64,000 nucleotides of DNA from Cyanophora paradoxa CCMP329 (taxonomy: Eukaryota > Plantae > Glaucophyta). The notes beneath the pieces were generated by a model. The model was not told the DNA's origin and did no database searches. It saw only the letters and a program-made list of their open reading frames with translations. The stretch is from contig QPMI01000142.1 of the NCBI GenBank assembly GCA_004431415.1, positions 52,335-116,334 of the forward strand, in the 5' to 3' direction. Below, piece after piece: positions 1 to 64,000 of this stretch; position 1 is the first letter of the stretch, and each line of letters opens with the position of its first letter. The position numbers and the translations under genes were made by a program.

Positions 1-2846
1 CGTCACGTGAGTGAAGCTCTCTTCTGTGTAATTTGAAGCATTGTTTCAAACCGCACTGACGGGCCGTCCGTCGTCCGATTCAGGGTGCCGATTCACCTGG
101 ACGACAAGGTCATCGATAGTTCCGAGCTCCCTGCGGCCGTCCAGGTGAGCGCTCGCGTTCGTATATACGTAGTTCGCGTCTTTCAGATACGTTTACCTAC
201 AAAACACATGGATCGTCGCTTCGGGTGATCTCACCGCGAAATGCGCAGAACAAGGTTCTTGAGCTCTTCGGCAAGCCCTTCAACGTCGTAGAGGGTGCGA
301 GCGGCGCCTGTACATGCATTTGTTGCCACGTTGACGGGCGGCGCGCAGAGGAGCCGATCGACCGCGCGAACGACTTCAAGACGACGATGTCCCAGGGCTA
401 CCGCATCGACTACATCGACACGCTCCCCGCCGACTGGCAGAAGACCTACACCATCAGCGGCACCAAGGCCTTCCAGCAGCCCGGCAAGATCTCCGGCTCC
501 GTCAGCTACACCGTGCGCCACTGCACCGCATCGGTATCGATGTCGGCATCAGCGGATGGGAGGCCTGACCGGTTTTGGATTCGCTGCGGCAGATCCCGTC
601 GGAGGCGGAGGTCGTGGGCTTCAATCTGATCCCTGGCAAGGAGGTCGGCCACATCGACACGTGCGCCCATCGCCCCCGGGTCGTGGCTCACAGCTTCGAT
701 CTCTCCGCCGGCCCTTGACGCCCCCCGCCATCGCGAACGCAGCTACGTCAAGCTCACGGTCGGCGAGAGCGGCTCCGCTGGCCCGGTGCGCTCCGGACAT
801 CCCTCTAGATGTACCGTGCACCCCTCTACGCGCTCTGCTCACACGGCATGCTGCATCGGTGCCCCCGCAGGAGACGGCCGTGTACGAGGGCGAGGCCGAC
901 CCCGCGCTGACCGAGATGGGCCCCGTCGTCCCCGGCAACGAGGTCCGCGCTGCATTCACATTCGCATGCGCTGGGCTGGGGCGGCGACGCCTGACGGGCC
1001 GCTTCCGTCCAGGTCGAGGGGAGCGCGGGCGTGGAGTTCGAGTGCGGCTCGACGGCGAGCGCGCAGCGGGCCGAGTCTTCGGAGACGGAGGACTTCAAGG
1101 AGACGAGCGTCCAGACCGAGGACCTCGGCGTCGTGGTCGGGTGCGCACGCGCAGTCGATTCTCGCCGAGAGTTGAGAATTCGCGCCGCTCGATTTTCCTG
1201 ACGGTTCCGGTACTGTCGCCGTCGTGAATCAGGGAGACGCGTTCCCTCGAGGGAACGGTCAAGCCTGCGAACATCGTACTCTTGCGCGAGGACGGCACCA
1301 AGGTGGCTCTCGCCGAGCGCCGCGTGGGATTCGATGTTGCGGTGCATTTGAGGCGAGCTGCGCAGATCGCCACGGACGTCTCCGTCGGGGGTGGCGGCGA
1401 AGGGCAGACCGCGACCTTCACGAACGAGGCGAGCTCGCCGCTCCGTGCACAAATATTTGAATCAAGCGTAACCGGCACTAACATCGCCCTCCGCGCACAG
1501 GTGTCCGGCGACGACGCTGGCGACCCGAGCCTCGTCGGCGTCTCGTACGCCCCGAAAGGCCTCTTCATGCTCAAGGACGTGCGCGCCGATATTGATACAG
1601 CGCATCGTCGATGTCGATCCGAATTTGGACGACTTGCGCGCACACCATTCGCAGCTGGCGACGGGCCAGTGCTTCGCCTTCAAGTCCGGGAACGTGAAAG
1701 CCCCGCTCATCCAGAAGGACTGCGACCCGAACGGGAGTGCGCTCATGTCTCCCCGGCGCTGAAAACGAGTTTGTGCGCTGATTACACCTCCGGTTTCAGA
1801 GCTGACCGTGTGGGAGACGCTGGCGCCCAAGCACGCGGACGACCCGAACCTGCTCAAGCTGAAGGTCGACGACAGGAAGCTCTTCGTCGACACGCCCGGC
1901 AACGAGGACACGGCGAAGTTCAACAAGATCCAGGCCTGGAACGCGTCGGTGCGTCCTTTTGCCACGATGCGCGCCGCTCTGCAATGAGAGCATCCGGCGG
2001 GCAGATGGGACCGAAGGACCAGCAGGTCCGGTTCAGCTACCTGGGCGAGAACGAGGGCAACGCCGTTGTCGCCATCCACGCCGGTGCGGACGCTCTGTCC
2101 CCGCGGAGCGCATGCGCGAGGAGCCGACGGGGCGCGCGCGCAGGCGACGAGCCCGACCTCGTGTACACCATGGGCGACGACGGCATCACTCGCGCCCTCC
2201 CGTGGTGCGTGACCTGTGCACGCGCATGCCGACGTAAATTGCTGCGTGAAATCTATAGCTAGCTGACAGCGGCTGCCTTCTTTGCGCAGGCAGGAGGGAG
2301 TCACGCCGGGCATCGAGATCGTCCCGGTCAAGCAGGTCGTCACGGAAAACAAGAACCTCCTCGGCAAGCTGATATCCACCACCAAGTCGTACGAGCTGGC
2401 CAACGAGGAGACCGAGAACGAGTATATCGATGGCGAGGAGGACGACGGCGCCGACGCGGGCGAGATGACCGACGGCCTGTCGACCGACCCGACCGCCGCC
2501 GTCGACCTGTCGGATCTCCTCGCCGAGATCCGGGAGACCTCGTCGCCCCAGTCCGACGGGCCTCCCGCCATCGACGGGGGCACCGACATCGCCATCCCGC
2601 CGAACACGAATACCCTCGAACCGCTCTTGGACGCGATCCGGAATCAGTCCGACTACGTGTCGGCGAGCGGCGAGGAGGAAGGCGCGGCCGCCGACGACGA
2701 GGTGCGGCGAGTATTTCGACGCCGGCGCGCTCCGCGGCTGACTCCGGCGCGCGCGTGCACAGATCCTCGAGGCGATGGAGGACGCGGCGGCGGAGGAGGC
2801 GGGCTGGGCGGCTGCCGAGCAGGCCCTCGGCGACGCCTCGTTCTAA
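1..2846 (+). CDS. 3' part of a multi-exon gene (5' end outside window): hypothetical protein with a ricin-B/beta-trefoil-like domain and an acidic C-terminus
   Basis: A chain of short GT(GC)-AG introns joins into an open frame: ...FMLKD|LATGQCFAFKSGNVKAPLIQKDCDPNG|KLTVWE...LFVDTPGNEDTAKFNKIQAWNAS|MGPKDQQVRF (ricin-B-like C...C...W and Q-x-F repeats), then an acidic tail; stop TAA at 2844-2846. Confidence 0.7.
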
Positions 2847-3256
2847 ATGAAGTCTTTCTCTTGGCAGCCCAGCGGCTCTGCCTTGGAGGCCGCCGCGGCG
2901 CGTTACTTATAATGAAGCTTTTCTTTCGATTATCAAATACATCCACATAGCGCGCGTCATAAGAACCGTTGAACGATTAGTTAGCTGCTCTTGCGTCCTG
3001 AGGCCTGAGTGTTACGAAAGCATCACAAATTATAATTACACTACATTTTTGAACGCCGCGCGTTTACGCTCAGCGCCGCGCGTTTACCCTCAGCGAATTA
3101 TAATAGAAAATCCCGGAGCTCAAGGGGTCCCCATTGCTAGCTCCCGTGGAAATGATTCTCGGATCACGGCACGCCTTATCTACTTTTCAAGCAGCGAGGC
3201 ACACGCCGCAACGCGCCTTCGCTGCGAAAATGGTTTGAATTCGCCGAGAAACAGAC

Positions 3257-6101
3257 TCAGGTCCTTTGCCGCGGGGACGGCGGGTCTGGGGGAGGGGCGC
3301 GGCCGGCGGGCCCGGCGGGGGCACCGGTGGGGTTCGGGGTCTCGCGGAGGGCGGCGAGGGCGGCGTGGACGCGCCGGCAGCGCGGGTGCTCCGGCGGGAA
3401 CGCGTCCCGAAGCTCCTCGAGGGCCGCCGCGGCGCGCGCGAAGCAGAGCGCCGCGCGGCGCCGCTGGCCGGCGCGCGCGTACAGCTCTCCTAGGGCGCAG
3501 ACCTGCGCGCGCGGAAATTACACGGAAATTCGAATGGGACGGGGCGGCGTGGGCCGGCGGGGCGGACGATGTGCAGCGACATGACCGAACGAGACGAGCG
3601 CGCGAAGATGGTCGAGACGAGCTGCCGCCGCAGACTGAGCGGCGCGGGAGCTGGGACCGGCTCGGAGGGCGTCCTAGCCGTCTCACCAGCATGAGGCGGT
3701 AGGTGCGGAGGTACGTTCGGTAGCTCGCGACGCGCCCGAAGCCCTTGTGCGTCCCGCTCATGCTGCGCGCGCGAGTCGCCAGCGTTAGCTGACGGCAGGC
3801 CGGCGCGCGCCGACCGACGGCTGCAGGGCGCGGTGGCTTACATGTCCTGCGCAGGGGCCGCCGGCAGGTCAGCTGTGGGCGCGCAGGCGGCGGGAGGGAG
3901 GGGAAAGGAGCCGAGGGACGCACCAGCGCGGGTCTGAGGACAGCGAATGACGAGGTCGCCGCAGGTGAGAAAATGGGAGCCGCGGGGTGAGGCGGGACGG
4001 GCGGGGCGGGGCGGGGCGGGGCGGGGCGGGGCGCACGAGGCCGGCTCCGGCGCCGAGTCGACGAGGGCGAGGCAGTCGCGCCACATGAGGATCCCCTCGT
4101 ACAGCCGCCCTGCCAGACAAGCCCGCTCGCTCAGACGAGGGCGGCTTGCTCGGAGGGCGCGCGCGCGCACCGGCGCGGATCGCGGCGAATCCGCAGTGGC
4201 CGAGTCCCGCGACCTCCGTACCCCCGTCCAGCCTGGCGGACGGGTACGGTGAGTGGGGCGAACAAGAAGGAAGGGGGCGAGGGTCCCACCTTTCCTCCCA
4301 GGGCAGCCGCCTCGTGATCTCAAAGATGCGCGCAAAGTGGCCCCTGGCCTCCTCAAGCTGCGCCCCGACCATCGCCATCCGCCCTGCCCAGAGGTCAGAA
4401 TTAGGGCAGAGGAGGGGAAGGGGGGGTGTGGGGGGGGGGGTAGGGAGGGGTACCGAGCGAGAAGCGGGCTCGGGCCTCGAAGACGGCGTCGTCGTCGGTC
4501 TCCGTGTACCTGCGGGGGGTACGCACGCTCGCACGCCCGGGACGGCGGGGGAGAGGGGGTAGAGGCGCGGGGCGGGAGCGTGCCAGTAGATGCTGCGAGC
4601 GAAGCGCGGCGTGAGGGGCGGAGCGGCGGGGCGGCGCGGCGGGGTGGACGCCCGCGGCTGGGCCCGGGGGTACACGCACCGCTCGGCGAGCTCGAACGCG
4701 AGGTTGTCGTTCACTGCGGGCGCCTCTCAGGCAGGGCGGGAGAGGCTCCCCTCCAGGGGAACGCCCTAGTTCCGGGGATCTAGAGACGACGGGCGGGGTC
4801 GGGGGCGGGAAGACGGACCGTGGGCCTCGACGAGGAGGAGGATGACGCGGGCCTCGAGGCGCGAGGGCGAGAGTCCCGCCTCCAGCGTCGCCGACCACGC
4901 CTGCGCGGGGCGCGGGGCGGGGCGCGTCAGAAGAGGGGAAGGGGAAGGAGAGGGCGGCCCGGCCCGGCCCGGCCCGGCCTCCGGACCTCGAACTGCGGCG
5001 GGCGGGGCGGGTCAGGCCTCGGGAGAGGGGCGGCGGGGGCCAGAGAAGAAGAGGAAAGGGGCGCACGAGGAGCGGAACGGCCGTCTGGAAGTCGCCCTCC
5101 TGCGCGGCCGGCGACGGTGAGGTGCGGCGCGGGCGCTCGGGCGGGGGGCGGGGGCGGGCCATGAGGTGCTGGTCCCCGATCGCGGTGAGGGTCTCCGCCA
5201 GCATCCGGCGGGCCCCGCGCCGCCCCTCCGCCCGCGACGCGAGGTCCCGCGCCAGGCCCAGGATCTGCGCGTACCCCGCCCCGTCGGATCGCAGGCGGGG
5301 GTAAGTGTGGACGGGGGGGCACGTGGAGGGCGTCGGCGAAGGGGAGGAGGAAGAGGTCGCAGGGGGCGGCCCGCAGGGAGGGGCGCGTCGTCTCCACAAC
5401 GTCCAGCACCTGGGTACCGAGAATTCGATGGAGGGGGTAGGGGGGTACAAGGGGCCGTGGGTACGCACGTGGCGGCAGTCGATGAGGGCGGCGTCGGCGT
5501 CGGCGGGGGTCCACTGTTTCATTCGGAGGTGCCGCATCGCCCTGCGTGGGGGTACACGATCAGAACCGGCGGGGGGACGGGGCCCGGGGGGTACAGCGCA
5601 CGATTTCACGACGACGGCCTTCAGCGCTGCGACAGCGGCCAAGGACTGCGGGAGAGGGGGGGGGGAATCAGCAGAGGGGGGGGGGGGGGGGGGAAGTGGG
5701 AAGGGTACGCACGATCTCGAGGGAGCCGGTGATAACGCGCGTCTGTGCGAGGCGAAGGCGAAAGTGGACGCGGCCGCGTCGCGTGGCGATGAGGCTCGAG
5801 GCGACCGCAGGCGCGCAGCAGAGGTACCTGCGTACCCCCCCCTCGGCCGGCTGAGGCCCCGGGACAACTACGGGAGGGAGATGGGGTACACGGACTTCGC
5901 AGCGTGCTCGGTGGCTTTCAGCCGCTCGGGGCCGGAAGGTGCCAGATCGATGGCTGCGAAGACCTGCGGGGTACCGAGTCGCTGGCTCGTCCCTCCCCCC
6001 CCCTCCCCGGGCAGCGGGGGGGTACCTTTTCGACCTGAGCCAGCAGCGCTTCCTCGGTGGGTATGGCCTGCGAGGGCGGGTACGTTAGCAGGCGCTTCTC
6101 T

Positions 6102-6135
<34 letters not shown>

Positions 6136-7666
6136 ACGGCGGACGTTGAGGTTCCGTGGGGCCTTCAGGGGTGGGGGCAGCCGCATGGCGGGTGGGTCCG
6201 TCGCCTGGAGGGGTATGCGTCGGTGAGGGGAGGGGGAGAAGGCCGCGGGGGGTACGCGCCTCGACGCAGAAGAGCGGCCGGCGGCGCGCGGGCGGCGGGG
6301 GCCCGTCGGGGCCCTCCGGAATGGCGTCGAGCTCCGCCATGAACGCCTCCTACCCCGGCGGCTTCAGGGGGGGGGGGAGGAGAGAGTAGAAGGGGAAGGG
6401 GTACGGGACGGACGAGGGCGTTGAGGGCGGGTACGGCGGGAGAGCGGAGGTAGTCCACCACTGAGCGCCGGGCGAGCTCCGCGCGCGTCAGCTGAAGCGC
6501 CGTCGCAACTGACTGCATCGTCCCTGCGCTCCAAATCTAAAAAAAGGGGGGGGGGGGGGGGGGAAAGAAAGGGGCGGGGAAGGTCGGACCCTCGCTCATT
6601 TGTATGGCGGCTGCCGGCGGCGTCAAGAGGGGGACCCAGCCGCGCGGAGGCGGAAATCGCGTACCCGGGTAGGTCCCGACGTCAGGGGCCAGCGCCGGCT
6701 CGACCTGCGAACGAAGCGCGGGGCCTCAGGCCGGGGCCCGAGCCGGGGAGGGAGCGGGTCGGAGGGGGGTACCCTGTCGATCTGGACGACGGCGAGGTCG
6801 GCGGCGAGGGCGAGGACCTCCTCTTCTTCCCCCCGGCGCGATCCGGTACCCTCCTCCGCCTCGCGCTCCGGCGGGGGGGCGGGCGCCGAGGCAAAATCGG
6901 GGCCGGGAGCGGCGGCGTGGGCGGGAGCGGCGGGGTGAGCGGGGGCGGGAGCGGGAATGGGAATGGGATGAGAAACGGCGGCGGGGGCGGGAGCGAAGGC
7001 GGGGAGGGGGGCGGATGGCGTGACGCGGGGACCCCAGCGGGGCGGGGGAGGCGGGTACATCAGAGCGGAGTCGAAGTCGGGCGGATTCGGCGGGGGCGAG
7101 GGGGACGGGGCGGCGAGCTCGAAGGGGAACGGGGAGGCGAAGGGGAGCGGGGGCGGCTCGGTGCCCGAGGACCCGGGGCGCGGGCCGCTCTGGTCCAAGA
7201 CATCGAGGGCGGCGGCGGCGAAGGCGTGCGAGTCGATCTCCTGCGGCGGGCTCGTGTTCGACGGCGAAGTCGGCCCCGCGCCGGGCGGCGCCGGCATCGT
7301 CCGGTGGCGCTTCGTGCGGTGCAGCAGCTCCTCCGTCGTCAGCGGCGGCTGCCTCCTCGGCTCCGCGGGGGCCGCGAGGACGTGGTGCGCTGGAAGCGGG
7401 CATCCCGCCGAGCCGGCGAACCGCGTCGCACTGTACGGGAAGCCGGCCGCATCTGGGTGTGCGGCTGCCGTGTACATTGGACCGAGCGCCGCTGCGGGTG
7501 CTGGGACAGCATGCGCTCCTTGCGCCAGGGGCGGATGCGAGTGCTCAGGCGCTAGCTGCGGCGGGGAGGTCGGAGAGTGCGGAGAGAGCGCGTTCCAGCT
7601 CGGAGGCGGCCGGCGGGACGATGGAGTCGCTGCCAGGCTGTCCATGTCGAAGTCGGGCGGCGGCAT
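3257..7666 (-). CDS. multi-exon hypothetical protein with a Pro-rich N-terminus and TPR-like helical C-terminus (start and internal exons uncertain)
   Basis: Spliceable exons give LAETLTAIGDQHLM, LEEARGHFARIFEI, AGRLYEGILMWRDCLALV and a last exon (3502-3257) VCALGELYARAGQRRRAALCFARAAAALEELR...*. Introns are C-rich on the sense strand. Confidence 0.45.
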
Positions 7667-9023
7667 TGCACCGCGGCAATCCAATCGCGCTAGTCTCTAT
7701 GCCGCTGTTCATCTCACTGCACGCCTGCAGCCTTCGCTGGGCCCCATTTCGCGCTCTAAAGTGTGCAGGATGGAAGTGCAGGATTTCGCGCTCAAGCTTC
7801 TCCAATCTGCTCTGCCAGTCTGCGCGCTGCCAAACACCTCCCGAAGATGCGCTTGGCAAGCTGACTGCGAAGCTTGCACTCGTCGACGTCGCGAGCTCTG
7901 GCGAATTCGAGTATCCCGGGTCGATCCGCAATCCGATCGACTCGACCTCGCTGGTTAGTGCCGGGCACTGCCGCAGTGCCGGCTATCAGAAGTGACGTCC
8001 TGCAGCTGGCCGAGCTCTCAGCCCGATCAAGCATCCAAGTTGTGATCCAACTGGCCCTGATGAGGCCGCCGGGCTGCAGCCTGCAGCTGATCATGACGGA
8101 TCACGTGCACGTTGCCCGGGAAGTCAGCGGGAACTTGCCCCTCACGGTAGCTATTGCGGCGGAGGCCGTGGAGTCGCCCGCGGCCGCCTCAATTGCAAGC
8201 GGCTCGCGGCCCCCGGCCCCCGGGCGCGCGCCGGCCCCGGCTCGAGCTCGGGCCCGCCGCTGTGCCCCGCCGCCGTCGAGTCGCTGCGCCTCGGCCTCTC
8301 CGGCGCCGCGTCCGACGCCGCGATATCGCGACGGCGGCGACGCTGTGCTCGCCGCCGCCGAGGCGTGCCCCGCGCTGCACGAGGCCGCGGGCGAGTATCA
8401 TGATCAGTGCGGCGAGATCGTCCCGCGCTCCACGGCGCCGGCGCCCCTCATTTCCCTCCTCGCCGCCCAGGCCCGGCCGCGGGCCTGCACTCCGGATCCC
8501 TCGCGCTGCGCGTGCGTGGCAGCCCGCGGCCCCGCGCGCGCCCGCGGCCGCGGCCGGCCGCGTCCAGTACGAATACGCGGCGCGGCACGATCGCGACGAG
8601 ATAGGCGCCCTCCTCTCTAGATCTCGAGCTCCGCCGCCGAGGCTCCGAGGCTCCGCCGCCCAGCCGCCACCCTCGATCGCGAGCTCGCAGCTGCCTTCCC
8701 GCGCCTCCGCTCGAGCTCGGTGCCCCTCTCGCCCCCCCGCCCCCCTCCCCGCTCTCGATCGACGTGGAGACGCATCCCTCCCTGTGCCCCGCGCCCCGCG
8801 CCCCGCGCTCGCGCAGGCGTCGTAGCACGATCATTGAAAGTAATACAACAGCAGCAAAGCCCGCATCTCTCTCTGCCTACGGTGCACTAGCGTACGGCTA
8901 CGGGCGGGGCGCCTCGACCTATACACTGCAACTAATGTAAACTAGACTCGACTAGGGGGAGGGGGCGGGAAAGGAAAGGGAAAGGGAGCGGGCGGGAGAA
9001 GGGCGATCGTGGACGCCGCCGCG

Positions 9024-12000
9024 CTAGTCGTCGAGCTGGCAGAGGAGCGCGACGCCCCGCTTGACCCAGCTGCAAGCAGCCAAAGCGCGTCAGCAGAAAG
9101 AAAGAAAGAAACGAGATTGGGAGCGCGGCGCACTGCTTCTCGGGCATGTCGGAGGGGAGCTTGACGGTCATGACGAAGTTGGTGGAGTGGCCCGTGGTGG
9201 AGAGGACGCCCCGCCGGGCCGAGGTCTTGTAGAGCGGGCACGCGTAGTGCGGCCACTGCGGCATCTTGGAGAGCTCGGCCGGCTTGAGCCACATGACGGG
9301 CATCGGCGCGTAGAGGGCCTTCGGCAGCTGCTCGCCGATGACCTTGCGGGGGGCGTCCCAGCGCGCCCCGTCCATGTAGAGCCCGCGCACGAAGACGCCG
9401 TCCTCGGGCGGCGCCGTGATCTGGGCGCCCGTCGGCGAGCCGGCCATCACCTCGAAGTCGAAGCCGAGCTGGTCGATGGGGACCCGCATCTTGCGCGCGT
9501 AGTTCTGCATGGCGCCTGCGGGATGCGTTAGCTTCGATCGGGTCGGAGCTTCACAGGGCTCGGGTCAGTCAGTCACCCGTGAGGAAGGACTGGGTGAAGA
9601 AGAAGCCGGAGAGCCAGAAGACGGCCGGGGGGCCCTTCTCGATCCACGTCGCGAAGAAGTGCAGGCGGCCCAGCAGGTCCGCGATGTACCCCCCGAGCGG
9701 CTTCAGCGAGGGGTACGACTTCGAGGCCCACACGCCGGGGACCTTGCCGATCGCCAGCGCGGAGTGGACCTGGAGGGGAGAGGGGGTTCCAAGTTAGGCA
9801 GTCGCTCGCGAATGAGAAGGCCTGAATCAAGTGGAGCTAGCCTTCTCGAGGTCGGAGGACATGACGACGAGGCCCTTGATGGCCTTGAGGAGCGAGTTGA
9901 GGGAGGAGCGGATGACGGCGACGAGGCGGTTGAAGCGAATGAGCTCCTGCACCAGCACCGTGTTCATCGACTCGCCGTACGTCACCGGGTACTTCTCCTG
10001 CGCCGCCGGCACGTCGAACTCCGGCGGCAGCTTCCCCAGGATGTCTGATGGCGGGGGGCCGTCAGAACGGAAGAGATAAGCGGGCGGGCGGTCGGACCGT
10101 GGGCGATCTCGGAGACGATCTCGTCGGGGGACTTGGCGCCGCCGCCGTGGCCGTGGCCGGAGCCGGCCGACGAGAACTGCGTCGAGAGGATCGAGTCGAA
10201 GAGCAGGTGCGTCTCCGCCAGCTCCTTTGCGATGTCGCAGTTCTCGTGCATCCCGAAGACCTCCGGCAGCTGGTGGTGGTGGAAGGCGGGGGCGTTAGTT
10301 AAGAGCCGGGCTTTATTATTATCATCCTATCTTTCTGCAGCTTCTCAGTTAAGCTAAGCTAAGAGCCAGACTTTAAGAGTTAGTTAAGAGCCGGGCTTTA
10401 TTATCACCTGGTTGATGGGCAGCTGCTTGATGTACTCGACGTAGCCGTGGTGGCCCGTGTCGGCGGGGGCGTAGTACGTCCCCGAGGGCGAGAAGCGGTA
10501 CGCGTCGTCCAGGATCTGGGGCGTGTAGAAGTCGGAGAGGACCGACATCAGCGTCCGCCGGTCGTGGTCGTCCGTCACGCGCCCGCCGTAGTTGCACTGC
10601 CGGACGGTCAGTCAGCGCTCGCCGTACACATTTCCACAACATTTCCACGCGGCAGCGTTCGCCGACTCGCTCACCTGGCCGGTGAGGTAGGCGAGGGCCT
10701 TGTAGGGGACCTGGGCGTACTCGTCGAGGAACATGGCCAGCTGCCGCACCGAGATGCGCAGGTCCGACTCGTTGAACTCGTACGGGATGTTCCACCTAAA
10801 CTCGTAGTTTAGCACAGTTTGGTGCCATAGAAGAAAGATGGGCGCACCCGATGGGCCCGAACTTGCGGCGCTCCTGGATGAGGGCGTGGAAGAAGCAGAG
10901 GCCGAAGAGGAGCTTGTGCCACTCGGCCTCGCGCCGGACGCTGGCGAAGAACGCCGGGTCCGAGATTGGGTCCGAGAGGTACGAGCGCATGAGGTTCGCG
11001 CGCAGGCCCTTGGGCGGCTCGTTCGTCATCTTCACGCCGTTCTGGAGGATGGAGACGGGGAACTGGTCCGAGGGGTACGACGTCAGCCAGAGCCGGAAGT
11101 CGGAGTGCATCTGGTCCGGGTTGAACTCCTCGCAGATCTGCGCGGGCGGGCGGGGAAGGTCAACGGCGGAGGACAAGCCTACTCTGAACTGCGGCCCAGC
11201 CGCACACACACACCTTCTCAAGGGTGGGCATCCAGGAGACGGCGAGGTGGCAGTTCTGGAGGACAACCCACGTGCCGCCCGAGACCGCCTCCTTGATCAT
11301 GCGCGTGGCGATGGGGCCCTGGCCCTGCCCCAGCGAGATCGAGTTGAGCTTGGAGCCGCCGAAGCCGCGGTCGTCCGCGAACTTGAGGAGCGAGGCCATG
11401 GGGTCCGCCCCGGGGCTCAGCACGAAGATCAGGGGGCTCGCCACCGACGAGTCCTTGTAGGAGCCGGCGAGGTCGAAGGGCGGCGGCTCGATGTAGCGCT
11501 GCCCGAGCTTCTTGGCGACGAAGTCCTGCACGGCGGGGACGACCTTGTCGGCGCGGAGGCAGCGCAGGATGACCATCTTCTGGAACATGGTGAGCGAGCC
11601 CGACTCGCCGGGCAGCTCGACGCGGTGCGGCTCGGCCGAGTCGTACACCGACTTCCACTCCTGCGCCTCGGCCGCGAAGCGCGTGGCGAGGCCCGAGAGG
11701 CCCGGCAGGTCCGAGGCGCGCACGATCTCGCCCCAGGACTTGGCGGAGAGCCAGGCGGGGGCCGGGTTGGGCGCCTGCGCCGAGGCGTCCAGGGCGATGC
11801 CTCCCGTGAGGAAGAAGGCCCACTCGGCCATGTCCATGTCGTCCCGGTCGCGCAGGATCGAGACGCAGAGCAGCAGCGAGAAGAGCAGCTTGTCCTTCTC
11901 GAAGAGGGAGCGGCAGACGTTGCAGTAGAGGCTGTACGTGAAGAAGTCGTTCAGGTTCACGATGCGCTGGTCCAGGTCCGGCGACTTGGGCGAGTCGGCG

Positions 12001-15000
12001 ATGCCCTGTCGGAAGGATGATAAGTAAAGAAGCTTCAAGCGCAAGTGAAGAAATGGTGGAACAGACGGACCTGGATGAAGAGGTTGATGAACCAGGTGAG
12101 GGAGTACTGGTACATGGGCTCGATGTTGGCGAGCTCGGCGATGCAGAAGAAGAGGGTCGAGGCGTGCCGCGCGACCGGCACGTAGCGCGAGCGCGTCTCG
12201 TCGATCTTCGTCTCCGTCTCCTCCGCCACCTTCTGCTTCTCGCTGATCTCGTTGGAGATGGTCTTGCTGCTCGCCAGGACCTGGATCGCCGACTCGTCCT
12301 CCAGGATGTTGCCCTGCGACGTGGAGAGCACGAGGAGGATCTTGTCCTCGATCTCCTTGAGCTGCTTCTTGTTGCTCGCGCTCTGCACGATGAGCGCGTT
12401 CTTCTCCTCCTCGAGCTCCGGGCGCTCCTTCGCGACGACGATGCCGAGCAGCTGGTCCTCCAGCCCCTCGGGCGTGATCATGAAGTTGAGGAGCGTGACC
12501 TTGGTCGCCAGCTCGGGGAGGTAGTGCGGGTTCCGCAGCTTGGTCGTGACGTAGAAGCGGAAGTCGGCGCTGTACTCGATGGTCGTGTCGCCGAGGCGGA
12601 TGCACTGCACGCCGCCCGACTTGAACGTCTGCTTCAGCAGCAGCGGCTCGAGCGCCGGGTCCAGCTCCTCGCCCACGTTCTCGAGGAGGACGGGCGTCCC
12701 GAACTGGATGGCGTTCTCGAGCGTGCGGAGGTAGTCGCCGTCCGAGAGCTTGATGACCGCCAGCTTGTTCGCCTTCTCCATGTTCTTGACCCACTTGTTC
12801 GCCTGGCCCTGGGGGTCGATCATGAGCGGCCACCTGCGCGAGCAAACGGGCGAGCGGGCGGGGTCAGGCGAGGGCCGAGCGGGAAGAGAGCGGCGAGGAG
12901 AGCGGCGGCGGCGCGCGCGCGCACCGGCGGGCGTTGGAGACCATGATGCCGTTCTCGGTGGAGAAGTTGTCGGCGGGGAGGCCCGACATCTGCCACGCGC
13001 GGATCTTGATGGGGTCGCCCAGCACCTTGACCAGCGAGAAGTGGTCGGCGCAGGGGATCTTGCGGGCCTTGCAGTGCTGCACCCACTCCTTGACGACCTG
13101 CTGCCGGAACGACGACGTGAAGGCGCCGAGGTACGCGACGACGGCCGAGGCGATGAGGACGTCGCCCGTCAGGTCGACGTACTCGGCGCCGAGCTCCTCG
13201 GCCGCCTTGGTCCAGCGGTCGCGCTCGCCGCCGAGCCCGCCGATGAGCTTCTCGGCGCGCTCGAGCTTCTTGGCGCAGAGGTCGACCTCGGCCTCGAGGT
13301 TCATCTTGCGCTGGTTCATCGCCTGGAACTGGTTGTTGAGCGCCGCCATCTTGTCCTCCACCTCCTTCAGCTGCGCCCGCTTCTTGTTGAGGCCCTCCAT
13401 CGTCACGTTGAACTCGCCCTCGGCCTTGGCCGCCGCCTCGCGCTTGGGGGCGACGACCTTGGCGACGCGGTCGTACGACTCGAGGGCGCGGACCCAGCGG
13501 CAGAGGCCCTCGGCGGCCGACGAGGCCTGCTTGACGCGGTCCGGCATGAACTCGGGGTTAGGGATGTACGTCTGCCGGATCTTCTGGATGATCGGCGCCG
13601 GGATGTTGTCCTTGTCGTACGCCTTGAGCGACTTCAGGAAGTCCGGGTCCGTCAGCATCTGAGCGGCGAGGCGACCAAGTCAATAACGGGCCGCCCCGCG
13701 AAACCGGGCAACGGAGCATCGATTTCACCTTCTTGGCCGGGTCCCAGAAGTCCTCGATCTTCTTGCCGGTGCCGGCGGGGTCGGGGATCCTGGCCGGCCC
13801 GATCCCCTTCATGACGCAGATGGCCTCCATGACGAGCTTGACGCCGGCCGGCGGGCTCTTCATGGACTTGACGAGGGTGATGTCCGCCGGCTTGAGCGTG
13901 TCGAGGGCCTCCATGGCGGCGTTGAGGATGGGGATCGCCTCCGCGAGGTCGGCGTCGCACTCGTCCTTGATCGCCTTCGCCTCGCGCGCCTTCTCGTTCG
14001 CGATCGCCTCCTCGCCCGAGACGACCTCCCGCGTCGCCGTCACCTGTCGAAAGCCCGTTAGGATGGCTGGTTTAAAACACAAAGTGTGTACTACAGAATG
14101 CGAGGAGCACCTCCTTGGTCTTCTCCTCGATGACGACCATCATCTCGGCCGTCTCCTTCTGCGCCTTCTGCAGCTCGGGCTGCAGCGCCACGAGCTGGTC
14201 CTGCATACCCTTGACCTGCACGCGCGCCCCGCCCGGTCAAGCCTCGGCGGAAATCACGCCGATTTCGGGTTGGTTGGAAGCGGACCTGGGAGGCGGTGAA
14301 GGCGAGCTTCTCGAGGCCGACCTCGTAGCGCTTCTTGAGCGTCATGACGTCGTTGCGCTTCTTGGCGAGGAGCGTCTTGAAGGTCGTGATGAGCTCCAGG
14401 TACGAGGTCGGCGTCACGTAGTTGTGGCGCTTGAGCTCGGCGAGGAACTGGGCCGAGAGCGCGCGCGTCGACTCGTGGAACTGCTTGCACATCTCGACGA
14501 CCTCGGAGCGGATGCCCTCCTCCATCTGGACCTCCTGCAGGAACTTGTTCGCGACGGCCGTGAGCGCGTCCTCGGGCCAGTCGCGGAACCAGTCGATGGT
14601 GCAGCAGTTGACGAGCGACGGGAACTGCCGCAGGCGCGTGCGGAAGGCGTCGCCGATGGGCGAGAAGCAGAGGACGACGTGCAGGTTCTGCTTGCACTGG
14701 TCCACGAAGAGCCCGTACAGCTCCGCCGGCGTCTCCATCGTCTTGTTCAGCTCCCGCGCGATCGGGCGCATCGCCTCGACGATCTGGGCGCGCTCGTCCG
14801 AGGGGTAGAGGTTGGGGACCTCGCCGGCGTTGAGGATGTTGGAGATGTCCTCCACGAACGACTCGTCCTTGATCTGCGAGTCGGTGAAGAGGAAGACGGT
14901 CTTCTTCTTCTCCGTGCCCGTCCGCCGCAGCAGCTTCTTCAGGTCGTCCCGCCACTCGATCCGCGTGTAGCTCTTGCTGATCTCGATCTGCGTCAGGTCC

Positions 15001-18000
15001 ATCTCCGCCATGTGCGCCGCCAGCCGCGTGACGGACTGCCGGCCCGAGCCGCCGACGCCGACGAGCAGGCAGTGCCCGCCGGGCGTCTTCAGCACGCGGG
15101 AGACGCGGGAGACGTGCTCGATGGCGAAGCGGAACATGACGAGGTTCATCGGCTTCTTGCTCAGCTGGTTGTACTCGTCCAGGTACGTCTCGATCACCTT
15201 GGTCAGCGCCGCCATGTCGGTGACCTCGTCGTAGCGGCGGTCGGCGGCGCCGGCGACCATGTAGTCGCCCCAGAAGAGGCTCCGCAGCTTCTCCTCGTTG
15301 ACGACGCCGTCCTTCTTCGTGTCCAGGTGCGCGCAGACCTTGTCGAAGAGGACGCCAAAGTGCTTCTGCGTCGTGTCCTTGATGGTCGTCACGAGCCACG
15401 AGCGGTCGGCGTCGTCCGTGAGGCGGTCGCAGAAGACGCGGAGGACCTCGTGCGTCCAGAGGCGGATGAGCTTCTCCGAGCCCGGCACCTGCTCGGCCTT
15501 GGCGAGGAGGACGCCCTGGATGACGCGGCTGAAGTCGCGCAGGTTGAAGAGGTAGTGCGACTTGGAGGGCGTCGGCAGCAGGTTCGCCATCGCGGCCTTG
15601 TAGACGTCGAGGGTGCCGCTGACGACGGCGCCCGTGAGGCGGTGCACCTCGGGCGCGAAGCCGTGCAGCTTGAACCACCAGTCCACGACGGTGGAGAAGA
15701 TGCGGGTGAGCGTCTCGTCGTCGAAGGCGGTGACGGAGACGAGGGGGAAGTGCCGGCTGAAGCGCGACGTGATGTTGTTGCGGCCGCCGCCGGGCGGGCC
15801 CATCGCGCAGATGAACTGGATGTCCTCCAGCTTGCGGAACGTCGTGTCCTTGCGGTCGTACCAGCCGCCGTGGTCCATCCACTGCCGCAGCAGCTCGATC
15901 GGCGGCTGCGCCGAGTAGACCTCCGGCTGCGGCATGTTCAGGTCGTCCACGAAGATGACGAACTTCTTGCCGCGCGGCGGGCCGAAGATGCCCTTGCGCC
16001 GCTTGTCCATCTTGCCGTCGATGATGTCCTGCGTCTGCGCCGCCGTCGTCTGCGCCGAGAAGTTGACGAAGATGGGGCTGAAGACGTCCTTGGGGAGCCC
16101 GTTCATCAGCTTGCTGTAGATGTACGCCGTCTTGCCCGTGCCCGTCGGCCCCACGAAGAGCGACGGGTGCCCGTGCAGCACGAGCGTCTCCAGCGCGTAC
16201 GTGTAGCGGACGGTGTCGACGGTCGGCACGATCACCTCGTGCGGCTGGGAGCCCTCCGGGGGCGACCAGGGGCGCGGGATGGTGTCCGTCCACGGCGCGA
16301 ACTTGCCCGTCGCCTTGTTGAAGAAGAAGTCGTAGACGAGGCCCTGGGAGGGGAAGAGCAGCGGCATCTTGCGGGGCGCCGGGTGGTGCGTGTTGGCGCC
16401 CGTGATGAGGGACCGGAAGAACGAGTCGAAGGCCTTGCGCCCGTCGACGTCCGTCGAGCAGCCGAGCGACCAGACGGCCGAGAAGAGGAAGAGGGCGTCG
16501 ATCCACGTGAGCGTCTCCTCGGCCTTCATCATGGCGCCCTCCTTGCCCGTCGCCTTGGCGTAGGCGGCCGGGTCCACGATCTCGTCGATGAGCGACTCGA
16601 ACATGTACATGAGCGCCCGCACGAGCTGGGCGTCCAGCGTCGGGCACGGCTCCTTCACCTCGCCCCGCACGAACTTGAGGCACGGGTTGACCAGCCAGTC
16701 GAAGAGGCTCTCGATGTTCTTGCGCGCCGCCTCGTCCAGGGCCGCGGGGAGCGTCGCGAGCCACGAGGTCTGCAGCGGCTTCCACCCCAGCTGCGAGGGC
16801 TCCATGTAGACCATGCCGCAGCGGGAGACGGTGGCCGGCGAGGCGAACGCCAGGTCGGCGACCTCGAAGATGAGGTTGAAGTTCTGGCTCATCTGGATGA
16901 TCTCGCCCGACATCAGGCACAGCTTCTTGTTGTCGTCCAGCACCGTGTTCATGTTCTCGATCCAGACGGCGTCGACGGGCCCGTCGAAGAGCATCCACTT
17001 GCGCTGCTCCGAGGTGTCGACGGAGCAGGCGCGGAACGTGTTGGCCAGCACGCCGTCCGTCCACTCGTGCGAGACGGGGTCGAACTGCCCGTAGAGCTGC
17101 CCCAGCGTGATCGACTTGGGGTTGAGCACGTGCAGCGTCACCTTGTGCTCCAGCGCCGGCTCCTTCGAGCCCAGGTCCGTCAGCGCGCCCGCCAGCACAC
17201 TGCGAACGACGGGCGGCGGCGGTCAGGCAAGGCCGAGCGGAGGGCGGGCGGGCGGGCGGGCGGGCGGGCGGGCGGACCGGTAGGCGGTGGTTTTGCCGGC
17301 GAAGGGCAGGCCGACGATCATGAGGCCGTGGCGGACGAGGATCATCTCGTAGAGCTGGATGACCTTGTTGAAGAAGGAGGGCACGGCCTGCAGGTTCATC
17401 TTCTTCGCGTTCTCCTCCATGGCGGCCATCAGGTCGGCGTAGTCGGGCTTGGGGAGGACGACGCCCGGGAAGAGGTCGCTGGTGATGCCGTCGAAGAGGG
17501 GCAGGTCGTGGGAGAGGAACTTGGGCAGGTTGACGTCGTTGATGGAGCGCAGCATGAGGATCGACTCGTCCTCCGTCGGGAAGCGCCGCTTGAGGTTGCC
17601 GGCCGCCGTCAGCACCGACTTGACGGCGCGCATGCCGTAGTCGTAATGGTCCTGCGACGAGAGCTGCTCGGAGCAGAGGCGGTACGTCGCGACGATCTTG
17701 ACGGCGAGCGCGCGGGCGTTGACGAAGCCGTAGGAGTAGAGGGAGATCTCGGCGATGAGGGCGTAGTCGGGGACCATCATCGCCACGGGGCGGAAGAGCG
17801 CCTTCAGGTTGTCGGGGAGCTCCGAGCGGCCGGCGTAGCCCGGGTTCATCGTGATGAAGACGGCGCAGGCGGTGTTGAGCGAGAGCTCCGTCCCCTCGAA
17901 CGTGAAGCGCTCCGCCTTGATGGCGATGGCGCGCTGGATCGTCAGGATCTGCTGCGCGATCACGGAGAGCACCTGCGGGCGGGCCGGGCGGGCGGCTGGG

Positions 18001-21000
18001 TCAGAGGTGGGCGGGCAGGCTGGGGCGCGGCGGAAGGAAAGACATGGCGCACCTCGAGGTCGATGCGGTTGAACTCGTCGAAGCAGGCCCAGGCGCCCGC
18101 CGAGGCCAGCCCCTTGAAGAACTTGCCCATGGCGATGTAGTCGAGGCCGTCCGAGCAGTTGAAGACGACGCACTGCTTGGCGACCGCCTTAGCGAGGTCC
18201 TTCGTCGACTCGGTCTTGCCCGTGCCGGCGGGGCCCTCCGGGGCGCCGCCGAGGTTGAGGTGCAGGGCGCCCATGAGGGTGCGGTAGCAGCGGTCCGTGA
18301 GGGGCGTGATGACGAGGCGGCCCGAGTTGCCGAGGTACTCGTAGCCATAGTTGAGCGTCGCGTTGATCATGCGGACCTTGACGTTGCCGTCCTCCCAGTA
18401 GTAGCGCAGCTGCGACGTCCACTCGAAGTCGTTCTCGTCGGAGATGCCGTCGTCGGCGAGCTGGCCGACGACGTCGCGCGCGTGCACGTCGATGACGACC
18501 AGGGCGCCCAGCGTGATGCGGCTCTGGTTCGGGAGCTCGCCGCGCACGAGGGCCACGATGTCCTCCAGCTGCGAGGTGCACTTGGCCTGGTAGGCGCGCA
18601 GGCCCTGCGAGCCGCCCTCGCGGATCGCCTCGGCGACCTCCTTCGTCCAGAAGATCTGCGAGCCGCAGAGGACGACCTGCCCGGGCCACTCCAGCACCCA
18701 CTTGGCGCGCGACGTCTGCGCCAGAGAGCGGGCGGGCGGGGGTCAGAGGAGGCGCGGCTAAAGCGGGGCGGGGCGGGGCGGGGCGCACGTTGGGGTAGCT
18801 GGCGATGGAGCGCTCGGTGATCTCGCGGATCGAGTTGCGCATCGTCTCCTCGACCTGGAGGAGCCACTTCTCGACGGCGCCGCGGGCCTCGTGCGGGCGG
18901 ATGATCGTCGAGAGCGCCACGCGCTCCTTCTCCGACGAGAACATGGCGATGACGTCGGTCCCGTCCTTGAACTCGAGGCTAGAGATGCCCTCGAAGCACT
19001 TCTTGAGGTGCGGCTGCACGCGCAGCGGGTCCTTCGTCTCCGAGAGGATCTCCAGGAGCTCGTCGTTCGAGAGGAAGAAGAAGCGGGGGAAGTAGAGGCG
19101 CTTCGTCTCCAGGTAGTCGTTGAGGCCCTTCTGGATGACGTCCAGCATCGAGTTCGCCTCCTGGAGCTTGGGGAGCAGGTTGCGGATCTGGGCGACGGCG
19201 AGGGCGTGCGGGTTCGCGATGACCTGCTTCATCGTCTCGCGCCACATCTTGTCGACGGCCTGGAACTTCTTGCCCTCCTGCGGCATCTGCTTCATGATGT
19301 CCTCGCTCCCGAAGATGGGCTCGAGGTAGAGCCAGGAGGCCTGGCACTTGAGCCAGGCGTCCAGGACGTCCTGGATGAGCGTCAGCGTCCGCTCCCACGC
19401 CTTGATCTTCTCCTCGAAGGGACGGATGAACGGCGAGCCCATCATCGTCTGCGTCTTCACGATGTGGTCCTCCAGCAGCGCCTGCGCGGCCGGCGGGCGT
19501 GAGGGGGGCAGAGCGAGGGGTTCGAGGGGGGTGAGGGGAGAGGGGGGGTACGGGGCGTAGGGGGCAATAGGAAGCAAAATGGCGGGCGCAGGGCAGGGGC
19601 GGCCTCTAGGCGGGCGGGCCCGGCGGGCTTGAGGGGGGGGGGGGGGGGGGGGCAGAGGGTTAGGGGGGTAGGCGTGACTCGTGAGGGAGGGGACAGGAAG
19701 AGGGACGGCGCAATAGGTGCGGGCAGGCCCGGAAAGAGTGAGCCGGAGGCGCGGGGGACGGGGGGCGGGCGGAGGGGGGTTGGGGGCGGAGGGGGGTAGG
19801 GGTAAGAGGGGTAGTAGCGGCGTAAGAGGTATTGCCAGCGTAAAAGGGGGTAGGGGTGGCGCAAGAGGGTTGGGCGAGCCCGGACCCCGCGGGGGGGGGG
19901 GGGGGGGGGGAAGAGGGGGAAGGCAGGGAAGGCAGGGGGTACCTGGATGTCGTCGACGGCGGAGAGGATGTGGGTGCCGGTCTCGCGGTAGGCGTGCACC
20001 GAGAACTCGATGGGCTGCCACTCGGCCTGCATCTTGTCGTACGTCTTCTCGAGGCTGTACTCCTTGGAGGCGTTGTCGGAGAGCTCCTGCAGGCGCGGCA
20101 GGTGCTGGTCCAGCTTCATCTTCAGCATCAGGTTCAGGTTCGCGCTCTCGTCCGGCCGGACTTGGAATCCGACGACGTTGGAGAGGCCCTCCCAGTGGCG
20201 CTCCCGCATGCCCGGGTTGCAGAGGACCTGGACCAGGGGCACGTACTGCCGGAACTCCTCCGCCTTCGCCTTGATGTGCTCCGCCACCGCCGCCGGCGCC
20301 GGCTTCTCCGCGAACGCCTGCGCCACGCAGCGTCAGCTCGGGGGCCCAAAGCGCGCTGGCGACGGGGCGGGGCGGGTCGCGGAGGAGCGGCGGGGTGGGG
20401 GGCGGGGAGGGAGGGTAGGGGAGAGGCGGGCCGGCGGGGGGCTAGGGGCGTATAGCGCAAGGAGGGGAGGGGTAGGCCGCCTCGGCGGGGGTAGGGACGC
20501 GAGGGTGGGCCGCCTCTGGGGGGGGGGGGGGGGGGGGGGGCGGGGGGGGTAGTCGGGGCGGAGTCGGGGCGGAGGGGCGGGGCCCGGAGAGCGTCTAGCG
20601 GAGGCGGGGGTACGCTGCCTCGGAGCGGGGTAGAGGCGTGAGGGGTAGGCCGCCTCGGGGGTGGGGGGGGAGGGGAGGGGGAGGGGGGCGACGGGGAGGG
20701 CGAGGGGGCCGGCGGGACGGGGCCCGGGAAGAAGGGGCGGGGCGGGGCGGGGAGCGGGCGGGGCGGGGAGCGGGCGGGGCAAGCGGGGCTAGGCGGGGGG
20801 CGGGGCGGACCTTGACGAGCTTGTAGGCGCTGCGGTACATCTCGCCGACGTCGCGCTCGACGCCCTCCGGGTCGAGGTTCTTGAAGGGGCCCTCCGTCCA
20901 CGCGTAGTAGTTCTTGTCGAACTCCTGCGCCAGCGTCCAGAGCTTCTCGAACGGCTCCAGGCCCTTCTTCGCGTTGTCGAGCTCCATGAAGAAGGAGCGC

Positions 21001-24000
21001 GACCAGTCGAAGAGCTCCTCCTGCTGGTTGATGTACGCCATCTGCGGGGCGGGGCGGGGCGGGGCGGGCGGTCAGAGATGTCCTCGAGGGGGCGAGCGTG
21101 GGTGCGAGCGGGGGGGAGAGAGCCGACCGTCTCGTAGGCGTTGTTGATCTGGACCTGGAGGGCGAGGAGCTTGTCGCAGTACTCGGCGAGGCGCTCGATC
21201 TCCCCGTACTCGTTGAACTCGTCCACGGCGAGGCAGATCTGAGGGGCTCGGCTAGTTAGCCTAGTCGCCGGGGTTGGGCTGGGGCGGCCGAGCGGGGTGG
21301 ACCTGCTTGATCTCCTCGACGAACTTGTCGCGGTGGCGCTTGAGGGCGTCCTCGAACTTGCCGCGCTCCGAGTGGAGCCGCGCCTCGTTCTCCTCGAGCA
21401 CGGGGGCGATCCGCCGGGGCCAGTTGAAGGCCGTCCCGTTGAGCCGGACGTCCTCCTCCGAGAAGAAGAAGTTGAAGTCGAGGAGGAAGTTGAGGCGGTG
21501 GCCGATCTCCGCGATCTCCTCGCCGAGCCGCGCCAGCTCCTTCTTCTTCGCCGCCGCGATGTACTTCTGCTGCTCGACGGTCTCCTCAGGGCTCGCCACG
21601 CTCCGCATGACCTTGGCCGAGATCGACTCGTAGGCCTCGCAGACCTGCAGGCACTGCTGCCGGTTCTCGATGCAGAGCTGCGAGAGGAGGCGGTTGGCCA
21701 GGTCCTGCGCCTTGCTCGCCAGGTGCTTGTTGAGCGCGTCGCACTGGACGAGCACGAGGTCGAGGGGGACCTCCGAGGGCAGCAGACGGACGATGTCCTC
21801 CGCGATGCGCCGGTACTTGCCGACCTCGGCCGCGTACTCCTTCAGGGAGTGCTCGGCGGAGAGGAACTCGCGGACGGCCCGCTCGCCCTCGCCGCCCAGC
21901 AGGTACAGGTACTTGTCGTAGTACTGGAGCAGCCGCGCCGGCAGCGCCGCCGCGTCCTGCACCACCGCCTTGACCCGGTTCCGAGCCTCCGCCACGTCCT
22001 GCAAGCCCGCCGTCAGCCAAGCGGCGGAAAGTATGTATAAGATCGGGCGGGGCGGGGCGGGCGGACCTGGTCGGTGACCTGGGCGACGGGGAGGTAGACG
22101 ACCTTGGAGCGGTCGACGGCGCCCGAGAGGCGCGACTCGACGCGCGGGATGCCGGCCACGGCGCTCACGAAGCGGTCGAAGACGGAGAGCACCGTCGTCT
22201 CGACCTCCTTGAACGAGGGGCGGTAGACGATGCCCTGGCCCTCCGCCTGCAGCCGCACCACGATGACGGGCGTCTGGCCCGAGAAGGAGGCCTGCGGGAC
22301 GGCCGCCTGCGCCGCCGCCACCGCCGCCACCGTCGCCTCGGCCGTCGAGGCCGGCGGCTGCGAGCTGACGCTCGAGGCGCGGTTCGCGCGGGCGCCGGCG
22401 CCGCCGTGCCCGTGCTCGCCGCCCTCCTCCTTCCCGTGGCCCTTCTCGCCCTCCTTCTCCTTCGCGTGCGCCTTGTCGTGCTTGTCGCCGCCGCCGGCGT
22501 GCGCCTTGTCGTGCTTGTCGCCGCCGGCGTGCGCCTTGTCGGCGTGGGCCTTGGCGTGCTTCTCGTGCGCCTCGTGCGCCCGCTGCGCCTCGGCCGCCGC
22601 CGCCGCCGTCACGATCGCGTCCGCCGCGAAGAACGCCGCCAGGTGCGCCTCCCGCTCCGCCATGTCGTCCGGCTGCGCGCACAAATCGGATCGGAACCGA
22701 ACGCGCCGGCCCCGCTAGCTGCCGAGCCCAGCCGCACCTTCATGGCGTAGGCGTCGAAGAACTCGACGTAGGCTCCCACGGAGGCCTCCACGACGGTCCG
22801 CACCTGGTTGGACATGAGCGTCGAGACCGCCCCGAAGTACTTCTCCAGCAGCAGCTTCTCCACCGCCTCCGGCAGCTTTCCGTCCGGCGCGTCCGGCCCC
22901 GGCTGCGGCAGCTCCATCTTGTACCCCCCGTCCTTGAAGACCTCCACCGCAGAGGGGATCCAGCTGCGCGTGCATGAGGTGGGGGAAGGAAAGGGGGGTA
23001 GGGGGCCTTTCGGCGCACTCGTTCCAGAGGGCGTCCTTGGTCTTGTCGCAGCACTCCTGCTGGCGCATCTTGAACTTCTCGAGCTCGAGGGGCAGCTTGT
23101 AGCGGAGGCGCTCGGGCGGCTCGACGAGGAGCGAGCCGGCGTAGGCCTCCCAGATGCGGAGCAGCTCCAGCATCTTGCGGGACGTCACGAAGAGCGTCGT
23201 CGCCATCTCGGCCCGCGCCACCGCCACCGAGTCGTGCCACTCGGTGGGCGACTTGGGGGCCCGCGCGCGGCCCGCCGACTCCTCGAAGGGCGCCGGCGGG
23301 GCGAGGATGTTGAGGCGGCGGCGCTCCTCGGGCGACTTGAGGACGTAGTCGACGATGGACTTCTTGACGGCGTTGTAGTAGTCCGAGCGGATCTCGGCCC
23401 GCATCGAGGCGAGCATCTCCTCCACGAGCGACTGCGGCACCGCGGAGAGCTCCTGCGGGATCAAGTCCATCACCTGCGCGCGCGCGGGGCCGTCAGAGGC
23501 GGCGGGGGCGAAGGGGCCGTCAGACAGACGAGGAGGAGGGGCACGCGCCTGCTCCATCCACTCCTCCTTCATGACCGAGACGACGTGGTCGGGGATGCCG
23601 TGCTCGATGTAGTACCAGTAGCGCTGCGCCGGGCGGGGCGGGGCGGGGCGGGGGGCGGTTCGGCCGGCGGCGGACGGGGGCGGGGCGGGGGCCGGGGAGG
23701 GGCACCTCGTCCGAGCTGTCGGGCGCATCGGCGGGCGGGGCGGCCGCGCCGCCGGGCGATGCGGGCGGGGGCGAGCCCGAGAGCACGCGCGCGCCCAGCC
23801 CGTTCCTGCGGCGGGGCCGCTCAGAAAGGCGGTCCGGCGCGGGCCGCTCGGGGGCGGGCGGGGAGGCGAAAGCGCACGTGAAGTCGACCGACTCGGAGAC
23901 GGCGCCGTCTGGGGAGACGACGCGGCGCATGCGGGGCGGGCGGGAGGCGGGGAGCCCCGCGCTGGTGCGCGCGACGTAGTCCATCGTCACGTCGCTCGCG

Positions 24001-25332
24001 AAGGGGCTGTAGAGTGCGCCGATCTTGTCCGAGAGCGCCTGGTAGGTCAGGTCCGTCCCGTACGGCGCCGCGATTGTCCGGCTGTAGGCGTTGAGCATCG
24101 GGGGGTACTTCAGCCGCTTCGTCTGCGAGGGGCCCGTCGAGAGGCTCGAGCGGACGCCCCCCATCTGCAGCGGGGAAAAGAAAGTGGGCGGCGGGAAAAG
24201 GAACGGGCGGGCTTGAGAGGGGGGCGGACCTCCTCCTCGCCCCAGCTCTTGGAGAGGGGGTCCTGGGTCGAGGCGCGCGCGGTGGCGAGCGTCGAGCCGG
24301 CCACCGAGGCCCGCACGGGCGGCAGCGCGCGCGGGCTCCCCGACGGCTGCGGCTGCGGCACGCGGTTCACCAGCGGGGAGCGCCGGAGCTGCGCGGCGGC
24401 GGCGGCGGCGGCGGGGCGTGAGCCGGGGGCGGGCGCGGCGGGCGGGCGGCCGCCGGCGGGCTCGGACGGACCCGGGCGGGGTCGTCCGGCGACTCGGGCC
24501 GGTTGAAGAAACTGAGGTCGAGGCCGCAGCTCTCGCACTCCAGCAGGCCGACGAGCATGTCGATCTGCGCCGCGCGGAGTCGGAGGAGCGGCGCGAGAGG
24601 AATGAGGCGCGCTGGCGCCCGCCGCTGCGCCGCACCTTGACGTACTGGCCGGAGCCCATCACCTCGCCGAGCTGCGGGGCGGCGGGTCAGCGGCGGCCCG
24701 AGAACGCCGTGTCCGGCGGCCCCACCTGGTGGAAGAGGTCCTTCATGGCCGCGGAGAGCGTGTAGTGGTTGAAAGAGGCGCCCGCCGCCACGCGGGACGC
24801 CCACTGCATCGAGATCCAGTTCATCTCCATCGCGTTCGAGCGGACCGGCGCCTTCGTGGTGACGCCTGCGGGGCCGCAGCCGCACTCAGCTAAGGAGCGC
24901 TCCCCTTTCCCGGGGCTTCGCACCTTTCTGGTAGATGCCGTACGCGCCGGCGAAGTTCTCCGAGAGGATGAACCTCGGCGCGCCGCGGCTCTCCGGCGGC
25001 ACACCATCCTCGGGCGGAGACTGCTCCCCGTTTGCGTCACCGGCATCTCCAGAGCGCTGCGGGTAGGGGGCGTTGGGGCGGGCCGGCGAGCTTAGCTACG
25101 CTGAGCTCCGGCAGCGGACCTGGAAGGCAATCTTCCCAAAGAGAGGGATCTGGATGGACTTCCCTCTCTCGAAACGCCGCGCTATGTACTGCAGGAGCGC
25201 GTTCCAGACTTCGGCATAGGTCTTCTCGTTCAGGTCCGCAGCGGCGGGATTGCCCTGGCTGGTGGCGCGGTGCCTAGCAGCGCAGTCCTTGAACAGATTC
25301 TCGACCGCGTAGTGCCTGCCGGCGGTCGCCAT
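9024..25332 (-). CDS. axonemal inner-arm (single-headed, DNAH3/7/12-type) dynein heavy chain, ~30 introns
   Basis: AAA1 [37 protein letters not shown]...[10 protein letters not shown]; AAA2 GLPFAGKT; AAA3 GPTGTGKT; AAA4 GVGGSGRQS; stalk/MTBD; C-terminus [20 protein letters not shown]...[18 protein letters not shown] at 25332, TAG at 9024-9026. Exons join across GT-AG and GC-AG introns. Confidence 0.97.
24470..25332 (-). other. tandem HU-CCDC81-like domains at the dynein N-terminus
   Basis: [37 protein letters not shown] resembles CCDC81 HU domain 1. [15 protein letters not shown]...MNWISM...AAMKDLFHQ|[12 protein letters not shown]|[10 protein letters not shown] resembles domain 2. Recognised by eye. 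Confidence 0.6.
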
Positions 25333-25534
25333 CGCCGCTGGAGAAGAGGGACGCGGCAGCTAGCTGCTACGCATCCCCTACTTGCCGCGAGCGGTCCTCG
25401 CAATCTACAGATGCTAAAAGTGCTACCCAGCTGCCGTTCCGATCGTCGAAGACGCTGGGAGGGCGCTTGCTGTTTCGGAGCCTATTTCGAAAATACGCGT
25501 ACCCGGGTAAGAGCAGCCTTCTTCCCGCCGCTCA

Positions 25535-27315
25535 TTCCAGCGAATCCGGCACACTAGTACCGCCTCGCGTGGCCGGATGACCCCTCGCGTAGGCGGGTCG
25601 GGCATGAGCCCATGCATGCTCGAGCGCTTTCATCGACGACCTGGCGAGGAGCGCGCCGCCCGATGCGCTGCTGCAGCCCCACGCGCCCGAAGACGTCGCA
25701 CTCCCCGCGGACCGCCAAACTTTGCCAAGGTCCGCCCCCCATGCCTCTGAAGTTGAGTCTGAAGTGCCCAAGGCTCGCAGCTAAGGAATCTGCGGTCCTA
25801 AACTCGCCCGCTCGCCTTCTGATCGCCGCCTGCAGCGCCCGCAGCGCCCGCAGCGCCCCGCGGCCGCGCGCGGCCGCGGCCGGCCGGCGACATCGGAGTT
25901 TGGGCGAGCGCAGCTGGCGCTTGACGCTGACGGCCTCACTGCGCTCGAAGCTATCTTGTCCGCCCCACTCTTCGGCGCCCAACGGACCGCGGGGCCGGCC
26001 GCAGAGGAAGACGTGGGGCGATGCAAGCAGGTGCGCGGGGCGCCACCGGCCCCCGCCGCCGGCTCTCTCCAGCGCCTCACGGCGGCGGTGCCTCGTGCGC
26101 AGACCTCGGAAGTCGACGCGGGCTGCGGGCTCCGCGCCGAGGGCCGGAGGGCGGCTTTGCCTCTGTGCCGCAGTGCAATGACAAGGCGCAACCCCTAGAT
26201 CTGCCACAGCACCGGTACGCCCGGCAGAGCGTCTCGGCGGCAGCGCTGCCTCTGAGCGCTCCTCCGCAGGACGCGCCCGTGTAGCTAAGCGGCGGATCCG
26301 GCGCGCTGCGCGCAGCAGCAGCGGCAGCGCGGCGGGCCCGAACGACTGCGCGCGAATGATCTGGGTGAGGTCGCGCGTCGGCCCGCGTCCCCGGCGGCGG
26401 CCGCCGCGGGAGGTCGGCGGCGGTCTGATCGGCCCTCGCGCAGAGACTCTGCCAGAGGGCCCCCTGGCGCGGGGCGCGCGGCTCCGGTCTTCGTGAGGCT
26501 TGTACGGCCTGTCGGGCGCCGCCCGAGGCCGCCCCGCCGCCCGAGGCCGCCCGGCCGCCGCCGCCCCGCATGGCCCGCCCCCGAGACTGGGACCCTCACC
26601 GCCCGCCGCCGCCGCTCCTCCCCCATCCCGGCCTCGCCCCCCTCCCCCTCCCCCCGCTTCTTCCCCCCTCCCCGCCCCTCCCCGAGCCCGGCCCACGAAT
26701 GGCGGCTCGCCAGGGGCGGCGCGCTCCTGCCGCCCGGCCCCGACTCGCCCGGCCCCTCTGTACCTCGCTGCCCGCCTCGCCCTTGCGCCCGCGCCCGCCC
26801 CGTCGGGGCCCGGCAGCCTCGCGCCCGCCCCCCACGGCGCCTCCACCCTAAGCCGCCTCGGCCCCTCCGCGCCCGCCGCCGCTTCGGCCCCTCCGCCCCT
26901 CCGCCCTCCCCGCCGCGGCGGCCCGCCGAGGCGAAGGGCTGGTGGCTGCCCGCTCGGCCCCGGCGGGCGCTTCCCCCCCTCGCTCCTTGGTCTCTCCAGG
27001 CCCGCCCCGCCCCGCCCCTCCCCGCGCGCCCCACCCGACCCCCTGATCCCCCTTTCTTCTTGACCATCACAGCAGGTCGCGGCGCTCCTTGGCGGTTTCT
27101 TCCGCCCCGGCCAAGCGACGGCGCGGGGGGCCGGGCGGTCCGGCTGCGAGCCGGCGGGGTGCGGGGCCGGGAGCCGCTGAGCGACGGAGGCGTCGCCCGG
27201 GGGCCTGGGGTGCTGCTCGTCGCGCGCTCCGTTCCCCGCCTCTTTCCCCAAGCGGCGCTGGATCGCGGCGAGGCCGGCCCCGGCCCTCCGGGCCCCGGGC
27301 CCGGGTTCCCCTCAC
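25535..27315. repeat. copy 1 of an imperfect ~1.75-kb direct duplication (possible degenerate + strand gene)
   Basis: Collinear with 28224-29945 (shared CAGCGAATCCGGC, GCTCGAAGCTATCTTGTCCGCCCCACTCTTCGGCGCCC, GACGCGCCCGTGTAGCTAAGCGGCGGATCCGG); the ORF track shows parallel ORFs. Confidence 0.85.
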
Positions 27316-28223
27316 CCACCTCCGTACATCGCCGACCCCCCTCACCGCCGCTAGCGCTCCCCGCTGGGCTCGGGCCCCGGGGGACGCAATTATCGGATCC
27401 GATCTAGATCCAGTGGCGACCTGCTACAAGCGAGCCCGATCGCGAGGGGAGCGTAAGCTCAAGCTTACTAATTATATTTTAACATCGCCGGGTCGGGCAC
27501 TTGGGGCTCAAGGGGAGCGTAAGCTTACTAAGTTAAGATGGCTGCATGGGCGAGCTGGGCGCACGGCGCGCCGGCGTCGTGGTCGCCTTCTCCGCGGTCG
27601 CCCGGGCGAGAGGGGGAGGAGCGGCGGAGGACCCGCTCCCGTCTCAGGGCCGTCTGAGGCGAGGATTGGGGCGGACACGCCGTGGCGCACGGGTGCGGCC
27701 GCGCGGCCATGTATTCGAAACTGCGGCGGCCGCGGGGAGCGGCCGGCGCTGCGGCCGCGGCCGCGGGGGCGGCTCGCCTGCAATAGGACCGACCGGAGAG
27801 ATGTTGCAATGCGTTGTGCGTGCGCTCTGCCGCCAGGCGCTCTCGAAGGTGCAAGCAATCCGCGCGCACGCTGCCGGCCGGTCGCGGCCTGCGAAGAACC
27901 GGTTCAGAACGAGTTGCGCGAGTTGCGCGACCTCTGAAATGCGCCGAGGTGCCCACGTGCACGCGCCTCAAGCTCGAGGTCGAGCTCGGCTCACTACCGG
28001 TACCTCGGCGCATCGGACAAGCGGCGCCGCACCTGGGCGCCCGTATGTCGCTGAAATTCGCTCCACTGGCGGCGTCCGAGCGCGAGCCTGGCAGCGTTCC
28101 CCCCCACGAGGGTACTTGTCTACGTATACGCGTACGTACCCTGGTGGGAGCAACCTAAGCCAGCCTTCTTCCCGCAATCGCGAGCACCGGGCGGGGTCGA
28201 GAGCGTGTCCAGCCCCTCGTTAC

Positions 28224-29945
28224 AGCGAATCCGGCCCTCTCCAGCCGCCCCGCGTGGCGGGATGATCGGATCTGTAAGCGAACCGGGCATGCGCATAAGC
28301 CCATGCATGCTCGAGCGCTTCCTCGACGACTGGCGAGGAGAGCGGCTCCCGATGCGCCTGCAGCCCACACGACCGAACACGTGCACGCCGCACTCGCCGC
28401 GGCCCGCCAAGCTTTGCCAAGGTCCGCCACGCACGCCTCTTAATTTCGAAACTGAAGTGCCCAAAGCTCTCAGCTTATGAATCTGCGTTCCTTAACGCGC
28501 CCGCTCGCCTTCTGACCGCCGCCCGCAGCGCTCGCAGCGCCCCGCGCGCGGCCGGCCGGCGACATCGGAGTTTGGGCGAGCGCAGCCGGCGCTTGACGCT
28601 GACGGCCTCACTCCGCTCGAAGCTATCTTGTCCGCCCCACTCTTCGGCGCCCGACGGACCCCGGGGCCGGTCGCATACGTGGGGCGATGCAAGCAGGTGC
28701 GCGGGGCGCCACCGGCCCCCGCCGCCGGCTCTCTCCAGCGCCTTACGGCAGCGGTTCCTCTTGCGCAGGCCTCGGAAGTCGACGCGGGCGCCGAGCACGG
28801 CGCCGAGGGCCGGAGGGCGGCTTTGCCTCTGTGCCGCAGTGCGCTGACAAGGCGCAATCCCTAGATCTGCCACAGCACCGGTACGCCCGGCAAAGCGTTC
28901 TTGCGGCAGCGCTGCCCCTGAGCGCTCCTCCGCAGGACGCGCCCGTGTAGCTAAGCGGCGGATCCGGCGCGGTGCGCGCAGCAGCAGCGGCAGCGCGGCG
29001 GGCCCGAACGACTGCGCGCGAATGATCTGGGTGAGATCGCGCGTCGGCCCGCGTCCCCGGCGGCGGCCGCCGCGGGAGGTAGGAGGCGGTCTGATCGGCC
29101 CTCGCGCAGAGACTCTGCCAGAGAGCCCGCTGGCGCGGGGCGCGCGGCTCCGGTCTTCGTGAGACTTGTACGGCCTGTCAGGCGCCGCCCGAGGCCGCCC
29201 CGCCGCCGCCCGAGGCCGCCCCGCCGCCGCCCGAGGCCGCCCGCCGCCGCCGCCCCGCACGGCCCGCCCCCGAGACTGGGACCCTCGCCGCCCCGCCGCC
29301 GCCGCTCCTCCCCCCATCCCGGCCTCGCCCCCCTCCTCCCTCCCCCCGCTTCTTCCCCCCTCCCCCGCCCCTCTCCGAGCCCGGCCCACGAATGGCGGCT
29401 CGCCAGGGCGGCGCGCTCCTGCCGCCCGGCCCCCGACTCGCCCGGCCCTGGCCCGCCTAGCCCGGGCACCCGGGCCCGCCCCGTCGGGGCCCGGCAGCCT
29501 CGCGCCCGCCCCCCGCGGCGCCTCCACCCTTTCCGGGCCTCCGCCTCGGCCCCTCCGCCCCTCCGCCGCCTCGGTCCCTCCGCCCCTCCGCCCTCCCCGC
29601 AGCGGCGGCCCGCCGGGGCGAAGGGCTGGTGGCTGCCCGCTCGGCCCCGGCGGGCGCTTCCCCCCCTCGCTCCTCGGTATCTCCAGGCCCGCTCCACCCT
29701 GCCCCGTGCGCCGCGCCCCGCCCTGCTCCTCTTGATCCTTACAGCAGGCCGCGGCGCTCCTTCCGCTCCTTGGCCGTCCCTTCCGCCCCGGCCAAGCGAA
29801 CAAGCGAAGGCGCGGGGGGCGGCCCGGTTGCGAGCCGGCGGGGCGCGGGGCCGGGCGGACGGAGGCCCGGTCTGCTCGTGGCTCGCCCTCGCAGCGAGGC
29901 CGGCCCCGGGCGTCCGGGTCCCTGGGCCCGGGTTCCCCTCCCCGG
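28224..29945. repeat. copy 2 of the ~1.75-kb direct duplication
   Basis: Collinear with 25535-27315, with many substitutions and indels. Confidence 0.85.
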
Positions 29946-30512
29946 GCCCCCCTCCTCTGAACTTCCCGCCGACCCTCCCCGCCGGGGTCCGGCGTTCGGG
30001 GCCCGGGGCCTGGGGTGCTCCTCATTCTCCCCCCCCCCTCCCCCCCACTTCCCCCCCCCCCCCCCCCCCCCCCCTTCCGAGCTTTTCCCGGTCACCCTCC
30101 TGCCCTCGGGCCCCGCCTCCGCTGCCCGGCCAGCCCGGCCAGGAGCCCTTGCCCGCCGCCGAGCTGAGCCCTCCCTCCGAGCTCTAGCTCCCCACTCGGT
30201 GCGCATCTTTTCCTTCCATGCCGGCCCCGCCGCGTCGCGCCGCGACTCGCGCGGCGTGGGAGGACGCCGACCGCTACCGGCCGGCTCTGACTCAGTGAAC
30301 TTGGCGGGGCGCGTGCGCAGCGGATCCGGAGGCCGCGTCCCGTCCATGTCGAGAGCGTCGATCGCCCGGTCGACAGGGCGCCCCAATCAAAGCAGTCCGC
30401 CGGTCCCGGCTCATGGGGCCGGAGTAGGGGCCCGGCCCGGGCCCTCCAGAGATCCAACCGGCCGGCCTGCATTTTATAATTATGCACTGCGGCAGCCACC
30501 ATATATGTATAT

Positions 30513-30855
30513 TGCGCTGAGCGGGATGCGCTAAGCAGTTGGCTAGGCCCAGAGGCGCCCCAAGCAGAGAGGGACAGGCCCGTACGGCACCGTAGGGCGG
30601 CGGCAAGCGGGTGCCATTACGTACACAGCAGGCGCAGAGCCAGCGTAAGACAGAGAGAACAAGAGAACAAGGACGTCGACAGACAGCAAGCGAGCGCCGC
30701 GCAGGGCAAGCGAGGGCCCAGGGCTAAAATAAGCGGGCCAGTTGGCAACAACGTGGCACCAGGAATAGCAGGCTACAAAGGGTACAAGGCAAGGCAAGCT
30801 GCCGGCTTAGAGCCGACGACCAGGGCTAGCTGGGAGTCGGAAAGTGGGCGGCACA
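30513..30855 (-). repeat. 3' LTR
   Basis: TGCGCTGAGCGGGATG...GTGGGCGGCACA; I see only one substitution relative to the other LTR. Confidence 0.93.
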
Positions 30856-33449
30856 CGCTTCCCGCTACAAAAAGCCGTCCTCGGCGCTACGAGCTAAAGG
30901 CTGAACTAAAGCTGCGTAGGCGAGGCTGAACGGACTACGAGCCAAAAGCCGGCTACCGTCCCTGCACAGAAAGCCGTCCTCGGCGCCACAGCGGGCGGGC
31001 CAGAGGGGCAAATTAAAATCCATCAGGCCGTCGGCACCAGTATGAGGAACTGGGCCCAACAAGGGAAGTTGGGTGAGGGACCCACGACCTGACGCCAGAG
31101 CGCGCGGAGCGCCGCCAGCCAACCGGGGGCAAACCCTCTAAATCCCGCCGGAAGGGAAAACGAGTGCTAGCGCTAGCACTAAGCTCGAATTCGAAGCCGG
31201 CGCCGCGCCACACGAGCCGCCGGGCCGCGGCGGCGCCGGGTCGAAAGTTCCACAGTGTAGAAGGTACTTGACGTAGAGTGTAGTAGTGTAGGACCGCAGG
31301 CTCGATCAGCAGAGCCGCAGCGGTAGAGTACGCGTTGCGGGCCAAGCTCGGCGCAGCTTGCCGCATTGCGTTGCCAAGTGACTCGGCCGGCGGAGTCACA
31401 AGGCGGGGCGATCGGTCAGCACAGTAGAGTGTGCAGCCGCGTACGCGTAGAGCAGGCAAGCCATGAAGAGTAGAGGCGGCGAGCCAGTCGTACGGGGTCA
31501 GGCTCCGCAGCAGCAGCAGGCCACTGGTCGCATCATACAGACCCATCGCCAAGGATCCTCCACGATCGGACGGGATGGGATACAGCCATCGAGTCCGCCA
31601 GCGTACGCAGATGCAGCGCGTAGCCGGGGCTTAGGCAGGCCACCATCGCGGGACAGGAGACAGCATCAGCGCGGCCCGGAATGATCATCGGTGCTCGCGT
31701 GATAGTCGTAGGCAAGACGTATGGACCTCTCAGCAGCGGAGAGTCGCAAGCGGAGGCTTGGTCGGAATCACCCGGACTAGAGCGCCGGTGCGTGCTGGCT
31801 TGGTCAGCGTGGAATCACCCACAGCTAAGCAGACCGAAACAGCGCTGGCGTCCAGCTGGCATCACCCAGCTGCCAGGTTCAACCGATGCACGGGAATCAC
31901 CCGACGGGCCGACGCAGTCGACGCGCGAACGTGAAGACTGGTCGCGGGGCATCACCCAGTGCTGCTTGCTGACGCTCCTCAACAGACAGGTCCGCTGTCC
32001 GCCGTCCAACTTTAGCTATGGCTGCTCACGTCGTCGTAGGACGTTCCAGAGCGCATCCTTTACGCTTCTGTTGACCTCCGCCCGCCGGACAGGCCTCGGT
32101 CAGACCTCCGCCCGCTGAACAGGCCTCGGTCGCTGATCAAACGCCCACGACAGGAAGAAAACGACAGTTCGCACACGCTTGAGATGTGCGTGAAGCGACT
32201 GACATCTGGCTTGACGAGCTGGACGTCCCGGAGAAGGGCAGCTACGTCGTCGGAGCCAGGGCAAGGTCTTGGCATCTTGTCTGCCGACTAGGTGCGACAG
32301 TGCGCCCGGTAGGCTTGACAACAGATAGATGCGCTTCCTCGCATAGAGATCGCTGTCAAGTGGAGCTGCGCCGGCTTCCACTGACGCGTACGCAACCCGC
32401 AGAGCCGAGAGAGACGCGGAGCCGCACGTCCTCTGGATGCAGGGTGGAGTCAAGTGGAGTGATCCTCACGAGGGATGCCACTCGCCGCCGCTGAGCGTGC
32501 CTCGGGAGGTCCGCAGGCGCCACAGCAGCCGTCGTAGGTAAGACCTCGGGCGCGTACTGGGGCCATGTTATCCCAGGGGCTTTCACGTCGCAGCGGTTTG
32601 ACTCCATGCGTTCTTCAGATACACTCGCCACCATTGAGCGTGCCTCGGGCTAGCCAGAGGTGCCATCGCAGCCGTCGTAGGTGAGACCTCGGGCGCGTAC
32701 TGGGGCCATGTTATCCCAGGGCATTCACGTCTTGGCGGGCTGACTCTGTACTTTCTGCAGAGAGAAAAGATTGATTGACCGGCGCTTCATAGCTGCCTTG
32801 CGAGCCTGGCATGTCACGAGCATGCGGGCAACTCGACAAAACAAGACGACGACGAAAAGAAGGTATGTTCATGAAGAATACTCATTCAGAGAGTTTTTAT
32901 CATCATATGTCTCACAGTACGTGGACCAGAGAAGAAACGACATGCCACGACGACAAGAAGATCATCATTCGATCGGCGTCAACACGCCATTCGATCGTTA
33001 TGACGACGTGTGTAGATGTAGAGGGTGTTGCTCCACATACAATACATTTAGGAGTACGTTGTGGTGTCGTCCCCCGATACAATACAATACAGTTTCACTC
33101 GACATGCGCGCGGGCTGCATCAGCATTTGCTCTTGAGCGCAGCCACGGCACGTTTAGATGACTGTGAGCGCATGCGGCTCAATAGACGGGTTGGCGGACG
33201 CTTCCCACTACAGAAAGAGTGGTGCGCCAGGTCCGTAAGCAAGAAAGGCGCAGTGGCGGGTGGAAAGGCATGAACCATATGCATGCGGTTCGTATTGCTA
33301 AGCTCTGCCGCATAGGCGCTTCCCACTACAAGAGAGTGGAGGCCGTACGCGCAAGCCGAGGCAAACGATGGCGTGCTTGTCCAGGGGTTCGGGCAAGAGC
33401 GCAGCGTTCGTCCCCAGGCATACGAGCTAAAAAGTCGAAGCCCAACGCA

Positions 33450-33459
33450 GCAGCCCCCA
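33450..33459 (-). promoter_or_regulatory. primer binding site, tRNA-Pro type
   Basis: TGGGGGCTGC immediately follows the LTR; tRNA-Pro PBSs start TGGGGGCT. Confidence 0.65.
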
Positions 33460-33802
33460 TGCGCTGGGCGGGATGCGCTAAGCAGTTGGCTAGGCCCAGA
33501 GGCGCCCCAAGCAGAGAGGGACAGGCCCGTACGGCACCGTAGGGCGGCGGCAAGCGGGTGCCATTACGTACACAGCAGGCGCAGAGCCAGCGTAAGACAG
33601 AGAGAACAAGAGAACAAGGACGTCGACAGACAGCAAGCGAGCGCCGCGCAGGGCAAGCGAGGGCCCAGGGCTAAAATAAGCGGGCCAGTTGGCAACAACG
33701 TGGCACCAGGAATAGCAGGCTACAAAGGGTACAAGGCAAGGCAAGCTGCCGGCTTAGAGCCGACGACCAGGGCTAGCTGGGAGTCGGAAAGTGGGCGGCA
33801 CA
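33460..33802 (-). repeat. 5' LTR
   Basis: TGCGCTGGGCGGGATG...GTGGGCGGCACA. Confidence 0.93.
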
Positions 33803-34382
33803 ATATATGTATCTAGCTAGAGGCCAGCTACAGTTCACGCTGTCAGGCCAGTCAGGCCATGACAAGTCAGCTAGGCCGGCGCCGGGCGCCGCGCGCGCGG
33901 AAGGCTAAATATAGCTATAGCTAGTGCTCTCACAGCTAGGCGGCAACCAAATGATTCTTAACTTTTTCATGCATATTGCATGCACTATAGTACTCGCGCG
34001 CATTGCAATCTGAACAATCGGCGCACGCGAGATGACGCAACGTGAACGGGGCCGCGTGGATAACATCGAATTCGATTGCGAAAAAAAAGCCGAAGAGGCG
34101 CCACCTCGAACGAATTCGATCGGTTGTGATCGACCGGCAGCAGCAAGCTACATTTTGAGCACGCGTTCGAATGATTCTTAGCTAGAGCAATCGAGGAACT
34201 TCGAATTCGAATCAGAAAAAGCTTTTTTCTGGAATAGAGATTCCCCGAAATCTCGGGAATCCAAGGCGCTCGCTGCGGGGCACGGCGCGGCGGCCCTGCG
34301 CGCGCCCTGCTGCCTCGCCACTTTTGCCTGCAAAAGTTTCGTATACGCGTGCTCCTAATCTCTCGCAGCGCTTTCTACAACG

Positions 34383-37300
34383 ATGTTCGCTATGTTCCAG
34401 AAGCTCGTCGACTACGTCGTCGAGGGGATTCCGGTACCCCGGAAAATTGCGCGAAGGCCCGCGAGCGAGTAAGCCGGCGCAGTGGGGCTTCCCTAACGCG
34501 GGTGCCTGTTAGCACTGCACGTGGCCGGTCCCAAAACTCGCGGCGCCGACGCCCTACGACCAGCACGGCCCGAACGCGCAAAGCAGGTCAGCCGGGCGGG
34601 CAACGGCAGCCGCAGCGACACCACAGACATCTAGAAGAGCAGTTGCGCCCCTGGTGGCGCCGCGACTCGCGCCAGCTCCCGCGGTAACGTGTTTAAACGG
34701 GCCGATCCCCGCCGCCTTCTCCTGCCGCTCCGAGCGCGCCCGAGAGACGCCACACCACATCTAGAGCCAACATACGCTCATTTAAGCTCCCGTCCTCGCT
34801 CCGCCCGCCTTCCGCCAACGCCTGCCACCCGCGCATGCGCGGCTCGCCTGAGCTCACGTCTACAGCGCACGACGCACAACTCGACTCGACTCCGGCAGTC
34901 GGACGCGCGGCTCCGCCAACGCACCCGGCTCCGCTGCCGCCGATCATGCGGGACCCTCCCGCGCCCGTCGCTCACGCCCTCCGCCCGCGCCCCTCCTCCA
35001 CGAACTTTGACGCCGGCCCCGTACTGCCACAGAGCATGCCGACGCCAGCGACCCGTGCGCGAGGCCGCCCGCGCCAGCACGACACTCAAGAACCACGGGG
35101 CCGCATCCCCCGCTCACTTGGCTCTCCGTGACGCGTGCGCGACGCTCGCAGGCCTCTGGCGGGACGCGGAGCAAGCGCCCCAAGACGCGGCGGTGCGCCC
35201 CGCTCCCCCGCCCCGCTGCGACGCCGCCTCTGCTGGCGCCGCTGGCGCCGGCATGCAAGCCGACGACCCCCACGCATACCCGGGCGCATGAGCACTCAAA
35301 CGCTCGCCCAGCTACCACCGCGGGGTCTGAGCCAGACGGCGCTCGCCTGCCTCAGGGCCCGGCCTCGCCGGGACCCGCCCTCGTGGGGTCCGAGCCGGAT
35401 GACGCTCGCCCACTATCGGACCCGGAATCCCCGGGCTCCGTCGAAGTCTTCCCAGTCGTCCCGGCGGTCGCTGCCAGGCCCCGCGCCGCCCGCCCCTCAT
35501 GCCCGCCGGTCCCGAGTCCCTCTCCCACGAGACGACTGGTCCCCTTGACACCCCCTCGATGCAAGCCTCCTATACGGTCGGCGAGCTTGGGGGGCGCCTG
35601 CGATATCGATATACACACGAATAAGTCGGCCCCCGTCTGCTCTGGGACGTCCTTGGCCCCCTAGGGGAGCAATTCGAAAGCTTTTAACTGCACGAGGGAG
35701 CTGGGCACCCTCCTCACGCTCGAGCTAGAACTTGCATGCCAGTGCACAGGCCTGAAGCATCCATTATGCAAATTTCTAAACAAGGGAACCAGGACAGCCG
35801 GCCCATATATATATATACTCCATGCGCGCAAGCGCATCGCTAGGCCCTTGCAATTGAGCTCATGATCATATGCATAAGCATATGTAGAAGCTGTATACCA
35901 ACGAGGAGGCCGCCAAGATCGCAGCCGCAGCCAAGCTAAATTAAGTCCCGCCAGCGCGCGGCCGAGCGCCTCGGGCCCGACGCGCGCAAGAAGAACAAGG
36001 GCGGCGCCGCCGCCCCCGCCGCCCCGGCTGCCCCCGCGCCCCACCCGCCGCCGCCGCTGCCGCGGCAGCCGCCGCCGCCGCCCCCGCGCCGATCGCCGCC
36101 CCCGCGCCCGCCCGGGCCCGGCCCCCGCCCCGGCCCCGCCCCGGCCAACATCACGCTCGCCAACTACCAGGCCACCCAGAAGCTCCTCACCGAGCTCACG
36201 GCGGCCATCGGCGGCCCCGCCGCCGTAGAGGCCTACCTCGCCGGCCGCCGCGCCGCGGCGGCGGACAACGCAGCGGCGTAGACTCTCTAGGACCCTCCTA
36301 GAGTTGGGGCCCCCGGCCACCCCTTTCTTTCTTTCTTTCCTTTAGTCATTTCTTCTTACCTGAGCGGCCTCAAGGCCTTGCTCCCCTCACGGGCGAGACA
36401 CACAGCTGTCCTGTATGCTCTGTGAAGCAATGCCAGGCGCGCGCTCACGACCCCCGATCAGGCCACCCCCGCCACTCGCCCCGCACCTTAGCCCGGCCCA
36501 GCTGGGCCCCACCTAGCCTGTGCTCACCCCTCCCCTACGTACCTCGCCCCATCCCGGCTCCCCGGGACACCCGCCCCGCGCCCCTCACGCCCAAAGATAG
36601 GGGGATGTGCAACCGCCCTAGGCCTGTACTACCCCCACCCACCCCACCCCCCACCCCCCTACCGACTACGTACCGCCAACGCGAGCCCAAGAAGGACACC
36701 CCGCCCAAGCTCTCCCCCAAGGCCACACTGAACGCTTAGAGTTAGCGTCGAAGCGCCTATCCCTGTGTACCGGCCACAGGTCATGAGCTGACCCAGAGTT
36801 CGGCCCAGTCCGAACCGGTAGTGCATACGATGAAGTTAGCTAACTGAAAATAACATCATCGCCCAAGAATTGGGCTATCCTGAAAAAAAAGACTACGTCG
36901 TCGACTCCTTCGCAGAGCCCGAAGCCCTGGTCGCCGACCCGAAGCCCAGCGCCGACTTCTCGGACTCCGCTTCCGTTACCGACTTCTCCGACTCTTCTTC
37001 GGCTCTCCTTGGCGTCGCTGACGTGGTGCGTGCGCGCGCGCGCACGGGGATCTAGCTATTAGCGCTGCAGCTGCGTCGGCGTCTGCGATCGATATCCCTT
37101 CAGCTTCACCCTCAACTGACGCGATCCGGCTCCTCTTTCGCAGGATCTTGTGGAGAGCTCGGACGAGTCGACCGTGCCTGATTCGGAGGTGTGTTTCGCG
37201 CGCCGCGCGCCCCGGGCCCGGCCCGCTATATATATACAAAACGCCGCTGCGCGAGCTCTTTTAAATTTTCTTGGCTGACACGCGTGCGCTGCCGAATCAG

Positions 37301-38120
37301 TGCACGAGTCTGGATGCGGAGCTCGAGGAGAAGCCTGAGGCGGCGGCGCCGGCCCCGAACGCATACGTCGACTGGACGCCGGTGTGTGCTGCGCGCGCCG
37401 CACCGTGCCGCCGTGCTATTTTTCGTTAGCTGATCATGACGCGCGCGTATGCAGTTTCTGAGCGAGGACCTTCTCGCCAAGACCCGCGCCGCCCAGGCCC
37501 TCGTCGACAAGGAACGCGAGGCCCTCCGCGAGCTGGAGAAGACCCTCGGGTGGGCGGGTCTCGTCGCTCCGAAGCTGGCCCCTCTTCGCCATCCCGTCGC
37601 CGTCCCAAGGCCCGCGTTCGTCGCCAAGCCCGCGGTTGCGATCGTCGCCAAGCCTGCGCCCGTCCTGGAGCGCCGGCCCGTCGTCGCCGTGCCAAGGCCG
37701 GCGACGTCGGCGTCGACAGTCAAGGCGGCGGTCGTCAGCGCCTCGGCGGCCGCCCTGGAACGCCGTCGTCTTCGCCTCGGGGACGCCTTCCAGAAGCTCG
37801 TCGTCGTGCCGACCGCTCCCGAGACTGCGCCCGCGACCAAGGAGGAGGAGGTCAAGGCGGAGCTCGAGGAGGTCGAGGTGGCTTCGGCTCCGGTGGAGGC
37901 GGAGGCGGCGCCCTCGGCTGCGGCGGCGGCGGAGGTCGAGGCGCCGCCTTCGGCTCTGGTGGACGAGGACGGCGAGCCCATCATCCTCTACGGCCTGATG
38001 TCGGAGGAGGCGGAAGAGCGGCTCCAGCGACCGTTCCCCAAGGCACCCCGCGACGAGGCCCTCGCCAAGGGCTTCTTGTGGGAGCTGAACCACGTCGCTG
38101 CGCTTCTGCGGATTGACTGA
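34383..38120 (+). pseudogene. 4-exon hypothetical gene interrupted in exon 1 by element C
   Basis: Removing 34424-36890 plus one TSD copy gives MFAMFQKLVDYVVDSFAEPEAL...ADV|DLVESSDESTVPDSE|CTSLDAELEEKP...DWTP|FLSEDLLAK...LLRID* in frame across GT-AG introns. Confidence 0.75.
34424..36890 (+). mobile_element. element C: non-autonomous non-LTR retroposon, 2467 bp
   Basis: Ends in A8 (36883-36890); perfect 14-bp TSD GACTACGTCGTCGA (34410-34423 and 36891-36904); 5' GGGGATTCCGGTACCCCGGAA hairpin; hairpin-rich 3' end; no RT motifs. Confidence 0.88.
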
Positions 38121-38436
38121 TGACCCGACCCGGCGGGGGAGACGACGTTGACGGCCCATCTCCAGCGGCCCGGCGGGGCGTCGAGCGTGCGCCCGCCCTC
38201 TCTCCACTTCTCTTTCATCAGTCTCTTCCCCTAACGCGCCCCGCGGCCGCATGCAGTTCATGAAATCGACAGCTCCGCTGGGCCGCGGGACGATGTGCGT
38301 TTTTAAGTTTATTAATTCGCGCTTCACTATATATATATATATATCTGACGCTCATGCGACTCGCGTGCAGACGTCGACTCCTACTCTGGGGAGGGAGCTC
38401 GGGCGCAGGTCGGGCGGGAGCTACGATCAAGAATCG

Positions 38437-39140
38437 TTCCCACTGCACATCGCTACCCTCTTTCGAGAGGGACGTTGTACCAGTGTTCTACAGCTTCGAA
38501 TCCCCCGCATATCGCGATCCCTCTCAAAAAGAGGCGACGGTTATACCGGAGGGATGTAAATTCGTGCGCGGCATTGCTATGAATTCCCACCCCCACCCCC
38601 CCCGCGCGCGCGGCCGGCGCCGGCCGCGGCCTTTTCGGCCTGCCTTGTCGCTTGCAGATTCGTTTAAGGATGCGGTCTACACGTGCACCTACATCAAGAC
38701 GTCGACCTTTCCCACTGCACATCGCTACCCTCTTTCGAGAGGGACGTTGTACCAGTGTTCTACAGCTTCGAATCCCCCGCATATCGCGATCCCTCTCAAA
38801 AAGAGGCGACGGTTATACCGGAGGGATGTAAATTCGTGCGCGGCATTGCTATGAATTTCCCCCCCCCCACCCCCCCCCCACCCCACCCCCACCCCACCCC
38901 GCGCGCGCGGCCGGCGCCGGCCGCGGCCTTTTCGGCCTGCCTTGTCGCTTGCAGATTCGTTTAAGGATGCGGTCTACACGTGCACCTACATCAAGACGTC
39001 GACCTTTCCCACTGCACATCGCTACCCTCTTTCGAGAGGGACGTTGTACCAGTGTTCTACAGCTTCGAATCCCCCGCATATCGCGATCCCTCTCAAAAAG
39101 AGGCGACGGTTATACCGGAGGGATGTAAATTCGTGCGCAT
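38437..39140 (+). repeat. three tandem copies of an exon+intron-like unit (periods 272 and 297 bp)
   Basis: TTCCCACTGCACATCGCTACC...TAAATTCGTGCGC at 38437, 38709 and 39006; the length difference lies in a poly-C tract between a GTGCGC donor and a TTGCAG acceptor. Confidence 0.9.
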
Positions 39141-40109
39141 CATTCATAATCTAGTTTGGATTTCCCTCTTTCGGCCTGCCTTCTCGCATGCAGGTCTCCC
39201 TCTCAATTAATATTTCAAGATCTCAAATTCAATTTTCGGTGACCTTGTGACCCTCACAATAAGCGAAACCGAACTAATTATTATCACGCTTTGAATGGGT
39301 GTAGATGTGGCGGCGTCCGACGGGAACAACTCGACTCACATTCCTTCCATTCCCCTCAACTCAACTCACCTTGTTTCCATCTCATGGCATGATCGTTCTC
39401 GTTTCTTCTCTATTGATCTGTTTCTTTTTGTATTATTGACATGTGTAAGCGCTTCAGATCGACGTGCTTGTTGCCTCTTGGACATGCTTCTTCATGATTC
39501 TATTTATTAGTTCGCATTCAGGTCCGCTTTTGTCGATATCTCAACAGTCAGTTTACCTTCATCTAATGTTATACGACGTGGTCGACGTCAAACGTGAACA
39601 CAACGTGGAGATCTAGCTAAAATCGACGGGGGAGTTCGAGCACATTTCGAGATTTGCTTTTATTAATGGTTCACATTTCGAGGTTTGTATGAATTCATAT
39701 ATATTACTTGATTTATCGAATATTTAATTTATCCTTGTGTGCAGCGGCGCAATTCCAATTGCAAGCGATCTGGATTTCTCACGCGACTCATCAGCTCCTC
39801 CTCACTCCTAGGCCTGATCCTGGAATCTGATATTCTGAAGTCGAAGCGGCCTTCGTGCTGCGCTGGCTGGCGCAACGAGGTAGCTAGGCGCCACAGCGAA
39901 ATGATTTTTAGTAGCTAGCTATAGGTAGCTAGGTATGTGAACTCACTGTACTGTGATATGCTAGATATGCTTCAGAAAACCCCGCGGGTAGAAAAATCGG
40001 CCACTTATAATTATTATCAAATTCTTCGATATAAGCAGACGTGCTTGATTTAATCGCAATCGTCCACAGCATAGCTGATCTTCTGCAGATGCTGCTTCCA
40101 CAGCACACT

Positions 40110-40471
40110 CGAGGCCCATTAATTGGGGCCGAAGCTCGAGAGAAGCTCGAGTAGGGGGCGCGGGCATGCATGCCGGCCCATGACTGACTCGAGCTCGAGC
40201 TCTGATCATGAGCTCGCGATCGAGAAGGGGGCGCGAGCTCGAGAGGCTCGATCGCGAGGGCCGCGGCCGGGGGGCGCGAGCTCGAGGTACGCGTACGTCG
40301 ACGTCGATCATGCCATGATCGATGATGCATATGGCTAGTGTATACGTATATGTACTAGTACTAGGTATATATAATAGCTAGTTGAAAGGAGGAATCGGAA
40401 GGAAGTGCATGTAATTAATATTCGCTAGTTCGAGCTTAATAGCTTGAGGGAAACTAGCTATATCGGCCTCG
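40110..40471. mobile_element. palindrome-rich block with short terminal inverted repeats (MITE-like candidate)
   Basis: CGAGGCC (40110) ... GGCCTCG (40471) bracket chains of overlapping short palindromes. Confidence 0.25.
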
Positions 40472-40770
40472 CCATATACCACCGCGCGCAAGAATTTCGG
40501 AGCGTGCACGCGCGCAGTAGCGAAAGTTTCGCGGGAGTTCGCCAGTTGCGGCTGGCGCGCGCGGACCGCGGCGCGGCCGGAAGATCTGCCCTCGCGATCG
40601 GATATCGGAGAATCGGATATCTGCTTTGCATCATTCGACCGTATACGGCATCTCGCCTGTGCGTATACTCCCAATTGTGCCGGATCAATATTGCCTTTGT
40701 GTATCACGATATAGCGTCTCAAATTTAACTCGAAATTGACTGTGTGCGGTTGAATTGCGCAGGATCGCAG

Positions 40771-43700
40771 GATGGCTTATTTCTCCACCGGTAGCGGGAG
40801 TACCCTCCAGGCCGTTAGGCTGAATGAGGACGTCGAAGGTAGAATTGAATTTAAAGAAAGCTCTTATGCCGAGGGTGACATCAAGGAGGAGCTGATCGAG
40901 AAGGACCAAATGAGCAGAAACGAGAACCTTTCTATCAAGAAGATTTGGTTCGCGCTTCTCTCATTAATATTTTCTTTTCTGGCAGTGTTTTATTATTGCG
41001 GATTACAGGGCTTGCTCTGCTTTCGAGCTTCTGGCTGCGTGTCGGATTGAGAACGCCAGATTTGTCTTGGTCTCTATCACACTCAGAAAAGAAAAGCGCA
41101 AGCTTGATTGCTTGACCTCTCAGCGGGATATGAGCTCTTTCAAAAAGAAGCCAGGCGACATTCTCCCTCTCAGCAACGCCAACATGTCCCAAAAAGACCT
41201 CAGCAACTTTTGGAGTGCGCGCTCGAAGCTCGAAGAATATCGGAACTTCTTTATTTCTGCGACTCTCTATGATATCACTTCGGTACGTACGCCATAAAAT
41301 GATAATTAAAATAACCATACTTGTCGATGATGACGATCTGCAAGCAGAATCTCGAGTGGTTTGTCTGCGTGAAGCCCGGATCCGGAGGACGCGAACTTGT
41401 GCACGTTAGAAACAGCTTGCCTTCAGAGTCCCGTTCATTAGAAAAGCTACTCATTCCCAAGCGGACAAATGAAATCTTCACGGTAAAGGACCCAGTAACT
41501 GTTGTTGCAATCGTGCGCTCTTTGTAATCAATACTGCTGTTTTGATGAATCAAGTTTATGTTAACTTCTGATCCGGCAGAGTTTTCTGGGCCAGGTGGCT
41601 GCCGGCGACAGCAAAGGCGAGATCACTCTGAGGTATCATTCGTCTAGAGATAGCGACAAATTCCCCATTAAGTTCAAGGAAAGCGACGAGAAAGTCAAAT
41701 TCTTGCAGTTTTCAAGGGTGCGTGCGCGCTGTCCACGTGCATGAGCTTTACAATCGTGCATTCCTCACAATCGCGGCGCAGCGTGGCGACACCCTCGTCG
41801 CGGTCTACGAGGATGAGATGTATTTCATTGGCATCAATGAAGCAAACAAGAGGCTCTGCTATGATATACACAATCCGGAGCAGGAACTTCGCGCGGGCTT
41901 CGTGAAACACCGGATCCCGCCAGGCGCCTTGGGGATTGCGGCACCCCCTGTGCGCGCGCCTGCCCTGTTGCAAAACATTAAATGCGGGAGCGCGAAAATG
42001 AAGATGACTTGCGCGAGTGTCCGACGCAGGACTTCTTTTTGATGAGCATCTTCTATCCGGATGGAAAGATCTTGAATTTCGACTGCAAACCCGAAGTAAG
42101 CGCATTCATATCCACAATCCAATCTTTGAACTTTGACATAAAGTGCGCTTGCTTTCGTAGACTCTAGAGGTCAAACTTTCCAAGCTCCAGGTATCCAAAC
42201 GCCTATTGCGAGCATCTCCGCCTTCTATTATTATACCCTTGGACTTTCCCGTGCGCTGGGATTAATTATTATAAATAAATGAACCGCAGGCCGAGCAGGA
42301 TGCTTTCGTGGGCCTAATCAATGGCCTGAATCTTCCCGGAACCTCCCAGGACACGGCTTGTACAAAGGTGCTGGGGTTGTGAAAGCTCTCTATATGCTCC
42401 GTTCTAGCTTTACCACTAGCTATAGTACTGCTCGCCATCGATATCCGATAACACCAGTTGCAAACATTTTGCAGGTCTCTAAACTCGTGAATTTCTACGG
42501 AGTGCGCATACGCACGGATAGCCTGTGGCTCATGATCAGTGAGTCTGACTATTTTGCAGGAGGCGATGCGCGAGCGGGACACAGTGAAGGCCCAACTTGC
42601 AGAACTGATCCCGTGGAAGGTTGATACAGAGCGCAAGGTGCGCTAGTTTCTAGATCTGCAGCTGGGTGCTAGTTTTGGGTGCGCTCGCGAGCGCGGCCTC
42701 GGCCGCATCCTAATCATGATCAGTTATCGATAGTTTAACCATATATAACGCCAGATCTGGATCTAGAACGACAGACATTTAGCCCCCTTCTTTCGAATTC
42801 TGCTTTACATTTCGCGATCCTATACTGTGCGCGCAGCTTGCCGAATTAACAAATCAAACTAGGCATGATGCTATATGTTTGACATATGGTTTTCGGGATC
42901 TAAATCTGCGCTTTGGCGCATGCACAAAGCCGCCCCGGCCCGCGGGCTTCCCCACCGGTACCTCACGGTAAACATTCTTCGCAGGTCGCCAATCTGGAGC
43001 AGACGCACAAGGCGCGACGCTCTATGTCGATAGCTATATTGTGGCGTGTCGGTCCGCTGACGGCATTGCAGGCGATGGCGGACGAGCTGGCTGCCGTGAA
43101 GGAGGAGCGCACGAAGCTGCAGAGCGACAAGGACGCCGCTGACAGCAAGGTGGGCGACGTGTTGGTTTCGGGATCTAAATCTGCGCGTCGGCGCATGCAC
43201 AAAGCTTAAGCCGCCCCGCGGCCCGCGGGCTTCCTCGCCTCACAGTAAACATTCTTCGCAGGTCGCCAATCTGGAGCAGACGCACAAGGCGCGACGCTCT
43301 ATGTCGATAGCTATATTGTGGCGTGTCGGTCCGCTGACGGCATTGCAGGCGACGATGGACGAGCTGGCTGCCGTGAAGGAGGAGCGCACGAAGCTGCAGA
43401 GCGACAAGGACGCCGCTGACAGCAAGGTGGGCGACGTGTTGGTTTCGGGATCTAAATCTGCGCGTCGGCGCATGCACAAAGCTTAAGCCGCCCCGCGGCC
43501 CGCGGGCTTCCTCGCCTCACGGTGAACATTCTTCGCAGGTCGCCAATCTGGAGCAGACGCACAAGGCGCGACGCTCTATGTCGATAGCTATATTGTGGCG
43601 CGTGGCACGGTCCGCTGACGGCATTGCAGGCGATGGCGGACGCGCTGGCTGCCGTGAAGGAGGAGCGCACGAAGCTGCAGAGCGACAAGGACGCCGCTGA

Positions 43701-46700
43701 TAGCAAGGTGGGCGACGTGTTGGTTTCGGGATCTAAATCTGCGCGTCGGCGCATGCACAAAGCTTAAGACGCCCCGCGGCCCGCGGGCTTCCTCGCCTCA
43801 CAGTGAACATTCTTCGCAGGTCGCCAATCTGGAGCAGACGCACAAGGCGCGACGCTCTATGTCGATAGCTATATTGTGGCGCGTCGGTCCGCTGACGACA
43901 TTGCAGGCGACGATGGACGAGCTGGCTGCCGTGAAGGAGGAGCGCACGAAGCTGCAGAGCGACAAGGACGCCGCTGACAGCAAGGTGGGCGACGTGTTGG
44001 TTTCGGGATCTAAATCTGCGCGTCGGCGCATGCACAAAGCTTAAGCCGCCCCGCGGCCCGCGGGCTTCCTCGCCTCACAGTAAACATTCTTCGCAGGTCG
44101 CCAATCTGGAGCAGACGCACAAGGCGCGACGCTCTATGTCGATAGCTATATTGTGGCGCGTCGGTCCGCTGACGGCATTGCAGGCGATGGCGGACGAGCT
44201 GGCTGCCGTGAAGGAGGAGCGCACGAAGCTGCAGAGCGACAAGGACGCCGCTGACAGCAAGGTGGGCGACGTGTTGATTTCGGGATCTAAATCTGCGCGT
44301 CGGCGCATGCACAAAGCTTTAAGCCGCCCCGCGGCCCGCGGGCTTCCTCGCCTCCCGGTGAACATTAAATATTCTTCGCAGGTCGCCAATCTGGAGCAGA
44401 CGCACAAGGCGCGACGCTCTATGTCGATAGCTATATTGTGGCGTGTCGGTCCGCTGACGGCATTGCAGGCGACGATGGACGAGCTGGCTGCCGTGAAGGA
44501 GGAGCGCACGAAGCTGCAGAGCGACAAGGACGCCGCTGACAGCAAGGTGGGCGACGTGTTGGTTTCGGGATCTAAATCTGCGCGTCGGCGCATGCACAAA
44601 GCTTAAGCCGCCCCGCGGCCCGCGGGCTTCCTCGCCTCACAGTGAACATTCTTCGCAGGTCGCCAATCTGGAGCAGACGCACAAGGCGCGACGCTCTATG
44701 TCGATAGCTATGTTGTGGCGCGTGGCACGGTCCGCTGACGGCATTGCAGGCGATGGCGGACGCGCTGGCTGCCGTGAAGGAGGAGCGCACGAAGCTGCAG
44801 AGCGACAAGGACGCCGCTGATAGCAAGGTGGGCGACGTGTTGGTTTCGGGATCTAAATCTGCGCGTCGGCGCATGCACAAAGCTTAAGACGCCCCGCGGC
44901 CCGCGGGCTTCCTCGCCTCACAGTGAACATTCTTCGCAGGTCGCCAATCTGGAGCAGACGCACAAGGCGCGACGCTCTATGTCGATAGCTATATTGTGGC
45001 GCGTCGGTCCGCTGACGACATTGCAGGCGACGATGGACGAGCTGGCTGCCGTGAAGGAGGAGCGCACGAAGCTGCAGAGCGACAAGGACGCCGCTGACAG
45101 CAAGGTGGGCGACGTGTTGGTTTCGGGATCTAAATCTGCGCGTCGGCGCATGCACAAAGCTTAAGCCGCCCCGCGGCCCGCGGGCTTCCTCGCCTCACAG
45201 TAAACATTCTTCGCAGGTCGCCAATCTGGAGCAGACGCACAAGGCGCGACGCTCTATGTCGATAGCTATATTGTGGCGTGTCGGTCCGCTGACGGCATTG
45301 CAGGCGACGATGGACGAGCTGGCTGCCGTGAAGGAGGAGCGCACGAAGCTGCAGAGCGACAAGGACGCCGCTGACAGCAAGGTGGGCGACGTGTTGATTT
45401 CGGGATCTAAATCTGCGCGTCGGCGCATGCACAAAGCTTTAAGCCGCCCCGCGGCCCGCGGGCTTCCTCGCCTCCCGGTGAACATTAAATATTCTTCGCA
45501 GGTCGCCAATCTGGAGCAGACGCACAAGGCGCGACGCTCTATGTCGATAGCTATGTTGTGGCGCGTGGCACGGTCCGCTGACGGCATTGCAGGCGATGGC
45601 GGACGCGCTGGCTGCCGTGAAGGAGGAGCGCACGAAGCTGCAGAGCGACAAGGACGCCGCTGATAGCAAGGTGGGCGACGTGTTGGTTTCGGGATCTAAA
45701 TCTGCGCGTCGGCGCATGCACAAAGCTTAAGACGCCCCGCGGCCCGCGGGCTTCCTCGCCTCACAGTGAACATTCTTCGCAGGTCGCCAATCTGGAGCAG
45801 ACGCACAAGGCGCGACGCTCTATGTCGATAGCTATATTGTGGCGCGTCGGTCCGCTGACGACATTGCAGGCGACGATGGACGAGCTGGCTGCCGTGAAGG
45901 AGGAGCGCACGAAGCTGCAGAGCGACAAGGACGCCGCTGACAGCAAGGTGGGCGACGTGTTGGTTTCGGGATCTAAATCTGCGCGTCGGCGCATGCACAA
46001 AGCTTAAGCCGCCCCGCGGCCCGCGGGCTTCCTCGCCTCACAGTAAACATTCTTCGCAGGTCGCCAATCTGGAGCAGACGCACAAGGCGCGACGCTCTAT
46101 GTCGATAGCTATATTGTGGCGTGTCGGTCCGCTGACGGCATTGCAGGCGACGATGGACGAGCTGGCTGCCGTGAAGGAGGAGCGCACGAAGCTGCAGAGC
46201 GACAAGGACGCCGCTGACAGCAAGGTGGGCGACGTGTTGATTTCGGGATCTAAATCTGCGCGTCGGCGCATGCACAAAGCTTTAAGCCGCCCCGCGGCCC
46301 GCGGGCTTCCTCGCCTCCCGGTGAACATTAAATATTCTTCGCAGGTCGCCAATCTGGAGCAGACGCACAAGGCGCGACGCTCTATGTCGATAGCTATATT
46401 GTGGCGTGTCGGTCCGCTGACGGCATTGCAGGCGACGATGGACGAGCTGGCTGCCGTGAAGGAGGAGCGCACGAAGCTGCAGAGCGACAAGGACGCCGCT
46501 GACAGCAAGGTGGGCGACGTGTTGGTTTCGGGATCTAAATTTGCGCGTCGGGGCATGCACAAAGCTTAAGCCGCCCCGCGGCCCGCGGGCTTCTTCGCCT
46601 CACAGTAAACATTCTTCGCAGGTCGCCAATCTGGAGCAGACGCACAAGGCGCGACGCTCTATGTCGATAGCTATATTGTGGCGCGTCGGTCCGCTGACGA

Positions 46701-48698
46701 CATTGCAGGCGACGATGGACGAGCTGGCTGCCGTGAAGGAGGAGCGCACGAAGCTGCAGAGCGACAAGGACGCCGCCGTGAAGAAGGTGGGCGATGTATT
46801 TGATTTTGGGATGATGCACAAAGCTACCCCGGCCCGCGGGCTTCCCCGGCTCACGGTGAACATTAAACATTGTTTGCAGGCCGACGCTCTTGAGCAGACA
46901 CACAAGGCGCGCTGTTCAGAATCAATGCGCAGCGCGTAGCGCGTGATCCGCTGACGGCCGCGCAGGATTCGACGACCGATTTCAATGATGTCAAGCAGAC
47001 TCTGGCTGCCACGGAGGCTGAAATGCGGACGCTTCTGAAGGCAAAGGCCGAGGCCGTCAGCCAGGTGATTAGAGCAATAAATATCGAAGATGGCCGGCGT
47101 TTCAGAATGCGTTTGGTCCTGTGCAGTTGCGGGAGACGCAGCGCGTGAACAACTGCGTGGCTGGGCTCGTCTCCGACCTTGCCAAGGTACCCCACTTGCA
47201 CGTTTGATTTCCTGTGCCCAATCTTAACAGTTTCGTTTACGAAACTGGCTGCGATCCGCAGATGGCCTCCCTTCCCGTTGAAGCGTTGGTTTCCGCTGCA
47301 TCGGTGCGATTTCCGGAACAGCCCATATACATATGCATGTCAGTCGCATGCGCCGCAAGCTCATAATCATGACCTGCTGGCGCATGCGCAGCATTTCGAT
47401 CTGGAGGCCATTGCAACGGCTGTGACCAGCTGCAGCTCCGATTCTTTGGTAATTTTGCTTGCAGAGAAGGATGCATATGACTTCGCCATTGACCGTGAAT
47501 TTCTTCAGGACTCTGAAATCGCGACCGTCGCAGCGCCAGCATCGATTTCTGAATTGGTGCGTTGTATGACATGGGTGGTCGCCCCACCGTAGCCTCTATT
47601 TGAATAAAATTTTAACACCGTTGAATTGCGCCATTGGGTGAAGCCCCACCACAAAATCAATCATTGGGCGACGCCTGCAAATTTTGATTATTAATATTTG
47701 TATTCTGTCTGAATCAACCCGCTTTCGAGATTATCTATATGATGGAAATGTCTGCAGCTTGCAACTGACGACATCGCGCGTATACGTAGCTGCAGCGGCT
47801 GGCGGAGTGCAAAGCCCAGCTCGCACGAGTGGCATGCGCTGCGGAGGGGCTCGCCCGGCGCGCCGGACTGGATTCGGCGACGGAGGTCTTGCCTGCGGTC
47901 ATTGAGAAGGCCTGCGAAGTGATCGACGACAAGGAACGGGAGGCCGAGTATGTCAAGGCACCTGCCGCTGCGGCGGCCGCGTCGGCCGGCGAGGCGGAGT
48001 CTGCGCTCGCGGAGGCCATCGAGGCGCTGAAAGCGAGTTCGGCGTCGGAGGCTGCAGCGCGCACGGCGGCTGCGGAGGCCGCCAAGGCGAGGTCCGCGCA
48101 TGGGACGTATGTCGAGTTGGAGGCCGACGCGAAGAAGCTCGAGGCCAAGGCGCGCACGGCCGCTGCGGAGGCCGCCGAAACGCGAGCTGCGCTTGCAGAG
48201 GGCGCCAGGGCGCGAGCAGCGGCATCGGAGGGCTCTGCCCGCGTGGCGGCTGCGGATGCCGCGAAGTCGAAGTCTGAGTTCGCGGAGGCCGCCAGGGCGC
48301 AGACAGCCGCTTCGGAGGCCGCCAAGCGCGAGGCGGCGGCGCAGTTTGCCAAGGCGCAGTCCGCGCTTGATAAGGCCGCCAAGGCGCTGAAAGCGAATTC
48401 AGACGCTGCAGCGCGCGCAGCGGAGGCGGCGATCAATCCTGTCGCCGCCGGCGACCCGCCTCCGGCCTCGACCGCAGTCTCCAGGAAGCGCAGTCTGGAG
48501 GACGCAATCGGGGCCAACCCGCCCAGCGGGAGCTCGAGTTCCGGCGCCCCGCCGTCCTCTCGCCCCCGCAACGCTGACGACGCGGAGAACGTCGGCGCCG
48601 GTGGTGGTGGCGGCGCTTCGCCCGCCGCCAGCTGCGGCGGCGGTACGGATCCGACGGTGCCGCCCCGCCAGCCCCTGGGCTCCATCTCGCATGTTTGA
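40771..48698 (+). CDS. large multi-exon protein: WD40/beta-propeller-like region, tandem 35-aa coiled-coil repeats, Ala-rich coiled coil (5' end uncertain, probably further upstream)
   Basis: In-frame exons such as NEIFTVKDPVTVVAI|SFLGQVAAGDSKGEITLRY...EKVKFLQFSR|RGDTLVAVYEDEMYFIGI; then the repeat exons; then DSTTDFNDVKQTL..., and a last exon LQRLAECKAQL...SISHV* ending at 48698. Confidence 0.7.
42985..46906 (+). repeat. 14 tandem exon-intron-exon-intron cassettes (277/281/285 bp) plus a diverged 15th exon
   Basis: Exon A starts at 42985, 43262, 43539, 43820, 44097, 44382, 44659, 44940, 45217, 45502, 45783, 46060, 46345 and 46622; variant at 46880. Confidence 0.97.
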
Positions 48699-50768
48699 TT
48701 CTAGATCTGCGACTCATTTTCGATTGTTCGCAATTCCATTCTTCTCCATCCAGCGGTCGTGATCATATTTCAGGCAAGCCACTTAGCTAGAACTTGTCTG
48801 ACTTTCAATCCAAACCTGGCATATATATGCATATTTACTTGCCTACGTATACTTGCCTGGCGAAAAGGGCTCCGGGGTCAGGCCGAGCTATTAGCGGCCC
48901 GGTGTTGAGAGGATGGGTTGAGTTAAGATTAAGGGGCGGTGCGGCCTTTAGCTTGAGCTTCAGCTGAGCTCAACTCCTCACTTCGCGGTCCTTTCTTGGC
49001 GGAAATTCGCTGGAAAATCAACGCCGCGTGCAAGCGCACAAGAATTGAATTTCATGCGCAGCTTTTTAGTTTCGTTTGAAATGTGGTAGCGGGCTGTCCG
49101 TCGGACCTCCGAGGCTCTGGCTTTCGAGTTTCGAATCGAGCTACAGAGTCGCCGAATGCGAACGCCGTGCGTTCGTTGCGTCGGCAGTACTCACTGTCGG
49201 CTGCGCAGTTTTAGCTCGGAAGCTATAATTCGCCGCGCTAATTAGATTACTAATTATGTTCCAATTGTCGCGATTTCGTGGCAGGCGTATATTCTGTTGT
49301 GCACGTGGCTGCATATTGCAATTTGCAAGAATTCGAATTCGAAGCTGAAGGAGGAGCTGCGGAGCTGCGGAATGATAAGGCTGAACTCCATGCTACGGTG
49401 CCTTAATCAGGATTCCTGACACTCCGTTGCATCAGACCCGTTTCAAATCACTTTTCTTTTGATCGGGTCCGGCTCCGATGAACTCGAGATCGCCTCTGAC
49501 CCTGGAAAGGTGCGCCGCGCGCTCACGCATTTATGTCAGGGGCTCACGCGTCAGAAAAGCTTCACGGAGGCGCTGGGCCCCGTGTCGCACTCGTAGCTAT
49601 AGCCCCGTACCCCCTCGCCCGCATACCTGAAAGTATTGCCGTCAGCGGGGCGCACGGGGCGCCGTGGGCGCGGGAGGGGCTGGAGGTTGGCGTCGTGGCC
49701 GGCGTCCGGGACGGCCTCGAAGCTCTCGAGAATCGGAGGCCCCCCGGGGGCAGAGGGACCGCGCGGCAATTGCAAGGTTCGAGCGGCCTCCCCAAGGCCC
49801 GCCGCTCACAGGCGAGTCAAATGCCGACTTGGCGACGCCTTGGCGACGCTGCTTGGACGGCCCCGCCGATGGCGGCTCGACGCGCGGGACGGGCCGGGTC
49901 AAGGCGGGCGGCAGCGGCGGCGGCGTCTGCGTCGGGATGCGAGGGGGAGAGGAGGCGGGTGGCGGCGACGACGCCGGGTGGCTCAGTGGCGCGCGGCCGG
50001 GCTGGCGACGGTGGGCGGGCGTCGGGGCGCCAGCCCGGAGGCCCAGCCCGGAGGCCCGGAGGCCGGTTCGAATCTCCACCGCGCCGGTTCGTTATCGGTG
50101 GAGCCGCTCTGCCAGGCCCGCGCCATCGCCATTGATCGACACGCTCCGGGGCTCCTCCTCAATTGCCTCTTCGCCCATCCCCGGCCCCTCTGCGAGATCC
50201 ACTTGCCCCCGTACGAGGTCCCCCCGGATCCTCACCGGCGCAGGGGTATAGCGCGCCTGCTGGCTTCCCACTTCCGTGCACCGCACCCCTTCCTCCCGCC
50301 CGGCCTCCCCCCCCCCCCTTTCCTCCCTCCCTCCGATTCCGCCTCGCGATCGTAGTGCACGTGGGCACGGCTGCCGGCTGGGCGGCGTGCTGCTGTGCAC
50401 GCTCGGTGCGTATTTCGTTCATCTCGCTCGCTACCCGCTTGGCAGGGCCGCACTCGTGACGGAATGCGACAGGGAGGCGCGGGTGGAGGCGCGGGCAGCG
50501 CGCCTCTCGCACTTCGCGGGCGGCCCCGCGGGGGGCAGGACGATGGGTACCTCCTCCGGGCGTACCGGGCGGCTCGAACAGGGTGCAGGACGATGGGTGC
50601 AGGACATCGGGGGGTACCGGGCAATCTCGAACGGTCTCCTCCGGCGGCACGCAGGGTCCGACGTTCAGCGGGCCGGGGCGGCCGCATCTTCGGGAGGACG
50701 AGGGGATCGGGGCGCTCCATAGTGTGGCTCCCGCGGCCGCCACCTCCTCCTCCTCTCCCCTTCACCTC

Positions 50769-51495
50769 CTCCGGTGCTCACGCCCCGCGCCTGGCCATGG
50801 GGGCCCCCGCGGCTCGGCCCGCGGAGGCTCTTGGGCGGGCGCGGCGAGGCGCCGCAGGACCTCGTTGGCCGTCTCAGAGTCTTCGTGACGCCGACTGTCT
50901 TCGGGTACGAGTGGTCGCCCTCGTTTGACGGCGTTCACAGCGCGCCGAAACACCGCAGGCGACGAACCGGTTGTCTTGCTGCCCGGAGGCGAGGCCCGTG
51001 AGGAGGAGCGGCTCCCACGCGGCCGGCCGCGGCCCCGCTTCGGCGCGGCGGCCACCTCCTCCGCCGCCACCGCCTCTTCCATCGCCTTCGCCACCGGCAC
51101 GGCCGCCAGCGCTAGCACCGGCACCGCCGCGGGCGGCGGCTCCCTCGGCGTGAGCTGCAGCGCCCCGCGGTGCGCCTCGCGGGGGCGGGTCGCGTGGCGG
51201 CGGCCGCTCCGGTGCTCACGCCCCGCGCCTGGCCATGGGGGCCCCCGCGGCTCGGCCCGCGGAGGCTCTTGGGCGGGCGCGGCGAGGCGCCGCAGGACCT
51301 CGTTGGCCGTCTCAGAGTCTTCGTGACGCCGACTGTCTTCGGGTACGAGTGGTCGCCCTCGTTTGACGCCGTTCACAGCGCGCCGAAACACCGCAGGCGA
51401 CGAACCGGTTGTCTTGCTGCCCGGAGGCGAGGCCCGTGAGGAGGAGCGGCTCCCGCGCGGCCGGCCGCGGCCCCGCTTCGGCGCGGCGGCCACCT
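50769..51495. repeat. 438-bp tandem duplication; unit 2 starts at 51207 and resumes at 54247-~54414 after element B
   Basis: Near-identical sequence offset by 438 nt (146 codons). Confidence 0.9.
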
Positions 51496-51501
51496 TTTTT
51501 T

Positions 51502-51757
51502 GCAAAAGTGGACGTCGCATTAAGAACACCACGGCACATGTCCTAATGTCCTGATCGACGCGCCCTTCCGACGCGGTCGACTAGCTAAGAGTAGGCGATG
51601 GTCTAGCTAGTCGCCGGCCTTGGGTCGTCCAGTTCAAGAGGCTCGCTTGCCCAGGGGACACACGGCTTGCAGATGCGCTGCTGCACCGTGGCCAACGCGC
51701 CCGGGTTTGTGAGTGGTTCCATCCCGTTGTGAACCCTGGTAGAGCTTGGCTCCGCAC
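51502..51757 (-). ncRNA. conserved structured 3'-terminal RNA module (element B version)
   Basis: Shares ordered islands with A (CCAGGG, GGGATGGA, GGGCGCGT, CGACCCA.GGCCGGC, GTCGGAAGGGC, ACATGTGCCGTGGTGT, AATGCGACGTCCACTTTTGC); the intervening stems covary. Confidence 0.6.
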
Positions 51758-52536
51758 TTGCAAAAGTGTAAGTGTAGGCGGTGATGGGGGACGATCGCTG
51801 CCGCCTGTCGTACGTGATCGCCGTCCCCAGCAGAGAAGAGGTGGGGCCCTCCAGGCTCGGCTCCTCTGCAGTCCGTCGTCGTACCCGCCCCAGTACGAAC
51901 GGCCGGGGTCCACATGAGAGAGCTGCCCGGTCCACCCCTCTCCGCCCCCCCCCTCCCCCCCCCGAAATTAGGTCCCAACGGAGGGTACGAGGGAGAGCCG
52001 CTCCTGCCCGCCTGCCCCCCCCCCTACCCCGCCCTCCTACCCCCCCCCCCAAGAGAGAGCAAGGTTGTGAGGGTGAGAAGGTAGAATAGTGGAGGCCAAT
52101 AAAGAGAGTGTGGAAAGAAAAACAGAGCTGTCGAAGAGCTGTCGAGTTTCGAGATATCTGTCAAAAAGTGAAGTTCGCGCTCCGGACGCCGTTTACCTCA
52201 AGCTGAAAATACCTCAAGCTGTTAAAATGCACTGCAAAGAAGGGGATCGGAAGCGAGCGTACTGCTGCAAGGGAAAACTGCAGGGATCGTCGAAAAAACC
52301 AAAAGCACATGCACATGCATTGAAAACGCTGTCACAGGGGACAGGCTAAAATGGGAGACTGTCACATTAACTTGAGAGCTGCCCAAAGGAGAGAGAAAAA
52401 TTACTGAGTGGCTGAGGGGAGAGAGGAGGGAGAGGGACGGGGGAGTGGCCGACGGCGGGAGAAACCCCTAAAGGAAATTGAGAGGGGGCGGAAAAAACTG
52501 CCGCTGCGTCAGGGGGAAGAGAGGAAAAGGGGCAGC

Positions 52537-54169
52537 CTAGCGCTTGGCCTTGCCCTTGCCCTTCGCCTTTGCGAGAGCCGGGGCGAGGGCCGCAGCGAGG
52601 GCCGCCGCGGTCAGGGGCGGCGAGGGCTCGGCGGGGCGGGCGAGGGCGGCAAGGATCGCCTGGGCGTCGGCGGAGAGGCCGCTGCCGCGGCTGGCCGCGC
52701 GGTTCTTCTTGAGGAGGCGGCGGAGGAGCTGCTCCACGTCCTCGTCCGAGTCGGAGCCGCGGCGCGGCGACTGGGAGCGGGAGCGGGAGCGCTGGCGGCG
52801 GCGGCCGCTGGAGGAGCTGCCGCCGGCGCCCGCATCGCGCTCGAAGAGGTTGGTGTGGTGGCTGGCGTGGGAGGCGAGGCTGACCGAGTCGTCCTCTGCG
52901 AGCTCGCGCCGCATGCGGCCGATGGCGGCGGCGAGCTCCTGGGGGCCGGGGAGGGCGCCCGGGGCCGCGGGCGGGGCGGCGGCGGCGGCGCCAGCGGCGG
53001 GCTCATCGAAGTGGGCGGCGCCGAGGGCGGCGGCGGCGGCCTCCGCGCCGTCCGCGGCCTCCTCGCGCGCACGCCCGTTGGCCATGCAGTTGAAGGTGTC
53101 GGGGTGGGCCCAGGCGTCCGTGGTGAGGTGTCCGCGCAGCGGGCAAGATAAGGAAGGAGGAGGGCGGGCGCCAGAAGTGCGCACGTGCGTGCAGAAGCAA
53201 CCGCCGTTGCCGTTTTCGTCGGCGCCGAGAGGCTCGTAAAGCGCCGCATCGACGTTGCGCGCTGCGTCGAAGTGCTTGAGCCACCGCCCGCGGTGCTCGC
53301 CCTTCGGGTGCAGCACGAGCTGCCCCGAAACGATTGTGAAGTCCGCCTCGGTGTAGTAGACACGGTAGGCGTTTGGGACGGTGCCGTTCATCCGCTGCTT
53401 GTTGGCAAGGCGGATGTGGTGCGGCGGCGCCAGAGTCACGACCGAACGGAGCGCCTCGCGGACCTTCGAGGAGAGGAGAAATGAGAGGAGAAGAAGAGAC
53501 ATTTATAATTAAGAGTTCGCAAACCGTGGCCTCCGTAAGCGGGCGGCCATTGGCAGTCTGCACGCCGAGGAGAAGGAACTTGGTCGGCATGCCGCCCGGC
53601 AGGGAGCGCGCGACCGCCACGTCGAAAGCGGACAGGAGGTGGCGCTTGTACACCAGAGCGTGGTCACGCGACGCCTGCTCCAGCATGCGCGCAAACTGGC
53701 ACGCGGAAGCGTGTTAGGGTGCGCTCAGGCGGCGAGAGTGTGCGCGCAATGCGCACGTGGAGATCGACGCAGACGAACAGCTTCGTGTGCGTGAAGGGAC
53801 GAGAGGGTGGAAGGAGTCCTTCATCACGAAGGCGCAGATGTTGGAGGACTGCTGGACAGAAGGCACCGCGATCTCCGCCGCGGCAGGGTCCTCAGCAGGC
53901 TCTCCGGCAAAGGGATTGCCGTCGAAAGCTGGCGCTCCTTGCTGCATCGGCTCGTCGCCCCAACGAGCTCCGATCGCGACCGGAGCAGCGCCCGCGGCCG
54001 CTGCAGCAGCTCCAGCGAGATTCGGGTGCGGTGCCGGAGCCAACGGTTGTGCGTTGGCCGGCGCCGGCCCGCCCGGCAGCTGGGTGAGAGGTCAGGAAAT
54101 TTTTTCGGTCGAATTTTCGGCCGGCGCGCGGCAGCGTACCGCTAGGAGACCAGAAGGAGGAGGCTCCAT
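52537..54169 (-). CDS. spliced ORF1/Gag-like protein of element B (~480 aa; RRM-like segment, Cys/His motif, RS-rich and basic tail)
   Basis: ATG at 54169; GT-AG introns 54139-54080, 53756-53696 and 53524-53464; one +1 correction is needed in a C-run near 53810. KFLLLGVQTANGRPLTEAT|VREALRSVVTLAPPHHIRLA...NAYRVYY is RRM-like; FCTH...CPLRGH...C follows. Confidence 0.65.
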
Positions 54170-54542
54170 GGCCTGGCGCGTGTCGGGAGAGCGTTGGGCC
54201 GCAGATGCGGAAGGGTTGGATCTTTCCAGGGGGGTACGGAAAGTCCCGGCGCGGCGGCCACCTCCTCCGCCGCCACCGCCTCTTCCATCGCCTTCGCCAC
54301 CGGCACGGCCGCCAGCGCGAGCACCGGCACCGCCGCGGGCGGCGGCTCCCTTGGCATGAGCTGCAGCGCCCCGCGGTGCGCCTTGCGGGGGCGGGTCGCG
54401 TGGCGGCGGCCGCCGCACTCCACCACCTCCTCCTCCCCATCGCTCCGGCCGCGCAACGCCGGCCGCTGGGTTTGCGCGGCAAGCAGCGGTGCCGCCCCTC
54501 GCCCCTCGTGGCACCAGCGGCCCTCGGCCTGGGCAAGCTTTT

Positions 54543-54919
54543 CACCTCGACAAAACGGGACACCGATTAATCGGGGTCCTGGGGCGCAGGTGAGGAGGAG
54601 GGAGGAGGCGGAGTGGGGAGGAGGAGGCGTGGCGGAGCGGCGGCAAGGGAGGGCGGCGGACTGCGAGACATCTCACTTCCAGGGCTCATGAGGGATGGAG
54701 GAGTTGATCAAGGGGTGGGCGCGTGGGTCTGGTTACGGCTATCACCGAAAACCATGGCTCCCCCACTCAGGCGAACCTCCCATATTGAGCGACCCATGGC
54801 CGGCACCTAGCTAGCACCATCGGCTAGATAGATGACCGGTCGGAAGGGCACGTCACGTAGAACATTGATACATGTGCCGTGGTGTATCAATGCGACGTCC
54901 ACTTTTGCAAAAAAAAAAA
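54543..54919 (+). mobile_element. 5'-truncated copy (A') of LINE element A
   Basis: Near-identical to the reverse complement of 56855-57232; A11 tail; 17-19-bp TSD TCGGCCTGGGCAAGCTT(TT) at 54524-54542 and 54920-54938. Confidence 0.93.
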
Positions 54920-56866
54920 TCGGCCTGGGCAAGCTTTTGCAGTCCTCGCCGTCGTCGGAACCCCCGCCGCCACCAGGGCACCGCCCCGCGCTTCGATCGC
55001 GGCGTCTGCGGCCCCCCGCCTGCCTCCCGACTCGCTCCCTCCCCCGTCATCGTCGCCAGTCCCCCCCTCCCGATCGCTCGCGACTCGTCCCCCCCTTCCT
55101 CCCCCTCCCCCTCCTCCTCGTCAGTCTCAACGTGCTCGGCCCGCTTGGGCCCCTCCAAGGACGCCCGCCCGGGCCCCTCCAGCGCCCGGATCGCCGGCCC
55201 CTCGTGCGCATGCTCGGCAGCGGCGCGCTCCAGGCACGCCAGCGCCGCGCGTGCCTGCGCGGCGGAGCGTCAGAGGCGCGCGGGGTGGGTGCACGCTGCG
55301 GTGGGGGCGGAGGCCGGGTGGGCGGCGCGCCTCGCGCTGCGTCCTGTGGCAGCCGTGCATCGTAGCGGTCCTCGGCGTGTGCTGGGGGAGCTGCTCCGTC
55401 CCCTTGATGCGCTGGCGGCGGCCGCGGCGTCTCGCTCGATCCGGGGATATCGATCCGCCCCGGCCCTTGCAATTGGCCGCCTGGTCGCGCACCCAGGTCG
55501 ACGCCACGGCGCGCATCGTCCGCGGCGGCATTGGCAAGCCCGTTCAGCGGCAGAAGCTTAAGGCCTCCGCTTCGCCCGCCCCCGGTCGCTTTCTACCGCC
55601 CCTCGACCGCGCGCTGCTCGGCCCGTCCTGGATCCGCATGCCATGATGCTCACTGAGTCAGGATCGACATGGGGAGGCCGCGCCGCGCCGGGCTGGTCGA
55701 GAAGAAGCTGAGGAGGAGGCAGTCCCGCAGGTGCTTCGCCTTTTGCCACGGCTTCTCCTCCGCGCCCCCCCTCAGGGCCTGAGCACGCGCTCGAACTCAT
55801 CGCAGCTCGTCCGCTGCCGCAGTGCCGCCACGTCTTCTCCGTCTTTGACTCATGATCAGCGACGAGCTGGTTCGTACGTTCGTTGCTGAAAGAGGCTGGG
55901 CAATGGGTCGTGAGTAGAAGAGCTCGTTTCCAAAAACGGTTTGATTTTGTCTGTGATCGCAATTCTGCGCAGTGCACGGTGCGTGTCCGACGGTCGCCCC
56001 AGGCGCCGCGGGCCCGCCGGGCCGGCAAGGGCCGGCGGGCATGCGCAGGCGCGCCTCTTGCTTGAGGCCGGCAACGATGCCAACCCGCAGCTTCTGTGCG
56101 AGGTTCTCGATGAGATTGCTACGGCCGCCGGCCACAATCTCACGGGCACGACGCTGCCCAGCGGCGCATCGTGGGCTGCCCTAGCCTAGTAGGCCTTAAC
56201 GTCGCCGTGACGATTTGGGCTGCGGCCGTGCCTCGCCCCCGCCGCCGGCCGCCGGCCCATGGCGCGCTGGCCATGGAGCTGCCGCAGTGCGGCCGGGGCT
56301 GCCGCCGGGCTGGCCGCTGTGTCTCTCCGGTGGGTATTTGGCGTTCTCCGCTGGGCGGCGGCGGCGGCCGTGGGGCGGAACAGCGCCGACCCTGCCCCGA
56401 GGCCCGAGGAGGTCGAGCTCGCCCTCGCTCAGGGCGTATGGCTGCCGCGACGTCGCCGAGTCGACTCGGAGCCGGCGGCGGGGGGCGGGGCGGCCTTCGA
56501 ATTATGCACGGCCAACGCCACTGGACCACCGGCACGGGCAGCGAGGGGGCCCAGCTACCTTTAATTTGGAAAGGCGGGCGAGGCGGCTCGGTCAATTAAT
56601 ATTGGCGTGAGCGGGCGCCCGTCGGCGTCGCAGGGGGCCCCTATCCGAGGCTCGCGCCGATGTAGCCCATTAGCGCACCTCTGCGCCAATACCCTCTGCG
56701 CCACCTCTGCGCCGCGTTTCGACTCGGGAAGTGGACTATATTGCAACGAGGCCAGATTTAACCCGGCAAAACGACAGATTTAACCCGGCTAACGGCAGAT
56801 CTATAGCTATATAGCTAGCCTAGAACTAACGCTAGCTATAGCTAGCGTCGAGCATTTTTTTTTTTT

Positions 56867-57114
56867 GCAAAAGTGGACGTCGCATTGATACACCACGGCA
56901 CATGTATCAATGTTCTACGTGACGTGCCCTTCCGACCGGTCATCTGTCTAGCCGAAGACGCTAGCAAGGTGCCGGCCATGGGTCGCTCAATATGGGAGGT
57001 TCGCCTGAGTGGGGGAGCCATGGTTTTCGGTGATAGCCGTAACCAGACCCGCGCGCCCACCCCTTGATCAACTCCTCCATCCCTCATGAGCCCTGGAAGT
57101 GAAATGTCTCGCAG
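56867..57114 (-). ncRNA. conserved structured 3'-terminal RNA module (element A version; also at 54661-54908 on +)
   Basis: Hairpins CATTGATACA/TGTATCAATG, CTAGC/GCTAG and TGAC/GTCA; several A versus A' differences cluster in the CTAGC/GCTAG loop. Confidence 0.6.
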
Positions 57115-60100
57115 TCCGCCGCCCTCCCTTGCCGCCGCTCCGCCACCCCTCCTCCTCCTCACTCTGCCTCCTCCCTCCTCCTCACCTGCGCCCCAGGACC
57201 CGATTAATCGGTGTCCCGTTCTGTCGAGGTGAAGAAGGTGGTAGGAGGAAGATATGAGGAAGGAGAGGGAGTGGGCGGAGGCAGCGGAGGGGTGGGCAGC
57301 GGATGCGGGGCAGGGCAGGGAGCGGTGCCGGGACGGCAGAGTGGAGTGAGCGTGGGCACTGACAGGCGGCGCAGAGAGCGGGGAGTGCGGAGACGAGGCG
57401 GGTCGCGAGGGGTCGGGAGGGTCGGTCTGAGTAGGGGGGTGGCCGAAGCCAGAGGGGTGGCCGAGGCCGATGGGGTGGCCGAAGCCGGGGGGGGCCGAAG
57501 CCGATGGGTGGCCGAAGCCGAGGGGGGGCCGAAGCCAGTGGGGGGCCGAAGCCATAGGGGTGGCCGGAGTCAACGAGGGGTTCGACACTTGTGAGTCGGT
57601 TGGGGCCGGGGGAGGGACCGTAGGGGGCGGCGGGGCGGCATCGTGCGGGGTCCCGGTCGGGGGGGCCGGCTGAAGCGAGGAGGGGGGGGGAGAGTCGGCT
57701 ACTGGAAGCGTCGTTAGTGGTTTGTACACTCCAGGTGCGAAGAGGGACGTGATTGTGGGTTGTGCAGCGGGTATCGACACCGTTCGCGCTTTTTTGGTTC
57801 CGCGCTTGGGGGTCTTGCGACCGGCTGCCTTTCTTTTCGCCGTAGGTACGGGTGGGGCGGGTGAAGAGGCGGGAAGGGGAGGGTCATGGGCGCGGGCGTT
57901 TGGGTGCCGGGGCGGGGGAGTATCGGTTGTCCGTTTGCGTGAGGCAGGCGACGGGCGAGTTCGTTTCGAGGGAGGGCCAGGGGGCGTTGGGGCGGGGCGC
58001 TTGGAAGGTTGAGTAGCGGACGTAGGGCCCGCGGGCAAAGCGGGCAGGGTGCCATTGTCGGGGTTCTTGTGGGAAGGTTGCGTTGGGGGTGCAGCAGGTT
58101 GGGAGGCAGATCTAGAGTATGAAGTGGTCTCAGGGCGAGCGGGGCACTTTCCCCGTCTGGCGTCGGAGTGGGCCTGGAGGGCAGCTGCGGAGGCAAATCG
58201 GGTGCCACAGGTGCAAGAGAAGTCAGATGTCATGGCTACGGTGCCGGCATTGGGCGGCTGGGGGAGGGGGGGCCTGGGGGAGGGGCGGTCTGGGGCGAGG
58301 GGAGGCAGGGAGTCGTGCAATTGCCTGGCGGAAATTTTCCAGGAGAACCCATGGTTGGCTTTCCGAGTCCAATCCGCAGCAGAAGTCAGTGATGGAGATG
58401 GTATCATGGAGGGAGGGGCGGGGGGGGCGGGGGGGGAGGGGGGGACCAGGCGGTTGTACTGGCGGCGAGCGGGAGGGTTTGGTGTCGGCATGTTTGCGGT
58501 ATCGACGTTTGGTTCTGTCAGTGATGCCTTGTCGGAGCTCCCAGGCGTGGTTGCGGGCGCAGCGGTCCCTCCAGATCGCACGGAGGTGTTGGTCGAGGAG
58601 TAGCGCTAAATCTTTTTGGATTGACATTGTGGTGGTTTTGTTGATGCCCAGGGCTGTGCAGAGGGCGGCAATCCTGCCGGGGTACCGAGGCGCAGGAGGC
58701 AGGGGCGGGGAAGGGGAGCATGTCAGCCAAGGCCGGGCTAAGCTTTGTCCATAGGGTATCGGTGAGACCTGGGGGGCGGAAAAGGGCCGGATTTTCGGTG
58801 GGGGAGAGGAGGGCGGATTGGAGGGGAGAGGCGGGGTCAGGGGAGACGAGGCGGAGGAAGGGAAAGAGTTGAAAAATAGTATCGTCGTGTCCTAAGGGTT
58901 TGGGCGAGTGGCGGAGAACCCGGGTGCGGAGGAAGGTCACGAGTGTGTCCTGGAGAGCTTGGAGGAGGAGGCGAGCGGCGGGGCAAGTAAATATGTGAAT
59001 GAAGTCTTCGGGGGGTGGGTTGTGGGTCGGGCTGTCTGGGGTCTGCGGCCCTCGGTGGGGAAGAGGGCGGGGGGAGCCCGGGGGGTGCACGTGGCAGGGG
59101 CGGGAGGGTGGGAGTGGGAAGCAGGGTCCTCGGGGACTGGGGCAGGGGTGGGAGGGAGGTGACAGAAGGGGCAGTGGGCGATACCGTCAGGAAAGAGAGG
59201 GCCGTATAGGTCGGGGTCGTGGAGGAGGCGGATGGTGAGGGAGGGAGGCCTCCAAGAATGCACTGGAATCTGACTTTGCGGAGGTGATCGCCTGTGGGGG
59301 TACGGCGGTCCGGTGGCTTGTCGGACACGAGGGAGAGGGCTGGGGCGAGGGTAACGTGAGGATTGCTGAGGACGGCCCCCGCGTTGCGAAGCTGGCGCCA
59401 GTCGAGGTATTGGGAGAGGAGGCTTCGGCTAGGAAGTGAGAGCGGGGGTCCCCTCAACGCGGTATGCATGGAGTCTGCCTCTGTAGGGCTCGGCTCCTGG
59501 AACTGGGCCTTGGGATGACGGGGCGGGAGGCCGACGCGGATGAGGAAGCATTTGAAACTGTGGGGAATGAAGAGAAGGGCTGAGAGGGGGGCGTCTGGGG
59601 TCGTTTTGGCAAGCTTGTCAACGGCGTCATTGTGGCAGTTGTCAGGAGTATAGGCTGGGTTCGGGATACGGTTCTTGGCCGGGGTCCGGGCCGCCTCTTT
59701 CTTTGCGACTGTTTTAGATGTTTTGGCGGACCGTGGTGGCGGCTGGGCGGCGTCGCGGTGGGCGGCTTCAGCTAGGATGGTCGCCGCCTCGAGTGGGGTC
59801 ACGTGGGACGGCCGGAAGAGACGGCGTGCTGTTGCGGAAGCTTCGTTGCGGGCCAGGTCAGCGAGCTGAGAGGCGAGTTCTTGGGCGTAGCGAGCACCGG
59901 GAGGGAGGGGGGTGGCGGGCCCTGCAGGGCGAGGCGGGGTAGACTCAAGCACAGTTGGGGAGCGCGGGAGGGCTGGGTGGTCGGGGGAGGATGGTGGGGA
60001 GTCTAGGGTAGGCAGGGTGCCGCCAGTGGAGACCGGGGGGCGGCGTGGCAGTTGGGGACGCCCCGGGAAGGTCGGTGGGGGCCTGAGGGCCGGGAGGGCA

Positions 60101-60139
60101 GGACCACAGCATATAGGGTCAAGGGTGACGGACCCGTAG

Positions 60140-60850
60140 CAGAGGCTGAGGGCAATATATTCACGGTATCTGCGGAGCGTTGCATTGTCGACCTGAATGT
60201 AGGCTGGGGGGCGGGGCAAGTCCGACGGGGCAAGTGCTGAGGAGCGACTGAGTAGGTCAGCTGTGAGGAGGAGGAGAGGGCCGCAGGCCGTGCTGTTGGG
60301 GGGCTGGAAAACGGAGAGGGATGTCTCCGGGCGTAAATAGGTCCATCTGCAGAATGGAGTGAGGGGGAGGGGGGAACCAGAGTCGCGGTGACTCCAAGTG
60401 GCCGCCAAGTCTTGTGCAAAGGAGACAAGGTGATCAGGGACGTCGAGGGAGCCGTTGTGAATGTAGAACGAGTGCGTCTGAGGAAATAAAGCGAGTAGGT
60501 GCCAGTGTCCCGGGGGGGCCTGAGGGTGCCGGGATCTGCCTGAGGGAAGGGTCGGCGAGGGGGCTGGTGGGGTATGATGAGTGGGGCGATAGGTAAGGAT
60601 GGGGACAAGGACAAGGCGGGCATCGAGAAGGCGTCCGGGGGGAAGGTATTGGTGCAGAGGGAGAAGGGCAGAGCCCCGAGAGTCAAATTGGGAGGCTGCA
60701 CTAGCGGGGTAGGAGCTGGACGACAGGAAGTAGGCAGGGTGAGGCGAGGCCAGGGCGGCTTCACGGGAGGAGAGCATGTCAAGGAAGGCTTCCACAAGGG
60801 GGAGGCTGAGGGCGGCATTCGGCCGGAGGTGGATAAGGTCGCCTCGTCGA
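60140..60850 (-). other. Ulp1/peptidase C48-like domain with catalytic His and Cys present
   Basis: DLIHLRPNAALSLPLVEAFLDML...AYFLSS...LVLVPI...GHWHLLAL...YIHNGS...QPPNSTACGPLLL...RRYREYIALSL. Confidence 0.75.
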
Positions 60851-61344
60851 ATGAGGGAGTGGCGATGAGGGTCAGGTCGGGGGGCGGGTGGGAGGGGGGG
60901 TTTCGACATGAGAGTTTGCTCCGCGCAGTAATCATTGTCTGCAAACCGGAAGGCATTCCCCAGCCAACTTTTCTCCGCCAGCGTCAGGGGGCGAGGGAGG
61001 GAAATTCAGTCGGGTGAGCGGGGGTTCGGCCTGGGGAAGCAGTTGGTCGGGCCTCGGGCGCCGGGGGCGTGGGGGTGGGAAGGCAGGGTGGGGGGGGGTG
61101 GGGGCTGCGGGGAGGAGGGAGGGGAATTGGGAGACCGGGGGGTTACCGGTGTAGGGACGGGGGGGAGAGGGAGGACGGAAGGGAGGAGGGGTGGGGTCTC
61201 GCTTGCGTCTGACCGGACGGCGGGCTTTGGCTGCCGTGTGCTGGGAGGGCGGGAGCTGGTGCGCGGGGTCATGCGCTGTCGTTTTGTTGTGAATGCCGGG
61301 TCGTTGGCCTGGACTGTCCCCAGGAGAACCTCAGGGTCCCGGAG

Positions 61345-61965
61345 AAGGAGAGCGGCCGCCCAACGCTCCCGGTAGATGGGGGCGTGGAAGGGGATAGGGC
61401 GGCCCCGTCCTTTGCCATACAGGTGGACTTCCTCACCGCGGCCAATGAACTCAGCAGCGGTCATGACGAAGAGAGCGTCTTCACCCGTGTGAACGTTTTT
61501 CCAGGCTTGTGTGGGGAAGGTGCTGGTGTCGTACTTCCAGGCCGAGCGTGGGGAGGGGTCGCCGGGGCGGAGAGTCGCCGTCCACCAGCTGATGACCCAG
61601 TCTTTAAGAGGGGCCGTGACGTCGGAGGCGGGTTTGCGGGTGACGTCCAGGATGCGGATTTCGCGGAGGCGGGCCGAGATGATTGCTAGTCGCCAGGGTC
61701 GGGACCCAGAGGGGGGCAGGGGGAGGAGAATATAATCGTATTCCGTTGGGGAGAAAGGGTGCGGGACGTAGGGTCGGTCCAGGTGTAGCTGGCCTGCACG
61801 GGCTTTGAGAGAAAGGGCAGTGGGGGCTGTGCCCAGGAGGATCGAGGTTGCGTGGGAGGACGAGAGGAAGAGGCACTTGGGGGTGGTCGGGGCATGCAGG
61901 CGGAAGGAGACTTGTCGGTTTTGGAGAAGTCTGAAGAAGGCGTCGACGGGTTCTGCAGGTATGGG
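61345..61965 (-). other. second Ulp1/C48-like domain, apparently inactive
   Basis: PVDAFFRLL...CLFLSS...DYILLPL...RPWRLAII...IRILDV...WKY...PTQ...EDALFVMTAAEFI...YRERWAAAL; the His and Cys positions are substituted. Confidence 0.6.
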
Positions 61966-64000
61966 TTGTGCGAGGAGAACGGGTGTGGCCAGGTGGGCCC
62001 CAGACCGGGGGTTGGGGTCGATGAGGGAGAGGGGGGCCGCTTTAAGGGCAGCCAGGCGAGATTTTATGCCGTCGAGGAGGGGAAGTACTCGGCGATCATA
62101 CCTGGGGCCGTCAGGGTCGATGGCAGCTGAGTAGGGATGGCTCGGCGTCCATAGCGTTCGAATAAAACAGGAAGGGCGCCGGTTTGGTCGCGGAAAGGGA
62201 ACGTGGGTGGGGGGCCAGGCGGGGCGGGGGTGGGGTGGCAGTGCGGGCAGGACAGGGCGGGTCCCCGTGCCCATTGTTCTGCGATCAGGGAGGAAATAGG
62301 GATGCCCCACATGCCAGGGTCGCAACGGTGGTACGCGACCAGAGGGGTGCCAGCCTCGGTCTGGGAGGTGGGGGCGAGTGTAAGATCCTCGTCCCAAAAC
62401 CAGGCGGGGAGAGGCGTGTCACGGTCGGCGGGGACAGCGGGTTTGCAGAGGGAAGTGGGGTAGAAATGCCAGGTGGGGCCGGAACCCCTAGGATGGGCTA
62501 AGTAATAGTCGAGGGCGAGTTTCCTTGTAGGCCCGGGATCAGGGTAGTCAACATCAGGGGCGTCCTCGGGGAGTGGTTGAAGGAAGATTGGGTTGGGAGG
62601 GGAGCAGCACTGGAAGGAGATGCTGTGAGTGATGTCTCTGCGTCCTAAGGCTTCAAGGAAAGCGGAGTAGGCGCGGAGGATGTCGCAGTCCGAGACAATA
62701 GTCAGGTGTTCGTCGGAAGGAAAAAGAGTATGATTTTTGGGGAGTCGGATGCAGCGGTTCCAGATGACGGTGTCCTCCGCCGTGAAGGCGCGTTCAAGTC
62801 TGGCGGACGCGAGGGGGACGAGGTCAAGGACCAGGTGGGTGTTGGTAGTCTCGGAGGCATCTACATAGTCAACGAGGTCCGCTTGGCATCGGAGGAAATT
62901 GTAGTCGGTGGGGCTGTCAGCTAGAATATATGTGCGGATGTGCCGGCGAGGCGGGAAGAGGGACGAGAATAGTGACGGGGGGAGGGGTGGGGAGGAGTCG
63001 TCCGAAAAAAGGAGTCGGGCATCGGGGATGTCCATTCCACCAATATAGTGGTAGGGGGCCGATGCAGAGAACGTCTGCGGGGCGGTAGGTAGGGGGGCAG
63101 CTGGTCCGCTGAGGGGGACACGGGGTCGGCGGGGGGAAGAGGGGGCCGGGCGGCGGGTCGTCGTTGGTGTCGGAGCCGTTGCAGGTGGCCGCGGGATGGT
63201 CTTTGGTTGGTGAGAGGGGACCCACTGAAGCGTGACTTGGAAGTTCGGTCTTGGGCGATACGAATGGCGTATTGCGTTCGAGCGTTGAGGAGAAGGGCCC
63301 GTCTTCTCGGCGGAGCAGGGTGCGGAAGTTAGGGATGGGAAAAGATGAAGGGTCTTGAAAGGCGAAGGCTGTCAGGGCTCGGATAGTGTCTGACTGTCCG
63401 TGATAATTTGCCCGCCCGTGGGCCCGAAATACGTGAATGCTGCGGAGATTGTGCCTGCTAGCTCTCCCAGGTTCACGTTGTGTTGGACGCCGGGGAGGCG
63501 TGGGCGAACTCGATTTTGTCAGGCAGGTCGGGATTATTTTCGAGGGTGCAAGGCCGGCGTAAGTGGTTCGGACGGAGGCGGAGCCCTGTTTTTGTGTGCT
63601 GGCGCCGTGTAGATTACCCGGGGAGTAGGTCCGGAGGGAAGGGCGGGGAGTTTAGTGCGCGGAGTGTAGGGCAGAGCTCTGCGAAAAGGGCTCGGGAGGT
63701 AATGAAAAGGAAGTCGAGCCCGGCCGGGGATTCATAGAAGTCGCGGTCGGCTTGTGATGCGGGGTCATAAGGCGTGGGCGTCTCTCGAGGCAACATTGGT
63801 AGCCTGGGCCTCCGCTCGGAAAGAGTCCCACCAGTCAGTTTCCCGGAGCCAGAGTCGATGAAGCCAATGTGTGTGATTTCGCGGGGGAGGTTGGGAGGGG
63901 GGAGTTCGGGGTCATATTGAGCAGGAGGGGTAGCTGAGGAGGGTCAAGGCGGGCTTTTTTAGCTGCTCGTGTGGGTTGAGCACGGGAGGGCTGCTGTCCT

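Follow-up and report, generated by a model that had tools for sequence, protein, structure and literature searches.

The window analysed here is a stretch of 64,000 nt from Cyanophora paradoxa CCMP329 (contig QPMI01000142.1, positions 52,335–116,334 of the forward strand). Its minus strand carries a retroposed unit of 2,751 bp, which we call element B (51496–54246) and which comprises, in the direction of transcription, a four-exon gene with three short introns, a B-specific spacer, a LINE-type 3′ tail and a short poly(A) run of 6–7 A (51496–51501). B interrupts a tandem repeat of the host. Its two flanks (51207–51495 and 54247–54413) align as one uninterrupted 438-bp repeat unit (to 50769–51057 and 51041–51207, respectively), and the 17 bp by which the two alignments overlap on the intact unit (51041–51057, minus strand) correspond to the target-site duplication. 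Copies of this duplication lie on the 5′ side (54247–54263) and the 3′ side (51479–51495) of the element and are identical to each other and to 51041–51057; each measures 16 nt, or 17 nt if the leading A is counted. The adjoining repeat unit, in which the repeat families D1 and D3 overlap at this point, therefore preserves a paralogous empty site against which B reads as a single insertion. The poly(A) run and 16–17-bp duplication proposed in the first-pass annotation are thus borne out, and a precise insertion with a target-site duplication and a 3′ A run is what would be expected of a non-autonomous retroposon dependent on a LINE. Apart from the tails described below, a BLASTN search of the window revealed no further B-like sequence.

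The 5′ part of the gene (54140–54246) comprises exon 1 together with the region of transcription start and holds the first ATG at 54169. Three sense-strand GT–AG introns follow, as had been predicted from the sequence: intron 1 (54080–54139; 60 nt, with a CTGAC motif), intron 2 (53696–53756; 61 nt, with CTAAC) and intron 3 (53464–53524; 61 nt). Contigs from three RNA-type runs (X15, X16 and X18), which show zero differences from this copy of B, lack precisely these three intervals; the joint of intron 3 is placed at 53461/53523, where the cut fits 2 nt on. None of the three joints occurs in the DNA run X1, in which a contig runs unbroken across 52876–54249. The introns are removed in at least about 90% of B RNA. 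All three are present in the DNA copy and spliced from the mRNA, which upholds the earlier proposal that B was inserted by way of an RNA that still held its introns. An additional GT–AG interval of 86 nt (53781–53866, minus strand), which the public gene models call an intron, is retained in the RNA; the contigs are continuous over 53757–54079 and the depth is flat across the bin 53761–53867.

The first-pass annotation had also described a continuous open reading frame across three phase-0 introns, and this description fails at exon 2 (53757–54079). With its 323 nt, that exon puts intron 2 in phase 2 relative to the ATG at 54169, and the reading frame is interrupted there and not carried into exon 3. 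Exon 2 has a GC3 of just 0.60–0.68 over most of its length and is probably leader rather than coding sequence. A coding signal is found in exons 3 and 4: exon 3 (53525–53695), with a GC3 of 0.86, contains the earliest ATG in the coding frame (53686–53684), and exon 4 (52537–53463), with a GC3 of 0.90 and a GC2 of 0.59, is unbroken in the RNA contigs and closes with a stop codon at 52537–52539. Intron 3 is in phase 0 within this coding sequence. The likely product is therefore a protein of 362 residues translated from the ATG at 53686. The main mRNA also has three ATGs further upstream; they open a 183-codon frame overlapping the start of the 362-codon frame, so that synthesis of the protein is uncertain.

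The RNA contigs from the three runs start at 54243, 54232 and 54224, that is, 3–22 nt from the first base of B, and end at 52069, 52074 and 52097. The abundant mRNA accordingly has a 3′ untranslated region at 52069–52536, in which there is no codon-position signal (GC 0.55/0.47/0.52), and terminates at about 52070–52100, upstream of the LINE-like tail and some 570 nt short of the poly(A) run of the element. Contigs by themselves cannot prove transcript ends, and the G runs at 51950–52055 could break an assembly, yet the depth beyond them stays low: it is 68–99 in the body of B, about 4 in the tail and in the spacer that separates it from the mRNA end (51751–52068, with long G runs), and 0–8 in the flanks. 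Unspliced and read-through B RNA is present at background level only. As the element starts where its own transcription starts, and its flanks are nearly silent while it is transcribed, its promoter probably lies inside it, and B could then be copied again.

No protein family could be assigned to the product. Pfam (E values up to 10) and NCBIfam gave no family in any exon, frame piece or gene model of B, the exons having been searched singly and the database models P0001 and P0003 having served as the joined forms. The expectation that B lacks a reverse transcriptase is in agreement with this result; neither a reverse transcriptase nor an endonuclease of its own was found, and the gene, its untranslated regions and the tail fill all 2.75 kb. 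A HMMER search of 1.84 billion representatives and a word-index search returned only the cluster to which the protein itself belongs, a search of the ESM Atlas gave no match, and no CCHC zinc knuckle was found in the B translations. None of the recognisable LINE ORF1 types (the L1 Transposase_22 type with RRM and CTD, the gag-like type with CCHC knuckles or the esterase type) was detected in the B protein. With no family, no relative and no zinc-knuckle or RRM signal in these searches, the designation of the product as an ORF1-like protein is not sustained, and the structural comparison with the RRM and zinc knuckle of L1 ORF1p that had been suggested yielded nothing usable, the single-sequence AlphaFold model having a pLDDT of 39.8. 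The C-terminal half of the protein is basic and rich in Arg and Ser.

A lone pairwise match was returned by a search of the PDB, to Psr of S. pneumoniae (E = 1.3e-4), with 33 identities in 93 residues, ten of them consecutive. Genome scans showed this ten-residue run to be almost exclusive to mitis-group streptococci, and the match is for this reason probably due to chance. An identity as an LCP (LytR-CpsA-Psr) protein was rejected, as the family profile PF03816 was unmatched and both Pfam and NCBIfam were empty; a search for diverse LCP proteins gave only relatives at least 92% identical, from which no profile could be built.

B is represented by only two gene models, which lie on different contigs: tig00000555_g2151 (P0003), in this window, and tig00000523_g1875 (P0001), which marks a second copy. 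The two differ from each other at several residues. Both mend the reading frame by treating the 86-nt interval as an extra intron. Look-ups of the exact products (P0001, the 321-residue open reading frame and the 362-residue product) returned no record. The DNA depth suggests some 2–3 copies of B. One X1 contig of 1,660 nt carries the 5′ 1,374 nt of B with introns, preceded by 286 nt unlike the flank in this window. No distinct parent gene of B was identified in the word-index search or among the 1.84 billion representatives searched with HMMER.

The tail of B (51502–51750, minus strand) is homologous to those of two nearby elements. A′ (54543–54919, plus strand) is an A-type copy of 377 bp that is truncated at its 5′ end, has 11 A and is bounded by a 19-bp target-site duplication (54524–54542 and 54920–54938), and A (56855–64000, minus strand) is a long A-type element that ends in 12 A (56855–56866) and leaves the window at its far end. 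A second copy of A, represented by P0004, is found on another contig. The final 250 nt or so of B align with the A-type tails at an overall identity of about 70–80%, rising in BLASTN to 77–80% across the last 132 nt, and the terminal motif of B occurs three times in the window and not once in 100 shuffles, in accord with the homology noticed in the first-pass annotation. The consensus fold of the shared tail has 76 pairs, of which eight are preserved through two-sided changes between the A type and B. Rfam gave nothing above threshold over 51300–57400, and the tail motif had no match among metagenome contigs. Thus, B and the A-type elements share both a structured 3′ tail and a mode of insertion, and B ends at its 3′ side in sequence homologous to the tail of a partner LINE. 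The suggestion that B is an ORF1-only derivative of A is at odds with the finding that only the tail of B resembles the part of A inside the window, the 5′ part of A lying outside it.

In the DNA run X1, the depth over 51514–51620 of the tail is about 5,000 compared with 115–160 in the body of B, so that the last 100 nt or so are roughly 30-fold deeper than the element itself; across 51519–51944 the depth is 209, compared with 116–162 in the body. No reverse transcriptase, RNase H or C48 protease was found by Pfam in the stop-free pieces of the approximately 7 kb of A that are visible, the sole signal there being a weak C2H2 finger. We regard A as a putative LINE on account of its insertion style; a reverse transcriptase of A would lie beyond the window. 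Since the tail of B is only about 70–80% identical to that of A, A itself may not be the element that mobilised B.

In our view, held with moderate confidence, the most consistent interpretation of these data is that B is a unit lacking reverse transcriptase in which an expressed, three-intron orphan gene is joined to a LINE-type 3′ module, and which was inserted by target-primed reverse transcription with the LINE enzyme of another element. The abundant spliced mRNA lacks the tail and the genomic copy bears introns, which points to a separate RNA as the template. This would have been a rare, unspliced transcript reading past the 3′ end of the gene into the LINE-type tail, and the recognition tag for the LINE enzyme would be present only on tail-bearing RNA of this kind. 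Because splicing is coupled to 3′-end formation, the read-through RNA may remain nuclear and unspliced. The enzyme of the other element would then insert the copy by priming at the target, and the internal promoter would travel with B and make further copying possible. B may be a self-propagating family, or else a host gene that received a LINE tail and was duplicated once or twice. A broader proposal, which we put forward tentatively and think rather unlikely, is that the LINE machinery of C. paradoxa regularly copies unspliced nuclear read-through RNA, so that any gene with a LINE tail downstream of it could be duplicated with introns and internal promoter intact. B would on this view propagate itself, a single locus giving rise both to a short spliced mRNA that is expressed and to a rare RNA, unspliced and bearing the tail, that is copied.

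In the strongest rival reading, B would be the 3′ portion of an autonomous LINE family of larger size, whose reverse transcriptase is followed by accessory genes with introns. B would have arisen either as a 5′-truncated copy of such a LINE or from a subgenomic transcript initiated at the promoter of the accessory gene, the enzyme being supplied by the parent family. The raised X1 depth over 51519–51944 hints at one more element with the tail of B, and the differing upstream flank of the second copy could be LINE sequence. Random truncation, however, would seldom place the 5′ end of B within 3–22 nt of the RNA start seen in three runs, whereas a subgenomic RNA would do so. The B protein has no paralogue beyond its own cluster among the 1.84 billion representatives, and no reverse transcriptase is joined to a B-type body within the window. 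We consider this reading less probable than our own. The bipartite system put forward in the first-pass annotation, in which A-type LINEs without ORF1 and B, supplying an ORF1-like RNA-binding protein, would depend on each other, now appears very unlikely. It is consistent with the tail and insertion style common to B and A and with the good expression of B, and the Arg-Ser-rich C-terminal half is of a composition that could bind RNA; but the protein shows no similarity to ORF1, RRM or zinc-knuckle sequences and translation of the main open reading frame is doubtful. Furthermore, 2–3 copies of B set against a tail end some 30-fold deeper imply that B was not multiplied in proportion during most of the A-type spread.

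The last alternative dispenses with retroposition altogether and regards B as the product of a DNA-level duplication or transposition, or as an assembly artefact within the tandem repeat. The element does sit inside a repeat array, where assemblies can go wrong. Against this stand the exact junctions with their 17-bp duplication, the A run and the LINE-type tail, as well as the like insertion signature of the neighbouring A′; moreover, the 3′ junction is present with zero differences in a contig (51466–51526) from an independent DNA run. We therefore give this explanation hardly any credence, and return to retroposition of an unspliced RNA with a borrowed LINE enzyme as the preferred account of B.

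LINE retroposition is taught as the copying of mature, spliced RNA, and the absence of introns is the standard mark of a retrocopy. The intron-keeping retroposition of B is unusual for this copying route. B offers one defined copy that is efficiently spliced as RNA and intron-bearing as retroposed DNA, while its abundant mRNA lacks the copying tag. This makes it possible to test where in the cell, nucleus or cytoplasm, and on which RNAs the LINE enzyme of this alga acts. If such copying proves to be regular, there would be a form of RNA-mediated gene duplication without the 'processed' signature, with a LINE acting upstream of splicing. Two cautions follow for genomes of this kind: intron-containing paralogues can be retrocopies, and public gene models can fuse retrocopies to host genes or invent introns that save a frame, as both models of the B gene do.

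Several known systems share features with B. In tail-sharing SINE/LINE pairs and in RIME/ingi of trypanosomes, non-autonomous retroposons carry the 3′ tail of a partner LINE. Like B, these lack a reverse transcriptase and have a target-site duplication, an A tail and a LINE-homologous 3′ end that is presumably the recognition tag. B differs from them in consisting of a Pol II-type, intron-containing protein gene that is expressed and spliced, in its low copy number of about 2–3 and in a tail that is diverged from that of A (70–80% identity). HAL1 elements are ORF1-only deletion derivatives of mammalian L1 and have no introns. They resemble B as protein-coding retroposons that lack a reverse transcriptase and depend on a LINE, but their open reading frame is recognisably L1 ORF1, whereas for the open reading frame and body of B no relation was detected either to A or to an ORF1 of any kind. 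Neither homology to a partner ORF1 nor a LINE-derived body was found for B, the comparison extending to the part of A within the window. In L1 5′ and 3′ transduction and in SVA-type composites, read-through joins non-LINE sequence to a 3′ end recognised by a LINE and the whole is copied as a unit. A joined read-through transcript copied whole is likewise what we envisage for B, with the difference that the LINE part is just a tail of about 250 nt and the cargo is an entire unspliced gene from its start site.

Penelope-like elements are described as having introns in the 5′ leader that overlap the internal promoter (PMC8557442, citing Arkhipova, 2003, 2013), and they resemble B in intron retention only. 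They possess a telomerase-like reverse transcriptase, a GIY-YIG endonuclease and pseudo-LTRs, none of which was found in B, and lack its kind of poly(A) and target-site-duplication signature; the signature of B is that of an APE-type LINE insertion, and the element has no enzyme of its own. Also comparable are the semi-processed pseudogenes and retrogenes, such as mouse preproinsulin I and the TMF1 insertion in human CYBB, which are LINE-mediated, intron-retaining and accompanied by a poly(A) run and a target-site duplication (PMC4151081). They are cDNA copies of genes with retained introns, as B most likely is too. They keep only some of their introns and end at their own poly(A) site, whereas B keeps all of its introns and ends in a LINE tail about 570 nt past the end of the mRNA. 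A further difference from these retrogenes is that the first bases of B mark its transcription start and that the element is transcribed amid near-silent flanks.

Element B (51496–54246, minus strand), a three-intron orphan gene with a LINE-type tail and without reverse transcriptase, was inserted through an intron-bearing template and carries the signature of LINE-type insertion. The host sequence surrounding it is a 438-bp tandem repeat. The host flank at 51207–51495 matches 50769–51057 at the 99% level and that at 54247–54413 matches 51041–51207 at 98%. The 17 bp by which the two matches overlap (51041–51057) are single in the intact repeat unit and are present on both sides of B, showing the latter to be a single insertion of 2,751 bp flanked by a 16–17-bp target-site duplication. 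The element terminates in a 28-nt motif followed by six or seven A residues; the window contains three occurrences of this motif at one mismatch or fewer, and 100 shuffles contained none. The host repeat also has an open frame (50762–51532 and 54142–54456, minus strand), which the gene model tig00000555_g2151.t1 joins to the gene of B in a chimeric annotation. The RNA depth is 8 or less in the host-repeat flank compared with 68–99 in B.

The RNA of B is efficiently spliced, starts at the first bases of the element and ends before the tail. The introns, all on the minus strand, lie at 54080–54139, 53696–53756 and 53464–53524. Each begins with GT and ends with AG, and the first two contain CTGAC and CTAAC, respectively. 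Contigs from three RNA-type runs (X15, X16 and X18, from two studies) and one DNA run (X1) were compared with positions 51300–54500. Each RNA-type run contains a 1.4–2.0 kb contig which shows no differences from this copy and from which exactly the three introns are missing. The designation of these runs as RNA is a guess, which fits the GT–AG removal, the total contigs of about 31–33 Mb and the low flank depth. The DNA run has none of the three splice joints and provides an unbroken contig across 52876–54249. The RNA depth is 0–5 in the introns and 68–99 in the exons; as the introns are no deeper than the flanks, splicing is efficient, with unspliced RNA at background. In the published C. paradoxa genome (67.6% GC, with LINEs making up 2.5%), genes have 9.2 introns on average and the mean intron is 86 bp long (PMC6704402), so that the 60–61-nt introns of B are ordinary for the host. 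We note that position 54119 in intron 1 is A in the DNA run and G in the window and the RNA-type runs, reflecting a difference either between strains or between copies of B.

At their 5' ends the RNA contigs reach 54243, 54232 and 54224, 3–22 nt inside the 5' end of B, and the depth in the upstream flank is 0–8, indicating that transcription starts at or next to the first base of the element. Their 3' limits are 52069, 52074 and 52097, and over 51621–52048 the depth is about 4, with low-depth contigs that differ from this copy. The abundant mRNA therefore appears to end approximately 470 nt past the stop codon, upstream of both a G-rich spacer and the LINE-type tail, approximately 570 nt short of the poly(A) of B; transcript ends are not provable from contigs and G runs might break the assembly, but the depth stays low past these runs. 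Several runs of 8–11 G (51950–52055, minus strand) occupy exactly the interval that separates the LINE-type tail from the point where the abundant mRNA ends. The DNA contigs vary in length here (CCCC and CC insertions), and the runs could form G-quadruplexes or have a role in 3'-end formation.

Reading frames were derived from the exon lengths and from translations exon by exon. The first-pass annotation had placed all three introns at phase 0, which is wrong for intron 2. After the ATG at 54169, 30 nt are left in exon 1 and exon 2 has 323 nt, so the frame is out of register in exon 3; it stops nine codons into exon 4, giving 183 codons in total. Both tig00000523_g1875.t1 and tig00000555_g2151.t1 bridge the break by means of an 86-nt GT–AG interval (53781–53866). 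The RNA contigs show neither removal of this interval nor a dip in depth, and the 'intron' seems to have been invented to hold the frame open. A 48-nt stretch (53137–53184) absent from tig00000523_g1875.t1 only is unspliced and continuous in the RNA contigs of this copy. The GC3 values of exons 3 and 4 are 0.86 and 0.90, both with low GC2, as expected of coding sequence in this genome, while GC3 across most of exon 2 is 0.60–0.68. Because codon-position composition separates exons 3 and 4 from exon 2, the best-supported prediction is a coding sequence of 362 codons from the ATG at 53686 to the stop at 52537–52539, with intron 3 at phase 0 and introns 1 and 2 inside a long leader. It is uncertain whether the 362-codon ORF is translated efficiently, as it is preceded by three ATGs that all belong to the overlapping 183-codon frame.

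The only database relatives of the predicted protein are these two EukProt models, both from Cyanophora paradoxa. One other listed match, a 44-residue stretch of a 2,473-residue protein, was taken as low-complexity. No Pfam or NCBIfam family was found, permissive thresholds included, there was no relative outside its own cluster among 1.84 billion representatives and a search of the ESM Atlas returned no neighbour. The single-sequence structure model was useless (pLDDT 39.8). In the C-terminal half, an alanine/proline-rich part gives way to a strongly basic one that includes an Arg-Ser run, and the translations contain no CCHC knuckle. With no such family, relative or knuckle, nothing supports the ORF1-like protein proposed in the first-pass annotation. 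A match in the PDB to Psr, a Streptococcus pneumoniae enzyme of the LCP family (PDB entry 9gn3; E = 1.3e-4) was extended by BLASTP to 33/93 identities. It includes an identical 10-residue run, NGRPLTEATV, which spans the exon 3/4 junction (53495–53560) and is located in a loop of Psr. Among 185,579 species genomes this run is found almost only in mitis-group streptococci; an LCP identity also lacks family-profile support, and we regard the match as a probable coincidence.

The other two occurrences of the 28-nt terminal motif are at the ends of A-type elements. A' (54543–54919, plus strand; 54524–54938 with duplications) is a 5'-truncated copy of 377 bp that carries 11 A and is flanked by a perfect target-site duplication of 19 bp; it lies only about 300 bp away from B and in the opposite orientation. 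A, which has 12 A, is a long copy running from 56855 to beyond 64000 on the minus strand. A 6-kb stretch holds the three tail-bearing insertions. Over 367 nt, the tails of the two A-type elements are 95% alike, and that of B can be aligned to both over approximately 250 nt, with 77–80% identity in the last 132 nt (BLASTN) and a weaker match in the remainder. Of the 76 pairs in a consensus fold of all three tails, eight are preserved although both partner positions differ between the A type and B; with just two independent lineages compared, this is no more than suggestive. The 5' truncation, poly(A) and duplication of A' mark the A-type elements as putative LINEs. In the 7 kb of A visible in the window no reverse transcriptase was found, and its stop-free pieces gave no RNase H, C48 protease or other domain in Pfam beyond a weak C2H2 finger near 58140–58220. 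The body of A at 58000–64000 is markedly asymmetric between strands, with a very strong GC skew of 0.37–0.43 on the plus strand, the coding strand thus being C-rich, and contains proline-rich open frames in several phases with many stop codons.

Only two gene models of B's gene exist: tig00000523_g1875.t1 is a second, slightly different copy and tig00000555_g2151.t1 contains window flank and B sequence, which places the window on the contig of the latter model. In the DNA run the contig depth is about 116–162 over the body of B, 209 over 51519–51944, 78 for the contig spanning the 3' junction of this copy and about 5,000 over the last 100 nt or so of the tail. Read loosely, as depths are not copy numbers, these values suggest two or three copies of B and far more elements with the same extreme tail. 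One DNA contig has the 5' 1,374 nt of B, introns included, followed by 286 nt unlike the window flank; its likeness to the window ends 3 nt beyond the first base of B, which is consistent with a second copy that shares this 5' end but has different surroundings.

B is a real and well-documented case in which an unspliced gene transcript underwent LINE-type retroposition. As to how this proceeds, the tail would be reached only by rare transcripts that continue past the proximal end, and such RNA likely stays nuclear and unspliced. A LINE enzyme recognising the tail would then copy this RNA, beginning at the poly(A) and finishing at the start site, so that the new copy would retain a working promoter. 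Alternatively, B may belong to a larger LINE as its 3' gene module, which would have been inserted in truncated form or as a copy of subgenomic RNA. That the 5' end of B coincides with the start of its RNA disfavours random truncation but does not affect a subgenomic origin. The earlier proposal that B and A form the two halves of a split LINE is not supported.

By the tests run, B is a member neither of HAL1 nor of any ORF1 family. Intron retention is called highly unusual among retroelements in a passage on Penelope-like elements (PMC8557442); B resembles these elements in retaining introns, but its insertion signature is of the LINE type and not the Penelope type. The arrangement of B works in the same way as those of tail-sharing non-autonomous retroposons and of semi-processed retrogenes (PMC4151081).

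Follow-up and report, generated by a model that had tools for sequence, protein, structure and literature searches.

A shared 3′ tail with compensated base pairing in poly(A)-tailed retroposon insertions of Cyanophora paradoxa: a probable cis-acting terminal module of a LINE-type family

The minus strand at 56867–57114 of the window (by which we mean the whole 64-kb stretch of Cyanophora paradoxa DNA that was analysed) is probably the cis-acting module (~240 nt, followed by poly(A)) at the 3′ terminus of a non-LTR, LINE-type retroposon family whose members end in poly(A). Three parts of this reading are inferred: that a reverse transcriptase binds the module, how precisely it folds, and that its full 240 nt are required. 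It would most likely be a 3′ recognition module of the stringent LINE type.

Results

Three retroposon insertions carry the tail

Scans of the 64-kb window with nhmmer, and with a covariance model covering the final 113 nt of the tail and run with filters off, recovered exactly three copies, designated A, A′ and B. An earlier note had described a covarying, probably pseudoknotted RNA at the 3′ ends of three elements; the motifs that it quoted are all present, on the minus strand at 56867–57114 and in the two further copies. The copies and their flanking features are as follows.

56867–57114, minus strand: 3′ tail module of copy A, aligned with A′ and B and recovered by both nhmmer and the covariance model
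56855–56866, minus strand: poly(A) of copy A, a 12-T run on the plus strand
54543–54919, plus strand: copy A′ element, a 5′-truncated copy of A of ~378 bp with an 11-A tail and 97% identity to A
54663–54908, plus strand: tail module of copy A′, inside the preceding element
54524–54542 and 54920–54938: target-site duplication of A′, a perfect 19 bp, TCGGCCTGGGCAAGCTTTT
51502–51752, minus strand: tail module of copy B, the 3′-terminal part of a 2.75-kb unit (51495–54246); 64% identity to A
51495–51501, minus strand: 7-A tail of copy B
51479–51494 and 54247–54262: target-site duplication of B, 16 bp, CGGCGCGGCGGCCACC
51041–51056: empty, uninterrupted paralogous site of B

A, A′ and B are retroposon insertions. 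Poly(A) lies immediately 3′ of the module in each of them (12, 11 and 7 nt in A, A′ and B, respectively), the RNA-sense strand of A ending in ...CCACUUUUGC and then poly(A), and the hallmarks of target-primed reverse transcription are present: A-runs, target-site duplications (A′ and B) and 5′ truncation (A′). No duplication is found in copy A at the point where A′ begins, so the A element probably continues upstream as a longer element. The neighbourhood of B includes a local tandem duplication (50769–51495 and 54247–54413), the repeats of which, D1 and D2, are 98–99% identical. This duplication carries both the empty and the filled B site, which dates the B insertion to after, or around, the duplication.

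Across ~250 columns of the tail, A and B share 64% identity. Upstream of it, the best local alignment between them scores 26, as compared with a mean of 21 and a maximum of 33 for shuffled sequences, and the matched sequence is G-rich and of low complexity. Since this is no better than shuffles, the tail is, as judged from these alignments, the sole sequence common to the A element and the otherwise unrelated B unit. Identity within the tail is blocky, the longest three identical runs totalling 46 nt against 27 expected (P 0.001), and the invariant blocks include the last 20 nt, a 15-nt hairpin loop region and the 11-nt GUCGGAAGGGC.

Compensated pairing is specific to the poly(A) strand

Strand-specific compensated pairing is present in the tail, and the module is probably a folded RNA. 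The covariation claimed in the earlier note was said to come from a three-way comparison; compensated pairing between A and B was borne out, while the comparison is really two-way, A and A′ being 97% identical, and the fold tests rest on two independent lineages, A/A′ and B. The RNAalifold consensus of A and B has an energy of -59.6 kcal/mol and an SCI of 0.67, compared with -40 ± 5 kcal/mol and 0.46 ± 0.05 for column shuffles. On the sense strand, the z-score of the consensus energy is -3.7 to -3.9, with 0/300 shuffles as good; the antisense (reverse-complement) alignment gives a z of only -1.2. A pairing signal found only on the poly(A) strand is expected of an RNA with G-U pairs and not of a DNA palindrome, and a palindrome at the DNA level was rejected on account of this strand specificity.

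Two further comparisons were made against a permutation null, in which the substitutions of B were shuffled among the variable columns. The MFE fold of A, predicted without reference to B, keeps 65 of its 80 pairs in B, compared with 59 ± 2 in the permuted sets (P 0.004), and of the pairs in this fold that are changed on both sides, eight of 11 can still form where 4.3 would be expected (P 0.018). The MFE fold of B does not keep its pairs in A beyond permutation (P 0.9). In the consensus structure of the three-row alignment there are eight compensatory pairs, and 0–2 when the partners are slid by 1–3 columns. The sequence-based alignment mis-registers one hairpin by one base on each side, so the true number of compensated pairs exceeds eight; folded alone (57018–57046 in A, 51659–51691 in B), this hairpin has five outer pairs that all differ between A and B and are all paired. 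No single arm reaches significance when tested by itself (P 0.06–0.3), and the stability of the whole tail is ordinary relative to dinucleotide shuffles (z -0.9 for A and -1.4 for B).

Two of the pairings put forward in the earlier note are harder to place in this structure. The motifs of its TGAC/GTCA stem are there, and as a helix it is mutually exclusive with two helices of the consensus. The lower stem of Arm II, a rival of TGAC/GTCA, is compensated by the same T-to-C column, and because that column serves both helices, the change cannot discriminate between them. The pseudoknot, in which the loop GUGCC would pair with its proposed partner, is possible. Apart from a single change of A-U to G-U, the bases of both its proposed helices are invariant, and they fit nested helices as well.

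Predicted arms and the extent of the signal

The RNA most likely forms, in the predicted consensus, three successive arms followed by single-stranded CCACUUUUGC and poly(A). In copy A they are placed as follows.

56980–57096, minus strand: Arm I, long and irregular, with helices 3–8 and a capping hairpin at 57018–57046
56934–56977, minus strand: Arm II, a GGCCGGCA/UGACCGGUC helix (helix 9) capped by a CUAG hairpin with a variable loop
56875–56929, minus strand: Arm III, the 3′-terminal hairpin stacked on a GGCACGUC/GACGUCC helix (helices 11 and 12)
56867–56876, minus strand: invariant single-stranded end CCACUUUUGC, overlapping the last bases of Arm III

Independent predictions for A and for B both contain Arm II, Arm III and the hairpin that caps Arm I. 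The terminal hairpin (56883–56912) has a stem of 10–11 bp and an invariant loop of 8–10 nt. All 11 pairs of its stem (helix 12) are kept, although two have had both bases replaced and a third has had one base replaced, in agreement with the variable stem and invariant loop of the earlier note. Folded alone, Arm III has z-scores of -1.0 in A and -1.6 for its equivalent in B. The hairpins TGGTTACGG/CCGAAAACCA and CACGGTGCAG/CTGCAAGCCGTG, which had been proposed to correspond, are indeed predicted at the equivalent place when each is folded alone (z -2.0 and -1.8), and the alignment confirms that the CTAG stem carries three different loops. In Arm I, GGGUGGG/CCCACUC of A corresponds to CCCGGG/CCUGGG of B.

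It is conceivable that all ~240 nt, with the three arms and possibly a tertiary contact between loop and strand, are needed for docking by the enzyme of a glaucophyte LINE that is L1-like and ends in poly(A). The module would then exceed in size, several-fold, every tail so far described for the clade, and its presence alone would suffice for the mobilisation of long, unspliced transcripts of the cell. We put this forward tentatively, as a doubtful extension of the main reading. We consider it unlikely, in turn, that only the last ~60 nt (the terminal hairpin, its invariant loop and the CCACUUUUGC end) constitute the signal, the upstream 180 nt being a co-inherited 3′ UTR with a fold that is a by-product of GC-richness and common descent; this is nonetheless the alternative that survives best. 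A short signal would be of the size of known L1- and L2-clade tails, which are ~45–60 nt long (PMC3472496, PMC1636434), and it would fit the stability of Arm I, which does not exceed that of shuffles (z +0.4 and +0.7), as well as the per-arm tests and the MFE fold of B described above. Against it, invariant blocks of 7–15 nt also lie 100–230 nt from the 3′ end despite an overall identity of 64%. Five of the eight double changes in Arm I preserve pairing, and the outer stem of its capping hairpin has been wholly replaced between A and B yet remains paired. Arm II, moreover, is clearly stable in both lineages (z -2.8 in A and -3.6 in its B equivalent, 51570–51619).

The 5′ limit of the shared sequence

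The homology between A and B begins abruptly, and its 5′ limit could be the junction of a chimera in B as opposed to a functional boundary. Another explanation, which we regard as improbable, is that the module exists independently, as a small RNA or a SINE-like unit, and is joined to other RNAs by template switching: the reverse transcriptase would copy the module, run off its 5′ end and jump to the 3′ end of another RNA, one ending in CACUUUUGC(A)n. In favour of this are the abrupt start of the homology and the presence in the window of four occurrences of the 11-mer CACTTTTGCAA, where only 0.28 are expected by chance even with one mismatch allowed. Three of these are the tail ends, and the fourth (51758–51768, minus strand) lies within a few bases upstream of the start of the B tail; it is possibly the trace of a template-switch junction, or else what is left of the end of an older tail. 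This is, however, a single junction; there is no relation to tRNA, 7SL or 5S RNA that would supply a pol III promoter, and the module of A directly follows a long element, with no internal CACTTTTGCAA motif.

Searches for known RNA families

The Rfam search that the earlier note had recommended (Rfam 15) returned no family at gathering score anywhere in the window, and with E-values up to 5 the only match on any copy of the tail was a sub-threshold one to a snoRNA family, overlapping the 3′ end of A. ARAGORN found no tRNA-like gene in 50500–58000. A tail derived from tRNA or 7SL RNA, which the note had named as an outcome that would count against its idea, is thus not indicated by either program; tRNA-, 7SL- and 5S-derived tails were all rejected on the basis of the Rfam and ARAGORN results. 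An R2 3′ UTR element was likewise rejected, having no match to an Rfam covariance model (if the release holds R2), as was a known ribozyme, with no match in a library that includes hammerhead, HDV-like, twister, pistol and hatchet models. Scans of metagenome contigs (two exact patterns) and of prokaryote genome contigs for exact patterns gave 0 matches, and our search of the literature on Cyanophora LINEs found nothing specific.

These results bear on the functions that had been suggested for the fold, namely a platform for recruiting reverse transcriptase, a nuclear-retention element or a ribozyme. The first of these is favoured by the position of the tail, its sharing between elements, its non-coding character and its pairing; the other two found no support. 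A self-cleaving ribozyme is a very improbable reading of the fold, and so is a nuclear-retention element: invariant loops and possible loop-to-strand pairings are all that speak for either, set against the Rfam results given above. The known ribozymes of LINEs are located at their 5′ ends. Furthermore, all three DNA copies contain full tails, so copying began at the extreme end of an RNA that had not been cleaved.

Coding potential and the sequence upstream of copy A

We give almost no credence to the notion that the conserved stretch encodes the C terminus of a protein of the element. A 579-codon ORF of copy A (56842–58581, minus strand) does remain open through the tail and poly(A). Its frame is interrupted by two stops in the 97%-identical A′, however, and none of the three sense frames of B is free of stops; the conserved blocks are also shifted into different frames between A and B by indels of 1, 2 and 5 nt, and two protein searches yielded no relatives of the ORF or of the tail translation. 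Judged by its reading frames, the tail module is non-coding. In those searches, HMMER gave 0 matches for a 587-aa ORF that includes the tail against 1.84 billion representatives, and a word-index protein search gave none for the 95-aa tail translation. The same index returned no match for the 722-aa upstream ORF among 8000 candidates scored, a set probably dominated by proline-rich words, and an exact look-up of one ORF of the B unit returned no record.

When the minus-strand ORFs at 57–64 kb were compared with Pfam and with PDB sequences, no catalytic domain and no reverse transcriptase was identified. The only Pfam match upstream of A was a C2H2 zinc finger with an E-value of 0.0012, below the cut-off. 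One ORF (58840–61005, minus strand) contains an HW...D...Q..N..CG pattern; it was blank in the Pfam and PDB sequence searches, and a language-model search placed it nearest to Peptidase_C48 (Ulp1) clusters (0.88–0.89), which we treat as a lead only. Any reverse transcriptase of the A element would lie beyond the edge of the window, which itself shows none, and A is at this point a candidate part of an autonomous LINE.

Several other features were observed around copy A. Directly 5′ of its tail, a hairpin of ~85 bp is predicted in the sense RNA (57115–57304, minus strand), with a pyrimidine-rich 5′ arm, a purine-rich 3′ arm and many G-U pairs; the sense orientation folds at -135.6 kcal/mol (z -8.3) and the antisense at -120.1 kcal/mol (z -4.9). 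B has no counterpart of this hairpin (z -1.1). The truncation of A′ falls inside its 5′ arm, ~12 nt before the apex, and the hairpin is the source of sub-threshold matches to miRNA families in Rfam. At 57437–57578 (plus strand) there are six tandem units of 17–18 nt (GGGTGGCCGAAGCC...), which the minus-strand ORF reads as GFGHP-type repeats. On the other side, just outside the poly(A) of A, lies a CTAG-rich, near-palindromic stretch of TATAGCTA and GCTAGC units (56745–56854, plus strand), preceded by two direct repeats of CAGATTTAACCCGGC. This stretch may be the end of another element that A entered; the Arm II stem of the tail is likewise built of CTAG units. The window as a whole is GC-rich and eukaryotic, and dynein heavy-chain exons are found at ~10800–20100 (minus strand; Pfam DHC_N2, AAA_7, AAA_8 and Dynein_heavy, with E-values down to 1e-109).

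Discussion

Returning to the reading that we favour, a terminal module of a LINE-type family, the following mechanism is proposed. The reverse transcriptase of the A-type element would bind the folded tail, most likely reading its loop and its 3′ strand, both of which are invariant, while the stems serve as a scaffold, and would then prime on the poly(A) at the nicked target, that is, by target-primed reverse transcription. Any RNA bearing the module could in this way be copied into the genome, which would explain the insertion of the unrelated B unit with a target-site duplication. Copy B, seemingly an unrelated RNA that shares only the tail and was inserted all the same, is the strongest hint of function in the window.

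The arrangement of a shared 3′ tail is of a known kind, and the module described here is unusually large. Stringent LINEs and the elements that hitch-hike on them share 3′ tails with covarying hairpin stems and conserved loops (PMC3472496, PMC4176376, PMC1636434); L1-clade elements of maize, sorghum and Chlamydomonas have such tails together with poly(A) (PMC3472496). Separate regions of ORF2 recognise the stem and the loop of the zebrafish L2 tail (PMC4176376), and the structure of the eel hairpin has been solved (PMC1636434). As with eel UnaL2/UnaSINE1, zebrafish ZfL2, maize LINE1-1_ZM with ZmSINE2/3, and Chlamydomonas L1-1_CR, the 3′ module is common to a long element and an unrelated non-autonomous unit. 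It also resembles the stringent LINE and SINE tails in having a terminal hairpin whose stem carries compensatory changes and whose loop and flanking bases are conserved, and the L1-clade tails in having poly(A) after the module. The differences are of size, partner and host, here a glaucophyte: the tail of C. paradoxa is ~240 nt long with three predicted arms, whereas the known tails are ~45–60 nt with one hairpin, and the hitch-hiker, B, is a unit of 2.7 kb and not a tRNA-derived SINE. No reverse transcriptase of an autonomous partner was seen in the window.

The R2 protein binds a multi-helix element in the 3′ UTR, pseudoknotted in the zebra finch, and starts reverse transcription (PMC12222951). 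The fold predicted here is comparable to those of Bombyx R2Bm and zebra finch R2Tg in having multiple helices, and in both cases a single-stranded tract runs from the last helix to the 3′ end. Unlike the R2Tg element, which is pseudoknotted, the present tail has no support for a pseudoknot, and whereas R2 is specific to rDNA and has no requirement for poly(A), the present copies lie at unrelated sites and carry poly(A).

To a specialist the finding will be unsurprising, and its value lies mainly in annotation and in the provision of a defined RNA to test. If the module is a docking signal for reverse transcriptase, the RNAs open to copying by this algal LINE can be told by its presence. Copy B is a natural test of sufficiency, being an unrelated RNA that carries only the tail. 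It has been proposed that ancestral LINEs of the L1 clade recognised a specific 3′ structure and that this recognition was later relaxed in some lineages (PMC3472496); a structured, stringent tail on a poly(A)-ending glaucophyte element would fit that proposal.
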